Source of the DNA: an uncultured Acidobacteriota bacterium
Lineage (GTDB): Bacteria; Acidobacteriota; Terriglobia; Bryobacterales; Bryobacteraceae
Length of the DNA stretch: 64,000 bases
Reading direction: 5' to 3'
Assembly: GCA_963780655.1 (NCBI GenBank)
Contig: CAWACP010000007.1
Coordinates: forward strand, 247,270-311,269
Both the position numbers and the translations under genes were made by a program. The notes beneath the pieces were generated by a model. The model saw only the letters and a program-made list of their open reading frames with translations. It made no database searches and was not told the DNA's origin. Positions 1 to 64,000 of the stretch are shown here, in pieces; the first letter of the stretch is position 1, and each line of letters begins with the position of its first letter.

Positions 1-227
1 CGGCGAGCGCCCAGTATCCGAGCCGCGGCCCCGGGTGTCAGCGCAGCCAGCGCCGACCGAATCTTCGGCCCGAAACCGAGCCGTTTGAGCCGCGCCAGGA
101 ACTTACGTTCCAGAGCGTCGGCCTGGGGGAGGAGAGAAACTGCAAGTTGTTGCAGGTGAACGCGTAACTGATCGCTGAGTACATCTGCCGCATCGGCCAG
201 CTCAGGAGAGATTTCGTTAATCTGCAC
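1..227 (-). CDS. N-terminal fragment of an unidentified protein (gene continues beyond window start)
   Basis: Own minus-strand translation: GTG at 227-225, then VQINEISPELADAADVLSDQLRVHLQQLAVSLLPQADALERKFLARLKRLGFGPKIRSALAALTPGAAARILGA, open to base 1. In-frame TAA upstream at 263-261. No domain recognised. Confidence 0.3.
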   Translation of the reverse strand, partial: MQINEISPELADAADVLSDQLRVHLQQLAVSLLPQADALERKFLARLKRLGFGPKIRSALAALTPGAAARILGAR

Positions 228-357
228 CTGGAAGGTATATCGGCTTCCAGGGTGAATACTTTAGTTGGGGTTCGACACCACCGCGAGCAGGCGGTACCGG
301 GACTTTCGCACTAAGTCAGGGGTTGACCCTGGAACGAAAGTTCAATAGATTGTTGAC

Positions 358-654
358 GTGACCGAGCAACGAAAAGCCATCCGATTCAACCTGACGCTGC
401 CCTTCCAACTGTTTCGCACCGGGGCCGAGCCAAGCGTTACCGAAACCCTCAACCTCAGTTCCAATGGGGTCCTCTTCGGGACGAACATGGACATGCCGGT
501 TGGCGAGCCGATCGAATACGTGATCACGCTGCCCACGGCCCCGGAAGGCAGTGGCAGGCCGGTGCGGCTCCGTTGCCACGGGAAGGTGGTGCGCCGCGAC
601 GACGAGCGCGCCCTCGCGGCCACGCTCGACCGTTACGAGTTCGTGCGCGCCTGA
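358..654 (+). CDS. PilZ domain protein (c-di-GMP binding type)
   Basis: 98 aa. RxxxR motif (RKAIR) near the N-terminus and [D/N]xSxxG motif (NLSSNG). Confidence 0.7.
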   Translation: MTEQRKAIRFNLTLPFQLFRTGAEPSVTETLNLSSNGVLFGTNMDMPVGEPIEYVITLPTAPEGSGRPVRLRCHGKVVRRDDERALAATLDRYEFVRA

Positions 655-673
655 CCCTGTATTACGCCTCCCC

Positions 674-757
674 GTGGGGCAGACGATCGGGTTTTGTCGT
701 CCGCCCATGCCCGGGCACTCGAACAGGCAGACGACATAAACCGATCGTCTGCCCCAC
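674..757. repeat. 84-bp nested palindromic (double-hairpin) repeat, copy A
   Basis: gtggggcagacgatcgggttttgtcgtccgcc ... ggcagacgacataaaccgatcgtctgccccac. The arms are inverted repeats of each other, and each arm is itself a hairpin. Lies between convergent stops at 654 and 764. Related copies at 15877, 17820 and 54805. Confidence 0.9.
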
Positions 758-763
758 ACTGCG

Positions 764-3118
764 CTAATCCGAGGTCAGCGCTTCCAGCATACGCACCGCC
801 GATTCCTTTCCCCGTTCGCCCACCTCACCGATCGGACCCGCGCACGCCGGGCATCCGGCCTCGCATCCGCACCCCCGCAATAGCTCCACCGCTCCTTTCA
901 GCAGCTCGCCGCGGATGCGAAACAGCGGCGCGCTCTGTCCGATGCCGCCCGGATAATTGTCATACAGGAACAGATCCGGCTCCCAGGCCTGCCCAGGCTG
1001 CGACGAATCGTCCGTAATGGCCAGGCCCAGATCGCGCGGATCGCACATCAGCAGCAGCGCCGCCACGGTGCGCAGCACGTTGCCCATGCCGGTGAGGCCG
1101 TTCTGCTTTTCCGTTGGCGACAAATCCGGGAACTGCTGCAGGAACGCCTCCGGAAAGTGCAGCCAGAAAGCCGTTGTGTGCATCTCGCGCTCGGGCATGG
1201 AGAGGTTCCCCGCCCCGACGTTCTCGAGCGTGTAGAAGCGCACCTTCTTGAACCCGACAATCTGCGTGTTCACGCGAACATCGCCGTGCGCCGCCGCCGC
1301 GCCGGTCAGCGCAGCCGATTCGAACTCGTCCAGCTCGCGTACTTCCGTGTAATCGATGGCATCTGTGAAGTAATCGGAATCCACCGAGCGCACGTACGCT
1401 TTGCGGCCATCGTAATCGAAACGCTCCACCTGGTACTGGCGCGCTTCGTGCAGATAGATCGCCTTCTCATGCAGGGTCGGCAGCGCGGCGGTGAACGACA
1501 CCTCGCCGATGATCTTGTGATCGCCGGTGATGTCCACCACCACGAAGTTGTCGCTCGAAACGCTGCGCAGGCTGACAGCGTCGGCCGGATACGTGTCCGA
1601 CGTCCAGTGCCAGCATCCGCCCGCATGGTGCAGCAGGCCGGCATCCTCGTCCAGAAACCGGCAGAGCTCGTCCACGTCGTGCGGCCCGAACTTCTCGCCA
1701 TCGCGGATGGGCAGCTCGAAGGCCGCGCACTTCAGGTGATTCAGAAGGATCTCGAGGTTATCCGGGTTGATGCAGGCGTGCTCGGGAGAGCCTTCGAAGA
1801 AATACTCCGGATGCTCCACCACATACTGGTCCACCGGCGCGCTGGAGGCGACGAACACGGCGATCGACGGCGTCTGACGGCGGCCCGCTCTTCCCGCGCG
1901 CTGCCAGGTGGAAGCGATGCTGCCGGGATAGCCGGCCATCACCACCGCGTCCAGCGAGCCGATGTCGATGCCCAGCTCGAGCGCATTGGTGGCAACCACG
2001 GCGCGAATGTCGCCATCGCGCAACCGGCGTTCAATCTCACGGCGCTCGCGCGGCAGATAACCGCCGCGATAGCCACGCACCATATCGCCGGGCAGCGGCC
2101 CGCGCTCGCAGGAATCGCGCAGGTAGGTGAGCAGGATCTCGGTGGCCAGCCGGTTATTCGCGAACACCAGCGTCTGCTGCCGCCGTTCGATGAACTCCAC
2201 CGCAATGCGACGCGTCTCATGCAGATAACTGCGGCGGATGCCGAGTTGCCGGTTCACCACCGGCGGATTGTAGAACACGAAATATTTCTCGCCGCTCGGC
2301 GCGCCGTTATTGTCCACCAGCTCGAAGGGCAGGCCGGTGAGCGACTCGGCCAGCTCACGCGGGTTCGCAATCGTGGCCGAGCAGCAGATGAACTGCGGCG
2401 GCGATCCATAGAACTCGCAAATGCGTTTCACCCGCCGCAGCAGATTTGCCAGGTGGCTGCCGTACACGCCGCGATAGTAGTGCAGCTCGTCGACCACGAT
2501 GTACCGCAGGTTCTCGAACGCCTTCGCCCATTTCGTGTGGTGTGGCAGGATGCCTGAGTGCAGCATGTCCGGGTTGGTGAGGACAATATTGGCGCGCTCG
2601 CGAATGGCCCGCCGCGCATCCTGCGGCGTGTCGCCATCGTAAGTGAAGGCCCGAATGTCCGACCCCGCGGCGTCGAGCGATGCCTGCAGTTCGTGCAACT
2701 GATCCTCGGCCAGCGCCTTGGTGGGGAACAGGTACATGGCGCGCGCCTGCGGATCGCGCGCGAGTGCTTCGAGAACCGGCAGGTTGTAGCACAGTGTCTT
2801 GCCGCTCGCGGTCGGCGTGACCACCACGATGTTCTTTCCCGAGACGCTCAGACGAAACGCATCGGCCTGGTGCGTGTAGAGCAGCGGGATTCCGCGCGCG
2901 TCCAGCATGGCTCGAACCGCCGGGTGAGCCTCAGCGGGAATTTCGGCGTATCGGCCTGGCTGTGCCGGTTGATGGCGTATGGCGCGGATGGGCGAATCAG
3001 GCGCGCTCATCCACTGCTTGAAGCGAGCCACCGATGCCTCGAGACCGCCGCACGGGGCAATTTCATTGAAACTGAGCGAGAGATTCACTTTCGCCTCTTT
3101 TTCGCCATTAGACCACAA
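764..3118 (-). CDS. DEAD/DEAH-box ATP-dependent helicase with C-terminal Zn-binding DUF1998 domain (MrfA/YprA-like)
   Basis: 784 aa. Motif I TPTASGKT, motif II VVDELH, helicase C domain, C-terminal Cys cluster GCGCEAGCPACAGP typical of the MrfA Zn domain. Confidence 0.85.
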   Translation of the reverse strand: MWSNGEKEAKVNLSLSFNEIAPCGGLEASVARFKQWMSAPDSPIRAIRHQPAQPGRYAEIPAEAHPAVRAMLDARGIPLLYTHQADAFRLSVSGKNIVVVTPTASGKTLCYNLPVLEALARDPQARAMYLFPTKALAEDQLHELQASLDAAGSDIRAFTYDGDTPQDARRAIRERANIVLTNPDMLHSGILPHHTKWAKAFENLRYIVVDELHYYRGVYGSHLANLLRRVKRICEFYGSPPQFICCSATIANPRELAESLTGLPFELVDNNGAPSGEKYFVFYNPPVVNRQLGIRRSYLHETRRIAVEFIERRQQTLVFANNRLATEILLTYLRDSCERGPLPGDMVRGYRGGYLPRERREIERRLRDGDIRAVVATNALELGIDIGSLDAVVMAGYPGSIASTWQRAGRAGRRQTPSIAVFVASSAPVDQYVVEHPEYFFEGSPEHACINPDNLEILLNHLKCAAFELPIRDGEKFGPHDVDELCRFLDEDAGLLHHAGGCWHWTSDTYPADAVSLRSVSSDNFVVVDITGDHKIIGEVSFTAALPTLHEKAIYLHEARQYQVERFDYDGRKAYVRSVDSDYFTDAIDYTEVRELDEFESAALTGAAAAHGDVRVNTQIVGFKKVRFYTLENVGAGNLSMPEREMHTTAFWLHFPEAFLQQFPDLSPTEKQNGLTGMGNVLRTVAALLLMCDPRDLGLAITDDSSQPGQAWEPDLFLYDNYPGGIGQSAPLFRIRGELLKGAVELLRGCGCEAGCPACAGPIGEVGERGKESAVRMLEALTSD

Positions 3119-3363
3119 TCCGGCGGCCTGTGCACCTCGTTTTACTGAATAGCGGGAACCGGGAGGGGTCGCCGCTCATCATTAACGGCAGAGATGTTCA
3201 TTTTGCTTCAGGACGTGGGTTCCGTAGCTGGCTCGCCTGCTCAGGCCGGTTTCGTGCTCGGCCTCGTCACGGGCGCGATCGTGTGGATCCGCCGCCGGTA
3301 CCATCGATAAGCGCCTGCGCTGGCCGCGTTCGTGTTCTTAACTGGTGAGCTACACTCGGTTGC

Positions 3364-3644
3364 GTGACGTTCGAGTCGGACCGTCGAAAAGCTGCGGCGA
3401 ATCTGAAAAGCACGGCATCGATTTCGAGGAGGCAGGGACCGTTTTCCTCGATCCGCTCGCGATCACTTTTCCAGATCCCGACTATTCGGCAGAGGAACGC
3501 CGTGAGATCATGATCGGCTTTACAATGAGAACGCGTCTTGTGTTCGTTTCCCATTGCGAACGGCGCAACAGGACTCGGATCTTCAGCGCACGCCGCGCCA
3601 CGCGGAAGGAACGACAACAATATGAGGAAGAAATCGGCAACTAA
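3364..3644 (+). pseudogene. brnT: BrnT-type (DUF497) ribonuclease toxin, apparently frameshifted
   Basis: Frame from GTG 3364 reads VTFESDRRKAAANLK. The rest of the family consensus (KHGIDFEEAGTVFLDPLAITFPDPDYS...) continues in another frame (track ORF 3345..3644). The frames join if one A is added to the A4 run at 3406-3409. Confidence 0.6.
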
Positions 3645-3900
3645 GCGCGGTGACGATCTGCGAAAAGAGTACGACCTCTCATAATTGAGCGGCGGCGTGC
3701 GTGGAAAGTACCACCGCCGCGCAACCGCCGGGACGAACCTGGTTCTCGTCGATGCGGATCTGGCGAGCCTGTTCCCAAACAGCGAGTCGGTTAACCGAGC
3801 GCTCCGAGTGCTTGCCGATGCCTCACGAACGGCAACATCGGCCAAACGGCGCAACAGCTCCAGCGCCATTGACAACCGTGGTAAGGTAGCTGATAGATGA
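3622..3900 (+). pseudogene. brnA: BrnA-like antitoxin interrupted by an in-frame TAA
   Basis: ATG 3622 overlaps the brnT end. Reads MRKKSATKRGDDLRKEYDLS, then TAA at 3682-3684, then in the same frame LSGGVRGKYHRRATAGTNLVLVDADLASLFPNSESVNRALRVL (track ORF 3685..3900). Confidence 0.55.
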
Positions 3901-4121
3901 AACGGAAGCCGCCAGCGGCGTCTGAGCGCGTGATCGACAAACGGATCCTCGAGCAGGCGACCAGCTCTCTCGAGACCGACACCCTGCAACGCACAGCGAA
4001 ATGCACCGTGTGCGGATCGGCTTGCTCGCCCAATTCGGCCGAAGGGCTGTGCTGGGTTTGCCGCCGGCTGAAGATCAGCGCCTGGCGCGACTCCGATCAG
4101 CAGGCCTCCGTTCAGGAATAG
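3897..4121 (+). CDS. small hypothetical zinc-ribbon protein
   Basis: 74 aa. CxxC-x11-CxxC (CTVCGSACSPNSAEGLCWVC). GC-rich third codon positions. ATGA overlap with the preceding ORF. Confidence 0.4.
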   Translation: MKRKPPAASERVIDKRILEQATSSLETDTLQRTAKCTVCGSACSPNSAEGLCWVCRRLKISAWRDSDQQASVQE

Positions 4122-4124
4122 TTT

Positions 4125-5033
4125 TTACCCGCCCAGCGGTCGACCGATTCCTCGTTCCAAAGCCTTCTCATACACAAAGCTGCCCGCCGCCACATCTTCC
4201 ATCCCCAGACCGACCGATTTGAAAATCGTGATCCTTTGCGTATCCCAGCCGCGCTCGATGTTCTGAAGCTCCACGACATTCTCCCACGCATCGGCCATGA
4301 TGATGTCGCCCGCCTCGTTCTTCGCCGCGTCCAGAGCGTCGACGGCGATCAGTCCGGCGCGATGGACCAGCTCGGCAGGCAATTCACGCCGGTTCACCGT
4401 GTTCGAACCCATGGCGTTGATGTGCACCCCCGGCTCGATCCACCCATCCTCAATCACCGGATCCTTTGAGTAAGTGGCAGTGACGACGATCTGGGCTCCG
4501 CGCACAGCTTCCTCGGCCGTGGCGGCTGCGGTGGCGTTCATCTCGGCGGCGAATGCCTCACGCTTCTCCTGATGCCGGCTCCACACGCGGACCGTTTTGA
4601 TGGACCGCACTTCGCGGATTGCTTCCACCTGGGAGCGCGCCTGAAAGCCGCTGCCAATGACGCCGACGGTATCGGCAGCGGGGTTGGCCAGAAGATCCGT
4701 GGCATAGCCGCTGGCAGCGCCCGTGCGGAGCTGGCCCAGCGCGTTCGCCTCCATCAACGCCAGCGGCTTCGCGGTTTCGGAATCGTAGAGCGAAAACAGG
4801 AAATGCACGCCATACTTCGGATTCGAGGCATAGAACTTCATGCCGAAGTAGTTGCCGAACGCTCCCGGAACCTGATGCAGGATGGAGCCCGTTTTCAATA
4901 TGAGCCGGCGGCGTGGCTGGCTCTGCGCTTCGCCTCGTTTCGCTGCGTCGAAGGCCAGGCGCATCATGCGAATCGCCTCGTTCATTGGGAGGAGACCGCG
5001 CACTTCCGCTTCAGTCAGAAAGAGCATACCCAA
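4125..5033 (-). CDS. ornithine cyclodeaminase / mu-crystallin family protein
   Basis: 302 aa. Family-typical N-terminus (LFLTEAEVRGLL...), Rossmann motif VIGSGFQARSQVEA, and the family's usual length. Confidence 0.7.
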   Translation of the reverse strand: MGMLFLTEAEVRGLLPMNEAIRMMRLAFDAAKRGEAQSQPRRRLILKTGSILHQVPGAFGNYFGMKFYASNPKYGVHFLFSLYDSETAKPLALMEANALGQLRTGAASGYATDLLANPAADTVGVIGSGFQARSQVEAIREVRSIKTVRVWSRHQEKREAFAAEMNATAAATAEEAVRGAQIVVTATYSKDPVIEDGWIEPGVHINAMGSNTVNRRELPAELVHRAGLIAVDALDAAKNEAGDIIMADAWENVVELQNIERGWDTQRITIFKSVGLGMEDVAAGSFVYEKALERGIGRPLGG

Positions 5034-5055
5034 TGCCGGCTGAAAGCCTGCTCTG

Positions 5056-7740
5056 TTACGTGGTTACCGGATCGGGGCTCTCGGGATTCAGGCCGAGTTC
5101 CGCGACGGCTTGCGCTGCCTTCACCTTGTCGAACACGCCATCGCTCGCCAGCGCCGATAATGCCGCCGAAGCGATCGCATTGGCCGAAATCTCGAAATGG
5201 TTCCGCAGGTATTCGCGGTTGTCGCTGCGTCCGAAGCCGTCGGTACCGAGCGAAGTCAGGCGGCCGGGCAGCCACGGCGCAAGCTGATCGGGCACCAGCT
5301 TCATATAGTCGGTGGCGGCCACGATCGGCCCGTCATGCCCGGCAAGCGCATCCTGGATGTACGGCTGACGCGGCGTCTCGGTCGGGTGCAGCCTGTTCCA
5401 GCGGTCCACTTCCAGCGCGTCGCGGCGGAGCTCGTTGTAGCTGGTGACGCTCCACACGTCGGCGCGCACCCCGTACTTCTCCGCCAGAATCTGCTGGGCC
5501 TGTAACGCCTCGTTCAGAATTGGACCGCTGCCGAAGAGTTGTACCTGAGCCGGTCCGCCTTCAGCGGCGCGGAAACGATAGATGCCCCGAAGCACGCCCT
5601 CGGCGGCGCCTTCCGCCATGGGCGGCTGTGCGTAGTTCTCGTTGTAGACCGTGATGTAGTAGAAGCGGTCCTCGTTGTTCTCGTACATGCGGCGGATGCC
5701 GTCGCGCACGATCACCGCAATCTCGTAGGCGTACGCCGGGTCGTAGCTGTGGCACGTGGGAACGGTGGAGGCCAGAACCTGGCTGTGCCCGTCCTGATGC
5801 TGCAGTCCCTCACCCGACAGCGTGGTGCGTCCGGCCGTTCCGCCCACCAGGAATCCTTTGCCGCGCGAGTCGGCAAACGCCCAGATCAGGTCGCCGATGC
5901 GCTGGAATCCGAACATCGAATAGTAGATGAAGAAAGGAATCATGGGCACGCCGTAGTTGGCGTACGACGTCCCGGCGGCCGTGAAGGAACACATGGAGCC
6001 GGCCTCGGTGATGCCCTCTTCCAGAATCTGGCCGTTCCGCGCTTCCTTGTAGTACAGGAAAATGTCGCTGTCCACCGGCTTGTAGAGCTGGCCCTTGGCC
6101 GCATAGATGCCGAACTGCCGGAACAGCGATTCCATGCCGAAGGTGCGCGCCTCATCGGGGATGATTGGCACGATGTACTTGCCGAGCGCCGAGTCCTTCA
6201 GCAGCATGGTGATGATGCGGACCACCGCCATGGTGCTCGAAACCTCGCGCCCCTGTGACCCGCCGTACTGCTCTTCGAAGAACTCCACTGGCGGCGCCTT
6301 GAGCTCGATCGGCTTCGGACTGCGCGCGGGCAGGCTGCCGCCGAGCGCTTCCCGGCGTTCCTTCATGTACTTCATTTCCGGACTGTCGTCCGGCGGCCGG
6401 TAGAAGGAAACCGTCAGGACGTTCTCCTCGGGCACGGGGATATCGAACCGCTGCCGCACGTAGCGCAGCTCGTCCTCATTCAGCTTCTTCTGCTGATGCG
6501 TGACGTTGCGGCCTTCGCCGGCTTCGCCCATGCCGTAGCCTTTGATGGTCTTCGCGAGGATCACCGTGGGCGAGCCCTTGTGAGCGATGGCCCGCTGGTA
6601 AGCGTTGAACACCTTCACCGGATCGTGGCCGCCGCGGCGCAGCGCGCCGATCTGCTCGTCGGACAAATGCTCCACCATGCGCGCCAGCTCGGGATACTTG
6701 CCGAAGAACTCGCGCCGGGTGTACGCGCCTCCTTTGGCCGCGTAGTTCTGGAACTCGCCGTCCACGCATTCTTCCATGCGCTTCATGAGCACGCCGCTGT
6801 AATCGGCGGCGAGCAGCGGATCCCAGTCGGCGCCCCAGATGACTTTGATCACGTACCAGCCCGCGCCGCGGAACGCCGCCTCCAGTTCCTGGATGATGCG
6901 GCCATTGCCGCGCACCGGACCGTCCAGCCGCTGGAGATTGCAGTTCACCACGAAGATCAGGTTGTCCAGAGATTCGCGCGAGGCCAGTGTGAGAGCGCCC
7001 AGCGTCTCCGGCTCATCGGTCTCGCCGTCGCCGAGGAACCCCCAGACGTGCCGCGGCGTGTGCGGCAGCATGCCGCGGTTTTCGAGATAGCGCATGAAGC
7101 GCGCCTGATAGATGGCGTTGATGGGACCGAGCCCCATCGAAACCGTGGGGAACTGCCAGAACGAGGGCAGCAGCCAGGGATGCGGATACGATGGCAGGCC
7201 AGGCTGGTCGCGCAATTCGTGGCGGAAGTTCTCGAGGTGCTTTTCCGACAGCCGGCCTTCCAGAAACGCCCGCGCGTACGGACCGGGCGACGAGTGGCCC
7301 TGGAAATAGACCAGGTCGCCGGGCTGGTCTCCATAGCTGCCGTGGAAGAAGTGGTTGTTGGCAACTTCGGTGAGCGTGGCGAGCGAAGCGTAACTGGAAA
7401 TGTGGCCGCCAATGCCGGGGTCGTACTTGTTCGCACGCACCACCATGGCCATGGCGTTCCAGCGAATCAGGCTCTTGATGCGCCGCTCCATCTCGCGGTC
7501 TCCCGGATAGGGCTCTTCGGCGTCGGCGGGGATCGTGTTGATATAAGGCGTGTTGACGCTGAGGGGAGCGGTTACGCCCCAGTTGGCCCCGCGTTCGAGC
7601 AACCGCTTCAGGAGGTACGAAGCGCGCTCAGGGCCTTCGTCCTCGACAATCTGTTCCAGCGCTTCCAGCCATTCGCCGGTCTCCTGGGGATTCGCATCTT
7701 CCAGGCTGTCATACGACGACGGGATATTGGTTTGCAGCAT
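5056..7740 (-). CDS. aceE: pyruvate dehydrogenase E1 component, homodimeric type
   Basis: 894 aa. N-terminal QETGEWLEALEQIV, GGHISSYAS, ThDP-binding GDGE...N region. Length matches AceE. Confidence 0.9.
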   Translation of the reverse strand: MLQTNIPSSYDSLEDANPQETGEWLEALEQIVEDEGPERASYLLKRLLERGANWGVTAPLSVNTPYINTIPADAEEPYPGDREMERRIKSLIRWNAMAMVVRANKYDPGIGGHISSYASLATLTEVANNHFFHGSYGDQPGDLVYFQGHSSPGPYARAFLEGRLSEKHLENFRHELRDQPGLPSYPHPWLLPSFWQFPTVSMGLGPINAIYQARFMRYLENRGMLPHTPRHVWGFLGDGETDEPETLGALTLASRESLDNLIFVVNCNLQRLDGPVRGNGRIIQELEAAFRGAGWYVIKVIWGADWDPLLAADYSGVLMKRMEECVDGEFQNYAAKGGAYTRREFFGKYPELARMVEHLSDEQIGALRRGGHDPVKVFNAYQRAIAHKGSPTVILAKTIKGYGMGEAGEGRNVTHQQKKLNEDELRYVRQRFDIPVPEENVLTVSFYRPPDDSPEMKYMKERREALGGSLPARSPKPIELKAPPVEFFEEQYGGSQGREVSSTMAVVRIITMLLKDSALGKYIVPIIPDEARTFGMESLFRQFGIYAAKGQLYKPVDSDIFLYYKEARNGQILEEGITEAGSMCSFTAAGTSYANYGVPMIPFFIYYSMFGFQRIGDLIWAFADSRGKGFLVGGTAGRTTLSGEGLQHQDGHSQVLASTVPTCHSYDPAYAYEIAVIVRDGIRRMYENNEDRFYYITVYNENYAQPPMAEGAAEGVLRGIYRFRAAEGGPAQVQLFGSGPILNEALQAQQILAEKYGVRADVWSVTSYNELRRDALEVDRWNRLHPTETPRQPYIQDALAGHDGPIVAATDYMKLVPDQLAPWLPGRLTSLGTDGFGRSDNREYLRNHFEISANAIASAALSALASDGVFDKVKAAQAVAELGLNPESPDPVTT

Positions 7741-7899
7741 CTTTCGAGGGTTCTCTCCACGACACTTCGCGCACGGCGGCAGCGGCGGCGGGGCCGCTTC
7801 CTGTGCGCTTCAGCAATACGGCCGGCTCCGAGTGAGAGAATCGGCCGTTAAAGTCCAGGATAGCATCCACGCCCCCTGCCCAGCTAACGCTCTGCCCGG

Positions 7900-8875
7900 C
7901 TATGCGGTTGCGAGTTGTTGCCGCACAAGGCTGCCGAACCCGGTTGGGGCGAAACGGGTGATCAGGAACGGGTCGTTAAACCAGCTCCACGCGGTCCATC
8001 CGATCCCGAGTTGCCCCATGTAAGCGAGAAGTTTGCCGACGAAGTCCAGACCTGCAGGCGTGTCTTCCTCACCGAACTCACCTGCGAAGACCGGAACCGT
8101 TTGCGCGAGATCGCCAAAAGCTTCCGCCCAGTTCGTTCCCTTGTTGGAATACACGTGCGATGAGTAAACGACGTTCGCAAGATCCATGGGCATTCCCCGC
8201 AGATCGTACGCCCAGTTGATGCCGGGAATGAAAACGAGCGAGTCCGGGTTCTCCGCGCGGATGGCGCTCGTCAGCTTTTGTGCCCAGGGCTGCCACTCCT
8301 GCATGGTCACCGAGCGCTGATCCGGCCGGGTACGTTGTCCCATCCTCTTTGTTGAGCGGATACGGATCGTCGCTGAGACGATCGTGCGGTTCGGTGAAGA
8401 TGTCGTACAGAACCGCGGGTTCATCTTTGTATCTGCGGGCCAGCAGCGTCCACAGATCGATCGATGCGGCGTTGGGCAGAGGAGCAACGAAGTTCCGGTT
8501 CCCTCCATAAATGCGGTCGGCATCGAGCCACTGGAGATCGAGCAGGGTGTACGAACCGAACATCGAGTTCCAGGCGATCACCTGATCGAGTGCGCTCTGA
8601 TACTCCTCACCGGAGCGGCCGCCCCGGCCATGCAACACAAAGTCCTGATTGAACGGAACGCGAACGATGTTGCAATGCCAGCCCTGAACGATACTCTGAA
8701 TCTCCGATCGGCAGATTGCCGCGCCCGACAAGAAGCCCTGTTCATCCGGATCGGAGTATTCAAGGCCCGAGCGATTCACGCCGCGGAGGATGACCGTTGC
8801 GCCGGAGGCAGCGTTGACAATGCGATTGCCGGCAGTCGCCAGCGGCGGGAGGCCATTCGACAGATTCCCATTCAT
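7900..8875 (-). pseudogene. glycoside hydrolase family 5 (cellulase-like), split by a frameshift
   Basis: Track ORF 8078..8875 carries the N-terminal half (RGVNRSG..., CNIVRVPF, YDIFTEPH acid/base region). Track ORF 7900..8523 carries the C-terminal half in another frame (VFAGEFG nucleophile region, GWTAWSW). The frames switch near 8315-8345. Confidence 0.7.
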
Positions 8876-9071
8876 AGCGAAGGTTGCCCTTTCACCAACA
8901 GTATCGATTCAGAGGCAGGCTGGCGGCAATCGGCGGCTGATCCAAATGCTGTTCACTTAAGCTGTATTGTTCCGGACCGCAGAGGCGTGGGGCAGGATTG
9001 TATCCTGCGGCCGATTTGCAATATTTGCAATCGGCCTGGCGGCTTGAAAAGCCGCCGCAGGCTGTAAGCCT

Positions 9072-9280
9072 AATGCCATATCGTTTTCGACGGCGAGCTG
9101 AGTCGAAGTCCCTTTTGTGGGGCAGGCCCCCCGGCCTGCGCGGGGCCCCCCGGCCCCGCTGGCCGCGCAGAGAGTAGCGTTGTCGCGTATGGGAGCAGGC
9201 CGGCGGGGGCGCCGGCCGCGGGCGAGGGCGCCCGCCCCACATCGGCCAGGTGTTCGAAAGCGGGAAAACTATATGGCATT
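9072..9280. mobile_element. 209-bp MITE-like element, copy 1
   Basis: Terminal inverted repeats aatgccatatcgttttc / gaaaactatatggcatt. Flanked by identical 11-bp direct repeats gctgtaagcct (9061-9071 and 9281-9291). Near-identical inverted copy at 29180-29388. Confidence 0.8.
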
Positions 9281-9360
9281 GCTGTAAGCCTGCCCCACTC
9301 CGAACACGAAGTTCAGCGCGCGATGCCGGGCTTCCGCCGTTCCTGATATCCTCACCGTCG

Positions 9361-9786
9361 ATGGACACCACCGAGCACGATCTCAAACTGCTTTCCATCG
9401 GCTACTTTATCCAGGGCGGTATCGCAGCCTTCTACTCGCTTCTGGCCCTCTGTTACGTGGGCTTCATAGGCTTTGTCTTCACGGCCATCCAGAGCGCCGC
9501 CGAGCGCAATGGGCAGAACCCGCTGCCCCGGGGAATTCTGCCGTTGATTGAAGCGATCCTGACGGCAATGTTGCTTGTAACCGTTGCTTATGCCGTCTGC
9601 CTGCTGTACACCGGATACTGGCTACGCAGAAGAGCGCACCGGACGTTCCTGCTGGTGGTGGGTGCCCTGAGCTGCCTCGCTGTACCCTACGGAACAGTGC
9701 TCGGCATCTTCACCTTCATGGTGCTCCAGCGACCCGTTGCCAGAACCATGTTTGGCGAGGCGCCCGCGCCCCCGCCGCTGCCCTGA
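9361..9786 (+). CDS. hypothetical integral membrane protein (about 4 TM segments)
   Basis: ATG at 9361 (MDTTEHDLKLLSIGYF...) chosen because the track ORF start at 9250 lies inside the MITE. Hydrophobic segments run throughout. Confidence 0.55.
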   Translation: MDTTEHDLKLLSIGYFIQGGIAAFYSLLALCYVGFIGFVFTAIQSAAERNGQNPLPRGILPLIEAILTAMLLVTVAYAVCLLYTGYWLRRRAHRTFLLVVGALSCLAVPYGTVLGIFTFMVLQRPVARTMFGEAPAPPPLP

Positions 9787-9788
9787 TT

Positions 9789-11867
9789 ATGCTCACTTCG
9801 GTACGGCTATCCATTGGAACGATCGCTTTGACGGCGTGCGCCTGGTCCGCACCCGGCCCGGGCTTCGTCGATGCCAGCCGGGAGGAACTGCTGAAGGCCG
9901 CCCCTGAATTGAGCGCGCTCCAGTTCGACTCCGACCAAAGCACGTTAGATCCGCTGCTGCGCACCGCGGGCGCGCGGCTCGAGAGCATGCTCGCGAACTT
10001 TATCAGCGTCTCGTTCGCCGAGGACGTGCACGAGATGCGGTTCGACAACGCGCCAAAGACGTGGACCGACCATCGCGATCGCTTCCGCTATGTGGTGCAG
10101 GTTCGCCCTTTCGCGGAAATACGGAGGCAGGCGACAGGCGATGAGGCGCAGCCGAATGCGCCGAGCGCTTTTCTCATATCGGGGGGGTTCATGGCAATCC
10201 TCGGCGACCTGCTGCTGGAGAATCAGAGCCAGTCGCGCTTCCGCTATCTCGGGGTCCTGGCAGAAGGCGGGCAGCGGAGTCTTGTTGTGGCCTTCGCTGC
10301 GAAGGACGAGTCGAGGCAAGGTCTGGTGTGGCTGGATGAGGCGACCGGGCGGGTTCTGCGCTGGCGCACGGATTTCCTGAGGCCTCCGCCCGGGCAGGAA
10401 CTGGACAACTTCAGCCGTGATGTCCGCTTCACGACCGTGAAATTCTCAAACGTTGAGACGCCGCTGTGGCTGCCGACGAGCGCCACCGTGGACGCGCGTT
10501 TTGTCGGCGGAGAGCTCCACACCGTGCATCGGTTCTCCGACTACCGGGTGGACGGATCCGAAAAAGATACGGGAGATCCGCAGGGGCCAGCGGCATGGGA
10601 CGAAGACGCGAAGGAGGCGCTGCTTCGCCGACCAGCGGCTCCGAAACCCACCGAGCCGGCGTCCGAGGCGATCATCAGGGTTAATGTGCGGCAGGTGCTC
10701 GTTCCCGTAGTGGTCACCGATAAGGAAGGCCATCACGTCACCGGACTGACGCAGGCGGATTTCCGCATTTCCGAAGACGGGGTGGAGCAGAAGATCACCG
10801 CATTCTCGAGTGAGCGGGCGGATATCGGCAGCCCCGCGGTTCCCGGCGCGGAGCCGGGTGCGAAGGGTCCCCCAACGGTCGGCCGCAAACCTCTCGCCAC
10901 GCGGCATACATTCGTTATCTGCGTGGATACGATGCACGCCTCCTTTGCCAACTTCGTGCATGTTCGGGAAGCGCTGCAGAAGCTCTTTCAACAGGAGCAG
11001 GCGGGGGACTCGCACTACGCGGTGATCGCGCTGGGGCAAAACCTCGAGGTCATCCAGGACGCAACTTCCGACCCGTCCAGGATTCTCGAAACTCTCGGCG
11101 CCGGCAAATTTCGCAAGACGTTCCTGCAGGGGCAGAGAGGCTCACTGCAATCCGAGGCCTCTTCCTACGAGCGCGACCTGCGGGACGTCCGGGAGTTGTG
11201 CGACGCGGGCGATATCAGCTGTCCCTCGCGGAAACAGGGACTGCGGAGCCAGGCGAATTCGCTGGCCGAACAGGAGCGGCTCAGCATCGCACAATTCCTG
11301 AGGGAACTGCGGGCCGTGGTTGATCAACTGGCGCGCGACGGCGGCCGGCGTACGCTGGTCCTCATCTCCGATGGTTTTTCGCTGACACCCGGCGAGACCT
11401 CGTATCCGCTTCTCGAAGCGTACTTCCCGGAATTTCGCTCGAGCCGGCCAGTGGAGCGAATGCAGGATGCCATTGAGCCGGTGTTCAGGATCGCCGCGAA
11501 GGCCAATGTGACCATCGACACGATCGACTCCCGCGGGCTCTACACTTCTCCGGCCATGGATGCGTCGCGAAGCATCAGCGGATCGGTCGCGCCGCAAATG
11601 GATCGCGCGCTGAACGACATCGCCACCGACTCGGGGATGACGCTCTCCGAAATCGCCGCGGCCACGGGCGGAACGGCTTACCGAAACAGCAACGATCTGT
11701 TTGCCGGCCTCCAGCGAGCCTTCGCGGACGGGCGTGAATACTACATGCTGGCCTACGTCCCAACGAATGAAGCGCAGGACGGCAAATTCCGAAAGATCGA
11801 TGTGACGGTGCGCAACAGCAGGGCCGTGGTGAGTGCGAAACGCGGCTACTGGGCGCCTTCGCCGTAA
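9789..11867 (+). CDS. VWFA-related (acidobacterial-type, TIGR03436-like) domain protein, secreted
   Basis: 692 aa. Family-typical block IRVNVRQVLVPVVVTDKEGHHVTGLTQADFRISEDGVEQKITAFS, followed by a VWA-like region and C-terminal KFRKIDVTVRN. Confidence 0.65.
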   Translation: MLTSVRLSIGTIALTACAWSAPGPGFVDASREELLKAAPELSALQFDSDQSTLDPLLRTAGARLESMLANFISVSFAEDVHEMRFDNAPKTWTDHRDRFRYVVQVRPFAEIRRQATGDEAQPNAPSAFLISGGFMAILGDLLLENQSQSRFRYLGVLAEGGQRSLVVAFAAKDESRQGLVWLDEATGRVLRWRTDFLRPPPGQELDNFSRDVRFTTVKFSNVETPLWLPTSATVDARFVGGELHTVHRFSDYRVDGSEKDTGDPQGPAAWDEDAKEALLRRPAAPKPTEPASEAIIRVNVRQVLVPVVVTDKEGHHVTGLTQADFRISEDGVEQKITAFSSERADIGSPAVPGAEPGAKGPPTVGRKPLATRHTFVICVDTMHASFANFVHVREALQKLFQQEQAGDSHYAVIALGQNLEVIQDATSDPSRILETLGAGKFRKTFLQGQRGSLQSEASSYERDLRDVRELCDAGDISCPSRKQGLRSQANSLAEQERLSIAQFLRELRAVVDQLARDGGRRTLVLISDGFSLTPGETSYPLLEAYFPEFRSSRPVERMQDAIEPVFRIAAKANVTIDTIDSRGLYTSPAMDASRSISGSVAPQMDRALNDIATDSGMTLSEIAAATGGTAYRNSNDLFAGLQRAFADGREYYMLAYVPTNEAQDGKFRKIDVTVRNSRAVVSAKRGYWAPSP

Positions 11868-11884
11868 CAAGCCCAACCGCTCCC

Positions 11885-12931
11885 TCACGGTCGCGGCTCA
11901 GTTCCGAGCCGCCCCTGCTGCGTATATAACTCCGCAGCCTTGCTGCGCAGCATAGGCGCAAGAGCGGCCGTGTAACGCGCCGCGCCCTGAGCATTCAGGT
12001 GGAAGCCGTCCTGCTTGAAATCGGCGGCGGAGAGCGATTCCGAAGCGAGGGGCAGGAGGACCGGTACTCCCGCGCGCGCACCCGCTTCGGTCAGATACAG
12101 GGCGTTGTGCGCGTCCAGACTGGCCGGGATAATGAACACAAACCGTCCGCCTCCGCCGTGAACCATGTCATCCAGGGCTCGCAACCGCTGAGCTGCGGCG
12201 GCAACTACACGCTCGCGATCGGGCAGGACAGGCCCGTGCGCGGGAACCATATAACGGAGAAGCTGCGGCATCACCGGGACCGTTCTCGCAAGCAGCACAT
12301 TGCGCGTTTCCGAGCGGGTTCCGTAAAACGCGCTCACGCTGCCCAGCAACAGGGAGAATGTCGCGGTGGGCGAGAGGTGCGCATCCCGTGACGCTCTCCA
12401 GAAATCCCGGGTACGCATCATGCGATACGCGAAATAGTCGCCACGGATGTTGTCGTCCGACATTTGCTCGGCATTCAGGCTGAGAGCGACGATACCCGGA
12501 TGCACGCCGGCGCCATAGAATCTTCGCAGCCCGTAGTACCAGTCGAGGTACTGCGTTTGCTCCATGATGTATCGAACAGCGCGGAAATCAGGCGCCAGCG
12601 TTTGCCGCAGCGCCGGGAAATCAACGCCTTCCTCGAGCAACGAGTTGCCCAGCGCAAGGACGGTCCTGCCCGCCTCGGGATTTCCGCGCAGCGCCATTAC
12701 GCCGCGGTATTCGCGTTCCGCCAGGCCTTCGATACGGCTCAGGCGGCCCAATCCGAAACGTACGCCCAGTTCCACTACCAGGAACAGGCCGGCGATGGAA
12801 GCCAGCAGCACCACCCAGGGTGCGATTCGGGGCCGCGTCCGGGGCTTGCTTTCGGCAGGTCTGGTAACGAGTATGGACACGATTCGCGGCTGCGGTTCAG
12901 AACCGGAAATAGATAAACGCTGCGCCGACAT
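11885..12931 (-). CDS. membrane-anchored SGNH/GDSL-like protein, likely partner of the adjacent MBOAT
   Basis: 348 aa. N-terminal TM segment, GNSLLEEG (block I-like), DGFHLN (DxxH block V-like). Overlaps the MBOAT stop. Alternative GTG start at 12880. Confidence 0.5.
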   Translation of the reverse strand: MSAQRLSISGSEPQPRIVSILVTRPAESKPRTRPRIAPWVVLLASIAGLFLVVELGVRFGLGRLSRIEGLAEREYRGVMALRGNPEAGRTVLALGNSLLEEGVDFPALRQTLAPDFRAVRYIMEQTQYLDWYYGLRRFYGAGVHPGIVALSLNAEQMSDDNIRGDYFAYRMMRTRDFWRASRDAHLSPTATFSLLLGSVSAFYGTRSETRNVLLARTVPVMPQLLRYMVPAHGPVLPDRERVVAAAAQRLRALDDMVHGGGGRFVFIIPASLDAHNALYLTEAGARAGVPVLLPLASESLSAADFKQDGFHLNAQGAARYTAALAPMLRSKAAELYTQQGRLGTEPRP

Positions 12932-14306
12932 TGGCAGAGAAAGCGATCACCGCCAGAACCAGCGCAAGCCCGGCCGCCACGCGAGACAGCTCAGGCGCCC
13001 TCTGAAACACGTACTCCTCTCCACGGTACTCCAGCATGAGGTCAAGCAGAAATAGCGGAATCGTGAATACCGCGATAAACGCCAGCGCGGCGCCGAAATC
13101 CGGGCCGAACCGCAACCGGCCGACTCCCGCCAGAAAGTCGAGCGCCGCGCTCATGTTTTGCGCGCGGAAGAAGATCCACGCGAGACAAACCAGGTGGAAT
13201 ATGACGATCCGCGAGAACCAGGTTTCCACGGCTGAAGACCGGCTCAGCATGTCGCGGCCCTTCGCGAACCAGCGCTCCATGGACAGACCAACGCCGTGCA
13301 GGGCGCCCCAGACGACGAACGTCCAGTTCGCCCCGTGCCACAGCCCGCCAAGCAGCATGGTGACCATCAGATTGCGGTAGGTCTTCAGCTCTCCCTTGCG
13401 ATTGCCGCCGAGCGGGATGTACAGATAATCGCGCAGCCAGGTGCTGAGACTGATATGCCAGCGCCTCCAGAAATCCTGCAGGCTGACCGCCAGGTAAGGC
13501 TGCCGGAAATTCACCATGAAATGGAAGCCCACAAGTTGGGCGCTTCCACGGGCTATATCGCTGTAGCCGCTGAAATCGGCGTAGATCTGCCAGGCGAAGG
13601 CGTAGGTCCCGATGAGCACTACTCCGAGGTTCGGCTCGCCCATTCGCCCCGAGAACGCGGCGTCGGCCATCTTGGCGCAGTTATCGGCCACCACGCACTT
13701 GCGGAACAAGCCCGAAAGAATCAGCATCAGTCCGTCGAAGAACCGCTCGCTGTCGAACCGGCGCGGGCGCTGTACCTGCGGGAGGAGGTGCGACGGGCGT
13801 TGTATGGGACCGGCCACCAGGTGCGGGAACAAGCTGATGAACAGGGCGTAGTCGATGAAAGACCGCGATGGCTCCAGCTTGCGGTGGTACACATCCACGA
13901 TGTAAGCCACGGCCTGGAAAGTGTAGAAGGAGATGCCGGGCGGCAGGATAATCTGCAGGAATGTCGGCCTAAGGCCGACGCCGACGTGCGCCAGCGAGAA
14001 AGACAGCGAGTCCGCGAAGAAGTTGAAGTACTTGAAGAAGCCGAGAAAACCGAAGTTCACCACCAGCGAGATGGTCAGGAGGATGCGGCGGCGCGCCGCG
14101 TTATCGGACGAAGCGATGTAGCGCGCCGCGAAAAAGTCGACAACGGTGGAAGTGAAGATGAGAAAGAGGAAGCGCCAGTCCCACCAGCCGTAGAAAAAAT
14201 AGCTGGCAACGAGCAGGAGTATGTTCTGCTGGTAGCGCCCGAAACGCCAGTACAACAGAACGACGATGGCCAGGAAGAAGAAGTAAACCGGGGTATCGAA
14301 AAACAT
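12897..14306 (-). CDS. MBOAT family O-acyltransferase (AlgI/DltB-like)
   Basis: 469 aa, polytopic. Conserved WRRWHISLSTWLRDYLYIPLGGNR and GLWHGANW motifs, including the catalytic His region. Confidence 0.85.
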   Translation of the reverse strand: MFFDTPVYFFFLAIVVLLYWRFGRYQQNILLLVASYFFYGWWDWRFLFLIFTSTVVDFFAARYIASSDNAARRRILLTISLVVNFGFLGFFKYFNFFADSLSFSLAHVGVGLRPTFLQIILPPGISFYTFQAVAYIVDVYHRKLEPSRSFIDYALFISLFPHLVAGPIQRPSHLLPQVQRPRRFDSERFFDGLMLILSGLFRKCVVADNCAKMADAAFSGRMGEPNLGVVLIGTYAFAWQIYADFSGYSDIARGSAQLVGFHFMVNFRQPYLAVSLQDFWRRWHISLSTWLRDYLYIPLGGNRKGELKTYRNLMVTMLLGGLWHGANWTFVVWGALHGVGLSMERWFAKGRDMLSRSSAVETWFSRIVIFHLVCLAWIFFRAQNMSAALDFLAGVGRLRFGPDFGAALAFIAVFTIPLFLLDLMLEYRGEEYVFQRAPELSRVAAGLALVLAVIAFSANVGAAFIYFRF

Positions 14307-14388
14307 TCGCCCGCTGCCCGGCCGCAGGCCGGAAAGCCGAAACTATAGCACAACGCGCGCGCGCCAGTCGTGCCGCGGCAGCAAGCGT

Positions 14389-15840
14389 TCAGGCGATGTC
14401 GACCTTCTTTTTCGCGGCCAGCGACTCTATATAGCTCTGCTCGGACTTCGCGAGCCGATTCAGATAATCCTGCTCGCTCATGTCCTTGCCCATGCTCTCA
14501 ATTTCGCTGAAATTGACGCGGCGCTCTTCCCTCATGCACAGATTGGACAGCATCACCGCGATGGAATCGTTGAGGCCGATGTCCAGATTGGCGTTGGGAC
14601 GGCCGCCGTTCCGGCAGTTATTGAAGTACGACAGCATCTCGGTCTCCACCGGGTTCGCATCCTCATCATCGGTCATCACGCCTTTGCTGTAGAGCCAGCG
14701 CTTCGCGAATTTCAGCTCGCGGTCGAGGAACGAATCGTTGCCGGTGACGTCAAGACCGCCCGTGGCCACGGCGAGCGGCATTGCTTTTTGCCCGCCGCCA
14801 AGAGCATAAGTGGCGCCTGCGGCAACGGGCTTCTCTTTCTGTCCGGGCAGCGGCGGAGGCGACGAACTGACCTTCGACGTCTCCTTGTAGAACAGGGCCG
14901 TCGGCATGGTGAGCTCGCCGTCCCCCACCGTGAGTTCCAGCGACCCGCCCGTACCCATGATCAACTCACCGAACTCCGGCCGCGTGCTGTCGAAGTAAGG
15001 CAGGTGCGAATTGGTAGTAATGGAGCTGTAGACCAGCTTCTGATTGTTCGGGTACTTGTAGATGAGCTGGATGTTATCGAATACGTCGCGGCCGTCCTTC
15101 CACGTGTCCAGACCGCCAACGCCCATGACGTATTCCGGGGCCGCGCCGAAGATCCACTCGGCGATATCCACCTGATGGGAGGCCAGCTCAGCCGCCAGGC
15201 CGCCCGAGTATTCGCGGTACAACCGCCAGTTAAACCCGCGCATCACCCAGCCGGGATTGCGATGCCACTGCGCATGAATGTGGGTCACGTTGCCGAGCAG
15301 ACCCTTGTCCACCATCTGTTTCGCGATCTGGTAGAACTTGCTGTACCTGCGCTGCAGCCCCACCTGCAGCACCTGTTTCGAGCGCTCGTTTGCCAGGGCG
15401 CGCAGTGCGTGCACCTCATAAGGCGTGAACACGAGACTCTTTTCACAGAAGGTGTGGCGGCCGGACAGGAGGGAGTCGCGCGTGATTCTGTAGTGATAGA
15501 ACAGCGGCACCGCGATGATGACGGCTTCCACGTTCTTGTCGGCGAGCAGCTGGTTATAGTCCGTGTATTTCGCGGGATTCGTGCCGATCAACTGCGCGGC
15601 GCGATTCACCTTGTCGCTGTCGAGATCGCACACGGCGACGCAGCGTCCGTTATTCACGTTGCGCAGATGCTTCAGGAGATAAGAGCCGCGGCCACCGACT
15701 CCGATGATGCCGTAGGCGACGGTGTCGTTGGCGGCTTTCACGGTCTGGATGGCGGGGGCTTCGATGAGAACCGCGGCAGCTCCGGCCGCTGCGGCGGCCT
15801 TGATCACATCGCGGCGGGAAAGGTCGGTGGAATCGGACAT
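14389..15840 (-). CDS. Gfo/Idh/MocA family oxidoreductase with twin-arginine signal
   Basis: Start taken at ATG 15840 (MSDSTDLSRRDVIKAAAAAGAAAV, Tat-like). Rossmann motif YGIIGVGGRG. The track ORF extends to 15912, across a repeat. Confidence 0.75.
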   Translation of the reverse strand: MSDSTDLSRRDVIKAAAAAGAAAVLIEAPAIQTVKAANDTVAYGIIGVGGRGSYLLKHLRNVNNGRCVAVCDLDSDKVNRAAQLIGTNPAKYTDYNQLLADKNVEAVIIAVPLFYHYRITRDSLLSGRHTFCEKSLVFTPYEVHALRALANERSKQVLQVGLQRRYSKFYQIAKQMVDKGLLGNVTHIHAQWHRNPGWVMRGFNWRLYREYSGGLAAELASHQVDIAEWIFGAAPEYVMGVGGLDTWKDGRDVFDNIQLIYKYPNNQKLVYSSITTNSHLPYFDSTRPEFGELIMGTGGSLELTVGDGELTMPTALFYKETSKVSSSPPPLPGQKEKPVAAGATYALGGGQKAMPLAVATGGLDVTGNDSFLDRELKFAKRWLYSKGVMTDDEDANPVETEMLSYFNNCRNGGRPNANLDIGLNDSIAVMLSNLCMREERRVNFSEIESMGKDMSEQDYLNRLAKSEQSYIESLAAKKKVDIA

Positions 15841-15876
15841 GGATGACGCCTCTGAACCGAGTGTATAACGATCCCC

Positions 15877-15908
15877 GTGGGGCAGACGATCGGGTTTCGT
15901 CGTCTGCC
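15877..15908. repeat. single arm (half copy) of the 84-bp palindromic repeat, copy B
   Basis: gtggggcagacgatcgggtttcgtcgtctgcc. 9-bp stem ggcagacga/tcgtctgcc. Intergenic between 15840 and 15916. Confidence 0.85.
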
Positions 15909-15915
15909 TCATCCG

Positions 15916-17355
15916 TCACCGTTTCAGCGGGTCTTCCACTTCCGGCGGCGTCGCCTCGATCAGCCGCCCGAGTTCCGGCTCGACTTCTTCCATCCGCTTC
16001 TTCATTTCCCACGCGATGCGCCGGTAACTGAAGTGGCCCTTCACGCCCGAGCGCAGCCGCGAGATGTATTCGGCCTCGGCGAAATCCATCTTGAAGAGGA
16101 AGCGCGAGCGAGTGGCGAACGGATACAGATAGTGCGCGGTCGGGTGCGGCAGGCCGGAGGCTGTCGCGTACGCGGAGGCCATCGCATCCTCGTAGATCTT
16201 CGCCGCGCCCGCGTCGGGAATTGCCTCCGGCTTCTCATAACCCAGCGATGCCGTGAAGCTCTGGCGATACTGCTGGCAACGGCGATGCCGGTGAAAATCG
16301 CGATATGCGCCGATGTCCATGACAATGTCGTACGCGTAGAGATTGCCCCGGAATTCGCGCAGTAGCTCGTCCCGGCGCGTGCGCGACTGGAGAGCGACAT
16401 CCATCACCTCCGCGCGCTGCGCCGCGCTCCACGCGCGCGCGAGTTCGTACAGCTCGCGGAACGGCCGATCCGTCACCGGATAGAGCAGCGTGGCGACGAT
16501 GTCGGCCGGCGTGTCTGCCGGGTGCACCAGATCGACTGAGGTGGCGCGCGCCGTCTCAGCGTGTGCGCCGAGGTTCTGCGAAGCCCAGAGCGCCAGATCG
16601 CGCCGCGACTGCGCCAGGTGCTCGTCGGTATCCACGTAGCGCGCCAGAGTCGGCGCGAGCGGCTCGGCCTGCCCGGCATCCCAGACACACTCAGGCGGAG
16701 CGGCGCAGGCGCTGGCGATCTCGTCGGCAAGCTGCCGAACCTCACCGTACTCACTGGCCTTCAGACGCCGGATCTGCCGTTCCAGCGTGCGGATGCTGGT
16801 CACCTGTCCAACGCCCGTGGGAATGCCAAAGGGCAGCAGATAGCGAGCCACATCGAACGCACGCGCGGCGATGTTGCGGCGGTACGCGTCGGGCTTCATC
16901 GGCTCCGGCCGCGGCAGGCGCTCGGAAAGATAATCCACGATGAGCGCGTGGACGGAGTTGTACGCCGCCAGCAGCCCGGCCGCTGCGCGCCGATACGCTT
17001 CGGCGTGGCCGCCATCGAGCTCCGGAGGAACCACCACGCCCGACCGGCCGAAATCCTGATACCGCGACGAGCGCGCCTGGCCGTCCCACACCTGCTCGTC
17101 CTCGGCCTCCGTCGCCGCAATCTCGGAGATGCCTTCGAAACACATCACCACATGGCCGAGGTCGGCGATGGAGCCGTGCCCATACTGGAAATAGAAGCTC
17201 TCCAGGAACTTCGCCGAATCGTGCGTGCGCACCCACTCGATGGATTGCCGAATCGAATCAGGCGAGCGGCTGTAACGAGCGAGGGCGTAGGCGCACTTTT
17301 CCGGCGGCATGGGCGCGACCGTGAGCACGCGCTTCGACGAATTCTCCTCGGGCAA
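15916..17355 (-). CDS. thyX: long-form ThyX-like (thymidylate synthase complementing protein family) protein
   Basis: 479 aa. ARYSRS and [12 protein letters not shown] (RHR-type ThyX motif region), [12 protein letters not shown]. Divergent neighbour of dut. TTG start at 17355; alternative ATG at 17310. Confidence 0.55.
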
Positions 17356-17376
17356 GACGCTATGATAGCGGATTCA

Positions 17377-17808
17377 ATGCGCGTGAAAATCAAACGGCTC
17401 ACAGCGGAAGCGGTGCTGCCGAAATACGCCCATGGGGCCGACGAAGACGCGGGCATGGACCTGCAGGCAACCGCCGATGTGACGCTCGCTCCCGGCGTTC
17501 CGGCGATGGTTCCCACCGGGCTCGCCATCGAGCTGCCGCCCGGCTACGAGGCGCAGATCCGCCCACGCAGCGGCCTGGCGGCGAAACACGCGATAACTCT
17601 GCCCAACGCGCCCGCCACCATCGACCCCGGCTATCGCGGTGAGATCCGCGTCATCCTTCTGAACCTCGGAAAGGCCGACTACACCATCCACAAGGGCGAC
17701 CGCATCGCGCAGATGGTCATCGCGCGTTACGAGCCGGTGGAGTGGGACGAAGGCGAACTGGGCGAGAGCGCGCGCGGCGCGGGCGGCTTCGGATCGTCAG
17801 GCCGATAG
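17377..17808 (+). CDS. dut: dUTP diphosphatase
   Basis: C-terminal 143 aa of track ORF 16561..17808. [40 protein letters not shown] motifs. Alternative ATG at 17362. Confidence 0.9.
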
Positions 17809-17819
17809 GGAGAGTCCGT

Positions 17820-17903
17820 GTGGGGCAGACGATCGGTTTATGTCGTCTGCCTTTTCGAGTGCCCTGGCAATGGCAGACGACATAAACCGATCGTCTGCCC
17901 CAC
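17820..17903. repeat. 84-bp nested palindromic repeat, copy C (perfect arms)
   Basis: gtggggcagacgatcggtttatgtcgtctgcc - 20 nt - ggcagacgacataaaccgatcgtctgccccac. The arms are exact reverse complements. Lies between dut and uvrA. Confidence 0.9.
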
Positions 17904-17957
17904 GGAGTCCCCACCGGCTAAACTGGAGTAAAGCCCGCCGGCCGCTCGATACCAACC

Positions 17958-20771
17958 ATGCTCGACCGCATCACCGTGCACGGAGCACGGCAGCACAACC
18001 TGAAGAACATCGACGTGGAGATCCCGCGGAACACGTTCACCGTGGTCACGGGACTAAGCGGCTCCGGCAAATCCTCGCTCGCGTTCGACACCATCTACGC
18101 CGAGGGCCAGCGCCGCTATGTGGAGACGCTCTCGCCCTACGCGCGCCAGTTCCTCGATCAGATGGAGCGGCCCGAGGTGGATTCCATCGACGGCCTGAGC
18201 CCGGCAATTTCCATCGAGCAGAAGACCACCAATCGCAGCCCGCGCTCCACCGTCGGCACCATCACCGAAATCTACGACTATCTGCGCGTCCTCTATTCGT
18301 CCATCGGCGTGCCGCACTGCCCCAACTGCGGCATCGAGATCGCGAAGCAGTCCACCGAAGCCATTCTGCAGAACGTAATGGCTCTGCGCACCGACGAGCG
18401 AGTCATGATTCTTGCCCCGGTGGTGCGCGGGCGCAAAGGCGAGTACAAGAAGGAGCTGGAGAAGCTGGCGCGCCAGGGCTTCGTGCGCGCGCGCATCGAT
18501 GGCGAGCTGCGCTCCCTCGATGAAGAGATTCAGCTCGATCGCCGGCGCAACCACACCATCGAGGTTGTGGTCGATCGGTTGGTGATCCGGCCCGGCGTCG
18601 AGAAGCGGCTCGAAGCGTCCATCGGAACCGCCGGACGCCTCGCCAACGGCCTGGTGATCGTCTCCGTGATCAACGGCGACGAGCGCCTGTATTCGCAGAA
18701 GCTCTCGTGTCCCGAATGCGGCGCCAGCGTGCCGCAGCTCGAGCCACGATCGTTTTCCTTCAACAGCCCGTTCGGCGCGTGCGAGGAGTGCAGCGGTCTG
18801 GGAAGCAAGTGGGCGTTCGATCCGATGAAGATCCTGGTGGATCCATCGAAGCCTCTGCTCGAAGGCGCGCTCGGGCCTGGCGCCGGCTCCAGCTTCGTCA
18901 CCAGCCAGATTGCCGACGCGGCAGCGCGGCTGCGGATCAGTCTGAAGAAGCCGTTCTCCGATCTGCCGCAGAAATCGCAGGATTTGCTGCTGGACGGCGG
19001 CAGCGGTTTTCCCGGCATTCTGAAGATCCTGGATGAAACCTACACGGACACACCCAGCCCCGCCTACCGGGACTGGCTGACTGATTACATGTCGCCCTCG
19101 ACCTGCCCGGCGTGTCACGGCCGCAGACTGAAGCCGAGCAGCCTGGCGGTGAAGGTCAAAGGGCTCAGCATTGCCGACGTAACAGAGATGGCGATTTCGC
19201 GCGCGCTCGATACCGTACGCGCGTGGACGTTGAACGAGCGGGAGCGGCAGGTGGCCGGCCGCGTGGTGGAGGAGATCCGCAATCGCCTCGAGTTCCTGTG
19301 CGCTGTCGGGCTGAATTATCTGAACCTGGCCCGGTCCGCGGCCACGCTCTCGGGCGGCGAAGCGCAGCGAATCCGGCTGGCCACGCAGATCGGCTCGAAG
19401 CTGCGCGGCGTGCTGTACGTGCTCGATGAGCCCTCTATCGGCCTGCACCCGCGCGATAACGACCGCCTTCTGGACACGCTCGGCCGGCTGCGCGATCTGG
19501 GCAACACCGTGCTGGTTGTGGAGCACGACCAGGAGACCATCCAGCGCGCCGATCATGTGGTGGATCTCGGACCGGGGGCAGGACGCCTTGGCGGCCAACT
19601 GGTGGCCAGCGGCACGCCTCGCGAAATTGAAGCGAACCCCGATTCGCTCACGGGCCGTTACCTTGCTGGCGAGTGCCGCATCGAAATTCCGGAGGTGCGC
19701 CGTTCCGGCAACGGCCTGCATCTGGTGGTGAGCGGCGCGCGCGAGCACAACCTGAAGAACGTCACGGCGGAGTTCCCGCTGGGCATGTTCATCGTGGTGA
19801 CGGGCGTATCGGGCAGCGGCAAGTCGACGCTGGTAAACGATATTCTGTACCGCGGTCTGGCGCGCGAGATCTACGGGTCGCACGGCGAGCCGGGCGCGCA
19901 CGACGACATCGTGGGCAAGGAGCATATCGACAAAGTCATCGAGATCGACCAGTCGCCCATCGGTCGCACGCCTCGCTCAAACCCGGCCACCTACACTGGC
20001 GTGTTCACGCCCATCCGCGACCTGTATGCCATGCTGCCCCAATCGCGCGAGCGCGGCTACAAGCCCGGCCGGTTCAGTTTCAACGTGAAGGGCGGGCGGT
20101 GCGAAGCCTGCCAGGGCGACGGGATGAAGCGCATCGAAATGAACTTCCTCCCGGACGTCTACGTCACCTGCGATGTGTGCAAAGGCCGCCGCTACAATCG
20201 CGAAACGCTGGAAGTGAAGTACAAGGGCTACTCCATTTCCGATCTGCTGAACGCCACCGTGGAAGAGGCGCTGCCGCTGCTCGAAAATATGCCGGCCATC
20301 AAGGCGAAGCTGCAGACGCTCTGCGAAGTGGGCCTCGGCTACATCCATCTGGGCCAGTCGTCCACCACGCTGTCGGGCGGAGAAGCGCAGCGTATCAAGC
20401 TGGCGCGCGAGCTGAGCCGCAGGCAGACGGGCCGAACGTTCTATATTCTGGACGAGCCCACCACCGGGCTGCACTTCGAGGACGTGAAGCATTTGCTGAA
20501 CGTACTGCAACGGCTGGTGGATCTGGGTAATACTGTGCTCGTGATCGAACATCACCTTGACGTGATCAAATCGGCTGACTGGATCATCGACCTTGGTCCC
20601 GAGGGCGGCGAGCAGGGAGGGCGTATCGTGGCCGCGGGTACGCCGGAAGAGATCGCCGCGAACCGCAGCAGCTACACCGGCGCCGCGCTGAAGAGAGTGC
20701 TCCAAAGAACCTTGCAGGCGAAAACGCCTGCTCCACAAAGGGCAGTAGAGCAGGCCTTCGGCCTGCAATAA
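17958..20771 (+). CDS. uvrA: excinuclease ABC subunit A
   Basis: 937 aa. Two ABC modules ([27 protein letters not shown], two LSGGEAQR signatures) and Zn modules (CPNCG, CPECG...[20 protein letters not shown]...CDVCKG). Confidence 0.95.
20713..20767. repeat. REPIN (inverted pair of GTAG-type REP hairpins) overlapping the uvrA 3' end
   Basis: tgcaggcgaaaacgcctgctccacaa-aggg-cagtagagcaggccttcggcctgca. The same doublet occurs at 24168, 49411 and 56948. Confidence 0.85.
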
Positions 20772-20774
20772 CCA

Positions 20775-21734
20775 ATGAGCAGATACAAAACTCAGCCGCT
20801 GGAATTCACCGGCCTGCGCACGGTGCCGCTCGCGGCGCGCGGCGGGAAGGTGCGAGCCGAGGATTTCGCGAAGCCATACCGGAAAGGCGCCGGAGTCGCT
20901 TCACTGCTCGATTCGTTGCCACACATTCTCGCGGCCGACTCGTTCCGGCATGTCGTCGAAGCCATCGAGCTGGCGAAGGCGCAGAAGAAGCCGGTGATCT
21001 GGGGTCTGGGCGGACACGTCATCAAGACCGGACTCGCCCCCGTGCTCATCGACCTGATGAAGCGCCGCTTCGCCACGGCATTCGCGCTGAACGGCGCCGC
21101 CGCCATCCACGATTTCGAGATCGCGCTCTGCGGGCACACCAGCGAAGATGTCGAAACGGTGCTGCCCGATGGCCGCTTCGGCTCGGCGGAGGAAACCGGA
21201 CGCTACATGAACGAATCCATCAGTGCGGCCGCCGATGACGATATGGGCATCGGCGAAGCGCTGGGCCGGACGTTGGAACAGAAAGCGGACCGCGCGTTCG
21301 CGGCCAGGAGTCTTCTGCATGAGGCCTGGAAGAAATCCGTGCCGGTCACGGTCCATGTAGCCATCGGCACGGACACGCCGCACACGTTCCCCGGCTGCAA
21401 CGGAGCGGAGCTCGGCCGCGGCGCTCACCGCGACTTCCGCCTGCTATGCGCGCTGGTGAAGGAGCTGAACGACGGCGGCGTGTACATCAACGTCGGGTCG
21501 GCCGTTGTGCTGCCCGAGGTGTTCCTGAAGGCGGTTTCGGTGGTGCGAAACCTGGGACACCCGCTGCGCGAATTCGTCACCGTCAACTTCGATTTTCTCC
21601 AGCACTACCGGCCAAAGATGAACGTAGTGGACCGGCCACACGCTAAATCCGGCGGTCGCGGCTACAGCATTACGGGGCACCACGAGCTCATGATCCCGCT
21701 GCTTGCCGCCGCGCTCATCGAGGGCGCCGCATGA
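20775..21734 (+). CDS. hypothetical protein, tentatively deoxyhypusine-synthase-like fold
   Basis: 319 aa. The segment GLGGHVIKTGLAPVLIDLMKRRFATAFALNGAAAIHDFEIAL resembles the DHS NAD-binding core by eye only. Lies 3 nt after the uvrA stop. Confidence 0.35.
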   Translation: MSRYKTQPLEFTGLRTVPLAARGGKVRAEDFAKPYRKGAGVASLLDSLPHILAADSFRHVVEAIELAKAQKKPVIWGLGGHVIKTGLAPVLIDLMKRRFATAFALNGAAAIHDFEIALCGHTSEDVETVLPDGRFGSAEETGRYMNESISAAADDDMGIGEALGRTLEQKADRAFAARSLLHEAWKKSVPVTVHVAIGTDTPHTFPGCNGAELGRGAHRDFRLLCALVKELNDGGVYINVGSAVVLPEVFLKAVSVVRNLGHPLREFVTVNFDFLQHYRPKMNVVDRPHAKSGGRGYSITGHHELMIPLLAAALIEGAA

Positions 21735-22444
21735 CGGCACACGAGGAGACCCGCGCCGAGGCTCTTTCGGATAACGTCTTCTGGTCGTATCACGACCTCG
21801 CCTTCTTCATTTCGGTCACGTTTCTCAGCGTCATTGCGTCCACCGTGGTTGTAGCGATCCTGCGTCCGCGCAATCGCGTGATCACTGTTTTGTTGCTCCA
21901 GATCATCGTCTACGCGCTCATCGCCGCTTCGTTGTTCGTGCTGCTGCGGCTCCGTTATGGGCGTCCGTTCTGGCAGGCGTTGGGTTTCCGCTATCCGCGA
22001 TACGCCGCGTGGATCTGCGCGTTCCTCGGTCCGGCGCTGGCCATCGCGATTGGCGTGCTTGGTCTGCTGCTGCATGCGCGCGAAATCGAACTGCCGTTCC
22101 AGGACCTCTTACAGACGCGCTCGGCGGTGATTCTGCTCGGTATCCTGGTGGTGGTTCTGGGGCCTTTCTGCGAAGAACTGGTATTCCGCGGGTTTCTCAT
22201 GCCTCTGTTTGCGCGCTCGCTCGGCGCCGCGGGCGGCATCGTACTGGCCGGCGTGCTGTTCGGCTGCATGCACGGTCCGGAATACAGCTGGTCGTGGCAG
22301 CACGTCGTGCTCATCTCGTTTGCAGGCATCGTGTTTGGGTATGCCCGATACGCGGCGCGCTCCACACTGGCCGCGGTCATGATGCACGCCACCTTCAACC
22401 TGACCCAGTTTGCGGCCTTCGTTTTTGCGGAACACGCCAAATGA
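21731..22444 (+). CDS. CPBP family intramembrane glutamic endopeptidase (CAAX protease/Abi family)
   Basis: 237 aa, polytopic. EELVFRGFL motif, FGCMHG, HATFN. ATGA overlap with the upstream gene. Confidence 0.8.
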
Positions 22445-23487
22445 TTGAAACTATCCAGTGGACCGCGGACGGCGTGGTCATGATCGACCAGACCAAACTG
22501 CCGCGGGAAGAAGTCTACGTCACCTGCCGCGGCTATGAAGACGTGGCGGAAGCCATTCGTTCCATGGTGATCCGCGGGGCGCCGGCCATCGGTGTGGCGG
22601 CGGCCATGGGCGTAGCGCTGGGCGTCGTGCATGCGTCGCCGGAACACCTCGATGAGCAGTTCGCGTATATCTGCGACACGCTGGCGGCCACCCGGCCAAC
22701 TGCCGTGAACCTGTTCTGGGCCATCGACCGCATGAAGCGCTTGTACGCCGGCCTGCGCACCCAGCCGCTTGCGGCGATCCGCGAGCGCCTGGCTCGGGAA
22801 GCGCAGCAGATCCGCGTCGAGGACATCGCCATCAACGAGGCGATCGGCAGGAACGGCGCCGTGCTCGTCCCCGACGGCAAGACGGTGCTCACCCACTGCA
22901 ACGCGGGCGCGCTTGCAACGGCCGGTTACGGCACCGCCCTGGGGGTAATTCGAGCGGCGGTGTCAGCCGGCAAGCATATCGACGTGTTCGCCGACGAGAC
23001 TCGTCCATTTCTGCAGGGCGCGAGGCTCACGGTGTGGGAGTTGCAGCACGACGCGATCCCCGCCACGCTGATCACCGATAACATGGCCGGCCATTTCCTG
23101 AAGTCCGGCCGGATCGGCTGCGTTATAGTGGGCGCCGACCGGATTGCCGCGAACGGCGATGTCGCGAACAAGATCGGTACCTACTCTGTCGCTGTGCTGG
23201 CGAAGGAGAATAACGTGCCCTTCTACGTTGCCGCGCCGCTCTCGACACTCGATCTAACGCTTGCATCGGGCGACCAGATCCCCATCGAGCAGCGCGCCGC
23301 CGCGGAAGTGACTCACGTCTTTGGGGTTGCTATCGCCCCCGAGCATATTCCGGTGGAGAACCCGGCCTTCGACGTGACTCCCAACCGCTATGTCAGCGCG
23401 ATCGTCACCGAGCGCGGCATCGCGCGCGCGCCCTACGAGACCAGCCTCTGTAACCTTATGGCAGGTGAGCGTCGTACTATCGATTGA
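22441..23487 (+). CDS. mtnA: S-methyl-5-thioribose-1-phosphate isomerase
   Basis: ATG 22441 ([27 protein letters not shown]...). [39 protein letters not shown]. 348 aa. Confidence 0.9.
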
Positions 23488-24149
23488 CTCCCATGCGCGC
23501 TGCCGGGCGGTTCGCGACCATCCTCACGCTGGAAGCGGTCTGCCTGGTGGCCGGCGATAACGACTGGTTGATTGTCCCCGGCAAACGCCTCGGGCCGATC
23601 ACTGCAACCAGCACCCGCGCCGACCTGATCCGCATGTTCGGCGCGAAGAATGTGGTGGAAGCTGATGTCACAGTGGGCGAAGACGAGCCCGAGCCTGGCA
23701 CCATTCTGTTTGCAGACGAACCCGACAAGAAGCTGGCCATCGTCTGGACCGACGACGGTCATGTGAACTCGGTGGCCATTTGCCAGGATGAGAAGGCGAA
23801 TTGCCGCTGGCATACGGCCGACGGGATCAGTCTGGGGACTTCGCTGAAGATGCTGGAGCGGCTGAACGGGCGCTCGTTCCAGTTTTACGGCTTCGGCTGG
23901 GACTACGGGGGCGCCGTGGTTTCATGGGAGGACGGAAGGCTGGAGCGCCTGCAGTCGGGTATGTGCGGCGCTCTGGACCTGACTCTGGACGTTAACGGGT
24001 CCATGCCGCCGGAGAGGCGGAAGATCTATGACCAACTGCAGGGGGAGGTGGAGTTTTCGTCCTCGGACTCGGCCGCGCAGACGCTCGCTCCAGCGGTCGT
24101 ATCGATGACTCTCGCATTCGGCCAGGGCCCCGACTGCGACAAACGGTAG
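23484..24149 (+). CDS. hypothetical protein (probable signal peptide)
   Basis: 221 aa. TTG start overlaps the mtnA stop; alternative ATG at 23493. No recognisable domain. GC3-rich coding pattern. Confidence 0.5.
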
Positions 24150-24167
24150 CGCACCGAAGCGTGCCGA

Positions 24168-24222
24168 TGCAGGCTAAAAGCCTACTCTACAATCCGGTCT
24201 CAGTAGAGTGGCTTCAGCCTGC
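24168..24222. repeat. REPIN between convergent genes
   Basis: tgcaggctaaaagcctactctacaa ... cagtagagtggcttcagcctgc. Fills the gap between the stops at 24149 and 24225. Confidence 0.8.
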
Positions 24223-24224
24223 GC

Positions 24225-24521
24225 TCAGTTCTCCCGCACGATGCTGGCCACGCGCGGCACGCAACCTATCTCGAAGAACTCGTGCGCACTGTCGCGAACC
24301 GATACCGCAATCTCCTCGAGCAGAGAAAGATAGAGCATGCGGTCTTCGAAAGTGGCTTCAGAGTCGCGCATCATGCCGGTGACGCGGCGCATCAGAGCCA
24401 GCCGTTTGTCGAAAGTCTCCGCGATGCCCTCGATGTTCTCGTTCAGGAACTCGATGGCCGCGTTCTCCGCCTGCTGGAGTTCCCGCGGGGACCATGAACC
24501 GAAATCTGGTAGTTCGGGCAT
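24225..24521 (-). CDS. hypothetical small helical protein
   Basis: 98 aa. ATG start, strong GC3 bias, no recognisable domain. Confidence 0.5.
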   Translation of the reverse strand: MPELPDFGSWSPRELQQAENAAIEFLNENIEGIAETFDKRLALMRRVTGMMRDSEATFEDRMLYLSLLEEIAVSVRDSAHEFFEIGCVPRVASIVREN

Positions 24522-24675
24522 GAAAGTTGATCGGCGGTTTGCGCCGATTCCTGATATTCAGTCTTCGCGATCGTAACATCGTCTCACAAATCCACAACGG
24601 CCCCCGCGTCTTTTTTCGGGCGTATTCCTCGGTTTTACAGGAACTTACAACTTACAATGGAAGGAGAGAGCACTT

Positions 24676-26625
24676 GTGTGGCAGCCCTCCACGGGCCGCC
24701 GCTGCGCCATTCGAACCATGATTCAGCTTGCTTCTGCCGGGAAACGTTTTGGCCCTAAACTGTTGTTCGAGAACCTCAACTGGCTGGTCACCACCAGGGA
24801 ACGGGCGGGCCTCGTGGGCGCCAACGGCACCGGAAAATCGACGCTTCTCAAAATGCTCGCCGGCTTCGAAGAGCCGGATTACGGCAGCATCAACCGGATG
24901 AAAGGCATCACCGCCGGCTACCTGCCTCAGGAAGGCCTGACCCTGTCCGGGCGCACGGTATTCGCCGAGTGCATGACCGTGTTCGCCGCCCTGCGCGAGG
25001 TGGAGGAGGAGATGGAGACGCTCACCCGGAAGATGGGCGAGCTGGACCCGGCCTCCGACGATTATCGAGCCGTCTCAGACCGGTACCACACGCTCGAGAA
25101 CGAGTTCGCCGCCCAGGACGGCTACACCGTGGAGGCGCAGGTGGGGACCGTGCTGGCCGGTCTCGGATTCCCCCGGGAAGACTGGGCGCGCCGCACCGAG
25201 GAGTTCTCCGGCGGCTGGCAGATGCGCATCGCGCTGGCGAAGCTGCTCCTCCAGAAGCCGGACCTGTTGCTGCTCGACGAGCCCACCAACCATCTCGATC
25301 TGGAAGCGCGCAACTGGCTGGAAGGCTATCTCACGTCCTATCCCAACGCCTTCGTCCTGATCTCGCACGACCGGTACTTTCTGGATGTGACCGTAAACCG
25401 CATCGTGGAGATCTGGAATAAGGCGGCGCACTTCTATCCCGGTAATTATGAGCAGTATCTGAAGCTGCGGGAGGAGCGGCGGGCACAGTTGGAGGCGTCC
25501 TACCGCAACCAGCAGGAACGCATCCAGCAGCTCGACGCGTTCATCAGCCGCTTCCGCTATCAGGCATCGAAGGCGAAGCAGGTGCAGAGCCGGATCAAGG
25601 AGCTGGACAAGATAGAGCGCATCGAGATTCCACCCGACGAGAAGACCATCCACTTCTCATTCCCGCAGCCGAAGCCGAGCGGGCGCATTGTCGCGGAGTT
25701 TCAGAACGTCGCGAAGAGCTACGGCGAGAAGTTCGTGTTCGGCGGCGTCGATTTCATCATCGAGCGCGGGGACCGCATCGCGCTGGTGGGCGTGAACGGC
25801 GCAGGGAAATCCACTCTCATCAAGCTGCTGGTTGGCGCGGAGCCTCTGACCTCCGGCACATACCGGCTGGGGCACAACGCCGAGCCGGATTACTTCGCGC
25901 AGGACCAATACAAGGAGCTGGACCCCGATGCGCGCCTGCTTGACGACATCGCGTCGGTGAACGGGCGCAGCACGCAGACCGAACTGCGCAGCCTGCTGGG
26001 CTGTTTCCTGTTCAGCGAGGACGACGTATTCAAGCGCATCGGCGTGCTCTCGGGCGGCGAGCGAAACCGCTATGCGCTGGCCCGAATGCTGCTGCGGCCA
26101 TCGAACTTCCTGCTGCTGGACGAGCCCACGAATCACCTGGACATGCGCGCCAAGGACGTGCTGCTGGACGCGCTGGCGGAGTTCACCGGCACGGTGGTGT
26201 TCGTTTCCCACGACCGGTATTTCATCGACAAGCTGGCCACGCGCGTGTTCGAGGTGGGTGATGGCGTGGTCCGCGTGTATCCGGGCAACTACGAGGACTA
26301 CTTGTGGCGCAAGGAGGGCGGAGGCCCGGCGGCGCTCGAATCGGCGCTGGCAACGCATCCGAACGGCGCGCGCGAGAGCGGCGCGAAGAGTAAGCGTCTG
26401 AATCCGATGAAGCTTCAGCAGATGCAGAATCGCGCCGGCGAGCTCGAGCAGAAGGCGGCGCGGCTGGAAGCGGAGATTGCCGGGTTTGAGGACGAGCTGA
26501 GCCGGTTCGTGAGCGTGGAGGAGTCGCAGCGCGTCTCGAAGCTGCTGGAAGAGCGCCGCGCGGAGCTGACCGCGTTGACGGCCGAGTGGGAAACGGTGAC
26601 CGAGGCGCTGGAAGCGGCGGGGTAA
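24676..26625 (+). CDS. ABC-F family ATPase (two ABC domains, no TM domain)
   Basis: GANGTGKST and GVNGAGKST Walker A motifs. LSGGWQMR and LSGGERNR signatures. Charged C-terminal coiled-coil. SD ggaaggagag lies 7 nt before GTG 24676; alternative ATG at 24718 (MIQLASAGKRFG). Confidence 0.9.
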   Translation: MWQPSTGRRCAIRTMIQLASAGKRFGPKLLFENLNWLVTTRERAGLVGANGTGKSTLLKMLAGFEEPDYGSINRMKGITAGYLPQEGLTLSGRTVFAECMTVFAALREVEEEMETLTRKMGELDPASDDYRAVSDRYHTLENEFAAQDGYTVEAQVGTVLAGLGFPREDWARRTEEFSGGWQMRIALAKLLLQKPDLLLLDEPTNHLDLEARNWLEGYLTSYPNAFVLISHDRYFLDVTVNRIVEIWNKAAHFYPGNYEQYLKLREERRAQLEASYRNQQERIQQLDAFISRFRYQASKAKQVQSRIKELDKIERIEIPPDEKTIHFSFPQPKPSGRIVAEFQNVAKSYGEKFVFGGVDFIIERGDRIALVGVNGAGKSTLIKLLVGAEPLTSGTYRLGHNAEPDYFAQDQYKELDPDARLLDDIASVNGRSTQTELRSLLGCFLFSEDDVFKRIGVLSGGERNRYALARMLLRPSNFLLLDEPTNHLDMRAKDVLLDALAEFTGTVVFVSHDRYFIDKLATRVFEVGDGVVRVYPGNYEDYLWRKEGGGPAALESALATHPNGARESGAKSKRLNPMKLQQMQNRAGELEQKAARLEAEIAGFEDELSRFVSVEESQRVSKLLEERRAELTALTAEWETVTEALEAAG

Positions 26626-26989
26626 CGTGCAGGCTGAAAGCCCAATGCAGAGGGTTTTTAGCTTAGCGTTGCGGCGGGAAAGAGCTGGGGGTGGGCGAAG
26701 AAGTTGAGCGCCGCAACGGTGAGCTAAAAACCGATTGAACTGAACCGCCGGGCAGTGCCGGGAGCTATGGGGTTGGAATGCGCGGGGCGCCTCTTGCGTG
26801 AGTGTGGAAGCAGGACAGTCGCGGTGATCGGGCATTCGGGTCGGGGACGAGCGGGCGGTCGATGGGTCCCAAAACTGCCGCTGGGTCGGAGAATGTTCGC
26901 GGGATTGGTGAACGCAGGCGCGGCAGAGACACTGCGGCGCGGGCCCGGGGGGGATGAAGGGGCCGAGTTTGCGCCGATGAGCACTGGTT

Positions 26990-28177
26990 TCATGAGGTGT
27001 CCGCAGCTGCGGGTTGTTTTCCCATAGCGGAGAGGATCTCGATCACCCGCATGGCGCCGGAGCGGCAGATGGGGCACTGGCGCAGGGAAACGCCGGTGAG
27101 TTGCTCGCAGCGGTCCCGGTAATCGGGAGCAACCTGCGCCGGCCTGGGCGCCGGGGGCATGTTCAGCAGACGACGGCACAAAGCGAGTTTTTCTTCGCGG
27201 TGGCGGTTGCCGAGGAAACCGTAGTAGCGGATGCGCTGGAAACGATTCGGCAGGACGTGGAGCAGAAAGCGGCGGATGAACTCGGCGGCGGCGAGCGAGA
27301 GGGTTTTCTGCTGACCGTCGCGGTAGTCTTTCCAGAGAAAGCTTACCCGGCCGTTTTCCATGTCGCGCAGGCGGTGGTTGGCGATGGCCACGCGATGGGT
27401 GTAGCGTCCCACATAATCGAGCACTTGCTGCGGTCCGGCAAAGGGCGGTTTGGCATAGACCACCCATTCGGTCTGGCGTGTGCGGGCCAGACAGCGCAGG
27501 AAGTCGGTGCGGTTGCGGAGCGCTTGGAGACCGGAGAAGAAACTCAGCGTGCCGGCGGCGAAAGCTTTTTCGAGGGCCTCGAGAAAGCGGCGGCGAAACA
27601 GGCGGCTGAGCACGCGGACGGGAAGGAAGAAGCGGGGGCGGCAGGAGATCCAGCGCTGGCCATCGGGGGAGAGTCCGCCGCCCGGCACGAGGCAGTGCAG
27701 ATGAGGGTGATGGAGCAGATTCTGACCCCAGGTGTGTAACACGCAGAAGAAGCCGATCTCGGCTCCGCGGTGTTGGGGATCGGCGGCGATGGTGCGCAGG
27801 GTTTCGGCGGCGGCGCGAAAGAGAATGCCGTACACCGCTTCCTTGTTCTGGAAGGCGATTTCGGCGAGCGGTTCGGGCACGGTGAACACGACATGGAAGC
27901 AGGGGCAGTCGAGGAGTTCGGCCTGCCGTTTTTCGATCCACTCGGCGCGTTCCAGCGACTGGCATTTGGGGCAGTGGCGGTTGCGGCAGGAGTTGTAGGA
28001 TACACGCTGGTGGCCGCATTGGTCGCACTGCTCGCGATGTCCGCCCAGCGCCGCGGTACGGCACACTTCGATGGCGGTCATGACGCGCCGTTGCGCGGTC
28101 GACAACGAGGCGCTCTGACGATAGGTTTCTCCGTAGCGGCGGAAAATGTCCGCCACTTCCAGCGGGGGGCGGGGCAC
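26990..28177 (-). CDS. IS91 family transposase (HUH Y2 rolling-circle type)
   Basis: 395 aa. N-terminal Zn-binding region (CDQCGH...CRNRHCPKCQ). HTWGQNLLHHPHLHCLVPGGG (HUH region). YVGRYTHRVAIANHRL (Y2 motif region). Confidence 0.9.
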   Translation of the reverse strand: MPRPPLEVADIFRRYGETYRQSASLSTAQRRVMTAIEVCRTAALGGHREQCDQCGHQRVSYNSCRNRHCPKCQSLERAEWIEKRQAELLDCPCFHVVFTVPEPLAEIAFQNKEAVYGILFRAAAETLRTIAADPQHRGAEIGFFCVLHTWGQNLLHHPHLHCLVPGGGLSPDGQRWISCRPRFFLPVRVLSRLFRRRFLEALEKAFAAGTLSFFSGLQALRNRTDFLRCLARTRQTEWVVYAKPPFAGPQQVLDYVGRYTHRVAIANHRLRDMENGRVSFLWKDYRDGQQKTLSLAAAEFIRRFLLHVLPNRFQRIRYYGFLGNRHREEKLALCRRLLNMPPAPRPAQVAPDYRDRCEQLTGVSLRQCPICRSGAMRVIEILSAMGKQPAAADTS

Positions 28178-28184
28178 GGATACT

Positions 28185-29042
28185 TCAGCGCGACGGTTGC
28201 GCAGGTTCGGATCCGGGCAGCAGATCGAGCGGGCTGACGGCCGCGCAGACCGTAGTGGCGGCCATCTTCAGGTAGCGGGCGGTGGTGTTCAGGCTGCGCT
28301 GGCCGAGCAGCAACTGGATAATGCGGAGATCGGTTCCCGCTTCCAGCAGATGAGTGGCGAAGGCGTGGCGCAGACTATGCGGAGTGACGTGCTTGTCGAT
28401 GCCCGCGCGCTGCCGTGCCTGCCGGCAGGCCTTCTGGATGGCTCCCTGCGAGATGGGCTCGTCGGGGCGGGCTCCCGGGAACAGCCAGCGCCGCGAGCGC
28501 GTCTGCTTCCACCAGGCGCGCAACTCCGGGAGCAGCCGCTCGGACAGCATGACATAGCGGTCCTTTTGTCCTTTGCCCTGCTCGACGCGAATGGTCATGC
28601 GCTGGCTGTCGATATCGCTGACGCGCAGGTGAGTGAGTTCGGAAAGACGAAGTCCGGTGGCGTAAGCGGTGCTCAGAACCGCGTGCTGGCCGGCGTCGGT
28701 GAGGGCTGCGAGTAAACGGGCGACTTCCTCGCGACTGAGGATCGCCGGCAATTTTTGTGGGGCTTTGGGCAAAGGAATCCGGTCGATACTCCAGGGCCGC
28801 TGCAGAGTGACGCGGTAGAGAAAGCGAAGCGCCGAGGTGGCCACGATAAGGCTGGCGGCCGAGAGGCCTTTCTGCGTCAGGTACAGTTGATAGGTGCGGA
28901 TCTGTTCGGGTCCCAGCAGTTCGGGCGACTTGCCGAAATAACGCGCGAACGCGGCGACCTGCTGCTGGTAGGACGATTGAGTTTTGGGCGCCAGATGGCG
29001 CACCTGCATGTCTTCGATCATGCGTTGACGAAGTGGATTCAT
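28185..29042 (-). CDS. tyrosine recombinase/integrase (phage integrase family) associated with the IS91 transposase
   Basis: Start at ATG 29042 (MNPLRQRMIEDMQVRHLAPKTQSSY, SAM-like N-domain). C-terminal catalytic residues: GLRLSE, HSLRHAFATHLLEAG, LLGQRSLNTTARY. Confidence 0.85.
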   Translation of the reverse strand: MNPLRQRMIEDMQVRHLAPKTQSSYQQQVAAFARYFGKSPELLGPEQIRTYQLYLTQKGLSAASLIVATSALRFLYRVTLQRPWSIDRIPLPKAPQKLPAILSREEVARLLAALTDAGQHAVLSTAYATGLRLSELTHLRVSDIDSQRMTIRVEQGKGQKDRYVMLSERLLPELRAWWKQTRSRRWLFPGARPDEPISQGAIQKACRQARQRAGIDKHVTPHSLRHAFATHLLEAGTDLRIIQLLLGQRSLNTTARYLKMAATTVCAAVSPLDLLPGSEPAQPSR

Positions 29043-29179
29043 GGGGCAACTCCCTTCTGGAATGGTTCGGTGCTGCGAACACCAACACCATGGTTCTCCA
29101 GATGGGAGCCCCTGCGAATTCCGGCGGAACGTCAACTATGGAAAGTTCGGGGATGAGCTACCGCGAAGCGGTTTAGTTC

Positions 29180-29388
29180 AATGCCATATAGTTTTCCCGC
29201 TTTCGAACACCTGGCCGATGTGGGGCGGGCGCCCTCGCCCGCGGCCGGCGCCCCCGCCGGCCTGCTCCCATACGCGACAACTCTACTCTCCGCGCGGCCA
29301 GCGGGGCCGGGGGGCCCCGCGCAGGCCGGGGGGCCTGCCCCACAAAAGGGACTTCGACTCAGCTCGCCGTCGAAAACTATATGGCATT
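29180..29388. mobile_element. 209-bp MITE-like element, copy 2 (inverted relative to copy 1)
   Basis: Perfect 17-bp TIRs aatgccatatagttttc / gaaaactatatggcatt. The embedded 69-aa ORF translation is identical to copy 1, with at least one synonymous difference. Confidence 0.8.
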
Positions 29389-29394
29389 AGGCTT

Positions 29395-30990
29395 TCAGCC
29401 TGCGGTTTGGCATTTTCCCGCGCGAAGCCTTGCCTCGATCTCCCGATGCCCCATCTTCTTCGCCCAGGCGAGCGGCGTCGCCCAGGGCACGGCGTCCGGC
29501 TCGTTTGCCGGCGCGCCGCGCGATCGGAACATCTCAACCAGCTCCGAGCGGCCCCAGCGGCACGCCCAGCCGAGCGGCGTCGATTGCAGCAGATGATCGC
29601 GCAGGTCGAGCCGTGCGCCGCTGTCGAGCAGCATCGACGCGAAGCGCGTGCGGTCGGCTTCGTGGACGCCGTCGCGCGCGGCCGTGAAGTGCAGCGGCGT
29701 CTGACCGAATCGCTTCGTCACGTTCGCGTCAATGCCGTGCTCGAGTAACAGCGCCAGCGAGCGGAAGAGTCCCTCGTGCGCCGGATCGCCATCGGCGCGG
29801 CGCATTGGCTGAATCAGGATCCAGTGCCAGCGCGGGTCATCCCGCGGCCACCGCAGACGCGGCAGCGCCATCGCGAGGATGGAAGCGCAGCCGCTGCCTG
29901 CCGCGGACCAGGCCAGCTCCTGCGCCAGGTCCTCGCCCGCGTCCGCCGCCAGCATTCGCGCGGCCTCAGCCGTATCGTGAAACTCCGCCGCCATATAGGG
30001 CTGCATCTTCGCGCCGCGCGCTGTCAGCAGGCGCTTCATCGGCTCGTCATTGCGCCTGTACGCATTCAGCAATGGCCAGCCGGACGCGTAGACGTTGCCG
30101 TTCGGGTCGGCGCCGCGATCGAGCAGCAACTCGGCAATCTCCAGCCTTCCGCCCTGTGCCGCGCACCACAGCGGTCCGCCCCAGCTCTCGGTTGGCTCTT
30201 CCAGCTCCTGCAACATGGTGCGCTCATCCGGATCGGCGCCCAGATCGAGCAACAACCTGACGATGTCGATATGCCCGTTGTTCACCGCCACGCTGAGCAG
30301 CCCGCCTCGCCTCCATGTGATGTCGCGCAGCACGCCCGGATTGCGGCTCACCAGCTCACGGACGCGCGCCGCGTCGCCCTGGGCGATGGCATCTCGTACG
30401 CCTGACTCTCGGCCGGCGTCCAGCGGTTCGCGCGCGGGCGCTTCGTCCTGTCCGGGTGCGCCGGTCCGCTTCGCCTTCTCCTGCTCTATGATGTCAACGA
30501 TGTCTCCGTAGCCCCTGTCCCGCGCGATGACGAACGCGGTAGTCGCATCGCGGTGCGGGAAGACGCCCTGATCCGGGTCGGCCCCCGCCTGCATGAGCAG
30601 CCGGACCATGGCGGCATCGCGAGCGAGCACTGCCCGATGCAGCGCGCGCTGTTCGTTGTCGTGCGCGGTATCCATGTGCACAAGCTCGGGACGGCGTCTG
30701 AGCATTGCGCGAACCGCGGCAGTGTCGCCCCCTTCAACCACGGCCATGAACCGGCCCACGGTGACGCCGTCGATGAAGGCTTTCAGCTTTGGCCAACTGG
30801 AGAAGCCGTATGCGCGAGCGATGGCGAGCTGAGCATCGCTGAGCTGGAACTGTTGCGGAACAGCGCCCGGATACCAGAGACGGACCTGTTGCGCCACGCC
30901 TGCGTCGCCGGCGTGAAACGCCTTCAGCAGATCCTTTGCCTGTTTGCGAAGTTGCGCGAGATCGGGGTTTTCCGGGAGAGAGCGTGTCAT
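29395..30990 (-). CDS. ankyrin repeat protein
   Basis: 531 aa. Multiple ANK-like units (ALHRAVLARDAAMVRLLMQAGADPD, LLSVAVNNGHIDIVRLLLDLGADPD, PLWCAAQGGRLEIAELLLDRGADPN, TPLHFTAARDG...). Confidence 0.85.
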   Translation of the reverse strand: MTRSLPENPDLAQLRKQAKDLLKAFHAGDAGVAQQVRLWYPGAVPQQFQLSDAQLAIARAYGFSSWPKLKAFIDGVTVGRFMAVVEGGDTAAVRAMLRRRPELVHMDTAHDNEQRALHRAVLARDAAMVRLLMQAGADPDQGVFPHRDATTAFVIARDRGYGDIVDIIEQEKAKRTGAPGQDEAPAREPLDAGRESGVRDAIAQGDAARVRELVSRNPGVLRDITWRRGGLLSVAVNNGHIDIVRLLLDLGADPDERTMLQELEEPTESWGGPLWCAAQGGRLEIAELLLDRGADPNGNVYASGWPLLNAYRRNDEPMKRLLTARGAKMQPYMAAEFHDTAEAARMLAADAGEDLAQELAWSAAGSGCASILAMALPRLRWPRDDPRWHWILIQPMRRADGDPAHEGLFRSLALLLEHGIDANVTKRFGQTPLHFTAARDGVHEADRTRFASMLLDSGARLDLRDHLLQSTPLGWACRWGRSELVEMFRSRGAPANEPDAVPWATPLAWAKKMGHREIEARLRAGKCQTAG

Positions 30991-31142
30991 GATGACCTCC
31001 TTCGGCTTGTCGCCGTTCCTGCCCGTGTCCGCTCATTCGGGCGAAAGGAAGATCACCACGAAGGTGTCTGCTAAACGATGATGTTCGGTGTGGGCTCAGC
31101 CCTTTCCGCGGACCCGGAGGCGCCACGACGCGCTCGACGTTA

Positions 31143-31170
31143 TTGTCGCATGATTGTCGCATGAGTGTCG
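31143..31170 (+). promoter_or_regulatory. 2.5 tandem copies of an 11-bp unit (ttgtcgcatga) in a divergent promoter region
   Basis: ttgtcgcatga at 31143-31153 and 31154-31164, then gtgtcg. Lies between the ankyrin start (30990) and the sortase-substrate start (31409). Confidence 0.4.
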
Positions 31171-31408
31171 GCAGGCCGACGCCAGCGTGACTCGGCGTGT
31201 AACCTGTCCTCACCGCTTTCTGTAATTCTTGCCGTCGCCGAAGGCTCTGAAAGCGCTCAGACGTCGCAGACTCATCGACTTGCCGCTTTGGCGCCTGGGC
31301 TGCACCATACCCTGCGCGGTGGCCCGCCTGGGCTTGCCCAACGTTACCCACCGGCCGTTGCTGTGGCAACGCGGTGACAACGACAGAAACGACTGGAGGA
31401 GTAGTGAT

Positions 31409-32113
31409 ATGACGAGTTTGAAAGCTCTTGCCATTGCAGCCGGCGTCGGTGTGTTCGGATCTCTCATGGCGCCAAATGTCATGGCCGACGAATGGAACAA
31501 AAAAACCATTCTTACTGTCAACGAGGCGATTCAGGTGCCTGGCGCTACACTGCAGCCCGGCAAGTACGTGATGAAGTTGATGAATTCGCCCTCGAACCGG
31601 CACATTGTCCAGATCTACAAAGGCGACGAGAGTAACATCGTGACAACCATTCTGGCGCTGCCGAACTATCGTCTGCAGCCAACCGGAAAGACCGAGTTCA
31701 CGTTCTGGGAAACGCCTCCCGGACAGCCGAAGGCCCTGCGCGCCTGGTTCTACCCCGGTGACAACTTCGGTCAGGAATTCGCTTACCCCAAGAACGCCGC
31801 GGCATCTATCGCCACCTATGCCAAGACCAGCGTTCCTACTACCTACGCCGAGAACGAGTCCCAGTTGACCACGGCTCAGGTGGGCAGCGTGAACGAACAG
31901 GGTCAGGAACAGCCGCTGGGCGAGCAGTATACCCAGCAGACAGAGGTAGCGCAGAACACCACGCCTGCGCCGGCTCCTGAGGCTGCGCCGGCCACTGAAC
32001 CGGCCCCGGCTCCGGCCCTACCGAAGACGGCCAGCCCGTATCCATTGATCGCGCTTGCCGGTCTGTTTTCATTGGGTCTGTTTGCGACGTTGCGCCTGAT
32101 CCGCGAGTCGTAA
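31409..32113 (+). CDS. secreted protein with C-terminal LPKTAS sortase-type sorting signal
   Basis: ATG 31409 preceded by ggagga. Signal peptide MTSLKALAIAAGVGVFGSLMAPNVMA. C-terminus: PAPAPEAAPATEPAPAPA-LPKTAS-PYPLIALAGLFSLGLFATL-RLIRES. Confidence 0.7.
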   Translation: MTSLKALAIAAGVGVFGSLMAPNVMADEWNKKTILTVNEAIQVPGATLQPGKYVMKLMNSPSNRHIVQIYKGDESNIVTTILALPNYRLQPTGKTEFTFWETPPGQPKALRAWFYPGDNFGQEFAYPKNAAASIATYAKTSVPTTYAENESQLTTAQVGSVNEQGQEQPLGEQYTQQTEVAQNTTPAPAPEAAPATEPAPAPALPKTASPYPLIALAGLFSLGLFATLRLIRES

Positions 32114-32216
32114 CGGTTCGCCGGCAGAACGCTCCGTTCATATGAGCTGGCGCCGCCAGGGAGTGGCGCCAGCTTTTCTTGTCTTGTTCAACTGAGCCGG
32201 GCGATTTCAGCCGGCT

Positions 32217-33221
32217 GTGTGGTGGGCCATGTTGCCGCTGGTAATACTGCTTGCTTACGCCTTCGTCGCCCAGGCGCCTGTGCCGGCCCCTCCGCCCGGG
32301 ACGGCCTCATCTTCCGCGCAGGGCGATCAGTCGGAATTTACAATTAAGAGCACCGTAAACCGGGTCCTGCTCGACGTCGCGGTCCGGAACCCCGCGGGGG
32401 GCTTCGTTTCAGGCCTGAAGAAGGAAAATTTCCACGTCTTCGATAATGGCAAAGAGCAGCCCATCCTCGATTTCGGCGCCGGCGACATACCGGTTACCGT
32501 CGGCATCGTAGTGGACGAAAGCCTGAGTATGGCTCCCAAGCGGCCTGAGGTCCTGACGGCGGCGCTCACCTTTGCAAAAGAGAGCAATCCGCAGGACGAG
32601 ATGTTCGTCGTCAATTTCAACGAGAGACCGCGGCACGGCCTCCCGGACGACGTCCTGTTCACCGACAATCTGCAAATGTTGCGCCAGGCGCTGCTCAAGG
32701 GCAAGCCGGAGGGACGCACGGCGCTTTACGACGCGGTGGTTGTGGCGCTCAGGCAACTGGACATGGGACGCGAAGCCAAGAAGACGCTGGTGCTCATCAG
32801 CGATGGCGGCGATAATGTCAGCACGCACAAGTTTCACGATGTAATGAAGCTGGTGGAGGAAACCACGGCCACCATCTACACGGTCGGAGTCTTCGATCCC
32901 GACGATCCCGACAAGAACCCGGGCATTCTGAACCGGCTGGCGCAGGTGAGCGGCGGCATTGCTTATTATCCGCAAAACCTCCCGGAAATCGTGCCGATCT
33001 GCAGACAAATCGCAAAAGATATCCGCAACCGCTACACGCTGAGCTATCAGCCGCCCGAGAGCAATCGGGAGGAGCTTCGACACGTGAAGGTGGAAGTCAG
33101 CGCGCCGGACCTGGGCAGGCTGATCGCACGGACCCGCACGTCTTATTTGTACCGGCCAAACGGAACACAGGATGTCGATGCATCGCTGGCCCCCGGCGGC
33201 AAAAGCCGGAAGAAACGATGA
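32217..33221 (+). CDS. VWFA-related (TIGR03436-like) domain protein
   Basis: 334 aa. N-terminal signal/anchor. FTIKSTVNRVLLDVAVRNPAGGFVSGLKKENFHVFDNGKEQ. MIDAS-like DESLS. LISDGGDN. Confidence 0.7.
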   Translation: MWWAMLPLVILLAYAFVAQAPVPAPPPGTASSSAQGDQSEFTIKSTVNRVLLDVAVRNPAGGFVSGLKKENFHVFDNGKEQPILDFGAGDIPVTVGIVVDESLSMAPKRPEVLTAALTFAKESNPQDEMFVVNFNERPRHGLPDDVLFTDNLQMLRQALLKGKPEGRTALYDAVVVALRQLDMGREAKKTLVLISDGGDNVSTHKFHDVMKLVEETTATIYTVGVFDPDDPDKNPGILNRLAQVSGGIAYYPQNLPEIVPICRQIAKDIRNRYTLSYQPPESNREELRHVKVEVSAPDLGRLIARTRTSYLYRPNGTQDVDASLAPGGKSRKKR

Positions 33222-33964
33222 AAGCGCGAATTCAACCGGACCGCAGGCTGGGCTGGCGTCTGGCGGAGTATGTGCTTCTCTTCGCCGGACTGGTTCTGCT
33301 GGACGCGTTCATCTGGGTGAAGGCAAGCGCGGTGGTATATCAGTCCTGGGAGAACTGGTCTTTCGATCGCGAGGTGAAAGGCGAACCCGTTTCAGTGCGG
33401 GAGTTTCTGCGCGATGAGCTGCGCTTCAGTCCTCGCACCCTGCCGCCGCAAAGCGCCCCCATGGCCAGAAGGGCCCCTGAGCCGCGCATGGTCATCCCGC
33501 GGGATGAAGTGGTGGGCCGTCTGGAGATCCCGAGGCTGGGATTGCGCGCGATTGTTCGGGAAGGCTCCGATGAGGACACGCTGCGACGCGCGGTGGGACA
33601 TCTGCCGTCTTCTCCGGTTCCCGGGCAGCCGGGAAATGTGGCCATCGCGGGGCATCGGGACACGTTCTTCCGGCCGCTGCAGGGCATACGCGTGAACGAT
33701 CGGATCACGTTCGAGACGCTGCGAGGCCGCTACGAATATGCGGTGCAATCGGTGAAGGTGGTGCAGCCGGACGATGTCGGCGTGCTGCGCGCGTCCACAC
33801 AGCCTGAGCTGACCATGATTACCTGCTACCCGTTCCACTACATCGGCTCGGCTCCGAAGCGGTTTGTCGTGGAGGCCCGCCAGATTGGGGCCGCGCCGGA
33901 GACGGAGCAGGCTGCGGTGAGAGCCGATGCCAGCCGGTCGGTGCGAACGCTACCAGGACTGTAG
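33218..33964 (+). CDS. sortase family transpeptidase (membrane-anchored)
   Basis: 248 aa. TM segment YVLLFAGLVLLDAFIWV. His motif NVAIAGHRD, Cys motif LTMITCYPF, Arg in KRFVVEAR. ATGA overlap with the VWFA gene. Confidence 0.8.
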   Translation: MKARIQPDRRLGWRLAEYVLLFAGLVLLDAFIWVKASAVVYQSWENWSFDREVKGEPVSVREFLRDELRFSPRTLPPQSAPMARRAPEPRMVIPRDEVVGRLEIPRLGLRAIVREGSDEDTLRRAVGHLPSSPVPGQPGNVAIAGHRDTFFRPLQGIRVNDRITFETLRGRYEYAVQSVKVVQPDDVGVLRASTQPELTMITCYPFHYIGSAPKRFVVEARQIGAAPETEQAAVRADASRSVRTLPGL

Positions 33965-33979
33965 AACAATACTCGCCTG

Positions 33980-34067
33980 GTGGGGCGGTCCCCCGGACCG
34001 CGCGGGACGCCCTCGTCCCGCTTTGCAGGCCGAAGGCCTGCTTTGCAGGCCGAAGGCCTGCTCCACA
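33980..34067. repeat. composite repeat patch: about 40-bp MITE-core-like fragment plus two tandem REP copies
   Basis: gtggggcggtcccccggaccgcgcgggac... resembles the MITE interior. ctttgcaggccgaaggcctg is duplicated in tandem (34021-34040, 34041-34060), then ctccaca. Confidence 0.7.
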
Positions 34068-34092
34068 CAGACTCCAGTGGATTGTATCGAGC

Positions 34093-34746
34093 TCACATTT
34101 CGGCGCGGGCCTTTGCGACGGCCGTGAGAAACTGCCGGGCTCGGTCCGTAAACACACCGAAATTACCGGCCCGCAGATTCGCGCTGTCCACCAGTTCCGC
34201 GCCAACTCCGACGGCGCAGGCGCCCGCCCTCAGGAACTCGCCGGTTGTATCGAGATTGACGCCGCCGGTGGGCACCAGCTCGATCTGCGGCAGGGGCGCT
34301 TTTAACGCCTTAATATATTTCGCGCCTCCCAGCGCGCCGCACGGGAAAACCTTAACGGCGTCCGCTCCGGCTTCCCACGCCGTGAGGATCTCGGTGGGCG
34401 TGAGCGCGCCCGGCATGATCACCTTCGAATAGCGCCGCGCCATCTCGATGGTTGCGAGCTTCAGTGCAGGCGTCACCAGAAACTGCGCGCCCGCCAGGAT
34501 GCACGCCCGCGCGGTCTCCGGATCGAGCACCGTGCCGGCCCCCAGAATCATGCGATCGCCGAATCGGTCCGCCAGCTTCTCGAGCGCGCCGATCGCTCCC
34601 GGAACCGTCATCGTGATTTCCGCCACCAGAATGCCGCCGTCGTATAACGCCTCAATCGCGCCGATCGCCGCGTCGGCGCTTTCGGAACGGACGATGGGAA
34701 CGATGCCAATGCCGGCGATCTCGGATAGCGTATCTCGCGTATTCAT
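34093..34746 (-). CDS. eda: 2-dehydro-3-deoxyphosphogluconate / 4-hydroxy-2-oxoglutarate aldolase
   Basis: 217 aa. VPIVR, EITMT, LGAGTVLDPETA, VKVFPCGALGG, and the Lys-containing VKVFP motif. Confidence 0.85.
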   Translation of the reverse strand: MNTRDTLSEIAGIGIVPIVRSESADAAIGAIEALYDGGILVAEITMTVPGAIGALEKLADRFGDRMILGAGTVLDPETARACILAGAQFLVTPALKLATIEMARRYSKVIMPGALTPTEILTAWEAGADAVKVFPCGALGGAKYIKALKAPLPQIELVPTGGVNLDTTGEFLRAGACAVGVGAELVDSANLRAGNFGVFTDRARQFLTAVAKARAEM

Positions 34747-34847
34747 CTGGTCCGATATTACCGCCGCTCCCTGGCCGCCGCGCGTCCATAAATCAGTATC
34801 GGCGCATCAGCTCTTCGGTGATATGCTGGCCCCAGGCAATTAATCTC

Positions 34848-36650
34848 ATGCGAAAACCGATTGCAATTGCAATTCTGGCATTATGTCCGCTCTCTGCCTT
34901 CGCGCAGATGACGATGAACCAGAAGATTGCCGATTTCGAGTCGTTGGCGGGAACATTTGCCAAGCGCTACGCATTTTACGAATGGAAGAAAACCGCACTC
35001 AATTATGACGGACTCGATCTTACGCCGTGGCTGCAAAAGGTGAACGCGACCACCGACGACATCTCATTCTTCGATGTTTGCGCCGAATACGTTGCGGCCT
35101 GGCAGGATTCGCATGCCGTCCTGCAGTTGTATTCAACGTGGCAGGCGACGTTGCCTCTGACTCTGGATGTATACGACGGCAAGGTGGTGATCGACACAAT
35201 CGACCGTACCGCGTTACCGGAAAAACAATACCCGTTTCAGGTGGGCGACGCCCTGGTCAGTCTGAACGCGGTTGCCGTTGACGATTTGATGAATCAGGTC
35301 TTGCCGTTCGCCGGAATGGCCAATCCGAAAAGTCAGGCCCGGCTGGCGGCCTCGGCGATTCTCAGCCGCGACCAGAGCTGGTGGCCGCGCGCTTCCGCCG
35401 TGCCGGATTACGCCAATGTCGAGGTGCGGCATGCGGACGGAACCACCGACGTCAAAACGGTGTCGTGGATAAAGAGCGGCGTATCCTACACCCATGTCGG
35501 CCCCGTTCCCGATATCGGCGCGCCTCCACGGGGAACTCCGGCTCCGGGCCGGGGCGGCTCACGGCGAGCCCTTGCGCATAAGACGGCGCCGGTCGTACCC
35601 GATTACCTGAAGCGCCTCTATTCTCTGCGCGACCTCCGGGCGCCGCGTCTGGCCTTCGTTACCGGAGAGGGCGACCTCGCCCCGTTCTTTACTATGCCGT
35701 CGTCGTTCAAACAGCGGTTGGGAAACGGCCAGTACGATGAGTACTTCACCGGAACCTTCACCGCCGGCGCACATACCGTCGGTTTTATTCGGATTTCGTC
35801 GTTCGAACTTTATGACATACCGGATCTGACCACGGAGATCGCATGGATGCAGGCCAACACCGACGGGCTGGTAGTGGACGTCACGCGTAATCCGGGCGGC
35901 GACGCCTGTGAGGCGGAAGAGACCGCGGCGCTGCTGTTCCGCGATCAGTTCCAGAGCCTGGGCCTGAAGATCCGGATGACATGGGACATCCTGCTTGGAT
36001 TCGAGCAGGACCTTCAGGATGCCCAGTCGTCCGGAGCTTCCCCGGCCGACATCCAGGAACTTCAGGTTATCGTGAAGACGGCGCAAGCCGCTTACGCGCA
36101 GAGCCGCGGATTCACCGATCCTGTGCCTCTCTGCGGAGACAGCCAGACGATCCCGCCGGCAACAGACAATTTGAATCTGCCGATCGGATACGGCAAGCCC
36201 ATTCTGATCCTGACCGACGACATGTCCGCTTCGGCGGCTGAGCTCTTCTCAGCCATCATGCAGGATAACAAGCGCTCAATCCAGTACGGAACACGCACAA
36301 TGGGGGCTGGCGGCGCGGTGGAATCGGGACCGTTCTCGGTGTATATGGACGCCGACGTTAACCTGCCGTGGAGCATCCTCATCCGGAACCAGGCCATCAC
36401 CGAAACGGGCTACCCGGCGGCGCCGTACATCGAGAACATCGGAGTCTGGCCCGATCAGCAGGCGGACTTCATGACCATGGATAATCTGGTGAACCAGGGC
36501 AAGCCGTTCGTGGACGGCTTCACCACGGCGATAGCGGCCCTGATTGACGAAAAGTCGACCACGTCGGCAGCCATGTCCCGGCCGTTTACCGTACGTGAAT
36601 CGGCGTCGAGCGCAGACGCCACTCCCGCCGGCGGCGCAGTCGCGCGTTGA
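34848..36650 (+). CDS. S41 family peptidase (tail-specific protease-like), secreted
   Basis: ATG 34848 (MRKPIAIAILALCPLSAFAQ signal). NPGGD and TDDMSASAAELFSAIMQDN (Ser nucleophile region). Confidence 0.7.
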   Translation: MRKPIAIAILALCPLSAFAQMTMNQKIADFESLAGTFAKRYAFYEWKKTALNYDGLDLTPWLQKVNATTDDISFFDVCAEYVAAWQDSHAVLQLYSTWQATLPLTLDVYDGKVVIDTIDRTALPEKQYPFQVGDALVSLNAVAVDDLMNQVLPFAGMANPKSQARLAASAILSRDQSWWPRASAVPDYANVEVRHADGTTDVKTVSWIKSGVSYTHVGPVPDIGAPPRGTPAPGRGGSRRALAHKTAPVVPDYLKRLYSLRDLRAPRLAFVTGEGDLAPFFTMPSSFKQRLGNGQYDEYFTGTFTAGAHTVGFIRISSFELYDIPDLTTEIAWMQANTDGLVVDVTRNPGGDACEAEETAALLFRDQFQSLGLKIRMTWDILLGFEQDLQDAQSSGASPADIQELQVIVKTAQAAYAQSRGFTDPVPLCGDSQTIPPATDNLNLPIGYGKPILILTDDMSASAAELFSAIMQDNKRSIQYGTRTMGAGGAVESGPFSVYMDADVNLPWSILIRNQAITETGYPAAPYIENIGVWPDQQADFMTMDNLVNQGKPFVDGFTTAIAALIDEKSTTSAAMSRPFTVRESASSADATPAGGAVAR

Positions 36651-36865
36651 CCTCTTCCAGAGAGCCGAAAAAGCCCGCAAAGGAGTTACGCAGGCGTGGC
36701 GGAGCGCGGCGACACGCCCGGAAGTCGCGAGGTCGAAACTGATCGGTGATGGCGATGGCGGCCGCTCCCATGGGCCGGTACTCGTGGGTCCCCTGCGCCC
36801 AGACAATTCGTTCGCGCCGGTCGATCCACAGAGCAAAGCCCACAGGAGCAGGCTATCATTCGTCC

Positions 36866-37180
36866 TCAGTCCGCGCCGGCGGCGACGAATGCGCCGCAGG
36901 ATGCTTTGGCCACCATTTCTTCGAGCGCGCGCGATTTCCAGCCGCGACTGGCGTACCCGGAGAACACGATCGGATGCGGTCCGGGGCGGGTCTGGTCGGG
37001 ACAGTAGTTCTGGCGAATTCCGTACAGCATGACGACGGCTGCTGCAATCTCCCGCTGAATTTCATCGGGTTCGGGCGTGTCTGCGTGGGCGAGCCTTTGA
37101 TGGAGGCTCGTGAGGGTATCTTCCACGTCCCTGAGATACTCAAACAATATTTCGTTAGAGGACTCGACGCTGGGGGTCAC
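36866..37180 (-). CDS. hypothetical protein
   Basis: 104 aa. GTG start preceded by aaggagg at 5-nt spacing. GC3-rich. No domain recognised. Confidence 0.4.
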   Translation of the reverse strand: MTPSVESSNEILFEYLRDVEDTLTSLHQRLAHADTPEPDEIQREIAAAVVMLYGIRQNYCPDQTRPGPHPIVFSGYASRGWKSRALEEMVAKASCGAFVAAGAD

Positions 37181-37322
37181 ACCGGCCTCCTTGTACCAAC
37201 GGTTAAGTAAGTTACAGGGTGAGCCGGAGGCGATTACACTCCGGCAGGAAAGCTAACAGGTAGAGTGTAAATCACTAGCCGAGGAAGTACTACCCAGGAT
37301 AATTACTGATTCTTAAGAAAAG

Positions 37323-37907
37323 TCAGCCGCGCCTCCGCCTGCCCTGCGAACGCTCATCCCGGGCCTTCTTTGCAGCGTTCGTCTCCCGTATAATCCGTTC
37401 GAGTTCTTCCAGACGGCGGCGGAGTTCATCGACGGTGGCCTGGCTCTCAGCTGCCGGAGCCCCCTCGGCGGCAGGCGGCGCTTGCTGCGGCGCAGCACCA
37501 GCCGGCCGGGCCCGGCCTGCCGCGCCGGTCATCGACTGCATGAAATCGAAAGGCGAAAGAGCGGGCGTGAACGCGCGATATGCGTTCTGATACATGTCGT
37601 ACATCGTCTGCATGTAGCGCACGAACCCCTCGTGGCTGGCGCGTCCCGAAGCGACCACCATCTGGCGAAGCATGTCGAGCGGGAAGCCTGAATCCGGCGC
37701 TTTCGCGTGCTCCACGATAATCTGCGTCAGCACGATGCGCGTAAGGTCTTCTCCGGTGGCGTTGTCGATCACCTGAATCTCCACTCCTTCCCGAACCATG
37801 GCCGCAATGTCTTCCAGATTGACGTAGCGGCTGTTCGCAGTGTCATACAGGCGTCTGTTTTCGTATTTCCGGATCAAGACCTTTTTTGATTCCACGAGCG
37901 CGCGCAC
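37323..37907 (-). CDS. phaR: polyhydroxyalkanoate synthesis repressor PhaR
   Basis: 194 aa. IRKYENRRLYDTANSRYVNLEDIAAMVREG...LTQIIVE is the PhaR N-terminal DNA-binding signature. Confidence 0.9.
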   Translation of the reverse strand: MRALVESKKVLIRKYENRRLYDTANSRYVNLEDIAAMVREGVEIQVIDNATGEDLTRIVLTQIIVEHAKAPDSGFPLDMLRQMVVASGRASHEGFVRYMQTMYDMYQNAYRAFTPALSPFDFMQSMTGAAGRARPAGAAPQQAPPAAEGAPAAESQATVDELRRRLEELERIIRETNAAKKARDERSQGRRRRG

Positions 37908-37911
37908 CCCC

Positions 37912-37939
37912 TTGACAACGTATCCAGCGGGCGTAGAAT
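37912..37939 (+). promoter_or_regulatory. near-consensus sigma70-type promoter for the phasin gene
   Basis: TTGACA (37912-37917), 16 nt, TAGAAT (37934-37939). AGGAG RBS at 37981-37985, ATG at 37992. Confidence 0.55.
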
Positions 37940-37946
37940 GAAGTTG

Positions 37947-37961
37947 TGCTGCAGTGCAGCA
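37947..37961. promoter_or_regulatory. perfect 15-bp palindrome, candidate PhaR operator
   Basis: tgctgca-g-tgcagca, located 8 nt downstream of the -10 box in the phaR/phasin divergent intergenic region. Confidence 0.45.
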
Positions 37962-37991
37962 TAGCTAAAACGCTTTAATAAGGAGCTGAAC

Positions 37992-38603
37992 ATGAACGTC
38001 AACCCAAAGCCGGGTAAAGAAACGGACGCTGCAGCCGAGAAGGTTGAAGCGCCGGAGATTTCCATTGATCACGTCGCGGATCTGTTCCACAAGGGCGTGC
38101 AGAGAATGGCCACGCTGCAGAAGACCACCCTCGACATCGTGAATCAGCAGGCCGCCGACATGAATACTATCACGAAACAGGCCTTTCGCGGGGTTCCTGC
38201 TGCGTCCGGCCTGTTCCTGTTCGACCTCGGACTGCAGGCCATGAACAAGTGGGTCGAGGCCCAGAAGAGCATGATCGACGTATACGTCGAGCAGAGCGCC
38301 GGCGCCGTCGAGCTCGTAAAGCACCGGTCGGAAAACCTTCGCGATGGCGCTGAAGGTTTCAAAGAGTTCGTTCAGGGAACTGCCGACCGCACCGCCGCCG
38401 TTCATCGCATCGCGCTCGATTTTGCTGCGACGCAAAACAAGAACGTTGCCGAAACGGTGAAGAAGCAGACCGGCATCGCCGGTACTCCCATTGCCGAGGC
38501 CACCGAGGCGGCCCAGCGCAATGTCGCATCGGTGATCGAGGCGCAGAAGGCAATGGTGGAAGCGGCCGCGAAGCAGGCCAGGACCGCCACCGCCAAAGCC
38601 TGA
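37992..38603 (+). CDS. phasin-like PHA granule-associated protein (tentative)
   Basis: 203 aa, Ala/Gln/Lys-rich helical protein. Position between phaR and phaEC. Confidence 0.5.
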   Translation: MNVNPKPGKETDAAAEKVEAPEISIDHVADLFHKGVQRMATLQKTTLDIVNQQAADMNTITKQAFRGVPAASGLFLFDLGLQAMNKWVEAQKSMIDVYVEQSAGAVELVKHRSENLRDGAEGFKEFVQGTADRTAAVHRIALDFAATQNKNVAETVKKQTGIAGTPIAEATEAAQRNVASVIEAQKAMVEAAAKQARTATAKA

Positions 38604-38612
38604 CGGGGTGCG

Positions 38613-38647
38613 GAGGCGCCGCCTTTCGGTTCGCCGGGCGGCGCCTC
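38613..38647 (+). terminator. strong GC hairpin after the phasin gene (possible partial terminator)
   Basis: gaggcgccgcc (38613-38623) pairs perfectly with ggcggcgcctc (38637-38647); 13-nt loop. No clear T-tract. Confidence 0.45.
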
Positions 38648-38704
38648 AATCGGGTGTAGTCTTTGGATGGGCCGCCAGGTGCGCGGCCTGGGGAGCGTAA
38701 TCGG

Positions 38705-39082
38705 ATGAGCGATTCGAATCCGGAGAACAAGAACTTCGATCCGTTCGATGCCTGGCGCGGGATGCGCGATGCGAGTCTCGACGCCTGGTCGAAGACCATG
38801 ATTGAGGCCGTGAACACGGAAGCCTACGCAAAGAGCAGCGGCGCGATGCTCGATGCGTGGCTGACCGCGTCCATCCCCTTCCGCGAAATGCTGGAGAAGA
38901 CCATGGTGCAGGCGCTGCAACAGCTCAGCATGCCCACGCGCGCCGACATCATCAGCCTCGCCGAGCGGTTGACGAACATCGAGATGAAGCTGGACGACAT
39001 GGATGCGCGGCTCGATGGCATGGAGACCAGGGGTTCCCGCGCGAAACCCGCCGCGCCCCCGAAGGAGGCGAACGGCCAATGA
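38705..39082 (+). CDS. phaE: short PhaE-like PHA synthase subunit
   Basis: 125 aa from ATG 38705. C-terminal MPTRADIISLAERLTNIEMKLDDMDARLDGME resembles the PhaE C-terminal helix. Stop overlaps the phaC ATG (ATGA). Confidence 0.55.
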   Translation: MSDSNPENKNFDPFDAWRGMRDASLDAWSKTMIEAVNTEAYAKSSGAMLDAWLTASIPFREMLEKTMVQALQQLSMPTRADIISLAERLTNIEMKLDDMDARLDGMETRGSRAKPAAPPKEANGQ

Positions 39083-40149
39083 TCACTCTCGGGAACGCCG
39101 AAGACCAAATGCGCCACGCAGAGCAAAACCTGCGGCGTCTCGCGAAAGTGATGACCACGCGCGCAGCAATCGCGCAGACGCCGAAGCAGCTCATCTGGAC
39201 TCTCAATAAAGCAAAGCTCTACCGGTACATCCCGGTTCTTCCGCCGGAACAGCGCCATCCCGTACCCCTTCTGCTGGTGTTCGCGCTGATGAACCGGCCT
39301 TCCATCCTCGATCTGCGGCCCGGACACAGCTTCGTGGAATTCATGGTCGGCCGCGGATACGACGTCTGGCTGCTCGACTGGGGCGCGCCGGGCATCGAGG
39401 ACAAGGATCTGAAATTCGACGATTACACGCTCGACTACCTGCCGCGCGCGATTCGCAAGCTCAAAGCGGTTTCCGGAAGCGCCGAGTTCAGCATGCTCGG
39501 CTGGTGCATTGGCGCAATCCTCACCACTATCTATGCGGCGCTGCGGCCCGACGACGGCCTGCGCAATCTCCTGCTGCTCACAGCGCCGCTCGACTTCTCC
39601 GACCGCAAAGGCATCACCTTCTCGCGCTGGACCGATGAACGCTACTTCGACGTCGACAAGGTTCTGGCCGTCTTCGGCAACATGCCGGCCGGGATGATCG
39701 AATACGGCGCCAAGGCATTAAAGCCGGTGGAGAATTACATCGGCAACTACCTCCGGCTCTGGGACAATCTCGATGACCCGAAGGTGGTGGAATCGTGGCA
39801 CGCCATGAACACCTGGGTGACCGACAACATTCCCATGACCGGCGGGGCATTCCGGCAATTGGTTGTCGACCTTTACAGAAACAACCGGCTGATGGAGGGA
39901 ACGCTCATCATGCGCGGCGAGCGGGTGGATGTCAGCCGCATCCGCGCGAACCTGATGACCGTGATCGCCGGCGCCGATCACATCACCCCGCCGTGCCAGT
40001 CGGAACCCATCATGGACCAGGTAAGCAGCAAGGATAAGGAAGTCTTCCACATTCCGGGCGGCCACATCGGAATTATGGCGGGCAGCGGCGCCCGCAGGCT
40101 AACCTGGCCGCATATCGACGCGTGGCTGGGCGCGCGATCCGGCCGTTAA
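39079..40149 (+). CDS. phaC: class III-type poly(R)-hydroxyalkanoate synthase PhaC
   Basis: 356 aa (class III/IV size). Lipase-box with Cys GWCIG. LLLVFALMNRPSILDL. HIPGGHIG. Confidence 0.85.
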   Translation: MITLGNAEDQMRHAEQNLRRLAKVMTTRAAIAQTPKQLIWTLNKAKLYRYIPVLPPEQRHPVPLLLVFALMNRPSILDLRPGHSFVEFMVGRGYDVWLLDWGAPGIEDKDLKFDDYTLDYLPRAIRKLKAVSGSAEFSMLGWCIGAILTTIYAALRPDDGLRNLLLLTAPLDFSDRKGITFSRWTDERYFDVDKVLAVFGNMPAGMIEYGAKALKPVENYIGNYLRLWDNLDDPKVVESWHAMNTWVTDNIPMTGGAFRQLVVDLYRNNRLMEGTLIMRGERVDVSRIRANLMTVIAGADHITPPCQSEPIMDQVSSKDKEVFHIPGGHIGIMAGSGARRLTWPHIDAWLGARSGR

Positions 40150-40160
40150 GGGAGGATCAC

Positions 40161-40976
40161 ATGGAAATCAGAAATGGCGTTGCGGTGGTGACCGGAGCTG
40201 CCAGCGGTATCGGCAGCGCGGTGGCGTTGGAACTGGCGCGGCGGCAGGCCCGCATGATCGCCCTCGTGGACCAGTCGGATGCAGTCCACGATGTCGCCAG
40301 CCGGCTTCGGAGGATCGAAACCACGGCCGTCGCCACCTTCGTCGGCGACGTCACGGACCCGCAGTTTCGCGCCGGTGTTTATGACACTGTATGCGGCGAG
40401 TACGGTCCCGTTACGATTTGCGTCCCGGCGGCCGGCATAACCCGCGACTCGCTGGCCGTGCGCATGAACAAGGAGACGCAGGAACCACAGATTTACCCGC
40501 TCGAGGACTTCCGTCTGGTCATGGAAGTGGACCTGATCGCACCCATTTACTGGGCGCTGGAAATGCTGGCGCGCCTCGCGAAATCCCGGATGCGGCAGGG
40601 GCTCAAGCGCTGGATGCCGGATGAAGGCGTCCAGGGCGTAGTGGTATTCATCGGCTCCGTCTCATCGGAGGGGATCAAGGGACAGATAGCTTATTCCTCC
40701 GCCAAAGCCGGTCTCGAGGGCTCGGCAGCCACGCTTACCAAGGAAGCTACATTTTATGGCGTGCGTTGTGGCGTGATTCACCCCGGCTTCACCGACACCC
40801 CCATGGTGCGGGCGCTCGGCGAGGAGTACATCCGCAAGCACATCCTGCCGGACACGCAGCTCGGGCGCCTGATCCGGCCCGAAGAGATCGCCGACGCGAT
40901 CTGCTTCATGGTTTCGAACTCGGCCGTGACCGGACAGCTCTGGGCCGACGCAGGGTGGCACCCCTCCGCGGCATAA
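40161..40976 (+). CDS. SDR family oxidoreductase
   Basis: ATG 40161 after gggagga. TGAASGIGSA and YSSAKAG (YxxxK). Confidence 0.8.
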   Translation: MEIRNGVAVVTGAASGIGSAVALELARRQARMIALVDQSDAVHDVASRLRRIETTAVATFVGDVTDPQFRAGVYDTVCGEYGPVTICVPAAGITRDSLAVRMNKETQEPQIYPLEDFRLVMEVDLIAPIYWALEMLARLAKSRMRQGLKRWMPDEGVQGVVVFIGSVSSEGIKGQIAYSSAKAGLEGSAATLTKEATFYGVRCGVIHPGFTDTPMVRALGEEYIRKHILPDTQLGRLIRPEEIADAICFMVSNSAVTGQLWADAGWHPSAA

Positions 40977-41000
40977 GCAGGCTGTATCCGATCCCTCGCG

Positions 41001-41118
41001 GCTCGGTTCCGAGAAACCACGCCCTTCGGGTTCCATCTCGGAACCGGCCGCGAACGCGCTGGACAGAGCTCGGTTCCGAGCAACCACTCCCTTTGGGTCG
41101 AGGCCTCGGTTCCGAGCC
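41001..41118. repeat. cluster of CGGTTCCGAG-motif repeats in a convergent intergenic region
   Basis: 33-bp direct repeat gctcggttccgag[a/c]aaccac.ccctt.gggt at 41001 and 41068 (about 28/33 identity). Partial copy at 41104-41118. Inverted ctcggaaccgg at 41037-41047. Related copy at 11893-11910. Confidence 0.75.
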
Positions 41119-41137
41119 GTGCGCGAGGACGCAGTGC

Positions 41138-41908
41138 TCAGTTGAAGTAGATCCCGCCGTTGACGTTGATCTGCGTACCGGTCACATAATCCGCGTGGGC
41201 GGCAAGATACCCGGCTGCATTGGCGATGTCTTCCGGAGTCGCGAATCGGCCCATCGGAATCTTCGCCTTGATCTGGTCCTTAATCTCCGTCGATACGGCG
41301 TTAAACATATCCGTATCGGTGAATCCCGGGGACACGCAGTTCGCCGTGATATTGTATTTTGCGAGCTCGATGGCCAGAACCTTGGTGAATGCGACCACTG
41401 CGCCTTTGCTGGCGGCGTAGTTCGCCTGGCCGAAGTTGGCGCCCTGGCATCCGTAAGAGCTGACGTTGATGATCCGCCCGAACTTCTGGGCGATCATGGC
41501 CGGGATGGCTGCGGTAACGCAGTAGAAGACGCCATCGAGGTTCACCTGCAGCACCTCGTGCCAGTCGTCGTCCGTCATCTTGCGAATCGACTTGTCGTGC
41601 GTGATGCCGGCGTTGTTCACCAGGATGTCCAGCCGTCCCCATTCATCGAGGACGCGTTTGACGAAATTGCGGGCCTCCGCTGGATTGCCGACGTGGCCCT
41701 GCACCACCATGGTGCGGCGGCCCATCTGACAGATCTCGCGGGCAACCACCTCGGCGTCCGACTGCTTGCTGCAATACGTGACCGCGACGTCGGCGCCGAG
41801 TGATGCGAGGTGGAGCGCGATGGCGCGGCCGATGCCGCGCGATGCGCCTGTTACCAGCGCCGTCTTCCCGTGAAGGACGGCTTTCCCGTTTCCATTGGTT
41901 TCAGACAT
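41138..41908 (-). CDS. phaB: acetoacetyl-CoA reductase / 3-oxoacyl-ACP reductase (SDR)
   Basis: 256 aa. TGASRGIGRA, YAASKGA. Directly downstream of the thiolase in the PHA cluster; the phaB assignment is contextual. Confidence 0.7.
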   Translation of the reverse strand: MSETNGNGKAVLHGKTALVTGASRGIGRAIALHLASLGADVAVTYCSKQSDAEVVAREICQMGRRTMVVQGHVGNPAEARNFVKRVLDEWGRLDILVNNAGITHDKSIRKMTDDDWHEVLQVNLDGVFYCVTAAIPAMIAQKFGRIINVSSYGCQGANFGQANYAASKGAVVAFTKVLAIELAKYNITANCVSPGFTDTDMFNAVSTEIKDQIKAKIPMGRFATPEDIANAAGYLAAHADYVTGTQINVNGGIYFN

Positions 41909-41943
41909 ACAAATGCTTCTCCCTTTAATAATGAGTGCGCGGT

Positions 41944-43131
41944 TCAGTTAAGTCGTTCAAAAATGGCGGCAATGCCCTGGCCTCCGCCGATGCACAGCGA
42001 GACAAGCGCATAACGGCCGCCAATGCGGTGCAGTTCGTACAGCATCTTGACGGTGATCAGGCAGCCCGAAGCGCCAATCGGATGCCCCAGCGCTATGGCC
42101 CCGCCGTTCGGATTTGTCTTCTCCAGCGGCAGCCCGAGCTCCTGGATGACCGCGAGCGACTGCGCGGCAAACGCCTCGTTGACCTCGATGGTGTCCATGT
42201 CATCGAGGGTCAACCCGGTCCTGTTCAGGACTTTGCGAATGGCCGGAACAGGGCCCATGCCCATGTACTTCGGATCGACGCCCACGATGGCGTAATCCAC
42301 CAGCCGCGCCATCGGCTTTATGCCGCGATCCTCGGCCGCCTTCGCGTCCATGACGACTACAGCGGCAGCGGCGTCATTGATACCGGACGCGTTCCCCGGC
42401 GTCACCGTGCCCGTCTTGCTGAACGCGGGTTTCAGTTTCGCCAGCCCTTCCAGAGTGACGTCGGCGCGGGCATGCTCATCCGTGGTGAACTTTACTACGC
42501 CTTCGCGGGTCTTCAACTCGACCGGAACCATCTGTTCCACGAACCGGCAGTTCTTCATCGCGGCGATGGCCCGCCGATGGCTCTCCACCGCGAACTCATC
42601 CTGAGCCTGTCTGGTGATGCCGTATTTCTCCGCGACGTTCTCCGCCGTGACGCCCATGTGAACGTTGTCGAACGGATCGGTAAGAGAGGCGACCATCGCA
42701 TCCAGTACGGTGCTGTCGCTGAGGCGCTGGCCCCAGCGCATGGCTGGCAGCCAGTACTGGGCGCGGCTCATGCATTCGGCCCCGCCGGCTACGGCAATGT
42801 GGATATCCTCGGCCATGATCATCTGCGCGGCGGAGACGATGGCCTGCAGTCCGCTCCCGCACAGGCGATTCAACGTAAGCGCTGGCGTTTCCACCGGGAT
42901 ACCCGCGTTCACGGCGGCGACGCGGGACAAATACATGTCTTTCGGATCGGTGTGGATGATGTTGCCAAAAACCACATGTTCCACATCGGCCGGCTGAATG
43001 CCGGAGCGGCTGACGGCTTCCTTTATGACAATGGAGCCGAGCTCGGACGGTGACTTGTCTTTCAGACCTCCGCCGTACTTGCCGATCGCAGTACGCACGG
43101 CGCTGGCGATAACGATTTCCTGAGTCTTCAC
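41944..43131 (-). CDS. phaA: acetyl-CoA acetyltransferase (thiolase II)
   Basis: 395 aa. [10 protein letters not shown] (active Cys), [23 protein letters not shown]. The phaA name is contextual. Confidence 0.85.
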
Positions 43132-43384
43132 TGGCGAACCTCCTTTTGCGCTAAATCACCCATTTGCGGGGGGCGTACACCCAGGTTGTTATATGAAAAT
43201 TACTTGAATTCCTGACTAACTACCTGCGCAATCACTGCCTGGGGCAAATGGCACGCAGACAGGTCTGCGTTCTGGTGGACCTACGAGGCAATCGGCACAC
43301 CAGTGTACCCATACCAGGGCAAGTCCGGGGACGTCGCACGCCCGCAACGGCGGCGTGCTACCATCGGCAACATTCACCTTCCTT

Positions 43385-44755
43385 ATGCAGTATCCGAAGT
43401 GCTCCCGCGTCGTCCTTGGCGCCTCAATCTCGCTCGCCGCCTTCGCCCAGGATGTTAAGACCATCCCGCTCACGGTCGCCACCGGCGTTCCTGTTCGCGT
43501 CTACCTGTCTAAACGGCTTACGAAGCGGCAGAACGAGACTGTTCACGCGAAGCTCATCGAGCCGCTGTTCGCCTTCGACCGCGAGGTGGTCCCGGCCGGG
43601 ACCACCGTGGAAGGACGCGTGTCCTCGCTGAAACCGGTTTCGAAGTACCAACGTTTCTCCGCGATCATAGGCGGCGATTTCACGCCGCTTCGCCAGGCGG
43701 AGGTGGAATTCACCACGCTTCTGCTGCCCGACGGCCGTAAGATCGCGCTGCGGACGGCCGAGACTCCCGGACTCAGCACGCTCTACAATCCCCGGGCAAA
43801 GGCGCACGCTCAGAATGGCGGCATCCTCGGCACGGCAAAGCAGCAGGCGCGCAACCGTATCGACACGGCGATCGACACGGTGCGGTCGCCCGGGAAGATG
43901 GAGCTCATTGAAGAGTACCTGGTCCGCAGGCTGCCATGGCATCCGCAGTGGATCCGCCGCGGAACAAGGTTCGACGCGGAGCTGCTGGCCCCGCTCGATT
44001 TCGGGACCGAAACAATAAAGACCGCGGACCTGCAGCTTCTCGGCTCGCAGCCGCCGCTGGACAGCGTGGTGCACAGCCGCCTCATCACTCCACTCGATTC
44101 CGGCGATTCGAAGCCAGGCGAGCCGGTGGAAGCAGTGGTGTCGGCGCCCCTGTTCTCCACCGGGCACAAGCTGATTCTGCCCGAGGGCACCCGTTTGACG
44201 GGCGCTGTTACGGTAGCGCACCGGGCGCGCTGGCTGCATCGGGGGGGCCAGATCCGGTTCAACTTCCGCACAATCGATTTGCCGCCAACCGTCGCCGGTA
44301 CGCAGGAAAAGACGTTGGCCACGCTCCAGGCCGCCGAATCGGGCGGCCCGGGTGCGATAAAGGTGGATGACGAAGGCAGCGTGAAGGCCACCGAGCCGAA
44401 GACGCGCTTCATTGCGCCCGCCCTTGCGGCTTTCATGGCCATGAGATCGGCCGACAACGATGAGGGCAAACGCACCGGGACTCCGGACAACAATACGGGC
44501 GGCCGCACGCTCGGCGGAGCGTCGGGACTCGGACTGCTGGGGGCCGTAGCTGCGCAGACGTCGCGCCCCATGGCCTCGGCCCTGGGATTTTACGGACTGG
44601 CGTGGTCGGTCTACTCGAACATTATTTCGCGCGGGTCGGAGGTGACGTTCAACAAGGATGCCGCTCTGGACATCCGCTTCGGCGGACGCCCGGCCGCTCC
44701 CGCGAAGCATTTCCGGCTGAACGCGCTGGGCGCGCAATCGTTCGCGGCGAAGTAA
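43385..44755 (+). CDS. hypothetical secreted protein with an internally repeated module
   Basis: ATG 43385 (MQYPKCSRVVLGASISLAAFAQ). Two similar segments: VHAKLIEPLFAFDREVVPAGTTVEGRVSSL and VEAVVSAPLFSTGHKLILPEGTRLTGAVTVA. No family assigned. Confidence 0.5.
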   Translation: MQYPKCSRVVLGASISLAAFAQDVKTIPLTVATGVPVRVYLSKRLTKRQNETVHAKLIEPLFAFDREVVPAGTTVEGRVSSLKPVSKYQRFSAIIGGDFTPLRQAEVEFTTLLLPDGRKIALRTAETPGLSTLYNPRAKAHAQNGGILGTAKQQARNRIDTAIDTVRSPGKMELIEEYLVRRLPWHPQWIRRGTRFDAELLAPLDFGTETIKTADLQLLGSQPPLDSVVHSRLITPLDSGDSKPGEPVEAVVSAPLFSTGHKLILPEGTRLTGAVTVAHRARWLHRGGQIRFNFRTIDLPPTVAGTQEKTLATLQAAESGGPGAIKVDDEGSVKATEPKTRFIAPALAAFMAMRSADNDEGKRTGTPDNNTGGRTLGGASGLGLLGAVAAQTSRPMASALGFYGLAWSVYSNIISRGSEVTFNKDAALDIRFGGRPAAPAKHFRLNALGAQSFAAK

Positions 44756-44770
44756 GCCTGTGGAGCACGC

Positions 44771-46405
44771 TCACTCATCCGTGATCGCGTCCAGATCGAC
44801 TGCCTGCCGTTCCCCTTCTCCGAATTTCACACCCTTGCCATGTTCAGCGAACGGCTTCACTGCGTCGGGATCCCGAAAATCCACCTGAGTTTCAGCAACC
44901 AGCGCATACACGTGATACTCGCCCGGCGTAATGCCGGTTATCGTGCAAGTCCCTTTCGCGTTGGTCTGACACTGGCCCTGCAACGCAAGCTGCTGCTGTT
45001 TTGGCGGATCGGGCACCAGGTGGACCTGAGCGCCCGGAACCGGATTGCCCTTTTCGTCCTTCACGGTGCAATCGGCAGCGCCGCCGTTGGCCTTCAGAAC
45101 AATCTCGATCGGCGCCGGCGCGGCCTCGCCGACGCGCACGCCGTCGGCAAGCGCATCCGCGTCGCCCATGCGAATAGCCGCGATATAGAGATCGTCACCA
45201 TTGCCGCCCGATGCGTTCATTGAGGCCACCACAAGGTCATAATCGCCGGCGGCAACGTCCTTCAGGCTGAAACTGCCGTCGGCGGCCATCTGCGGCATGC
45301 TGCCATTACCGATATTCATGCCGTTTCCGAGATCCCGAGGCACAGGGAATACCATGAGGCCTGCCGGCAGTTTGCGGCCTTCGGGCAGTATGAACCGCCC
45401 GGTGAGTGAGACCGGAGGCGCCAGCGTTAACTGGATGCCGTCGATGTCCGCCCCACTGACCTCGATATTCCGCGTGGCCGTCAGTCGCTGGTCGGTCATG
45501 AACCCGCTGACGGCAGTAAGCCGGTATTGTCCGGGAAGCACGCCGCCCAGCTCGAACTCGCCCTTCGCGTCGCGCACCAGCGCCTGACGCATTGGGCCGG
45601 CCGCGGACTCGCTGCCCGCGCCGGCCGTCAGCATCACGACGACGAACGCCGGCGAACCGCCCGGGACTGCCACGTGGCCCCGGACCCGCACGCCGGTCGC
45701 ACGCACCAACTGAATGTCGTATCCGCGAAGGTCCGCGCTTGATTCGACATTGACGATGGCGGCCTCATGCGCGCTGAGCGCGGCGGGATACCAGACGCTG
45801 GGCGAGGCGTCGGCGGCCGGTGGCTGCATGCGCACGTCCGTCCGGTCGCCGCGAACCTGCGCCGTGACGGAGATTTTGTAATCTCCCGGAGCGATGCTAT
45901 AGGCGCGGTACTCGCCGCGATCGTTCGTGGTTGCATATGCGCCGGGACGTGCGTTGCCCTTGCGAGCCCTCGCCGGAAGCACCTGGATGTTTGCCCCGGC
46001 GATGGGATCGCCATCGGCATCGGTGACGCGGCCCGTAATCGCTCCGGTCCGCACCAGTTTCAGAGTGACGTCCTTTGTGCTTTCACCGGCGCTGACGGTC
46101 AGGACGCGCCTCTGGCTGTCCTTTGCCGCAATGAAGCCGTCCTTTTCCACAGTGATGGTCCACGAGCCCGGCTCGAGTTCCTCGAACGCGAACTTGCCCG
46201 CGGCATCGGTCGTTGCTCCAATCCCGGAAGGCTGGTCGCGGCGCAGGATGACCGTGGCTTTCCGTAACGGCTCGCCGGACTTCGCGTCAACGACGACTCC
46301 GACTATGGAACCTTTCTTTGGAGGTTGTGGCTGGTTGTCCTGACCGGCAACCACGACGGCGCTGGCTACAGCAAGCAGCGCCAGCATTCGGCTGGCGAGA
46401 GACAT
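44771..46405 (-). CDS. carboxypeptidase-regulatory-like domain repeat protein, secreted
   Basis: 544 aa, signal peptide. Repeated G.V.D..G.P..GA.V units (GVVVDAKSGEPLRKATVIL, GRVTDADGDPIAGANIQVL, CTVKDEKGNPVPGAQVHLV). Confidence 0.7.
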   Translation of the reverse strand: MSLASRMLALLAVASAVVVAGQDNQPQPPKKGSIVGVVVDAKSGEPLRKATVILRRDQPSGIGATTDAAGKFAFEELEPGSWTITVEKDGFIAAKDSQRRVLTVSAGESTKDVTLKLVRTGAITGRVTDADGDPIAGANIQVLPARARKGNARPGAYATTNDRGEYRAYSIAPGDYKISVTAQVRGDRTDVRMQPPAADASPSVWYPAALSAHEAAIVNVESSADLRGYDIQLVRATGVRVRGHVAVPGGSPAFVVVMLTAGAGSESAAGPMRQALVRDAKGEFELGGVLPGQYRLTAVSGFMTDQRLTATRNIEVSGADIDGIQLTLAPPVSLTGRFILPEGRKLPAGLMVFPVPRDLGNGMNIGNGSMPQMAADGSFSLKDVAAGDYDLVVASMNASGGNGDDLYIAAIRMGDADALADGVRVGEAAPAPIEIVLKANGGAADCTVKDEKGNPVPGAQVHLVPDPPKQQQLALQGQCQTNAKGTCTITGITPGEYHVYALVAETQVDFRDPDAVKPFAEHGKGVKFGEGERQAVDLDAITDE

Positions 46406-47016
46406 CTGTAGCTACAAGTCTGCGCCTGTTCGAATGCCGGATCAAGGGATGAGCAGCTTGCGGGCGTGGACTACGACACCCGCGGTCGGTGAATACATGG
46501 AGCAGATTATCGAAGGACTTCCCGAGGAGGTTCCACCTGGGCGGTATTCCGTAACGAGAAGTGCTGTGCGGGCTTACTATGAGACTCGAAGATAGCCAGC
46601 TTCACCTTCTGACGAAGCCTGAGTCATCGAAATGTTGGTGTAAAGCGGCCAGGGACTCTGTTCGCGTTAGGGGAAGAGATCACATGTTCCCTGAATCCTG
46701 GTCATGAACGCATCGGCCGCTTTTTTCTGAACGGCTGACGGGTTTTTGGACGAAGCCGGCGAGAGCCGTTATAGCAGCGGAGTGGCGAGGGGCGCCAATC
46801 TGTGGACTCAGGGTCAATGGCTGGGGAGGTGTGGTCTCGCCAGAGTCCGGAATCGTAATGGATGAGTATTGCCTGAAGACCGTTGAAGACCGTGCGCATG
46901 AGATTGGTGATTCACTTGGTATTTATTGATGAGGTGCACACCTGTTCTCCGACACGGCGCTTGCTGAGGCCTTCGCCGCAGCAGCTATTTTCGCCTGCAC
47001 TTCACCCGTCGTCCCA

Positions 47017-47913
47017 CTACGACACGCGCGCGAGGTGGGTCCGCTCCGGGCGAAGCTCCTTCTCGAGCCAGGCCACCATGTGGTGCTTGTACGCGGTGAG
47101 GCGCACCGAATCCCACCACAGGATGCCGTGGTCGCCGCCCTTCACCGGATACAGCTCGCACGTGGCGCCGGCCTGATGGATCCGGTCACAGAAGTTCTTC
47201 GATTGCTCGAACGGCACCATGCCGTCGTCAGTGCCGTGGATCAGCAGGAACGGGGGCATGTTGCGGCTCACGTGATTGATGGGCGACAACTGCGCAAGGC
47301 CCGCCAGCACCACCGCTTCGAACGGCGTGCCCTGGATGGATTTTCGCACCGAGTCCGGAATCTGCTTCGACGTTTTCGCCAGCATCACCAGATCGGCAGG
47401 CCCGTAGAAGGCCACCACGGCCCTGATGTTCGCTTTCAGCCGGCCGCGCAGCGCAGCCATGGATGCGAGCTGGGCGCCGGCCGATTCGCCGATCAGCGCC
47501 AGGCGGTTCGGATCGACGCGGTATTCAGCGGCATGATCGTAGACGAAGTTCACCGCGGCCTCCACGTCGTCCACGGCCTGGCCGAACAGGGAGATGTCGT
47601 TCGTCAGCCGGTAGTTGATGGAGAACCACGCAAAACCGGCATCCGCGAGCGGCGCGAACAGAGGACGGACGTTCTGCCGGCTGTCGCCCGAAAACCAGCC
47701 GCCCCCGTGGACAATGATCGCCGCCGGGAAAGGCCCCGGACCGTCCGGAATGTGCGCGTCCATGCGCAGGCTCACGTCGCCTGCCCGGCCGTACTCAATA
47801 TCGTTGATCTGTTCGCCGGCGCCCAGGCGAACCGGCGCTGAACGCATTTCCGAAGCTGTCATCACGAAGAAGAAGAGGCAGGGAAGTACTCCGCTCCCGC
47901 TGAGAATTCGCAT
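47017..47913 (-). CDS. alpha/beta hydrolase (HGGG-type esterase/lipase)
   Basis: 298 aa. Oxyanion motif IVHGGGWFSGD, nucleophile elbow GESAGAQL, HGTDDGMVP, GGDHG. Confidence 0.8.
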   Translation of the reverse strand: MRILSGSGVLPCLFFFVMTASEMRSAPVRLGAGEQINDIEYGRAGDVSLRMDAHIPDGPGPFPAAIIVHGGGWFSGDSRQNVRPLFAPLADAGFAWFSINYRLTNDISLFGQAVDDVEAAVNFVYDHAAEYRVDPNRLALIGESAGAQLASMAALRGRLKANIRAVVAFYGPADLVMLAKTSKQIPDSVRKSIQGTPFEAVVLAGLAQLSPINHVSRNMPPFLLIHGTDDGMVPFEQSKNFCDRIHQAGATCELYPVKGGDHGILWWDSVRLTAYKHHMVAWLEKELRPERTHLARVS

Positions 47914-47981
47914 GCAGAGGCTTGGATGTGCCTCGGCTTACACCCGTTCCAGTATCTTTCGCGCTATGCTGTCTCTCATAT

Positions 47982-49400
47982 ATGCGACGCACCGCGCTGG
48001 GCATTCTTCTTGTTTCCCTGCTGTTCCTCGGAGGCCGTCCACCGCGCGAACAAGCGGTGGAGCAACGGCTGCACAACGCCCTTCGCAAGCCGGAGCAGAA
48101 CGGCTGGATCTTCGTCCATCTGGAGGGCAGCCCCGCGGACATCGGCTTCCAGCATGGGTACCTGCTCGCGCCGGAGATTCAGGATCTGTTTCGCGTGGCT
48201 CGGCTGAGTATGACGCACGGCACGGACAAGACCTGGGCCTTCTACCGGGACGCCGCGAATACCGTCCTGCTGCCGCACATCGAGCAGCAGTACCGGGACG
48301 AGTTGCAGGGCATCGTGGATGGCCTGCGCGCGCGGGGAGCGACGCTCGACCTTGCCGACGTCGTCGCCCTCAACGCCTGGATGGAGCTGACGCCCTATTA
48401 CACGAACTGGTACGACAAACAGCACAAGAATTCGTCTGCCGTCGCGGGGCGCCGTCCCCTGCCCGTTCCGGAGCATTGCAGCGCGTTCGTGGCCACGGGA
48501 GCGTACACGCGCGATGGGCGCCCGGTAATCGCCCATAACAACTGGACCGACTATCTGGACGGTGAGCGCTGGAATATCATCTTCGACGTGGCGCCGGCGT
48601 CCGGCCACCGTTTTCTGATGGACGGCCTTCCGGGGCTCATCCACAGCGGCGACGACTTCGGCATGAACGACGCCGGCATCGTGATCACCGAGACCACCAT
48701 CAGCCATTTCTCCGGATTCGATCCCGCGGGCATTCCGGAATTCGTGCGGGCGCGCAAAGCGATGCAGTATGCGACAAGCGTCGATGAGTTCGCGGCCATC
48801 ATGAAGGAAGGCAACAATGGCGGCTACGCGAACACCTGGCTGGTGGCCGACATGCGCGCGAACGAGATCGGGTCGCTCGAACTCGGCCTGAAGCACGTCA
48901 CGTTCGAGAAGAAGAAGGACGGGTATTTCGTTGGGTCGAACTTTCCGATCAATCCCGAGCTGATTCGCGATGAGACCGATTGGTCGGCGGACGATATGAG
49001 CAACAGCGAAAACGCGCGGCACGCCCGCTGGAACCAGCTCATGGCGGACAACAAGGGCAGCATCGACGTGGCCGCCGCCCAGCGCTTCCTTGCCGACCAT
49101 TACGATACGTTCGCGAAGTCGACGACGCCGAACGAGCGGACGCTCTGCGGGCACATCGACCTTTCCCCGCGCGGATCGAAGCCATGGCAGCCCTCGTTCG
49201 GACCGGCCGGCGCGGTGCAGAACAAGGCAGCCGATGCCACCATGGCCGCGCACATGTCGTTTACGGCGGCTATGGGCCACGCCTGCGGCATCGATTTCCA
49301 CGCGGCCCAGCACCTGAAGGAACATCCGGAGTTCGCATGGCAGAAGGGCCTGAAGGATCTGCCTTCCCAGCCGTGGACGACGTTCAGCGCGATGCAGTAG
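47982..49400 (+). CDS. Ntn-hydrolase superfamily protein, C45-like (tentative), secreted
   Basis: ATG 47982 ([18 protein letters not shown]). [10 protein letters not shown] (candidate N-terminal nucleophile Cys) and [10 protein letters not shown]. Confidence 0.45.
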
Positions 49401-49410
49401 CGACGACCAA

Positions 49411-49466
49411 TGCAGGCGAAAACGCCTGCTCCACAACGGCGACAGTAGAGTAGGCCTTCGGCCTGC
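49411..49466. repeat. REPIN upstream of the second uvrA
   Basis: tgcaggcgaaaacgcctgctccacaa-cggcga-cagtagagtaggccttcggcctgc. Confidence 0.85.
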
Positions 49467-49509
49467 GATAATAAAAGTAGCGCGGTCACGCGCTCCCGCC
49501 GGAGGCTCC

Positions 49510-52314
49510 CTGGAAGATTCCATCGTTATTAGTGGCGCGCGAGTCCACAATCTCAGGAACATCTCGCTCGCACTGCCGCATAACCGAATCAGCGTTGTTA
49601 CCGGTGTGTCCGGCTCGGGGAAGTCGTCGCTGGTGTTCGACACCATCTACGCGGAGGGCCAGCGCCGCTACGTGGAATCGCTGTCTTCGTACGCGCGGCA
49701 GTTCCTCGAGCGCATGGAGAAGCCCGATGTCGATGAAGTGCAGGGCATCGCGCCGCCCATCGCCATCCGCCAGAAGAACACCACGCGCAATCCCCGCTCC
49801 ACGGTCGGCACCTCCACCGAGATCTACGACTTTCTGCGGCTGCTGTTCGCGCGCGCCGGATGGAGCTACTGCCCGAACTGCGGCGAACGGGTGCAGCGCG
49901 ACACGGTGGATCACGTCGCGGCGCGCATGCTCGCGGAGCCGGCCGGGTCGCGCTGGTACATCCTGTTTCCCGTTCGCGCGGCGGGGAAGAACACGTCAGC
50001 CCTGCGTGACGAGCTGTTCGACCTCCGCCGCAAGGGCTTCAACCGGCTTTATCAGAACGGCCGCGTTTTCGAGTTCTCCACCCCCGAATCGCTGCTGGAA
50101 GTGGACTTCAGCCACCCGGTGTTCATTCTGGTGGACCGCATCGCGTTGGGACCCGACGAGCACCAGCGCATCGCCGACGCGGTGGAGATCAGCTACCGCG
50201 AATCGGGCGAAGTGCTGTTCCAGCAGCCCACGTTCGAAGCCGAGACGCTGCGCTTCTCGGAGAAGTTCGGCTGCAAACAGTGCGGCATCGAGCTGCCGAT
50301 CCCCGAACCGGGCCTGTTCAGCTTCAATAGCCCCACCGGCGCGTGCCCACGTTGCCAAGGGTTCGGCAACACCATCGACTACGACCTGGACCTGGCCATC
50401 CCCGACAAGACCCTGACCGTTGCCGAGGGGGCGGTGGACCCGTGGACCAAGCCGCAGTACGGGTGGTATCGCGAAGAGTTCTTCGATGCGGCCGCGCGCA
50501 AAGCGAAGTTCCCACTGAAGACGTCCATCTGCGATCTGACGCCCGAGCAGCGCGAGTTCCTGTATGAGCACATCCGCCGCTTCTTCGCTGAGGTGGAGAC
50601 GAAGAAATACAAAGTCCATGTGCGCGTGTTCCTCAGCCGCTATCGCGGATACGCGGTGTGTCCGGACTGCCATGGCGCCCGGTTGCGCCGCGAGGCGCTC
50701 AACGTCCGTATCGCCGGGAAGACCATCGCCGACGTGGTCAGCATGAACATCGCGCAGGCGCACGCGTTCTTCGAAACACTCGCGCTCGGCCCGGAGGAGA
50801 CCGTGATTGCCGGCAAGGTGCTGGTGGAGATCCGGCAGCGCTTCCGGTTTCTGAACGACGTGGGCCTCGAATATCTCACGCTCGACCGGCTCTCCTCCAC
50901 ACTGTCCGGCGGCGAGGCGCAGCGTATTCAGCTCGCCACGTGCCTCGGCTCGCGGCTCGTCGGCGCCTGCTACGTTCTCGACGAGCCCTCCATCGGACTG
51001 CACAGCCGCGATACCGGCAGGCTGATCCGCATTCTGGAGGAACTGCGCGAGCTGGGCAACACCATCGTCGTCGTGGAGCACGATCCCGACGTGATGAAGT
51101 CAGCGGATCATATTGTCGATCTCGGACCGGGCGCGGGTGAGCTCGGCGGTCGTGTGATCTACGAAGGCACGTTTCCGCAATTGCTGGCCGACCGCAACGG
51201 CTCACTCACTGGCCGCTATCTTCGCGGCGAGCTGAAGACCTCGCACGGATATACGCGCCGCAGGGTGAATCCGAAACGCGTGCTGAAGTTCTACGGCGCC
51301 AACGCGCACAATCTGAAGAACCTGGACGTGACCATTCCGCTGGGCATGATGGTGGCGGTGACGGGCGTGTCGGGATCGGGCAAATCCACGCTGGTGCACG
51401 AGGTCATCTACCGCGCGCTGGAGCGCCAGTTGCGGCAGGACCGGCCGGAGATGACGCAGGATTTCGATACGGCCGTCGAGAAGCTCACGTGCCGCCGCAT
51501 CGAGAACGCCGATCTGCTGCGCGAGATTGTGCTGGTGGACCAGTCGCCCATAGGGCGGACGCCCCGCTCGAATCCAGTCACTTACATCAAGGCCTTCGAT
51601 ATCATCCGCGAGCTGTTCGCGTCGACGCCCGAGGCGGAAAAGCGCGGCTACACGCCGGGGCACTTCTCGTTCAACATTCCCGGCGGGCGGTGCGAAACGT
51701 GCCAGGGCGACGGCACGGTGACCGTGGAGATGCAGTTCCTGGCCGATGTTGAGCTGGTATGTGAAGAGTGCCGGGGCACGCGGTACAAAAGCGCCATTCT
51801 GGACATACGGTACAAGGGGAAGAACATCCACGAGGTGCTGGGTCTCACCGTGCGCGAGGCGCTCTCGTTCTTCTCCGATGTTCCGAAGCTGGCGAACCGG
51901 CTGAAGGTTCTGGCAGATGTGGGACTGGGGTACCTGCGCCTGGGGCAGTCGGCGACGACGCTCAGCGGAGGCGAGGCGCAGCGGGTGAAGCTCGCCAGCC
52001 ATCTGTGCCAGGCGAGTTGCGACGGCACGCTATTCATCTTCGACGAGCCGACCACCGGCCTCCACTTCGACGACATCGCGAAGCTGCTCGACGCCTTTCA
52101 GCGGCTGATCCGGAGCGGCGGCAGCATCCTGATCATCGAGCACAATCTGGATGTGATCCGCAGCGCGGATTACATCATAGACCTTGGGCCTGAGGGCGGC
52201 GATGGCGGCGGGCGCATCGTGGCGCAGGGAACGCCCGAGCAGATCGCGGCGTGCGCGCAGTCATATACGGGGCAATACCTGAAAAAGCACCAGACCCGGC
52301 AGGTAAGTGGTTGA
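49510..52314 (+). CDS. UvrA paralogue (full-length, second copy) with probable CTG start
   Basis: The track ORF starts at GTG 49606, inside the Walker A motif (GVSGSGKS). The conserved UvrA N-terminus [32 protein letters not shown] is encoded upstream in frame, with no ATG/GTG/TTG back to the stop at 49351. CTG 49510 aligns with Met1 of UvrA-1 and follows GGAGG (49501-49505). Confidence 0.75.
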
Positions 52315-52319
52315 TTCGA

Positions 52320-52437
52320 GTGGGGCAGGCGCCTCGCCTGCGGCGGGCGCCCCGCCCGCCTGGTCTGGCGGAAGATGCATTCAGAAAGACCGAGCAGGCC
52401 GACGAGGCGTCGGCCGCAGGCGAGGCGCCCGCCCCAC
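52320..52437. repeat. 118-bp GC-rich palindromic element related to the MITE core
   Basis: 24-bp inverted repeat gtggggcaggcgcctcgcctgcgg (52320-52343) / ccgcaggcgaggcgcccgccccac (52414-52437), 23/24 complementary. Confidence 0.8.
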
Positions 52438-52461
52438 AAAACCACCGTACAATGAAAGTGT

Positions 52462-53679
52462 ATGTGGCCCATGGCGGCCCTGCTGGCCGGGCTCGTGGCG
52501 CTGTCGAGCGATCCTTCGGCCGAGGGTATGAAGGCACTGGACGAGAAGCGCTACGACGCCGCCATCGAGAGCTTCACGCAGGCGATTGCCGCCGATCCGA
52601 AGGACGTGGCCGCGCACTTCTACCTCGCGCTGGCCCTGAGCGAAGCGCAGCGCGACGATCAGGCCGCCTCCCAGTATCGCAAGACCCTCGAGTTGAAGCC
52701 CGATCTGTATGAAGCCGAGCTGAATCTCGGCATTCTCCTGCTGCGCGACAAGCAGCCTGCCGCAGCCGCTCCACTGCTGGAAAAGGCCGCCCTACAAAAA
52801 CCGAAGGAGTTTCGTCCGGCGCGGTACCTGGGTGAGGCGCTGTTGATGGCCGGCGATGCCGAGGACGCCCGCAAGGCGTTCGATGCGGCCCTCCAACTCG
52901 ATCCGAAATCGGCCGCCCCGGAACTGGGCCTGGCGCGCGCCCTGATGGCAGAGAAACAACTGGACGACGCGGCCCAGCATTTCCGGAAGGCGGTGGAACT
53001 CGACCCAGCGAATCACAACTTTCTGCTTGCGCTCGGCCAGGCGTACGAGGACGCCGGCAGAGCCGAAGACGCCATCGCCATCTACAAACAGTTTCCCGAT
53101 GACCCCGGCGCTCAGGAGCACATCGGCCGGCTGGAGTTACAGTCAGGCGCCGCCGCGGACGCGATCGCCCACTTCCAGAATGCACTGGCGAAGGAGCCGA
53201 CGAATGCCAACCGAGTCGCCCTGGCCGAAGCTTACCTGAAGGCCAACCAGCGCGACAAGGCCCTTCCGCTGATCGATACAGCGTTAGCGGCCACACCGGA
53301 CGATTACGATCTGGTAATGGTGAAGGCGCGCATTCTGAGAGACCAGCGGCGTTTCGATGCGGCCTGCCAGGAGTTCCTTGCCGCGGCGCGATTGCGGCCG
53401 ACGGACTGGCAGCCATGGAGCGAACTGGCGGGCCTCGACGTCATCCGCGAGGATTATGGCGGCGCCCTGTTTGCGCTCGACCACGTCCACGCGCTCAACG
53501 CGGATAAACCTGGACATTTCTTCCTGCGCGCCATTGTTCTGGACAAGACTCATCAGGTAAAGCCGGCCATTGCAAGTTATCGCCATTTCCTCGAAACGAG
53601 CGGCGGAAAGAACCCGGACGATGAGTTCAAGGCGCGCCAGCGCGTACGCATTCTGACCGACGAGTTGAACCGCCGATGA
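52462..53679 (+). CDS. TPR repeat protein with N-terminal signal/anchor
   Basis: 405 aa. Repeated 34-residue TPR-like units (AHFYLALALSEAQRDDQAASQYRKTLELKPD, etc.). Confidence 0.8.
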   Translation: MWPMAALLAGLVALSSDPSAEGMKALDEKRYDAAIESFTQAIAADPKDVAAHFYLALALSEAQRDDQAASQYRKTLELKPDLYEAELNLGILLLRDKQPAAAAPLLEKAALQKPKEFRPARYLGEALLMAGDAEDARKAFDAALQLDPKSAAPELGLARALMAEKQLDDAAQHFRKAVELDPANHNFLLALGQAYEDAGRAEDAIAIYKQFPDDPGAQEHIGRLELQSGAAADAIAHFQNALAKEPTNANRVALAEAYLKANQRDKALPLIDTALAATPDDYDLVMVKARILRDQRRFDAACQEFLAAARLRPTDWQPWSELAGLDVIREDYGGALFALDHVHALNADKPGHFFLRAIVLDKTHQVKPAIASYRHFLETSGGKNPDDEFKARQRVRILTDELNRR

Positions 53680-54113
53680 CTGCAAACCGCTGTTTTTCTT
53701 TGTTATGTGCACTCCTGCTCGCCGGGGGCGCCGCGCGAGCCGACCTGGCTGCCGTGAAGGCGGTCAGCGATCCGAATAAGCGAGCCGAGGCGGCGGTTGA
53801 TCATGCGAATCAGGAACTCGACGCCGCTCGCCAGGCGTGGGACGCCGGCAACTGGGCGGGGACTCAGGCGGCGCTCAGCGAATTGCGGGAATCCGCCGAG
53901 CTGGCCGATGCGTCTCTGAAACAGGCGTCAGGGAGGCCGCGCAACAATAAGCACTATAAGCGCGTCGAACTCAGGTTGCGCGATCTGATTCGGCGCCTCG
54001 ATGGATTTAAGAACGATGTCGACTACGAGCACCGCGACGAAGTGGGAAAGACGGAAGCTCGGGTCCAGGATCTGCACGATCAGGTTCTGGCGGCGATCAT
54101 GGCAGGGAGGTAG
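53676..54113 (+). CDS. hypothetical secreted helical protein
   Basis: 145 aa. Signal peptide MTANRCFSLLCALLLAGGAARA. ATGA overlap with the TPR gene. Confidence 0.5.
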   Translation: MTANRCFSLLCALLLAGGAARADLAAVKAVSDPNKRAEAAVDHANQELDAARQAWDAGNWAGTQAALSELRESAELADASLKQASGRPRNNKHYKRVELRLRDLIRRLDGFKNDVDYEHRDEVGKTEARVQDLHDQVLAAIMAGR

Positions 54114-54120
54114 CGGAGTT

Positions 54121-54774
54121 ATGCGGTTTCGTACTATGGCGGCTTTCTGTGCGCTGGCGGTAATGTGCGGGCTGCCGCGCGCCGCCGCCCAGGATCGCGA
54201 TTTCCTGAATGGCGATGAAGTGGATCAGATACGTGAGGCGCAGGAGCCGAATGCGCGCCTGCAGCTTTACATCCAGTTCGCCCAGCAGCGAGTCGCGCTC
54301 ATCAAACAACTGCTCAGCCAGGACAAGGCCGGCCGGTCTCTGCTGGTGCACGACACAATCGAGGACTACGGGAAGATCATCGATGCTATCGACACCGTCG
54401 CCGACGACGCGCTCACGCGTAAGCTGGATATCACCGAGGGAATGAAGCTGGTTGCGCCGGCCGAGAAAGAAATGGCGGCGGACCTGCAAAAGATCGCGGA
54501 TAAACCGCCGAAGGATTATCCCCGCTACGAATTCGTGCTCACCCAGGCGCTTGAAGCGACTCAGGACAGCGCTGAGCTTTCCGCCGAGGACATGACGAAG
54601 AGGTCGGCCGAGGTGCAGGCGCAGAACGACCGCGAGAAGAAGGAACTGGAATCGATGATGCCGGCGAAGGAGGCCGCGGCGCGCAAAGCCGACGACAAAG
54701 CCGCCGCGGAGGACAAGAACAAGCGCAAGCCGCCGAGTCTGCTGAAGCCGGGCGAAAAACCTCAGGTGCAGTAG
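54121..54774 (+). CDS. hypothetical secreted helical protein with a Lys/Glu-rich tail
   Basis: ATG 54121 (MRFRTMAAFCALAVMCGLPRAAAQ), 7 nt after the previous stop. Confidence 0.5.
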   Translation: MRFRTMAAFCALAVMCGLPRAAAQDRDFLNGDEVDQIREAQEPNARLQLYIQFAQQRVALIKQLLSQDKAGRSLLVHDTIEDYGKIIDAIDTVADDALTRKLDITEGMKLVAPAEKEMAADLQKIADKPPKDYPRYEFVLTQALEATQDSAELSAEDMTKRSAEVQAQNDREKKELESMMPAKEAAARKADDKAAAEDKNKRKPPSLLKPGEKPQVQ

Positions 54775-54804
54775 CCGCATCGTAACCGAACCGAGACGGC
54801 CTCC

Positions 54805-54887
54805 GTGGGGCAGACGATCGGTTTATGTCGTCTGCCTGTTCGAGTGCCCGGGCATGGCAGACGACAGAACCCGATCGTCTGCCCCAC
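54805..54887. repeat. nested palindromic repeat, copy D (83 bp)
   Basis: gtggggcagacgatcggtttatgtcgtctgcc ... ggcagacgacagaacccgatcgtctgccccac. The central spacer is the reverse complement of copy A's spacer. Confidence 0.9.
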
Positions 54888-55006
54888 GGGAGGCGCGGTC
54901 CGGCCAGAATCCTACCGCTCCGTAACCGTCGCGGCTCTGTGACGACTGATTGGACGCCTCAGGAGTAGAGTGGAAGTTCACAATACTTTATTCCGGAGGT
55001 CACGCC

Positions 55007-56956
55007 ATGTCCACCCGGCCATTGGCAGCCGTAATCGCCGCACTCCTGTTTCTTTGTACGACAGACGCGCTCGCCGCTGAGCCTGCGCCCGTGAATCCGC
55101 ACGCCTCGCCCGAAGCCAGGGCGCTGCTGCACTATTTCTATTCCATTTCCGGCCACCAGACGCTCGCCGGTCAACATAACTATCCGAACGCGATCGCGCG
55201 ATGGACCGACCGCGCCTACGATCTGACCGGCAAATATCCCGCGCTCTTCGGTCAGGATTTCGGCTTCCAGGGCGGCGACGACAAGGATTCCACGCTCGCG
55301 CGTCCGGCGCTCATCGAAGAGGTGGAGCGGCAGTACCGCAACGGCGCCGTGGTCACACTGACCTGGCACGCTGTTCCGCCCACGCACGACGAGCCGGTTT
55401 CGTTTCGCGAACACGTTCAGAGTCACCTCACCGATTTCGAGTGGAAGGAGCTGACCACGCCTGGAACCGATCTGTACAAGCGTTGGTGCGCTCAGGTGGA
55501 CGTCGTCGCCGGGTATCTGAAACAGCTCCGCGATGCGCACGTGCCGGTGTTATGGCGGCCGTATCACGAGGTGAACGGCAACTGGTTCTGGTGGGGCAGC
55601 AGGCCCGGACCGAACGGCTCAGCAGCGCTGTACCGCCAGATGTTCGACCGCTTCGTGAACTATCACAAGCTCGACAACCTCATCTGGGTGTGGAACGCGA
55701 ATTCGCCCGGTTCCGGAGGCCAGGGACCCGGTCCCTATACCGACTACTTCCCCGGCCGCGAGTACGCGGATATCATTTCGGTAGACGTCTACGGCGAGTT
55801 CAAACAGAGCTATTACGACGACCTGGTCGCCATCGCCGCGGGAAAACCGGTCGCTCTCGGCGAGGTGGGCACGGCGCCCATGCCGGAGATTCTCGCGCGC
55901 CAGCCCGGTTACACATACTTCATGATCTGGAGCGAGTGGGTGGAGACGGCAAACCAGCTCGACAACCTGCGCGCGCTGTTCAACGCGCCGGCTGTCCTGA
56001 CCCGCGACGATCCGCGCTTCGCATCCGCCATGGCCGCGCTTCACAATGCGTCATCGGCTCCCGTGGCGGAGCTGAACACGCCCGATCCAATTCCCGAGGC
56101 GAAGGAACTGCTGGCGCGGCTGCGGAACACGGCGGCCCAGGGTATCCTCAGCGGTCAGGAGAACGATCCGCAGGCGCCGGCCGCGGCTACGGACCAGTTG
56201 GCCGGAATGATTGGGAAGTATCCAGCCATCTACGCCGCCGATCTCAATGCCGGGGCCACGGCCCAGGCGATCATCGACGAGGCCAAACGGCAGTCCCGCA
56301 ACCACGCGATCGTAAGCCTCGCCTGGCTGGCCGCTCGTCCGACTGACGAGAAATCAGGCAAACTCACCGACTACGAGTGGAGTGAGCTGACGGAGCCCGG
56401 AAGCCGCCTGAACCTCAGGTGGGGCGAGCAGGTGGATGCGATAGCCGTTTATCTGAAGCAGTTGCAGAATTCCGGAGTGCCGGTGCTGTGGCGGCCCTAT
56501 CCCGAAGCGAACGGAGCGCAATTCTGGTGGTCCGGCCGTGCGGGCATTCACGGTTCCGCTGCGTTATACCGGCAGCTCTACGACCGTCTGGTAAACCACC
56601 ACAAGCTCCGCAATCTCGTGTGGGTGTGGGAAGCGGATCCGGAATCGTCGCCGGCCACCCTGTACTCCGATTTCTTCCCCGGTTTGAATTACGTCGACGC
56701 GCTTTCAATGCGCGCAGGCAGTGGACGGCGCGGAGATTCCGGGCTGTCGGTTTTCGCCGTCGGCAAGCCGGTGGGACTCGAAGCCGCGGGCCGTATTCCG
56801 GAAGCCTCCATGTTCGATCACGCAGAGTGGTCGTGGTTTCTGGTGGCGCCCGGCCTTGTACAGCCGGCGCAAGCGGACGCGCTGCGGGTGCTGTACGGCG
56901 ACCCACGGGTTGCGTCGTTGCCGGCAGCAATGGAATCCCAGGCCAGAGTAGAGTAG
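55007..56956 (+). CDS. secreted protein with two tandem GH26 (beta-mannanase-like) modules
   Basis: ATG 55007 after ggagg, signal peptide. Module 1: VLWRPYHEVNGNWFWWG and ALGEVG. Module 2: VLWRPYPEANGAQFWWSG and GLEAAG (diverged). Confidence 0.75.
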   Translation: MSTRPLAAVIAALLFLCTTDALAAEPAPVNPHASPEARALLHYFYSISGHQTLAGQHNYPNAIARWTDRAYDLTGKYPALFGQDFGFQGGDDKDSTLARPALIEEVERQYRNGAVVTLTWHAVPPTHDEPVSFREHVQSHLTDFEWKELTTPGTDLYKRWCAQVDVVAGYLKQLRDAHVPVLWRPYHEVNGNWFWWGSRPGPNGSAALYRQMFDRFVNYHKLDNLIWVWNANSPGSGGQGPGPYTDYFPGREYADIISVDVYGEFKQSYYDDLVAIAAGKPVALGEVGTAPMPEILARQPGYTYFMIWSEWVETANQLDNLRALFNAPAVLTRDDPRFASAMAALHNASSAPVAELNTPDPIPEAKELLARLRNTAAQGILSGQENDPQAPAAATDQLAGMIGKYPAIYAADLNAGATAQAIIDEAKRQSRNHAIVSLAWLAARPTDEKSGKLTDYEWSELTEPGSRLNLRWGEQVDAIAVYLKQLQNSGVPVLWRPYPEANGAQFWWSGRAGIHGSAALYRQLYDRLVNHHKLRNLVWVWEADPESSPATLYSDFFPGLNYVDALSMRAGSGRRGDSGLSVFAVGKPVGLEAAGRIPEASMFDHAEWSWFLVAPGLVQPAQADALRVLYGDPRVASLPAAMESQARVE

Positions 56957-57017
56957 GGTTCAGCCTGCACCTGAAGATTGGCCACTTGCGCTGCAGGCGA
57001 AAACGCCTGCTCCACAA
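56948..57017. repeat. two REP copies in tail-to-tail arrangement overlapping the GH26 stop
   Basis: gtagagtagggttcagcctgc (56948-56968) and tgcaggcgaaaacgcctgctccacaa (56992-57017). Confidence 0.75.
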
Positions 57018-57194
57018 CTCAGCATCGGGAGCTTGCAGCCATTGCAGAGCAAGCCTGCAATTGCGTTCTCTCCCGGCACGACGGCCCATAATGAGCCGTC
57101 GGTGAATTTTTGACGATGAAAATGAAAGAGTTACGGGAGGGCTTCGGCACATCATGTGCCGTGCGTTTGGGTCGGTGCAGGCCTTCAGCCTTGC

Positions 57195-57614
57195 CTATCT
57201 CGGATACGGGTGGCCGCGCAGCATGGTAAACGCTCGGTAGATCTGCTCGGCCAGCATCGCGCGCGCGAGTTCGTGCGGCCACGTCATGGGCGAGAGCGAC
57301 AGCGCCACATCAGCCTGTTCTCTCCATCCTGCGGGCAGCCCATCGGCGCCGCCCAGAATGAACACCATGTCCCTGGCCGCCTCCTCGGATTTCCGAATCA
57401 GCGCGGCGAACTGCAGTGAGTTCAGCAGGCGCCCATCCGGATCGAGCACGATCTTCATCGCGCCGGCATGCCGCGTTGCCGGATCGAACCGCCGCGGATC
57501 GATATCGCGCATTTCGCAGGCGGCGAACCGGCCCGTGCGCTTCACGTACTCCTCGGCGATCGCATGCGCGTGGCGATCGCGCACCTTGCCGACATAGTAG
57601 ACGTACACCTTCAT
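57195..57614 (-). CDS. rlmH: 23S rRNA (pseudouridine1915-N3)-methyltransferase
   Basis: Start at ATG 57614 (MKVYVYYVGKVRD...). FILGGADG and the C-terminal SPOUT knot LSPMTWPHELARAMLAEQIYRA. The upstream part of the track ORF is a tRNA shadow. Confidence 0.85.
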   Translation of the reverse strand: MKVYVYYVGKVRDRHAHAIAEEYVKRTGRFAACEMRDIDPRRFDPATRHAGAMKIVLDPDGRLLNSLQFAALIRKSEEAARDMVFILGGADGLPAGWREQADVALSLSPMTWPHELARAMLAEQIYRAFTMLRGHPYPR

Positions 57615-57644
57615 CCCGATGTCAAAGCCGGTTTGGGGAATGAG

Positions 57645-57731
57645 TGGTGCGGATGAGAGGACTTGAACCTCCACGTCCTTGCGAACACCAGAACCTGAAT
57701 CTGGCGCGTCTGCCAATTCCGCCACATCCGC
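57645..57731 (-). tRNA. tRNA-Leu (anticodon CAG), CCA encoded
   Basis: Minus strand: GCGGATGTGGCGGAATTGGCAGACGCGCCAGATTCAGGTTCTGGTGTTCGCAAGGACGTGGAGGTTCAAGTCCTCTCATCCGCACCA. 7-bp acceptor stem, anticodon loop UUCAGGU, long variable arm, GGTTCAAGTCC T-arm. Confidence 0.9.
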
Positions 57732-57752
57732 ACGATGGGTGGGTCGCCTCTA

Positions 57753-58253
57753 TTATCGGAAGCGCCTGCGCTGGGTGTCAAATCCGCCGCGAGGATCGGT
57801 TCCGGGCGGCTGAGTCCGCGGATCCGCTGCCCGTGAAGCGTCCTTCTGATCGGCCACCCGATGCGCGCGAAGCCACATGATCAGTTCCATCACACGACGC
57901 TCGACGTCGTCCCGAGTCTGCTGAAAAATCCTGTCGTCCTTACCGATCGGATCCTTCACGTCCCAGTCCACCACCGGAACCGTCATCTTCGTCGGAAGCT
58001 TCTGCCCGGTCATATTGACAATCAGAGCGAGTTCCTTCCGGTCGACGGCATCGATGCCCTTGGGAAAGTGTCCCGAAAGGTCGATGTTCTTCTCCTTCAT
58101 CGTCTCGATGGTCTGGATCGGCATCCCGGGCGCCGGGCCCAGCCCCGCGCTCTGCGCCTCCATAATGTCCGATCCGTACGCCCGTGCGAACCCCTCGGCC
58201 ATCTGGCTGCGGCACGCGTTGCCGATGCAAAGAAACAGGACCTTGTACTTCAC
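57753..58253 (-). CDS. low-molecular-weight phosphotyrosine phosphatase / ArsC (LMWP) family protein
   Basis: 166 aa. P-loop CIGNACRSQMAEG (CX5R-S). D-containing DVKDP loop. Confidence 0.8.
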   Translation of the reverse strand: MKYKVLFLCIGNACRSQMAEGFARAYGSDIMEAQSAGLGPAPGMPIQTIETMKEKNIDLSGHFPKGIDAVDRKELALIVNMTGQKLPTKMTVPVVDWDVKDPIGKDDRIFQQTRDDVERRVMELIMWLRAHRVADQKDASRAADPRTQPPGTDPRGGFDTQRRRFR

Positions 58254-58334
58254 GTTCTTTCAGTGTATCCGACAGAGACGGGACAACTGTACAAGCGAGC
58301 CCGCCAGTGGTATCGGGTTCGTACTATGCCGTTG

Positions 58335-58838
58335 TCAGTTGCGAGAGCCCACGTGTTCCGAGCGGCCCGCCAGCGGTTTGACAATGGATCCGCCGCACAC
58401 GCCTACGCCGGTGTTCAGCAGTGCGTTCAGGAAGTTATACACTACGGCGTAAACCATCTGCTCGCTCACGGCCTGCTTCCCGGGAAGCCGGAATGACGAC
58501 GGCAGTTCTTTCCTTATCTGCAGCCGCAGCGCGTTGGGGAGGGCGCGTCCGGCGCGGTCCTTCTGGTTGGCGACGCTGAGCGGCGTCTGCAGGACTGCGC
58601 CGGTGTTCCCGTCCACATAAAACTGGCAGCGCGAGAACCAGCCGAGATTGCCCGGGTCGGCGGCGTCGAACAGGAGCAGCGGCGCCTGCCGGTCGTTCGC
58701 CCACAGATCCAGCGCGATGTTGCGGGAGGTGTCGTCCACCTTCAGGTCGAATCCCGCCTGCCGCGCGATATTGGAGAGGAACTCCGGATCGAGCTCCAGC
58801 AGAATCAGCTTGTGCTCGCCGGCGTGTAGGACCTGCAT
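58335..58838 (-). CDS. hypothetical protein (no recognisable domain)
   Basis: 167 aa. ATG lies 3 nt downstream of the macro-domain stop. GC3-rich. Confidence 0.5.
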   Translation of the reverse strand: MQVLHAGEHKLILLELDPEFLSNIARQAGFDLKVDDTSRNIALDLWANDRQAPLLLFDAADPGNLGWFSRCQFYVDGNTGAVLQTPLSVANQKDRAGRALPNALRLQIRKELPSSFRLPGKQAVSEQMVYAVVYNFLNALLNTGVGVCGGSIVKPLAGRSEHVGSRN

Positions 58839-58841
58839 CGT

Positions 58842-59411
58842 TCACCGATATTCTAGCGGTTTCGAGCGCATCGCGGCCAGGGTGGAGGAATGGATCTCGT
58901 ACGCCTCCGCCGTGGCGAGCACGAACAGGACCTCGCGAATGCCCACGTGCTCGCGCTCGAGCCAACCGGCCGCGGTCTCGAGCGCGATCCGCGCTGCCTC
59001 CCGCATCGGGTATCCGTAAGCGCCCGTGCTGATGGCTGGGAAACTGACGGTGCGCACTCCACGCTCCTCGCCGAGACGAAGGCACGTCTCGTAGCACGAG
59101 CGCAGCTTCTCCGGCTCACCCTGCCTGCCGTCGGTGTAGACCGGCCCCACGGCATGAAACACGTACTGCGCGGGCAGCGCTCCCGCGCCCGTGACGACGG
59201 CGCTGCCGGTGGGACAGCCACCCTGCTCGGCCCGAATCGCATCGAGTTCTTTCATCAGGGAGGGCCCGCCGGTCCGATGAATCGCCCCATCCACGCCCCC
59301 GCCGCCATGCAGGCCGGAATTGGCCGCGTTGACAATCGCATCGACGCGGATGACGGTGATATCGCCGCGGATCAGTCGCAGCATCTTCCCGTTCGGGAAC
59401 TGCAGATCCAT
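58842..59411 (-). CDS. macro domain protein (ADP-ribose-binding / O-acetyl-ADP-ribose deacetylase type)
   Basis: ATG 59411 (MDLQFPNGKMLRLIRGDIT...). VNAANSGLHGGGGVDGAIH and SFPAISTGAYGYP. Confidence 0.85.
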   Translation of the reverse strand: MDLQFPNGKMLRLIRGDITVIRVDAIVNAANSGLHGGGGVDGAIHRTGGPSLMKELDAIRAEQGGCPTGSAVVTGAGALPAQYVFHAVGPVYTDGRQGEPEKLRSCYETCLRLGEERGVRTVSFPAISTGAYGYPMREAARIALETAAGWLEREHVGIREVLFVLATAEAYEIHSSTLAAMRSKPLEYR

Positions 59412-59427
59412 GCCGTTATAGTAAAGG

Positions 59428-60135
59428 ATGCCCCCCGCGAATGCACTGGTTTTATTCGACATTGATGGCACTCTGGTGCGCCGCGCGGGCCCGCATCATC
59501 GGCAGGCGCTGGTTGACGCGGTTCGGCGCGTCACCGGTCTCCAGACCACCACGGACGGGGTGCCGGTTGCCGGGATGCTTGACCCGGGCATTCTGGAAAC
59601 CATGATGCGCAATGCAGGCGCCGGCCGCGCTTTGGTCCGCGAATCGCTGCCGCAGGTCGTCGAAACCGCCGAGAGGCTGTATCTGCGAACCTGCCCCGAC
59701 CTGAGCCGGCGCGTCTGCCCGGGCGTGCGCCGACTGCTGGCTCGCCTTCAGCGGTCGGGCGCGGTGATCGGCCTGGTAACCGGGAACCTGACCCGCATCG
59801 GCTGGAGGAAAATGCAGCAGGCCGGGCTGGCCGAGTACTTCCGATTCGGGGCGTTCGGTGAGACTGCGCGGACGCGGGCCGGTCTGGTGCGCAATGCCGT
59901 CCGGCGGGCGCGCGCGGAAGGCTGGATCGGGCGTGGCGCCGTCGTATCGCTGGTGGGCGACCACGTGAACGACATCCTTGCCGCGCAGGCGAACAAAGTA
60001 CGCAGCGTGGCGGTCGGTACCGGTATTCTCAGCATGGAAGCGCTTGCGGAGCACTCGCCGGATATTCTGGTGACCGACATGCGGCTGCTGGAACCGGAGA
60101 TGCTGACGGGTCCTTTGGCGAGGAAACTGCATTAA
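59428..60135 (+). CDS. HAD family hydrolase (phosphoglycolate-phosphatase-like)
   Basis: 235 aa. Motif I LFDIDGTLV, motif II VTGN, motif IV GDHVNDI. Confidence 0.8.
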   Translation: MPPANALVLFDIDGTLVRRAGPHHRQALVDAVRRVTGLQTTTDGVPVAGMLDPGILETMMRNAGAGRALVRESLPQVVETAERLYLRTCPDLSRRVCPGVRRLLARLQRSGAVIGLVTGNLTRIGWRKMQQAGLAEYFRFGAFGETARTRAGLVRNAVRRARAEGWIGRGAVVSLVGDHVNDILAAQANKVRSVAVGTGILSMEALAEHSPDILVTDMRLLEPEMLTGPLARKLH

Positions 60136-60196
60136 AAAACTCTGACAGCCCTGACTCCTGAAACAACCACGGGGCGGCGCTCATCCTATCAGTGTT

Positions 60197-61591
60197 ATGC
60201 AACCGCAGGAACAATTCGCCAGCAGCGCAACGACGGCGACGCCACAGCTGCGGAGGATAACGTGGCCCACCATTTCCACCGAGTGGCTCAACCATATTGA
60301 GTTCACCCCGCGCAGGTGGCCGCGGGAAATTCGCCTCGAAGGCGTTCACAAGCAGGTGGATGCGGACATCCGTTGTCTGCGGGATCGCGCCCGCCGCCGC
60401 AGTTTTCCGGATAGCCTGCCGGTTCTGGCTTATTATTGGCTCCAGACTCTGCGCGAGAGCCGCGGGCCCGAGCACTGGGCCATGCTGGGACAAGAGATCA
60501 GGAACCTGCTGCGGGAACCGGACGCCATCGCCCCGGCTGAATCGCAGGCGCTGGAAGCGGCCGACAGGTGGGTTGGCGCGAGCGAGCCCCGGTCGGCCCG
60601 GAAAGCACGCGGCGCCGGACTATTCGTTGCATTCACATCGGGTCATTTTGCGCCACCGCAGTTCCGTTCGGGCGCATTCCTGGATACGCTGCTGAACCGC
60701 TGGCTGCCGGCGGCCCTCGCCGAGAAATATGCGGATCGGACCATTCCCGACGACTGGACTGACTCGACCGCGAACGAGGAAATCGCGGTGTGCCTCGAGG
60801 AAATTCTGCGGCCCTGGGCAAGCATGCCGGATATCGAGACCGCCCAGGCGCTCGATAAGCTTCAGAAACGTCAGCCGACTCCGGCGGAAGAAATCCTGCG
60901 CTGGCGGCGCATTCGGCAGGCGAGCCTCGAATCGCTGGTCACCACCGCGCTGCCCGATGCCAGTATTGCCGATCCGAAGCTTCGTGAGATTCTAAACGAC
61001 GTTGTCCTGTATCTCCTCGGCTCGCTCGAACCGCCCCCCCCAGCCGAATCCGGGTACGCCTGGCTCTTCCCGGCGCCGCGTGGCGCTAATCTGCCGGCCG
61101 ACCTGGCGAAGCAGGTGTGCGAGTTCAGCCTGCCTCAGCACTACGCCGGCTCAACCGAGCTGTTCATTCCCGTGACCTGGCCGGAGCCCCGGTGGGGCGA
61201 CAGGAATCAGGCGCTGTCCATTCAATCGACGCTGCTGACGCCCGATGGCCGAATCTGGGAGGCGCATCGTCTGGAACAGCAGGCCGGGTGCTCGCCTGGC
61301 ATCGTGTACCGCTCTTATGGCGTCGTGGAACTGTTCCGGACGGACGACGGCTTGTTCCTGAAAGCGCCCATCTTCGCGTACCCTGGCGAAGTGGATCCAG
61401 GAGCCAGCCAGGAATTTAAATTGTATGGCCGCCGGTGGCACATGCACAGAATCGAGGCGTCGGCTGAGGGAGGGTTCACGCTCTACAAGTCCGTTCCGCA
61501 GAGTGTGCCGCCATCGGTTCTGAATCCCGAGCGCACACGCTCCCGCCGCGAAGATTCAGCAGCCTCCTGGCTTCTGCGGCGGGCTTCGTAA
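60197..61591 (+). CDS. hypothetical protein (orphan-like)
   Basis: 464 aa. No signal peptide and no recognisable motif. Coding-like GC3. Confidence 0.5.
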   Translation: MQPQEQFASSATTATPQLRRITWPTISTEWLNHIEFTPRRWPREIRLEGVHKQVDADIRCLRDRARRRSFPDSLPVLAYYWLQTLRESRGPEHWAMLGQEIRNLLREPDAIAPAESQALEAADRWVGASEPRSARKARGAGLFVAFTSGHFAPPQFRSGAFLDTLLNRWLPAALAEKYADRTIPDDWTDSTANEEIAVCLEEILRPWASMPDIETAQALDKLQKRQPTPAEEILRWRRIRQASLESLVTTALPDASIADPKLREILNDVVLYLLGSLEPPPPAESGYAWLFPAPRGANLPADLAKQVCEFSLPQHYAGSTELFIPVTWPEPRWGDRNQALSIQSTLLTPDGRIWEAHRLEQQAGCSPGIVYRSYGVVELFRTDDGLFLKAPIFAYPGEVDPGASQEFKLYGRRWHMHRIEASAEGGFTLYKSVPQSVPPSVLNPERTRSRREDSAASWLLRRAS

Positions 61592-61600
61592 GATAACAAA

Positions 61601-61627
61601 GGCAGACCACCTAAACGGTGGTCTGCC
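61601..61627. terminator. bidirectional terminator-like hairpin between convergent genes
   Basis: ggcagaccac (61601-61610), ctaaacg, gtggtctgcc (61618-61627). Perfect 10-bp stem. Confidence 0.55.
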
Positions 61628-61649
61628 CTCATACGCAACTTACTCTGAG

Positions 61650-62543
61650 TCAGTACGACAACGCGCAATACCCGCCGCTCGCATTCACCCAATTCCGCTG
61701 GATGAGATAATTGCGGCCGCCCAGCGTCATGTTGTACGCCGAGCCGTTCGAAGCGGTCTTGGTTGTACCGAACGTCCAGGCGCACTTGTCGGCGTTCTCC
61801 TCGCCTCTCTGGTCGTACCAGGCATTCAGGTCCGGGTCGGTGGATGCTTCTTCCAGCTCGTGCGAGATGATCGACGCCATGCCGTCCGCGCCGGCATTGC
61901 CGTTCGGACTCGTGCTCTGCTCCTCGCAGGCCGACGGACAACGGTCGGGGTTGCCGATAAACGCGTACTTGATATCCTTGCCGCTGATTGTGCCGTTCGT
62001 GTGCCACCCGCAATACTGCGTGCAGAAGCCGGACGTTTCGTTCACATCGGCAGAAGTCAGGACGAAATAGACTCCATTCGTATCGAGCGGAAGCCCGCCG
62101 GAATTGATCGCGTTCTGCACTACAGCCTCGACGCCGGAGTCGGTCAGTTTTGCACCCTGCGAGTAGTTGTCGTTGGTGCTGCCGGTGAAATTAACCGAGT
62201 TCGAGACCTTCTGCCCCGCGCCGTTGTAATAGGTGGTGTTGATGTTGAAATATGATGACCCGCCGATGCTGGATGCCAAAGTGTCCAGGATGCTGCCGGC
62301 CGTGTTGCCCGACCAGTTGCCGTACCAGATGTAGTACACGTTCTTGGTATTCACCATCACGGGACCGCCGTGATAGGAAATTCCGTTGGTGCGGGTTGGT
62401 TTCCCGGTGGCTGCATCGCGCTGTGCCTGCGCCGGGTGTGACAGGTCTCCTTTGCCATCCGGCTTCGTATCCTTGTTGGCGTCTGCAGCGGAAACAGCCA
62501 CGGTAGCGACAGTTGCGGCGATCAAAATCACGCAAAGCTTCAT
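61650..62543 (-). CDS. EXORDIUM / phosphate-induced protein 1 (Phi_1) family homologue, secreted
   Basis: 297 aa, signal peptide. YHGGPVM, YYIWYGNW, VYFVLTSADV...GFC..YCGWH, IGNPDRCPSAC, PNGNAGADGMASIISHELEEASTDPDLNAWY. The pattern matches the plant EXO family as I recall it. Confidence 0.6.
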   Translation of the reverse strand: MKLCVILIAATVATVAVSAADANKDTKPDGKGDLSHPAQAQRDAATGKPTRTNGISYHGGPVMVNTKNVYYIWYGNWSGNTAGSILDTLASSIGGSSYFNINTTYYNGAGQKVSNSVNFTGSTNDNYSQGAKLTDSGVEAVVQNAINSGGLPLDTNGVYFVLTSADVNETSGFCTQYCGWHTNGTISGKDIKYAFIGNPDRCPSACEEQSTSPNGNAGADGMASIISHELEEASTDPDLNAWYDQRGEENADKCAWTFGTTKTASNGSAYNMTLGGRNYLIQRNWVNASGGYCALSY

Positions 62544-62661
62544 TGAGTGCGTTCTCCCCAGTAAGGTGAAATACAGATGGAGGAGTTTAACACGACTCCG
62601 CAGAATCGCAACAGCTTTTTTGTACCTGGGAAATTTCCGGTATGGATGCCCGCCGGAGCGG

Positions 62662-63243
62662 TTAATCGGCGAGTTTGTCGAGGAATAGCTTGTGAATGCG
62701 GGAATCCGGGGTCAGTTCAGGATGAAACGTGGCTGCCAGATGCCGGCCTTGTTCCACCAGCACCGGATCGTTCTGGTACGAGGCCAGTACTTTCGCGCCC
62801 TCGCCGACGCGGCGAATAATCGGCGCGCGGATGAATACAGCTTCCAGATCGCCGGGGCCGCCGACGTTCTCCGCGGGCAGATGCTCGATGCGGCTGTCGA
62901 TCTGGCGGCCGTAGGCGTTGCGCTCCACCGTCATGTCCATGAGGCCCAGCGATTCCTGCTCGGGATTCAGGACCTGATTCGCCAGCAGGATGGCGCCGGC
63001 GCAGGTACCGAATATCGGCCGGTGCTCGCCGAAGCGCCGGAGCGGCTCGATCAGGCGCTCGCGGTCGAGCAGTTTGAGCATGGTGGTGCTCTCGCCGCCG
63101 GGAAGAATCAGCCCATCGAGATCCGCGAGCTGACCGGCCTCGCGGACCTCCACGGCTTCGCCGCCGGCGCGCTCGATGGCGCGCTTGTGAGCTTCGAAAT
63201 CGCCCTGCAGCGCGAGCACGCCGACGCGTTTTCTGCCGGCCAC
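62662..63243 (-). CDS. pdxT: pyridoxal 5'-phosphate synthase glutaminase subunit
   Basis: GTG 63243 (VAGRKRVGVLALQGDF...). PGGESTT, GTCAGAILL (catalytic Cys), FHPELT. 193 aa. The start overlaps the pdxS TAA region. Confidence 0.85.
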   Translation of the reverse strand: MAGRKRVGVLALQGDFEAHKRAIERAGGEAVEVREAGQLADLDGLILPGGESTTMLKLLDRERLIEPLRRFGEHRPIFGTCAGAILLANQVLNPEQESLGLMDMTVERNAYGRQIDSRIEHLPAENVGGPGDLEAVFIRAPIIRRVGEGAKVLASYQNDPVLVEQGRHLAATFHPELTPDSRIHKLFLDKLAD

Positions 63244-63244
63244 C

Positions 63245-64000
63245 TTACCAGCCTCGGGTCTGCAGCAGCTCGCCTTCCGGCACCTGCGAGATGTCCAGCC
63301 CAGGCATGGCGAGCCCCAGCTCGCGGCTCGCGTCGAGCAGCTTCTCCGGGTCGTTGAAATACGTGGCGGCTTTGACGATGGCGCGCGCGCGAGCCTCGGG
63401 GTCGGACGATTTGAAAATGCCCGAGCCGACGAAAATCGCTTCCGCGCCAAGCTGCATCACCAGCGCGGCGTCGGCCGGCGTGGCGATTCCGCCCGCCGAG
63501 AAATTAGGCACGGGCAGCTTACCGTTCTCGGCCACCCACTGCACCAGCTCGAGCGGCGCCTGCAGCTTCTTGGATTCCGCCACCAGCTCCTCTTTACCCA
63601 GCACCGTGAGCTGCTTCATCTCCTTCACGATGGTGCGTATGTGGCGCACGGCCTCGACGATGTTGCCGGAACCGGCCTCGCCCTTGGTACGGATCATGGC
63701 CGCGCCCTCGGCAATGCGCCGCAGCGCCTCGCCCAGATTGCGCGCGCCGCAGACGAACGGCACTTTGTAGTCGCGCTTGTCGATGTGGTGCTCCTCGTCG
63801 GCCGGCGTCAGCACTTCGCTCTCGTCGATATAGTCCACTTTCAGGGCCTCGAGGATGCGCGCTTCCATGAAGTGGCCGATGCGAGCCTTGGCCATCACCG
63901 GGATGGTGACGTTGTCCATGATCTCGCGGATCCTGGAGATGGGCGCCATGCGCGCCACGCCGCCCTCCTTGCGGATATCGGCGGGGACGCGCTCCAGCGC
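63245..64000 (-). CDS. pdxS: pyridoxal 5'-phosphate synthase lyase subunit, 5' end outside the window
   Basis: [21 protein letters not shown]...[10 protein letters not shown]...[14 protein letters not shown]...[32 protein letters not shown]. The frame stays open to the window end. Confidence 0.9.

Follow-up and report, generated by a model that had tools for sequence, protein, structure and literature searches.

Sortases are textbook enzymes of Gram-positive bacteria. In the sortase-built pili of these bacteria, the tip adhesins often carry VWA domains. The target motif of the dedicated sortase system of proteobacteria, LP[QK]T[AS]T, contains T-[AS], not T-G. To our knowledge, the acceptor is known for no Gram-negative sortase. 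A recent review calls Gram-negative sortases 'not well characterized' (PMC8225981). The signals recognized by class D sortases are of the form LPXTA, and the acceptor for the LPNTA substrates of SrtC is the amino group of the diaminopimelate cross-bridge (PMC8225981). In the proteobacterial class GN, a TIGR03784 sortase is found beside an LPXTG target with VIT/VWA domains (Haft, PMC3237569). The literature on sortases and LPXTG proteins in Acidobacteria, Acidobacteriota, Solibacter, and Bryobacter yielded no account of the three-gene cassette described here.

The cassette consists of g1, g2, and g3 (positions 31409-33964, all on the + strand, defined by their ORFs and translations) and belongs to an uncultured soil Acidobacteriota bacterium, a diderm with an outer membrane. 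A preliminary description of the window (the whole 64-kb stretch of DNA analyzed) had proposed that this region encodes an LPKTAS-tailed substrate, a VWFA protein, and a sortase. All three ORFs were found there, and the start of g3 overlaps the end of g2 by ATGA, as proposed. The cassette is more than a chance arrangement, because LP[KHR]T[AGS]S is conserved in 118 of 120 close g1 homologues, mostly followed by Pro, and 66 of the 73 loci that could be evaluated in genomes of Acidobacteriota species keep the order g1-g2-g3 co-directionally. The window has no second homologue of g1 or of the sortase, and the only other VWA-like match is sub-threshold (17.9 bits). Known RNA families gave no match at E <= 1 in 30900-34100. 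Clustering of the flanking ORFs revealed no fourth conserved cassette gene; the clusters represent lineage synteny (dUTPase/dCTP deaminase, ThyX, and a sigma-54 activator) and antisense shadow ORFs.

The first gene, g1 (31409..32113 on the + strand, stop included), encodes the putative sortase substrate precursor of 234 aa. A GGAGG lies 8 nt 5' of its ATG. This ATG at 31409 was chosen over a TTG at 31229 because homologues align from the Met at 31409, and because the promoter-like element described below would otherwise fall within the ORF. The N-terminus reads MTSLKALAIAAGVGVFGSLMAPNVMA, followed by DEW after the predicted cleavage. Residues 1-26 (31409..31486, +), which end in ...NVMA before DEW, were read by eye as the Sec signal claimed earlier, with a basic n-region, a hydrophobic core, and an A-x-A-type site. 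In the mature protein, D27-x-W29 is invariant in close homologues. A lipobox is absent from the N-terminal signal sequences of both g1 and g2.

The sorting signal of g1 (32018..32110, +) was read directly at the C-terminus, in the order ...TTPAPAPEAAPATEPAPAPA-LPKTAS-PYPLIALAGLFSLGLFATL-RLIRES. It comprises LPKTAS (32018-32035, +), a hydrophobic segment of 19 residues (32036-32092, +), and the basic tail RLIRES (32093-32110, +). It is preceded by a linker, residues 176-203 (31934..32017, +), which is of low complexity with Q/E/T and then rich in Pro/Ala; its length differs between homologues and it is modelled as disordered. The tripartite organization that had been assigned to this tail is thus present, and it recurs in the homologues. 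LPxTA is found in 98 of the 120 close homologues, the others having TG or TS, and 112 of the best 150 representatives at 50% identity have a tail of the form [LM]PxT[AGS]. Models of LPXTG-type signals do not detect the tail of g1 (no PF00746 match at E <= 1; no NCBIfam match, TIGR01167 included, at E <= 0.01). A relative (P0263) clears the PF00746 cutoff with 21.1 bits vs 20. In a six-frame scan of the window, g1 was the only ORF whose LPxT[AGS] motif was convincingly followed by a hydrophobic segment and a basic tail, in agreement with the proposed uniqueness of the g1 tail; two further pattern matches were out-of-frame noise. Besides the tail, g1 has a near-invariant ...EFAYPK(N), which is similar to the YPKN pilin motif. 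YPK is at most a candidate pilin motif, since possession of its lysine is not clearly tied to a sorting tail (280/303 tail-bearing vs 26/37 tail-less members of the family).

Between the signal peptide and the linker, g1 has a conserved beta-rich domain, residues 27-175 (31487..31933, +). The substrate had been regarded as 'domain-less', which has to be corrected: this is a strongly conserved folded domain of ~150 aa, with WETPPGQPKALRAWFYPGDNFGQEFAYPK as a near-invariant segment. The AlphaFold2 model of the domain alone reached a pLDDT of 90.4 and a pTM of 0.86 (119 sequences). For full-length g1, a single model out of five was confident (mean pLDDT 70.5), and it had no structural match in the PDB. 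In a Foldseek comparison of the domain model with the PDB, the top match had E = 1.0, with TM <= 0.3, and a profile search of PDB sequences with the domain gave nothing at E <= 10. No Pfam or NCBIfam model matches g1 above threshold; DUF2911 was considered and dismissed, the Pfam match being sub-threshold (E = 0.077, 37 residues). We propose that the g1 domain has a new fold. More than 5,500 homologues of g1 were found, and the family forms 3,116 clusters at 50% identity. In 57 of 69 loci, the domain is better conserved than either of the other two cassette proteins; its identity to the window averages 65.5%, compared with ~58% for the sortase catalytic domain and for the VWA core. Tandem-domain members occur in the family, and BON domains, which are periplasmic modules, are fused in duplicate to one paralogue of the g1 domain. 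Tail-less paralogues are soluble or BON-fused periplasmic proteins, and their existence means that attachment to the wall is not required for the domain to work.

The second gene, g2 (32217..33221, +), encodes an exported VWA protein of 334 aa that HMM matches place in the TIGR03436 family (169.7 bits, cutoff 81.25, model positions 2-321 of 324). VWA models of Pfam also match. The start codon is uncertain and can be GTG 32217 or ATG 32229. The MIDAS motif DESLS announced earlier is present at residues 100-104 (32514-32528, +), and the full MIDAS set consists of DESLS with the downstream Thr of GRT(168) and Asp of SD(196)GGDN. In an alignment of 70 g2 sequences (that of the window and 69 cassette copies), conservation is >=95% for D-x-S-x-S, GRTALYDA, and SDGGDN, and >=80% for the Tyr. 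The MIDAS site is intact, and metal binding is predicted. A C-terminal sorting signal was not found on g2, and g1 has no VWA match, which agrees with the view that the VWA module is a separate polypeptide. At the N-terminus of g2, a Pro stands right after an AQA site, and cleavage could instead take place at AYA|F. The protein had been described as anchored; judging from these residues, g2 may be membrane-anchored, or cleaved and soluble.

The third gene, g3 (33218..33964, +), encodes a membrane-anchored class-D-like sortase of 248 aa. The sortase identity suggested before is borne out by Pfam Sortase PF04203 (112.4 bits vs cutoff 26.6) and TIGR01076 (82.4 bits vs cutoff 39.35). The best PDB match is SrtC of Bacillus anthracis (2LN7, E = 9e-23). 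Alignment with solved sortases, 2LN7 among them, places the catalytic triad at His146 (33653-33655, +), Cys203 (33824-33826, +), and Arg215 (33860-33862, +). All three residues are unchanged in 30 database homologues, and in 73 aligned sequences (that of the window and 72 cassette copies) their conservation is >=95%. The NCBIfam models with the highest scores are those of class D, both for g3 and for each of the 30 homologues tested, and NF033746 (class D) is the best general class in 30/30. For g3 itself, NF033746 gives 136.4 bits, below its curated cutoff of 165; judged by these profiles, g3 is class-D-like and below the curated class D cutoff. NF058671, specific for the LPxTATN-type SrtD, is passed marginally (145.2 bits, cutoff 140). 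The LPxTATN motif of this model stems from carbohydrases of Bacillus cellulosilyticus (PMC3617157). It is not seen in the cassette, where g1 has LPKTASP and TATN occurs in 0/120 homologues. The LPKTAS of g1 does agree with the LPxTA-type substrate motif expected of class D. The class C (pilus) model NF033745 gives 67.3 bits, below its cutoff of 160. Assignment to class GN was rejected on score (TIGR03784, 93.6 bits, below the cutoff of 158.25).

Two features of the locus are new: the majority of loci have a predicted sigma-54-type promoter 5' of g1, and the window has a terminator-like hairpin 3' of g1. The promoter-like element, TGGCGC-CTGGG-CTGCA (31288..31303, +), is of the -24/-12 type and lies 120 nt upstream of the g1 ATG. 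Elements were sought within 250 nt upstream of g1 as GG and GC 10 nt apart and compared with the consensus nTTTGGCAnnnnAnCTGC. With at least 8/11 matches, they are present in 63 of 82 loci vs 12 of 164 control stretches, and further flanking positions, left free in the search, are conserved in them as well. The element of the window has G, not A, at the fifth position. The closest relative (L085) keeps the GG/GC core while the adjacent bases differ. Next to the cassette, ~39 loci have a sigma-54 activator gene, and one locus (L004) has rpoN in the vicinity; no activator gene is present in the window, and no activator-binding palindrome upstream of the element is common to the loci. The intrinsic-terminator-like hairpin (32144..32185, +) is located between g1 and g2, and has a 13-bp stem with 9 G-C pairs plus TTCTTGTCTT. 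Such hairpins are enriched 3' of g1 (15/83 loci vs 4/471 control windows inside g2/g3), yet they are lineage-limited.

We lean towards a model in which a sigma-54-controlled dedicated sortase fixes g1 to periplasmic peptidoglycan, with the VWA protein as a binding partner. In this model, g1 would be transcribed from the sigma-54-type promoter, and the hairpin after g1 probably holds g2 and g3 below the level of g1 in this lineage. Sec would export g1, and the hydrophobic segment and basic tail would retain it in the inner membrane. There, g3, anchored by its N-terminus with a periplasmic catalytic domain, would cut LPKT|AS between Thr and Ala and form a thioester with Cys203. A periplasmic amine would resolve the thioester, the likeliest being the free amino group of meso-diaminopimelate in lipid II or peptidoglycan. 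Diaminopimelate is the most likely acceptor by analogy with the nearest characterized sortase, an enzyme of monoderm origin with ~35-40% identity to g3 over the catalytic domain. The product would be the 150-aa new-fold domain tethered to the wall via the flexible Pro/Ala linker. The secreted g2 might then bind the g1 domain or bridge it to another envelope component. A periplasmic location is suggested by the signal sequences of g1 and g2, the missing lipobox, and the BON-fused paralogue.

The dedication assumed in this model can be set against a housekeeping sortase, in which case g3 would serve many scattered proteins with LPxT[AGS] tails and g1 would merely be its neighbor. Six COG-level sortase genes have been reported in Solibacter usitatus (PMC3174227), and at two loci (L023 and L046) an orphan g1 paralogue has no sortase gene next to it, from which it follows that action in trans occurs. 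Both orphan-bearing genomes, however, also carry a full cassette, and genomes with several g1 copies mostly give each copy its own sortase through duplication of the whole cassette. The sortase adjoins g1 in 70 of the 73 evaluable loci, in species whose flanking genes differ between lineages; one locus (L073) has g1 and the sortase and no VWA gene. At least 593 loci were found among species-representative genomes, and Bryobacterales and their relatives commonly carry the cassette, a taxonomic range that rests on the 80 best loci. Neither the window nor ~870 kb of DNA flanking 84 loci (~3,850 six-frame ORF segments of >=100 aa) contains a sorting tail outside the g1 family, and the sole seeming exception was a frameshifted g1 C-terminus. 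On the DNA covered, a housekeeping role is accordingly very unlikely. The three points on which the preliminary description had said that it could fail all came out in its favor: the co-conservation of the three genes, the sortase HMM matches with the conserved triad, and the confinement of the tail to g1 homologues in the DNA scanned. Its pairing of one sortase with one substrate holds for each locus; some genomes have two or three cassettes and orphan g1 genes.

A dedicated enzyme could also act on an acceptor other than peptidoglycan. One possibility, which we consider improbable, is protein-protein ligation, where the Thr of g1 would be joined to a Lys of another g1, giving a pilus-like fibre, or to a Lys of the VWA protein, giving a covalent complex of the two, by analogy with the sortase-built pili of Gram-positive bacteria. 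The YPKN-like EFAYPK(N), with its Lys in 280 of 303 tail-bearing members, would suit this, as would the VWA gene in the same operon and the tandem-domain members of the family. g1 also looks like an abundant subunit, because the terminator-like hairpin comes after it. This Lys, however, is missing in 23 of the 303 tail-bearing members and nearly as common in tail-less ones (26/37), g3 scores far better on class D than on class C models, and g2 has no sorting signal. Ig/Cna-type pilin folds are abundant in the PDB, and the confident g1 model matches none of them. Nor is the cassette linked to any component for export across the outer membrane. It is improbable to a similar degree that g3 acts as an endopeptidase that uses water to free soluble g1 into the periplasm, or joins g1 to an amine outside peptidoglycan such as phosphatidylethanolamine. 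Rhombosortase-type systems give lipid-anchored proteins, and amine-bearing lipids are plentiful in diderm membranes; the tail-less g1-domain paralogues, soluble or BON-fused, also point in this direction. Against it, characterized sortases of all classes are transpeptidases, and a membrane enzyme kept just for anchor removal would be less economical than release by signal peptidase. Moreover, the nearest sortase uses diaminopimelate, which is on offer in diderm peptidoglycan (PMC8225981).

Bryobacterales and relatives are a major soil and peat group, and the cassette offers an experimental handle with one enzyme, one small substrate of defined motif, one VWA partner, and an apparent sigma-54 switch. 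The acceptor of the g1 Thr would tell whether diderms join proteins covalently to peptidoglycan by sortase. Its identity would also give a first function to the large unnamed g1 family and to part of the TIGR03436 expansion. A bolder and rather unlikely reading is that the cassette makes something new to diderm bacteria, either a covalent, sortase-made link between peptidoglycan and a protein or a fibre, periplasmic or on the surface, polymerized by the sortase via the conserved YPK lysine. In its peptidoglycan form, the new-fold g1 and its MIDAS-bearing VWA partner may tether or sense another envelope layer, and would thereby resemble Braun's lipoprotein in a regulated, 'reverse-orientation' form. 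If either form is true, a sortase of a diderm phylum would have been given a function for the first time.

Among the known systems, proteobacterial class GN resembles the cassette in its diderm host, the sortase beside one target, the involvement of a VWA domain, and the T-[AS] motif. In contrast to class GN, g3 falls well below the TIGR03784 cutoff, the VWA domain of the cassette is on a separate polypeptide without a sorting signal, and VWA and VIT domains are absent from the tailed protein. For these reasons, the resemblance is likely convergent or very distant; the parallel drawn in the preliminary description is one of logic and not of descent. Gram-positive sortase pili, with a class C sortase and a major pilin that carries YPKN, share an operon of a sortase, a small and abundant protein of the LPXTG type with a YPK-like motif, and a VWA protein. 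They differ in the class of the sortase (67 bits for g3 on the class C model) and in the pilin-type fold, which was not detected in g1. In addition, the VWA protein of the cassette has no sorting signal, the Lys of g1 is not invariant, and the cell has an outer membrane with no export route linked to the cassette.

The closest likeness is to B. anthracis SrtC, with its LPNTA substrates BasH and BasI, which is the solved structure that g3 matches best in sequence, with an aligned His/Cys/Arg triad. The cassette further shares with class D the LPxTA-type motif and the very few substrates per enzyme, and the acceptor of SrtC, diaminopimelate, is also present in diderm peptidoglycan (PMC8225981). 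It differs from the class D sortases of Bacillota in scoring below the curated cutoff (136 vs 165). Unlike SrtC, which belongs to a sporulating monoderm, g3 belongs to a diderm Acidobacterium, has an unrelated domain as its putative substrate, and follows a predicted sigma-54-type promoter instead of being under sporulation control. A VWA gene also separates the substrate and sortase genes of the cassette (with the exception of L073). Finally, g2 matches the acidobacterial VWFA paralogous family TIGR03436 end to end, and differs from that family at large in that its subgroup is tied to a sortase and a substrate, which gives the subgroup a context.

The cassette consists of three co-directional open reading frames on the plus strand of the window. 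The sortase substrate precursor is encoded by g1 (31409-32113, 234 aa), which has GGAGG 8 nt 5' of its ATG. It starts with a signal-peptide-like segment, MTSLKALAIAAGVGVFGSLMAPNVMA/DEW, and ends with a Pro/Ala linker, LPKTAS, the 19-residue hydrophobic PYPLIALAGLFSLGLFATL and RLIRES, in that order. The second gene, g2 (32217-33221, +, 334 aa), matches TIGR03436 and Pfam VWA models, and the third, g3 (33218-33964, +, 248 aa), overlaps it by ATGA, matches Pfam Sortase and encodes a protein with a hydrophobic anchor at its N-terminus. The tripartite LPKTAS tail, the VWA gene and the sortase gene are all located as in the preliminary description of this DNA. That description also held that only one protein in the window has a sorting tail, and a six-frame scan bears this out, with no further credible LPxT[AGS] + hydrophobic + basic tail besides that of g1.

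The substrate was previously called domain-less, and neither Pfam nor NCBIfam assigns g1 to a family. This view is corrected here: a very conserved, beta-rich domain spans residues 27-175, with WETPPGQPKALRAWFYPGDNFGQEFAYPK among its sequence. More than 5,500 homologues of g1 are found in databases, and the family forms 3,116 clusters at 50% identity, 1,880 of them at E <= 1e-10. An [LM]PxT[AGS] tail ends 112 of the 150 best representatives. When modelled alone (119 sequences), the domain gave a pLDDT of 90.4 and a pTM of 0.86. The model matched no PDB structure (best E = 1.0, TM <= 0.3), and sequence and profile comparison of the domain with the PDB gave no match. Assignment to DUF2911 was rejected, the match being far below threshold. 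In 69 loci, mean identity to the window is 65.5% for the g1 domain; the VWA core reaches 58.3% and the sortase catalytic domain 58.1%. In 57 of these loci the g1 domain is better conserved than the other two. This conservation pattern suits a constrained structural or binding role. Among the representatives of the 50%-identity clusters, tail-less fusions join the domain to two BON domains (P0192) or to a helical C-terminal domain of ~150 aa (P0174, P0189, P0256 and P0257), and tandem g1 domains are found with a tail (P0182) and without one (P0220). Such tail-less, fused and tandem proteins offer natural experiments on the functional requirements of the domain.

The sortase identity of g3 was confirmed with HMMs (112 bits to Pfam Sortase), and its His, Cys and Arg do not vary among 30 database homologues and are at least 95% conserved in 73 aligned sequences (that of the window and 72 cassette copies). 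The nearest solved structure, 2LN7 of Bacillus anthracis SrtC (E = 9e-23), aligns with g3 at all three residues. The top models are those of class D, namely NF058671 (145.2 bits, cutoff 140) and NF033746 (136.4, cutoff 165); class GN (93.6, cutoff 158.25), class E (89) and class C (67 bits) score clearly lower. All 30 homologues tested show the same class preference, and one is named "class D sortase" by NCBI. NF058671 is described as specific for LPxTATN, a motif described for Bacillus cellulosilyticus (PMC3617157). The tails of g1 and its relatives read LP[KHR]T[AGS]S, mostly with Pro next. Since this motif differs and the NF058671 pass is marginal, membership of g3 in that subgroup was rejected. 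The description that best fits the enzyme is a class-D-like sortase in an acidobacterial clade of its own.

The match of g2 to TIGR03436 runs over the full length of the model (169.7 bits, cutoff 81.25); PDB sequences include no detectable relative. Its MIDAS motif is DESLS. The D-x-S-x-S residues, the GRT threonine and the SDGGDN aspartate are each at least 95% conserved in 70 aligned sequences (that of the window and 69 cassette copies), which indicates that a metal-dependent ligand site is maintained. Its N-terminus has a hydrophobic segment, and the protein carries neither a lipobox nor a sorting signal. Of its earlier portrayal as an anchored VWFA protein, the VWA domain with the DESLS motif stands; retention in the membrane is not readable from the sequence.

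Close homologues of all three proteins occur in MAGs of Bryobacteraceae, Bryobacterales and Terriglobia, all within Acidobacteriota. A survey of one genome per GTDB species returned at least 593 loci encoding a g1 relative, and the best 80 of these are all from Acidobacteriota. Related loci were queried with the three proteins of the window, and 73 had sufficient downstream DNA to be evaluated. The order and orientation g1-g2-g3 is kept in 66 of the 73, so the three genes are co-conserved in relatives. In four others the sortase is adjacent in another arrangement, divergent in L053, L068 and L081 and without a VWA gene in L073. Only g1 and g2 were seen in L033, and L023 and L046 have an orphan g1, with a complete cassette elsewhere in both genomes. 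In L053, L068 and L081 (~4200-8700), it is from g1 that the sortase diverges, as does the VWA gene in L053 and L081, and each has a second, more distant VWA gene after g1. Two convergent cassettes lie in L038 (6001-11589).

In the window, the cassette has an ankyrin-repeat gene (29395-30990, -) on one side and, on the other, a KDPG aldolase gene (34093-34746, -) with an S41 peptidase gene beyond it. Both flanks recur in L085, the closest relative. Remoter relatives have thyX/dUTPase-type genes on one side of the cassette and a sigma-54 activator on the other, or tRNA synthetase genes beside it. Since the flanks vary among relatives, the three genes move as a unit. An IS91-family transposase gene (Y2_Tnp, 226 bits, and Zn_Tnp_IS91) followed by a tyrosine recombinase gene (Phage_integrase, 140 bits) lies at 26990-29135 (-), 2.3 kb upstream of the cassette, and the GC skew jumps there (0.217 at 26001-28000). 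In L085, neither gene is listed upstream of the ankyrin gene, which suggests that this stretch was inserted recently. At 37323-37907 (-) lies the gene for a PhaR-type regulator of PHB accumulation (PHB_acc_N, 98 bits), adjoining ORFs that by eye are phasin-like (37992-38603, +) and PHA-synthase-like (38857-40149, +).

Control of the cassette is apparently of the sigma-54 type, a feature new in this analysis. The element TGGCGC-CTGGG-CTGCA (31288-31303, +) lies 120 nt 5' of the g1 ATG and has the GG/GC spacing of sigma-54 promoters. Of 82 loci, 63 have a like element (consensus nTTTGGCAnnnnAnCTGC, at least 8 of 11 matches) upstream of g1; among control stretches it is 12 of 164. Flanking positions are also conserved, though the search did not impose them. 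Between the window and L085, the core is kept while neighbouring bases have changed. A sigma-54 activator gene adjoins the sortase gene in ~39 loci, and L004 has rpoN ~3 kb downstream of its cassette. The 64-kb window contains no sigma-54 activator gene. From these elements we infer sigma-54 dependence. In many relatives, a sigma-54-dependent activator gene (Sigma54_activat + HTH_8) is convergent to the sortase gene (L004, 8512-12708; L005, 8430-9740). About 100-150 nt upstream of the element, the window (31141-31182) has a 13-nt tandem duplication (ATTGTCGCATG ATTGTCGCATG), absent in L085, and an imperfect palindrome, GTGTCGGC-AG-GCCGACGC. At the equivalent place L085 has a perfect palindrome of other sequence, GTGTCGAC-AT-GTCGACAC. 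The palindrome could be an activator site; a search across 59 loci found no palindrome common to them. The final ~70 nt of the g1 leader (31340-31405) are identical in the window and L085, the sequence just upstream having diverged, and in these two close sequences the identical stretch holds a small hairpin, CGTTGC-TGTG-GCAACG. The gap between g1 and g2 contains a terminator-like, G+C-rich 13-bp hairpin followed by TTCTTGTCTT (32144-32185). Hairpins of this terminator-like type come after g1 in 15 of the 83 loci and occur in 4 of 471 control windows. This lineage-limited hairpin would favour an excess of g1 over g2 and g3. An Rfam search of the cassette region gave no family match.

From the gene anatomy and its conservation we infer how g1 may be cleaved, what accepts it and what the VWA protein does. 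The precursor would be exported and then held by its tail, and g3 would cut it after the Thr of LPKT/AS. An amine in the periplasm would resolve the acyl-enzyme. The new-fold g1 domain would then stand in the periplasm on its flexible Pro/Ala linker, where g2 could bind it via the MIDAS site. Diaminopimelate-type peptidoglycan is the norm in diderms. The nearest characterised enzyme, B. anthracis SrtC, joins LPNTA proteins to the diaminopimelate cross-bridge amino group (PMC8225981). By this analogy, peptidoglycan is the favoured attachment site.

A sortase of this kind might instead polymerise g1 or ligate it to the VWA protein, as a YPK-like motif in g1 and the resemblance to pilus operons suggest. 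However, g3 belongs with class D and not class C, g1 has no pilin fold, the lysine of the YPK-like motif is non-invariant and no export route is linked to the cassette, and we consider such a role unlikely. Similarly improbable is that g3 simply releases g1 or transfers it to a lipid amine. A housekeeping function of g3 is very doubtful in view of the tails encoded around the cassettes. Across ~870 kb of the related loci, sorting-type tails occur on 83 ORFs; 82 are g1 homologues and the other is the C-terminus of a frameshifted g1 gene, leaving no tail on an unlinked protein outside the g1 family. Furthermore, whole cassettes are duplicated, with two or three copies in several genomes. Attachment of g1 to peptidoglycan by a dedicated enzyme is the reading we prefer.

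A literature search found no description of a sortase cassette in Acidobacteria; the sole mention found credits Solibacter usitatus with six sortases by COG count (PMC3174227). On genomic grounds, the cassette is a dedicated sortase system of a diderm: its sortase forms a distinct clade, its substrate is of unknown fold, its VWA partner is seemingly obligatory and its control apparently of the sigma-54 type. As such it is of interest for envelope biology. The dedicated sortase of proteobacteria (Haft, PMC3237569) follows the same logic, and to this extent the likeness drawn in the preliminary description stands. It does not extend to the components: g3 falls below the cutoff of that family's model (93.6 vs 158.25 bits), and the VWA domain of the acidobacterial cassette resides on a separate protein without a tail.
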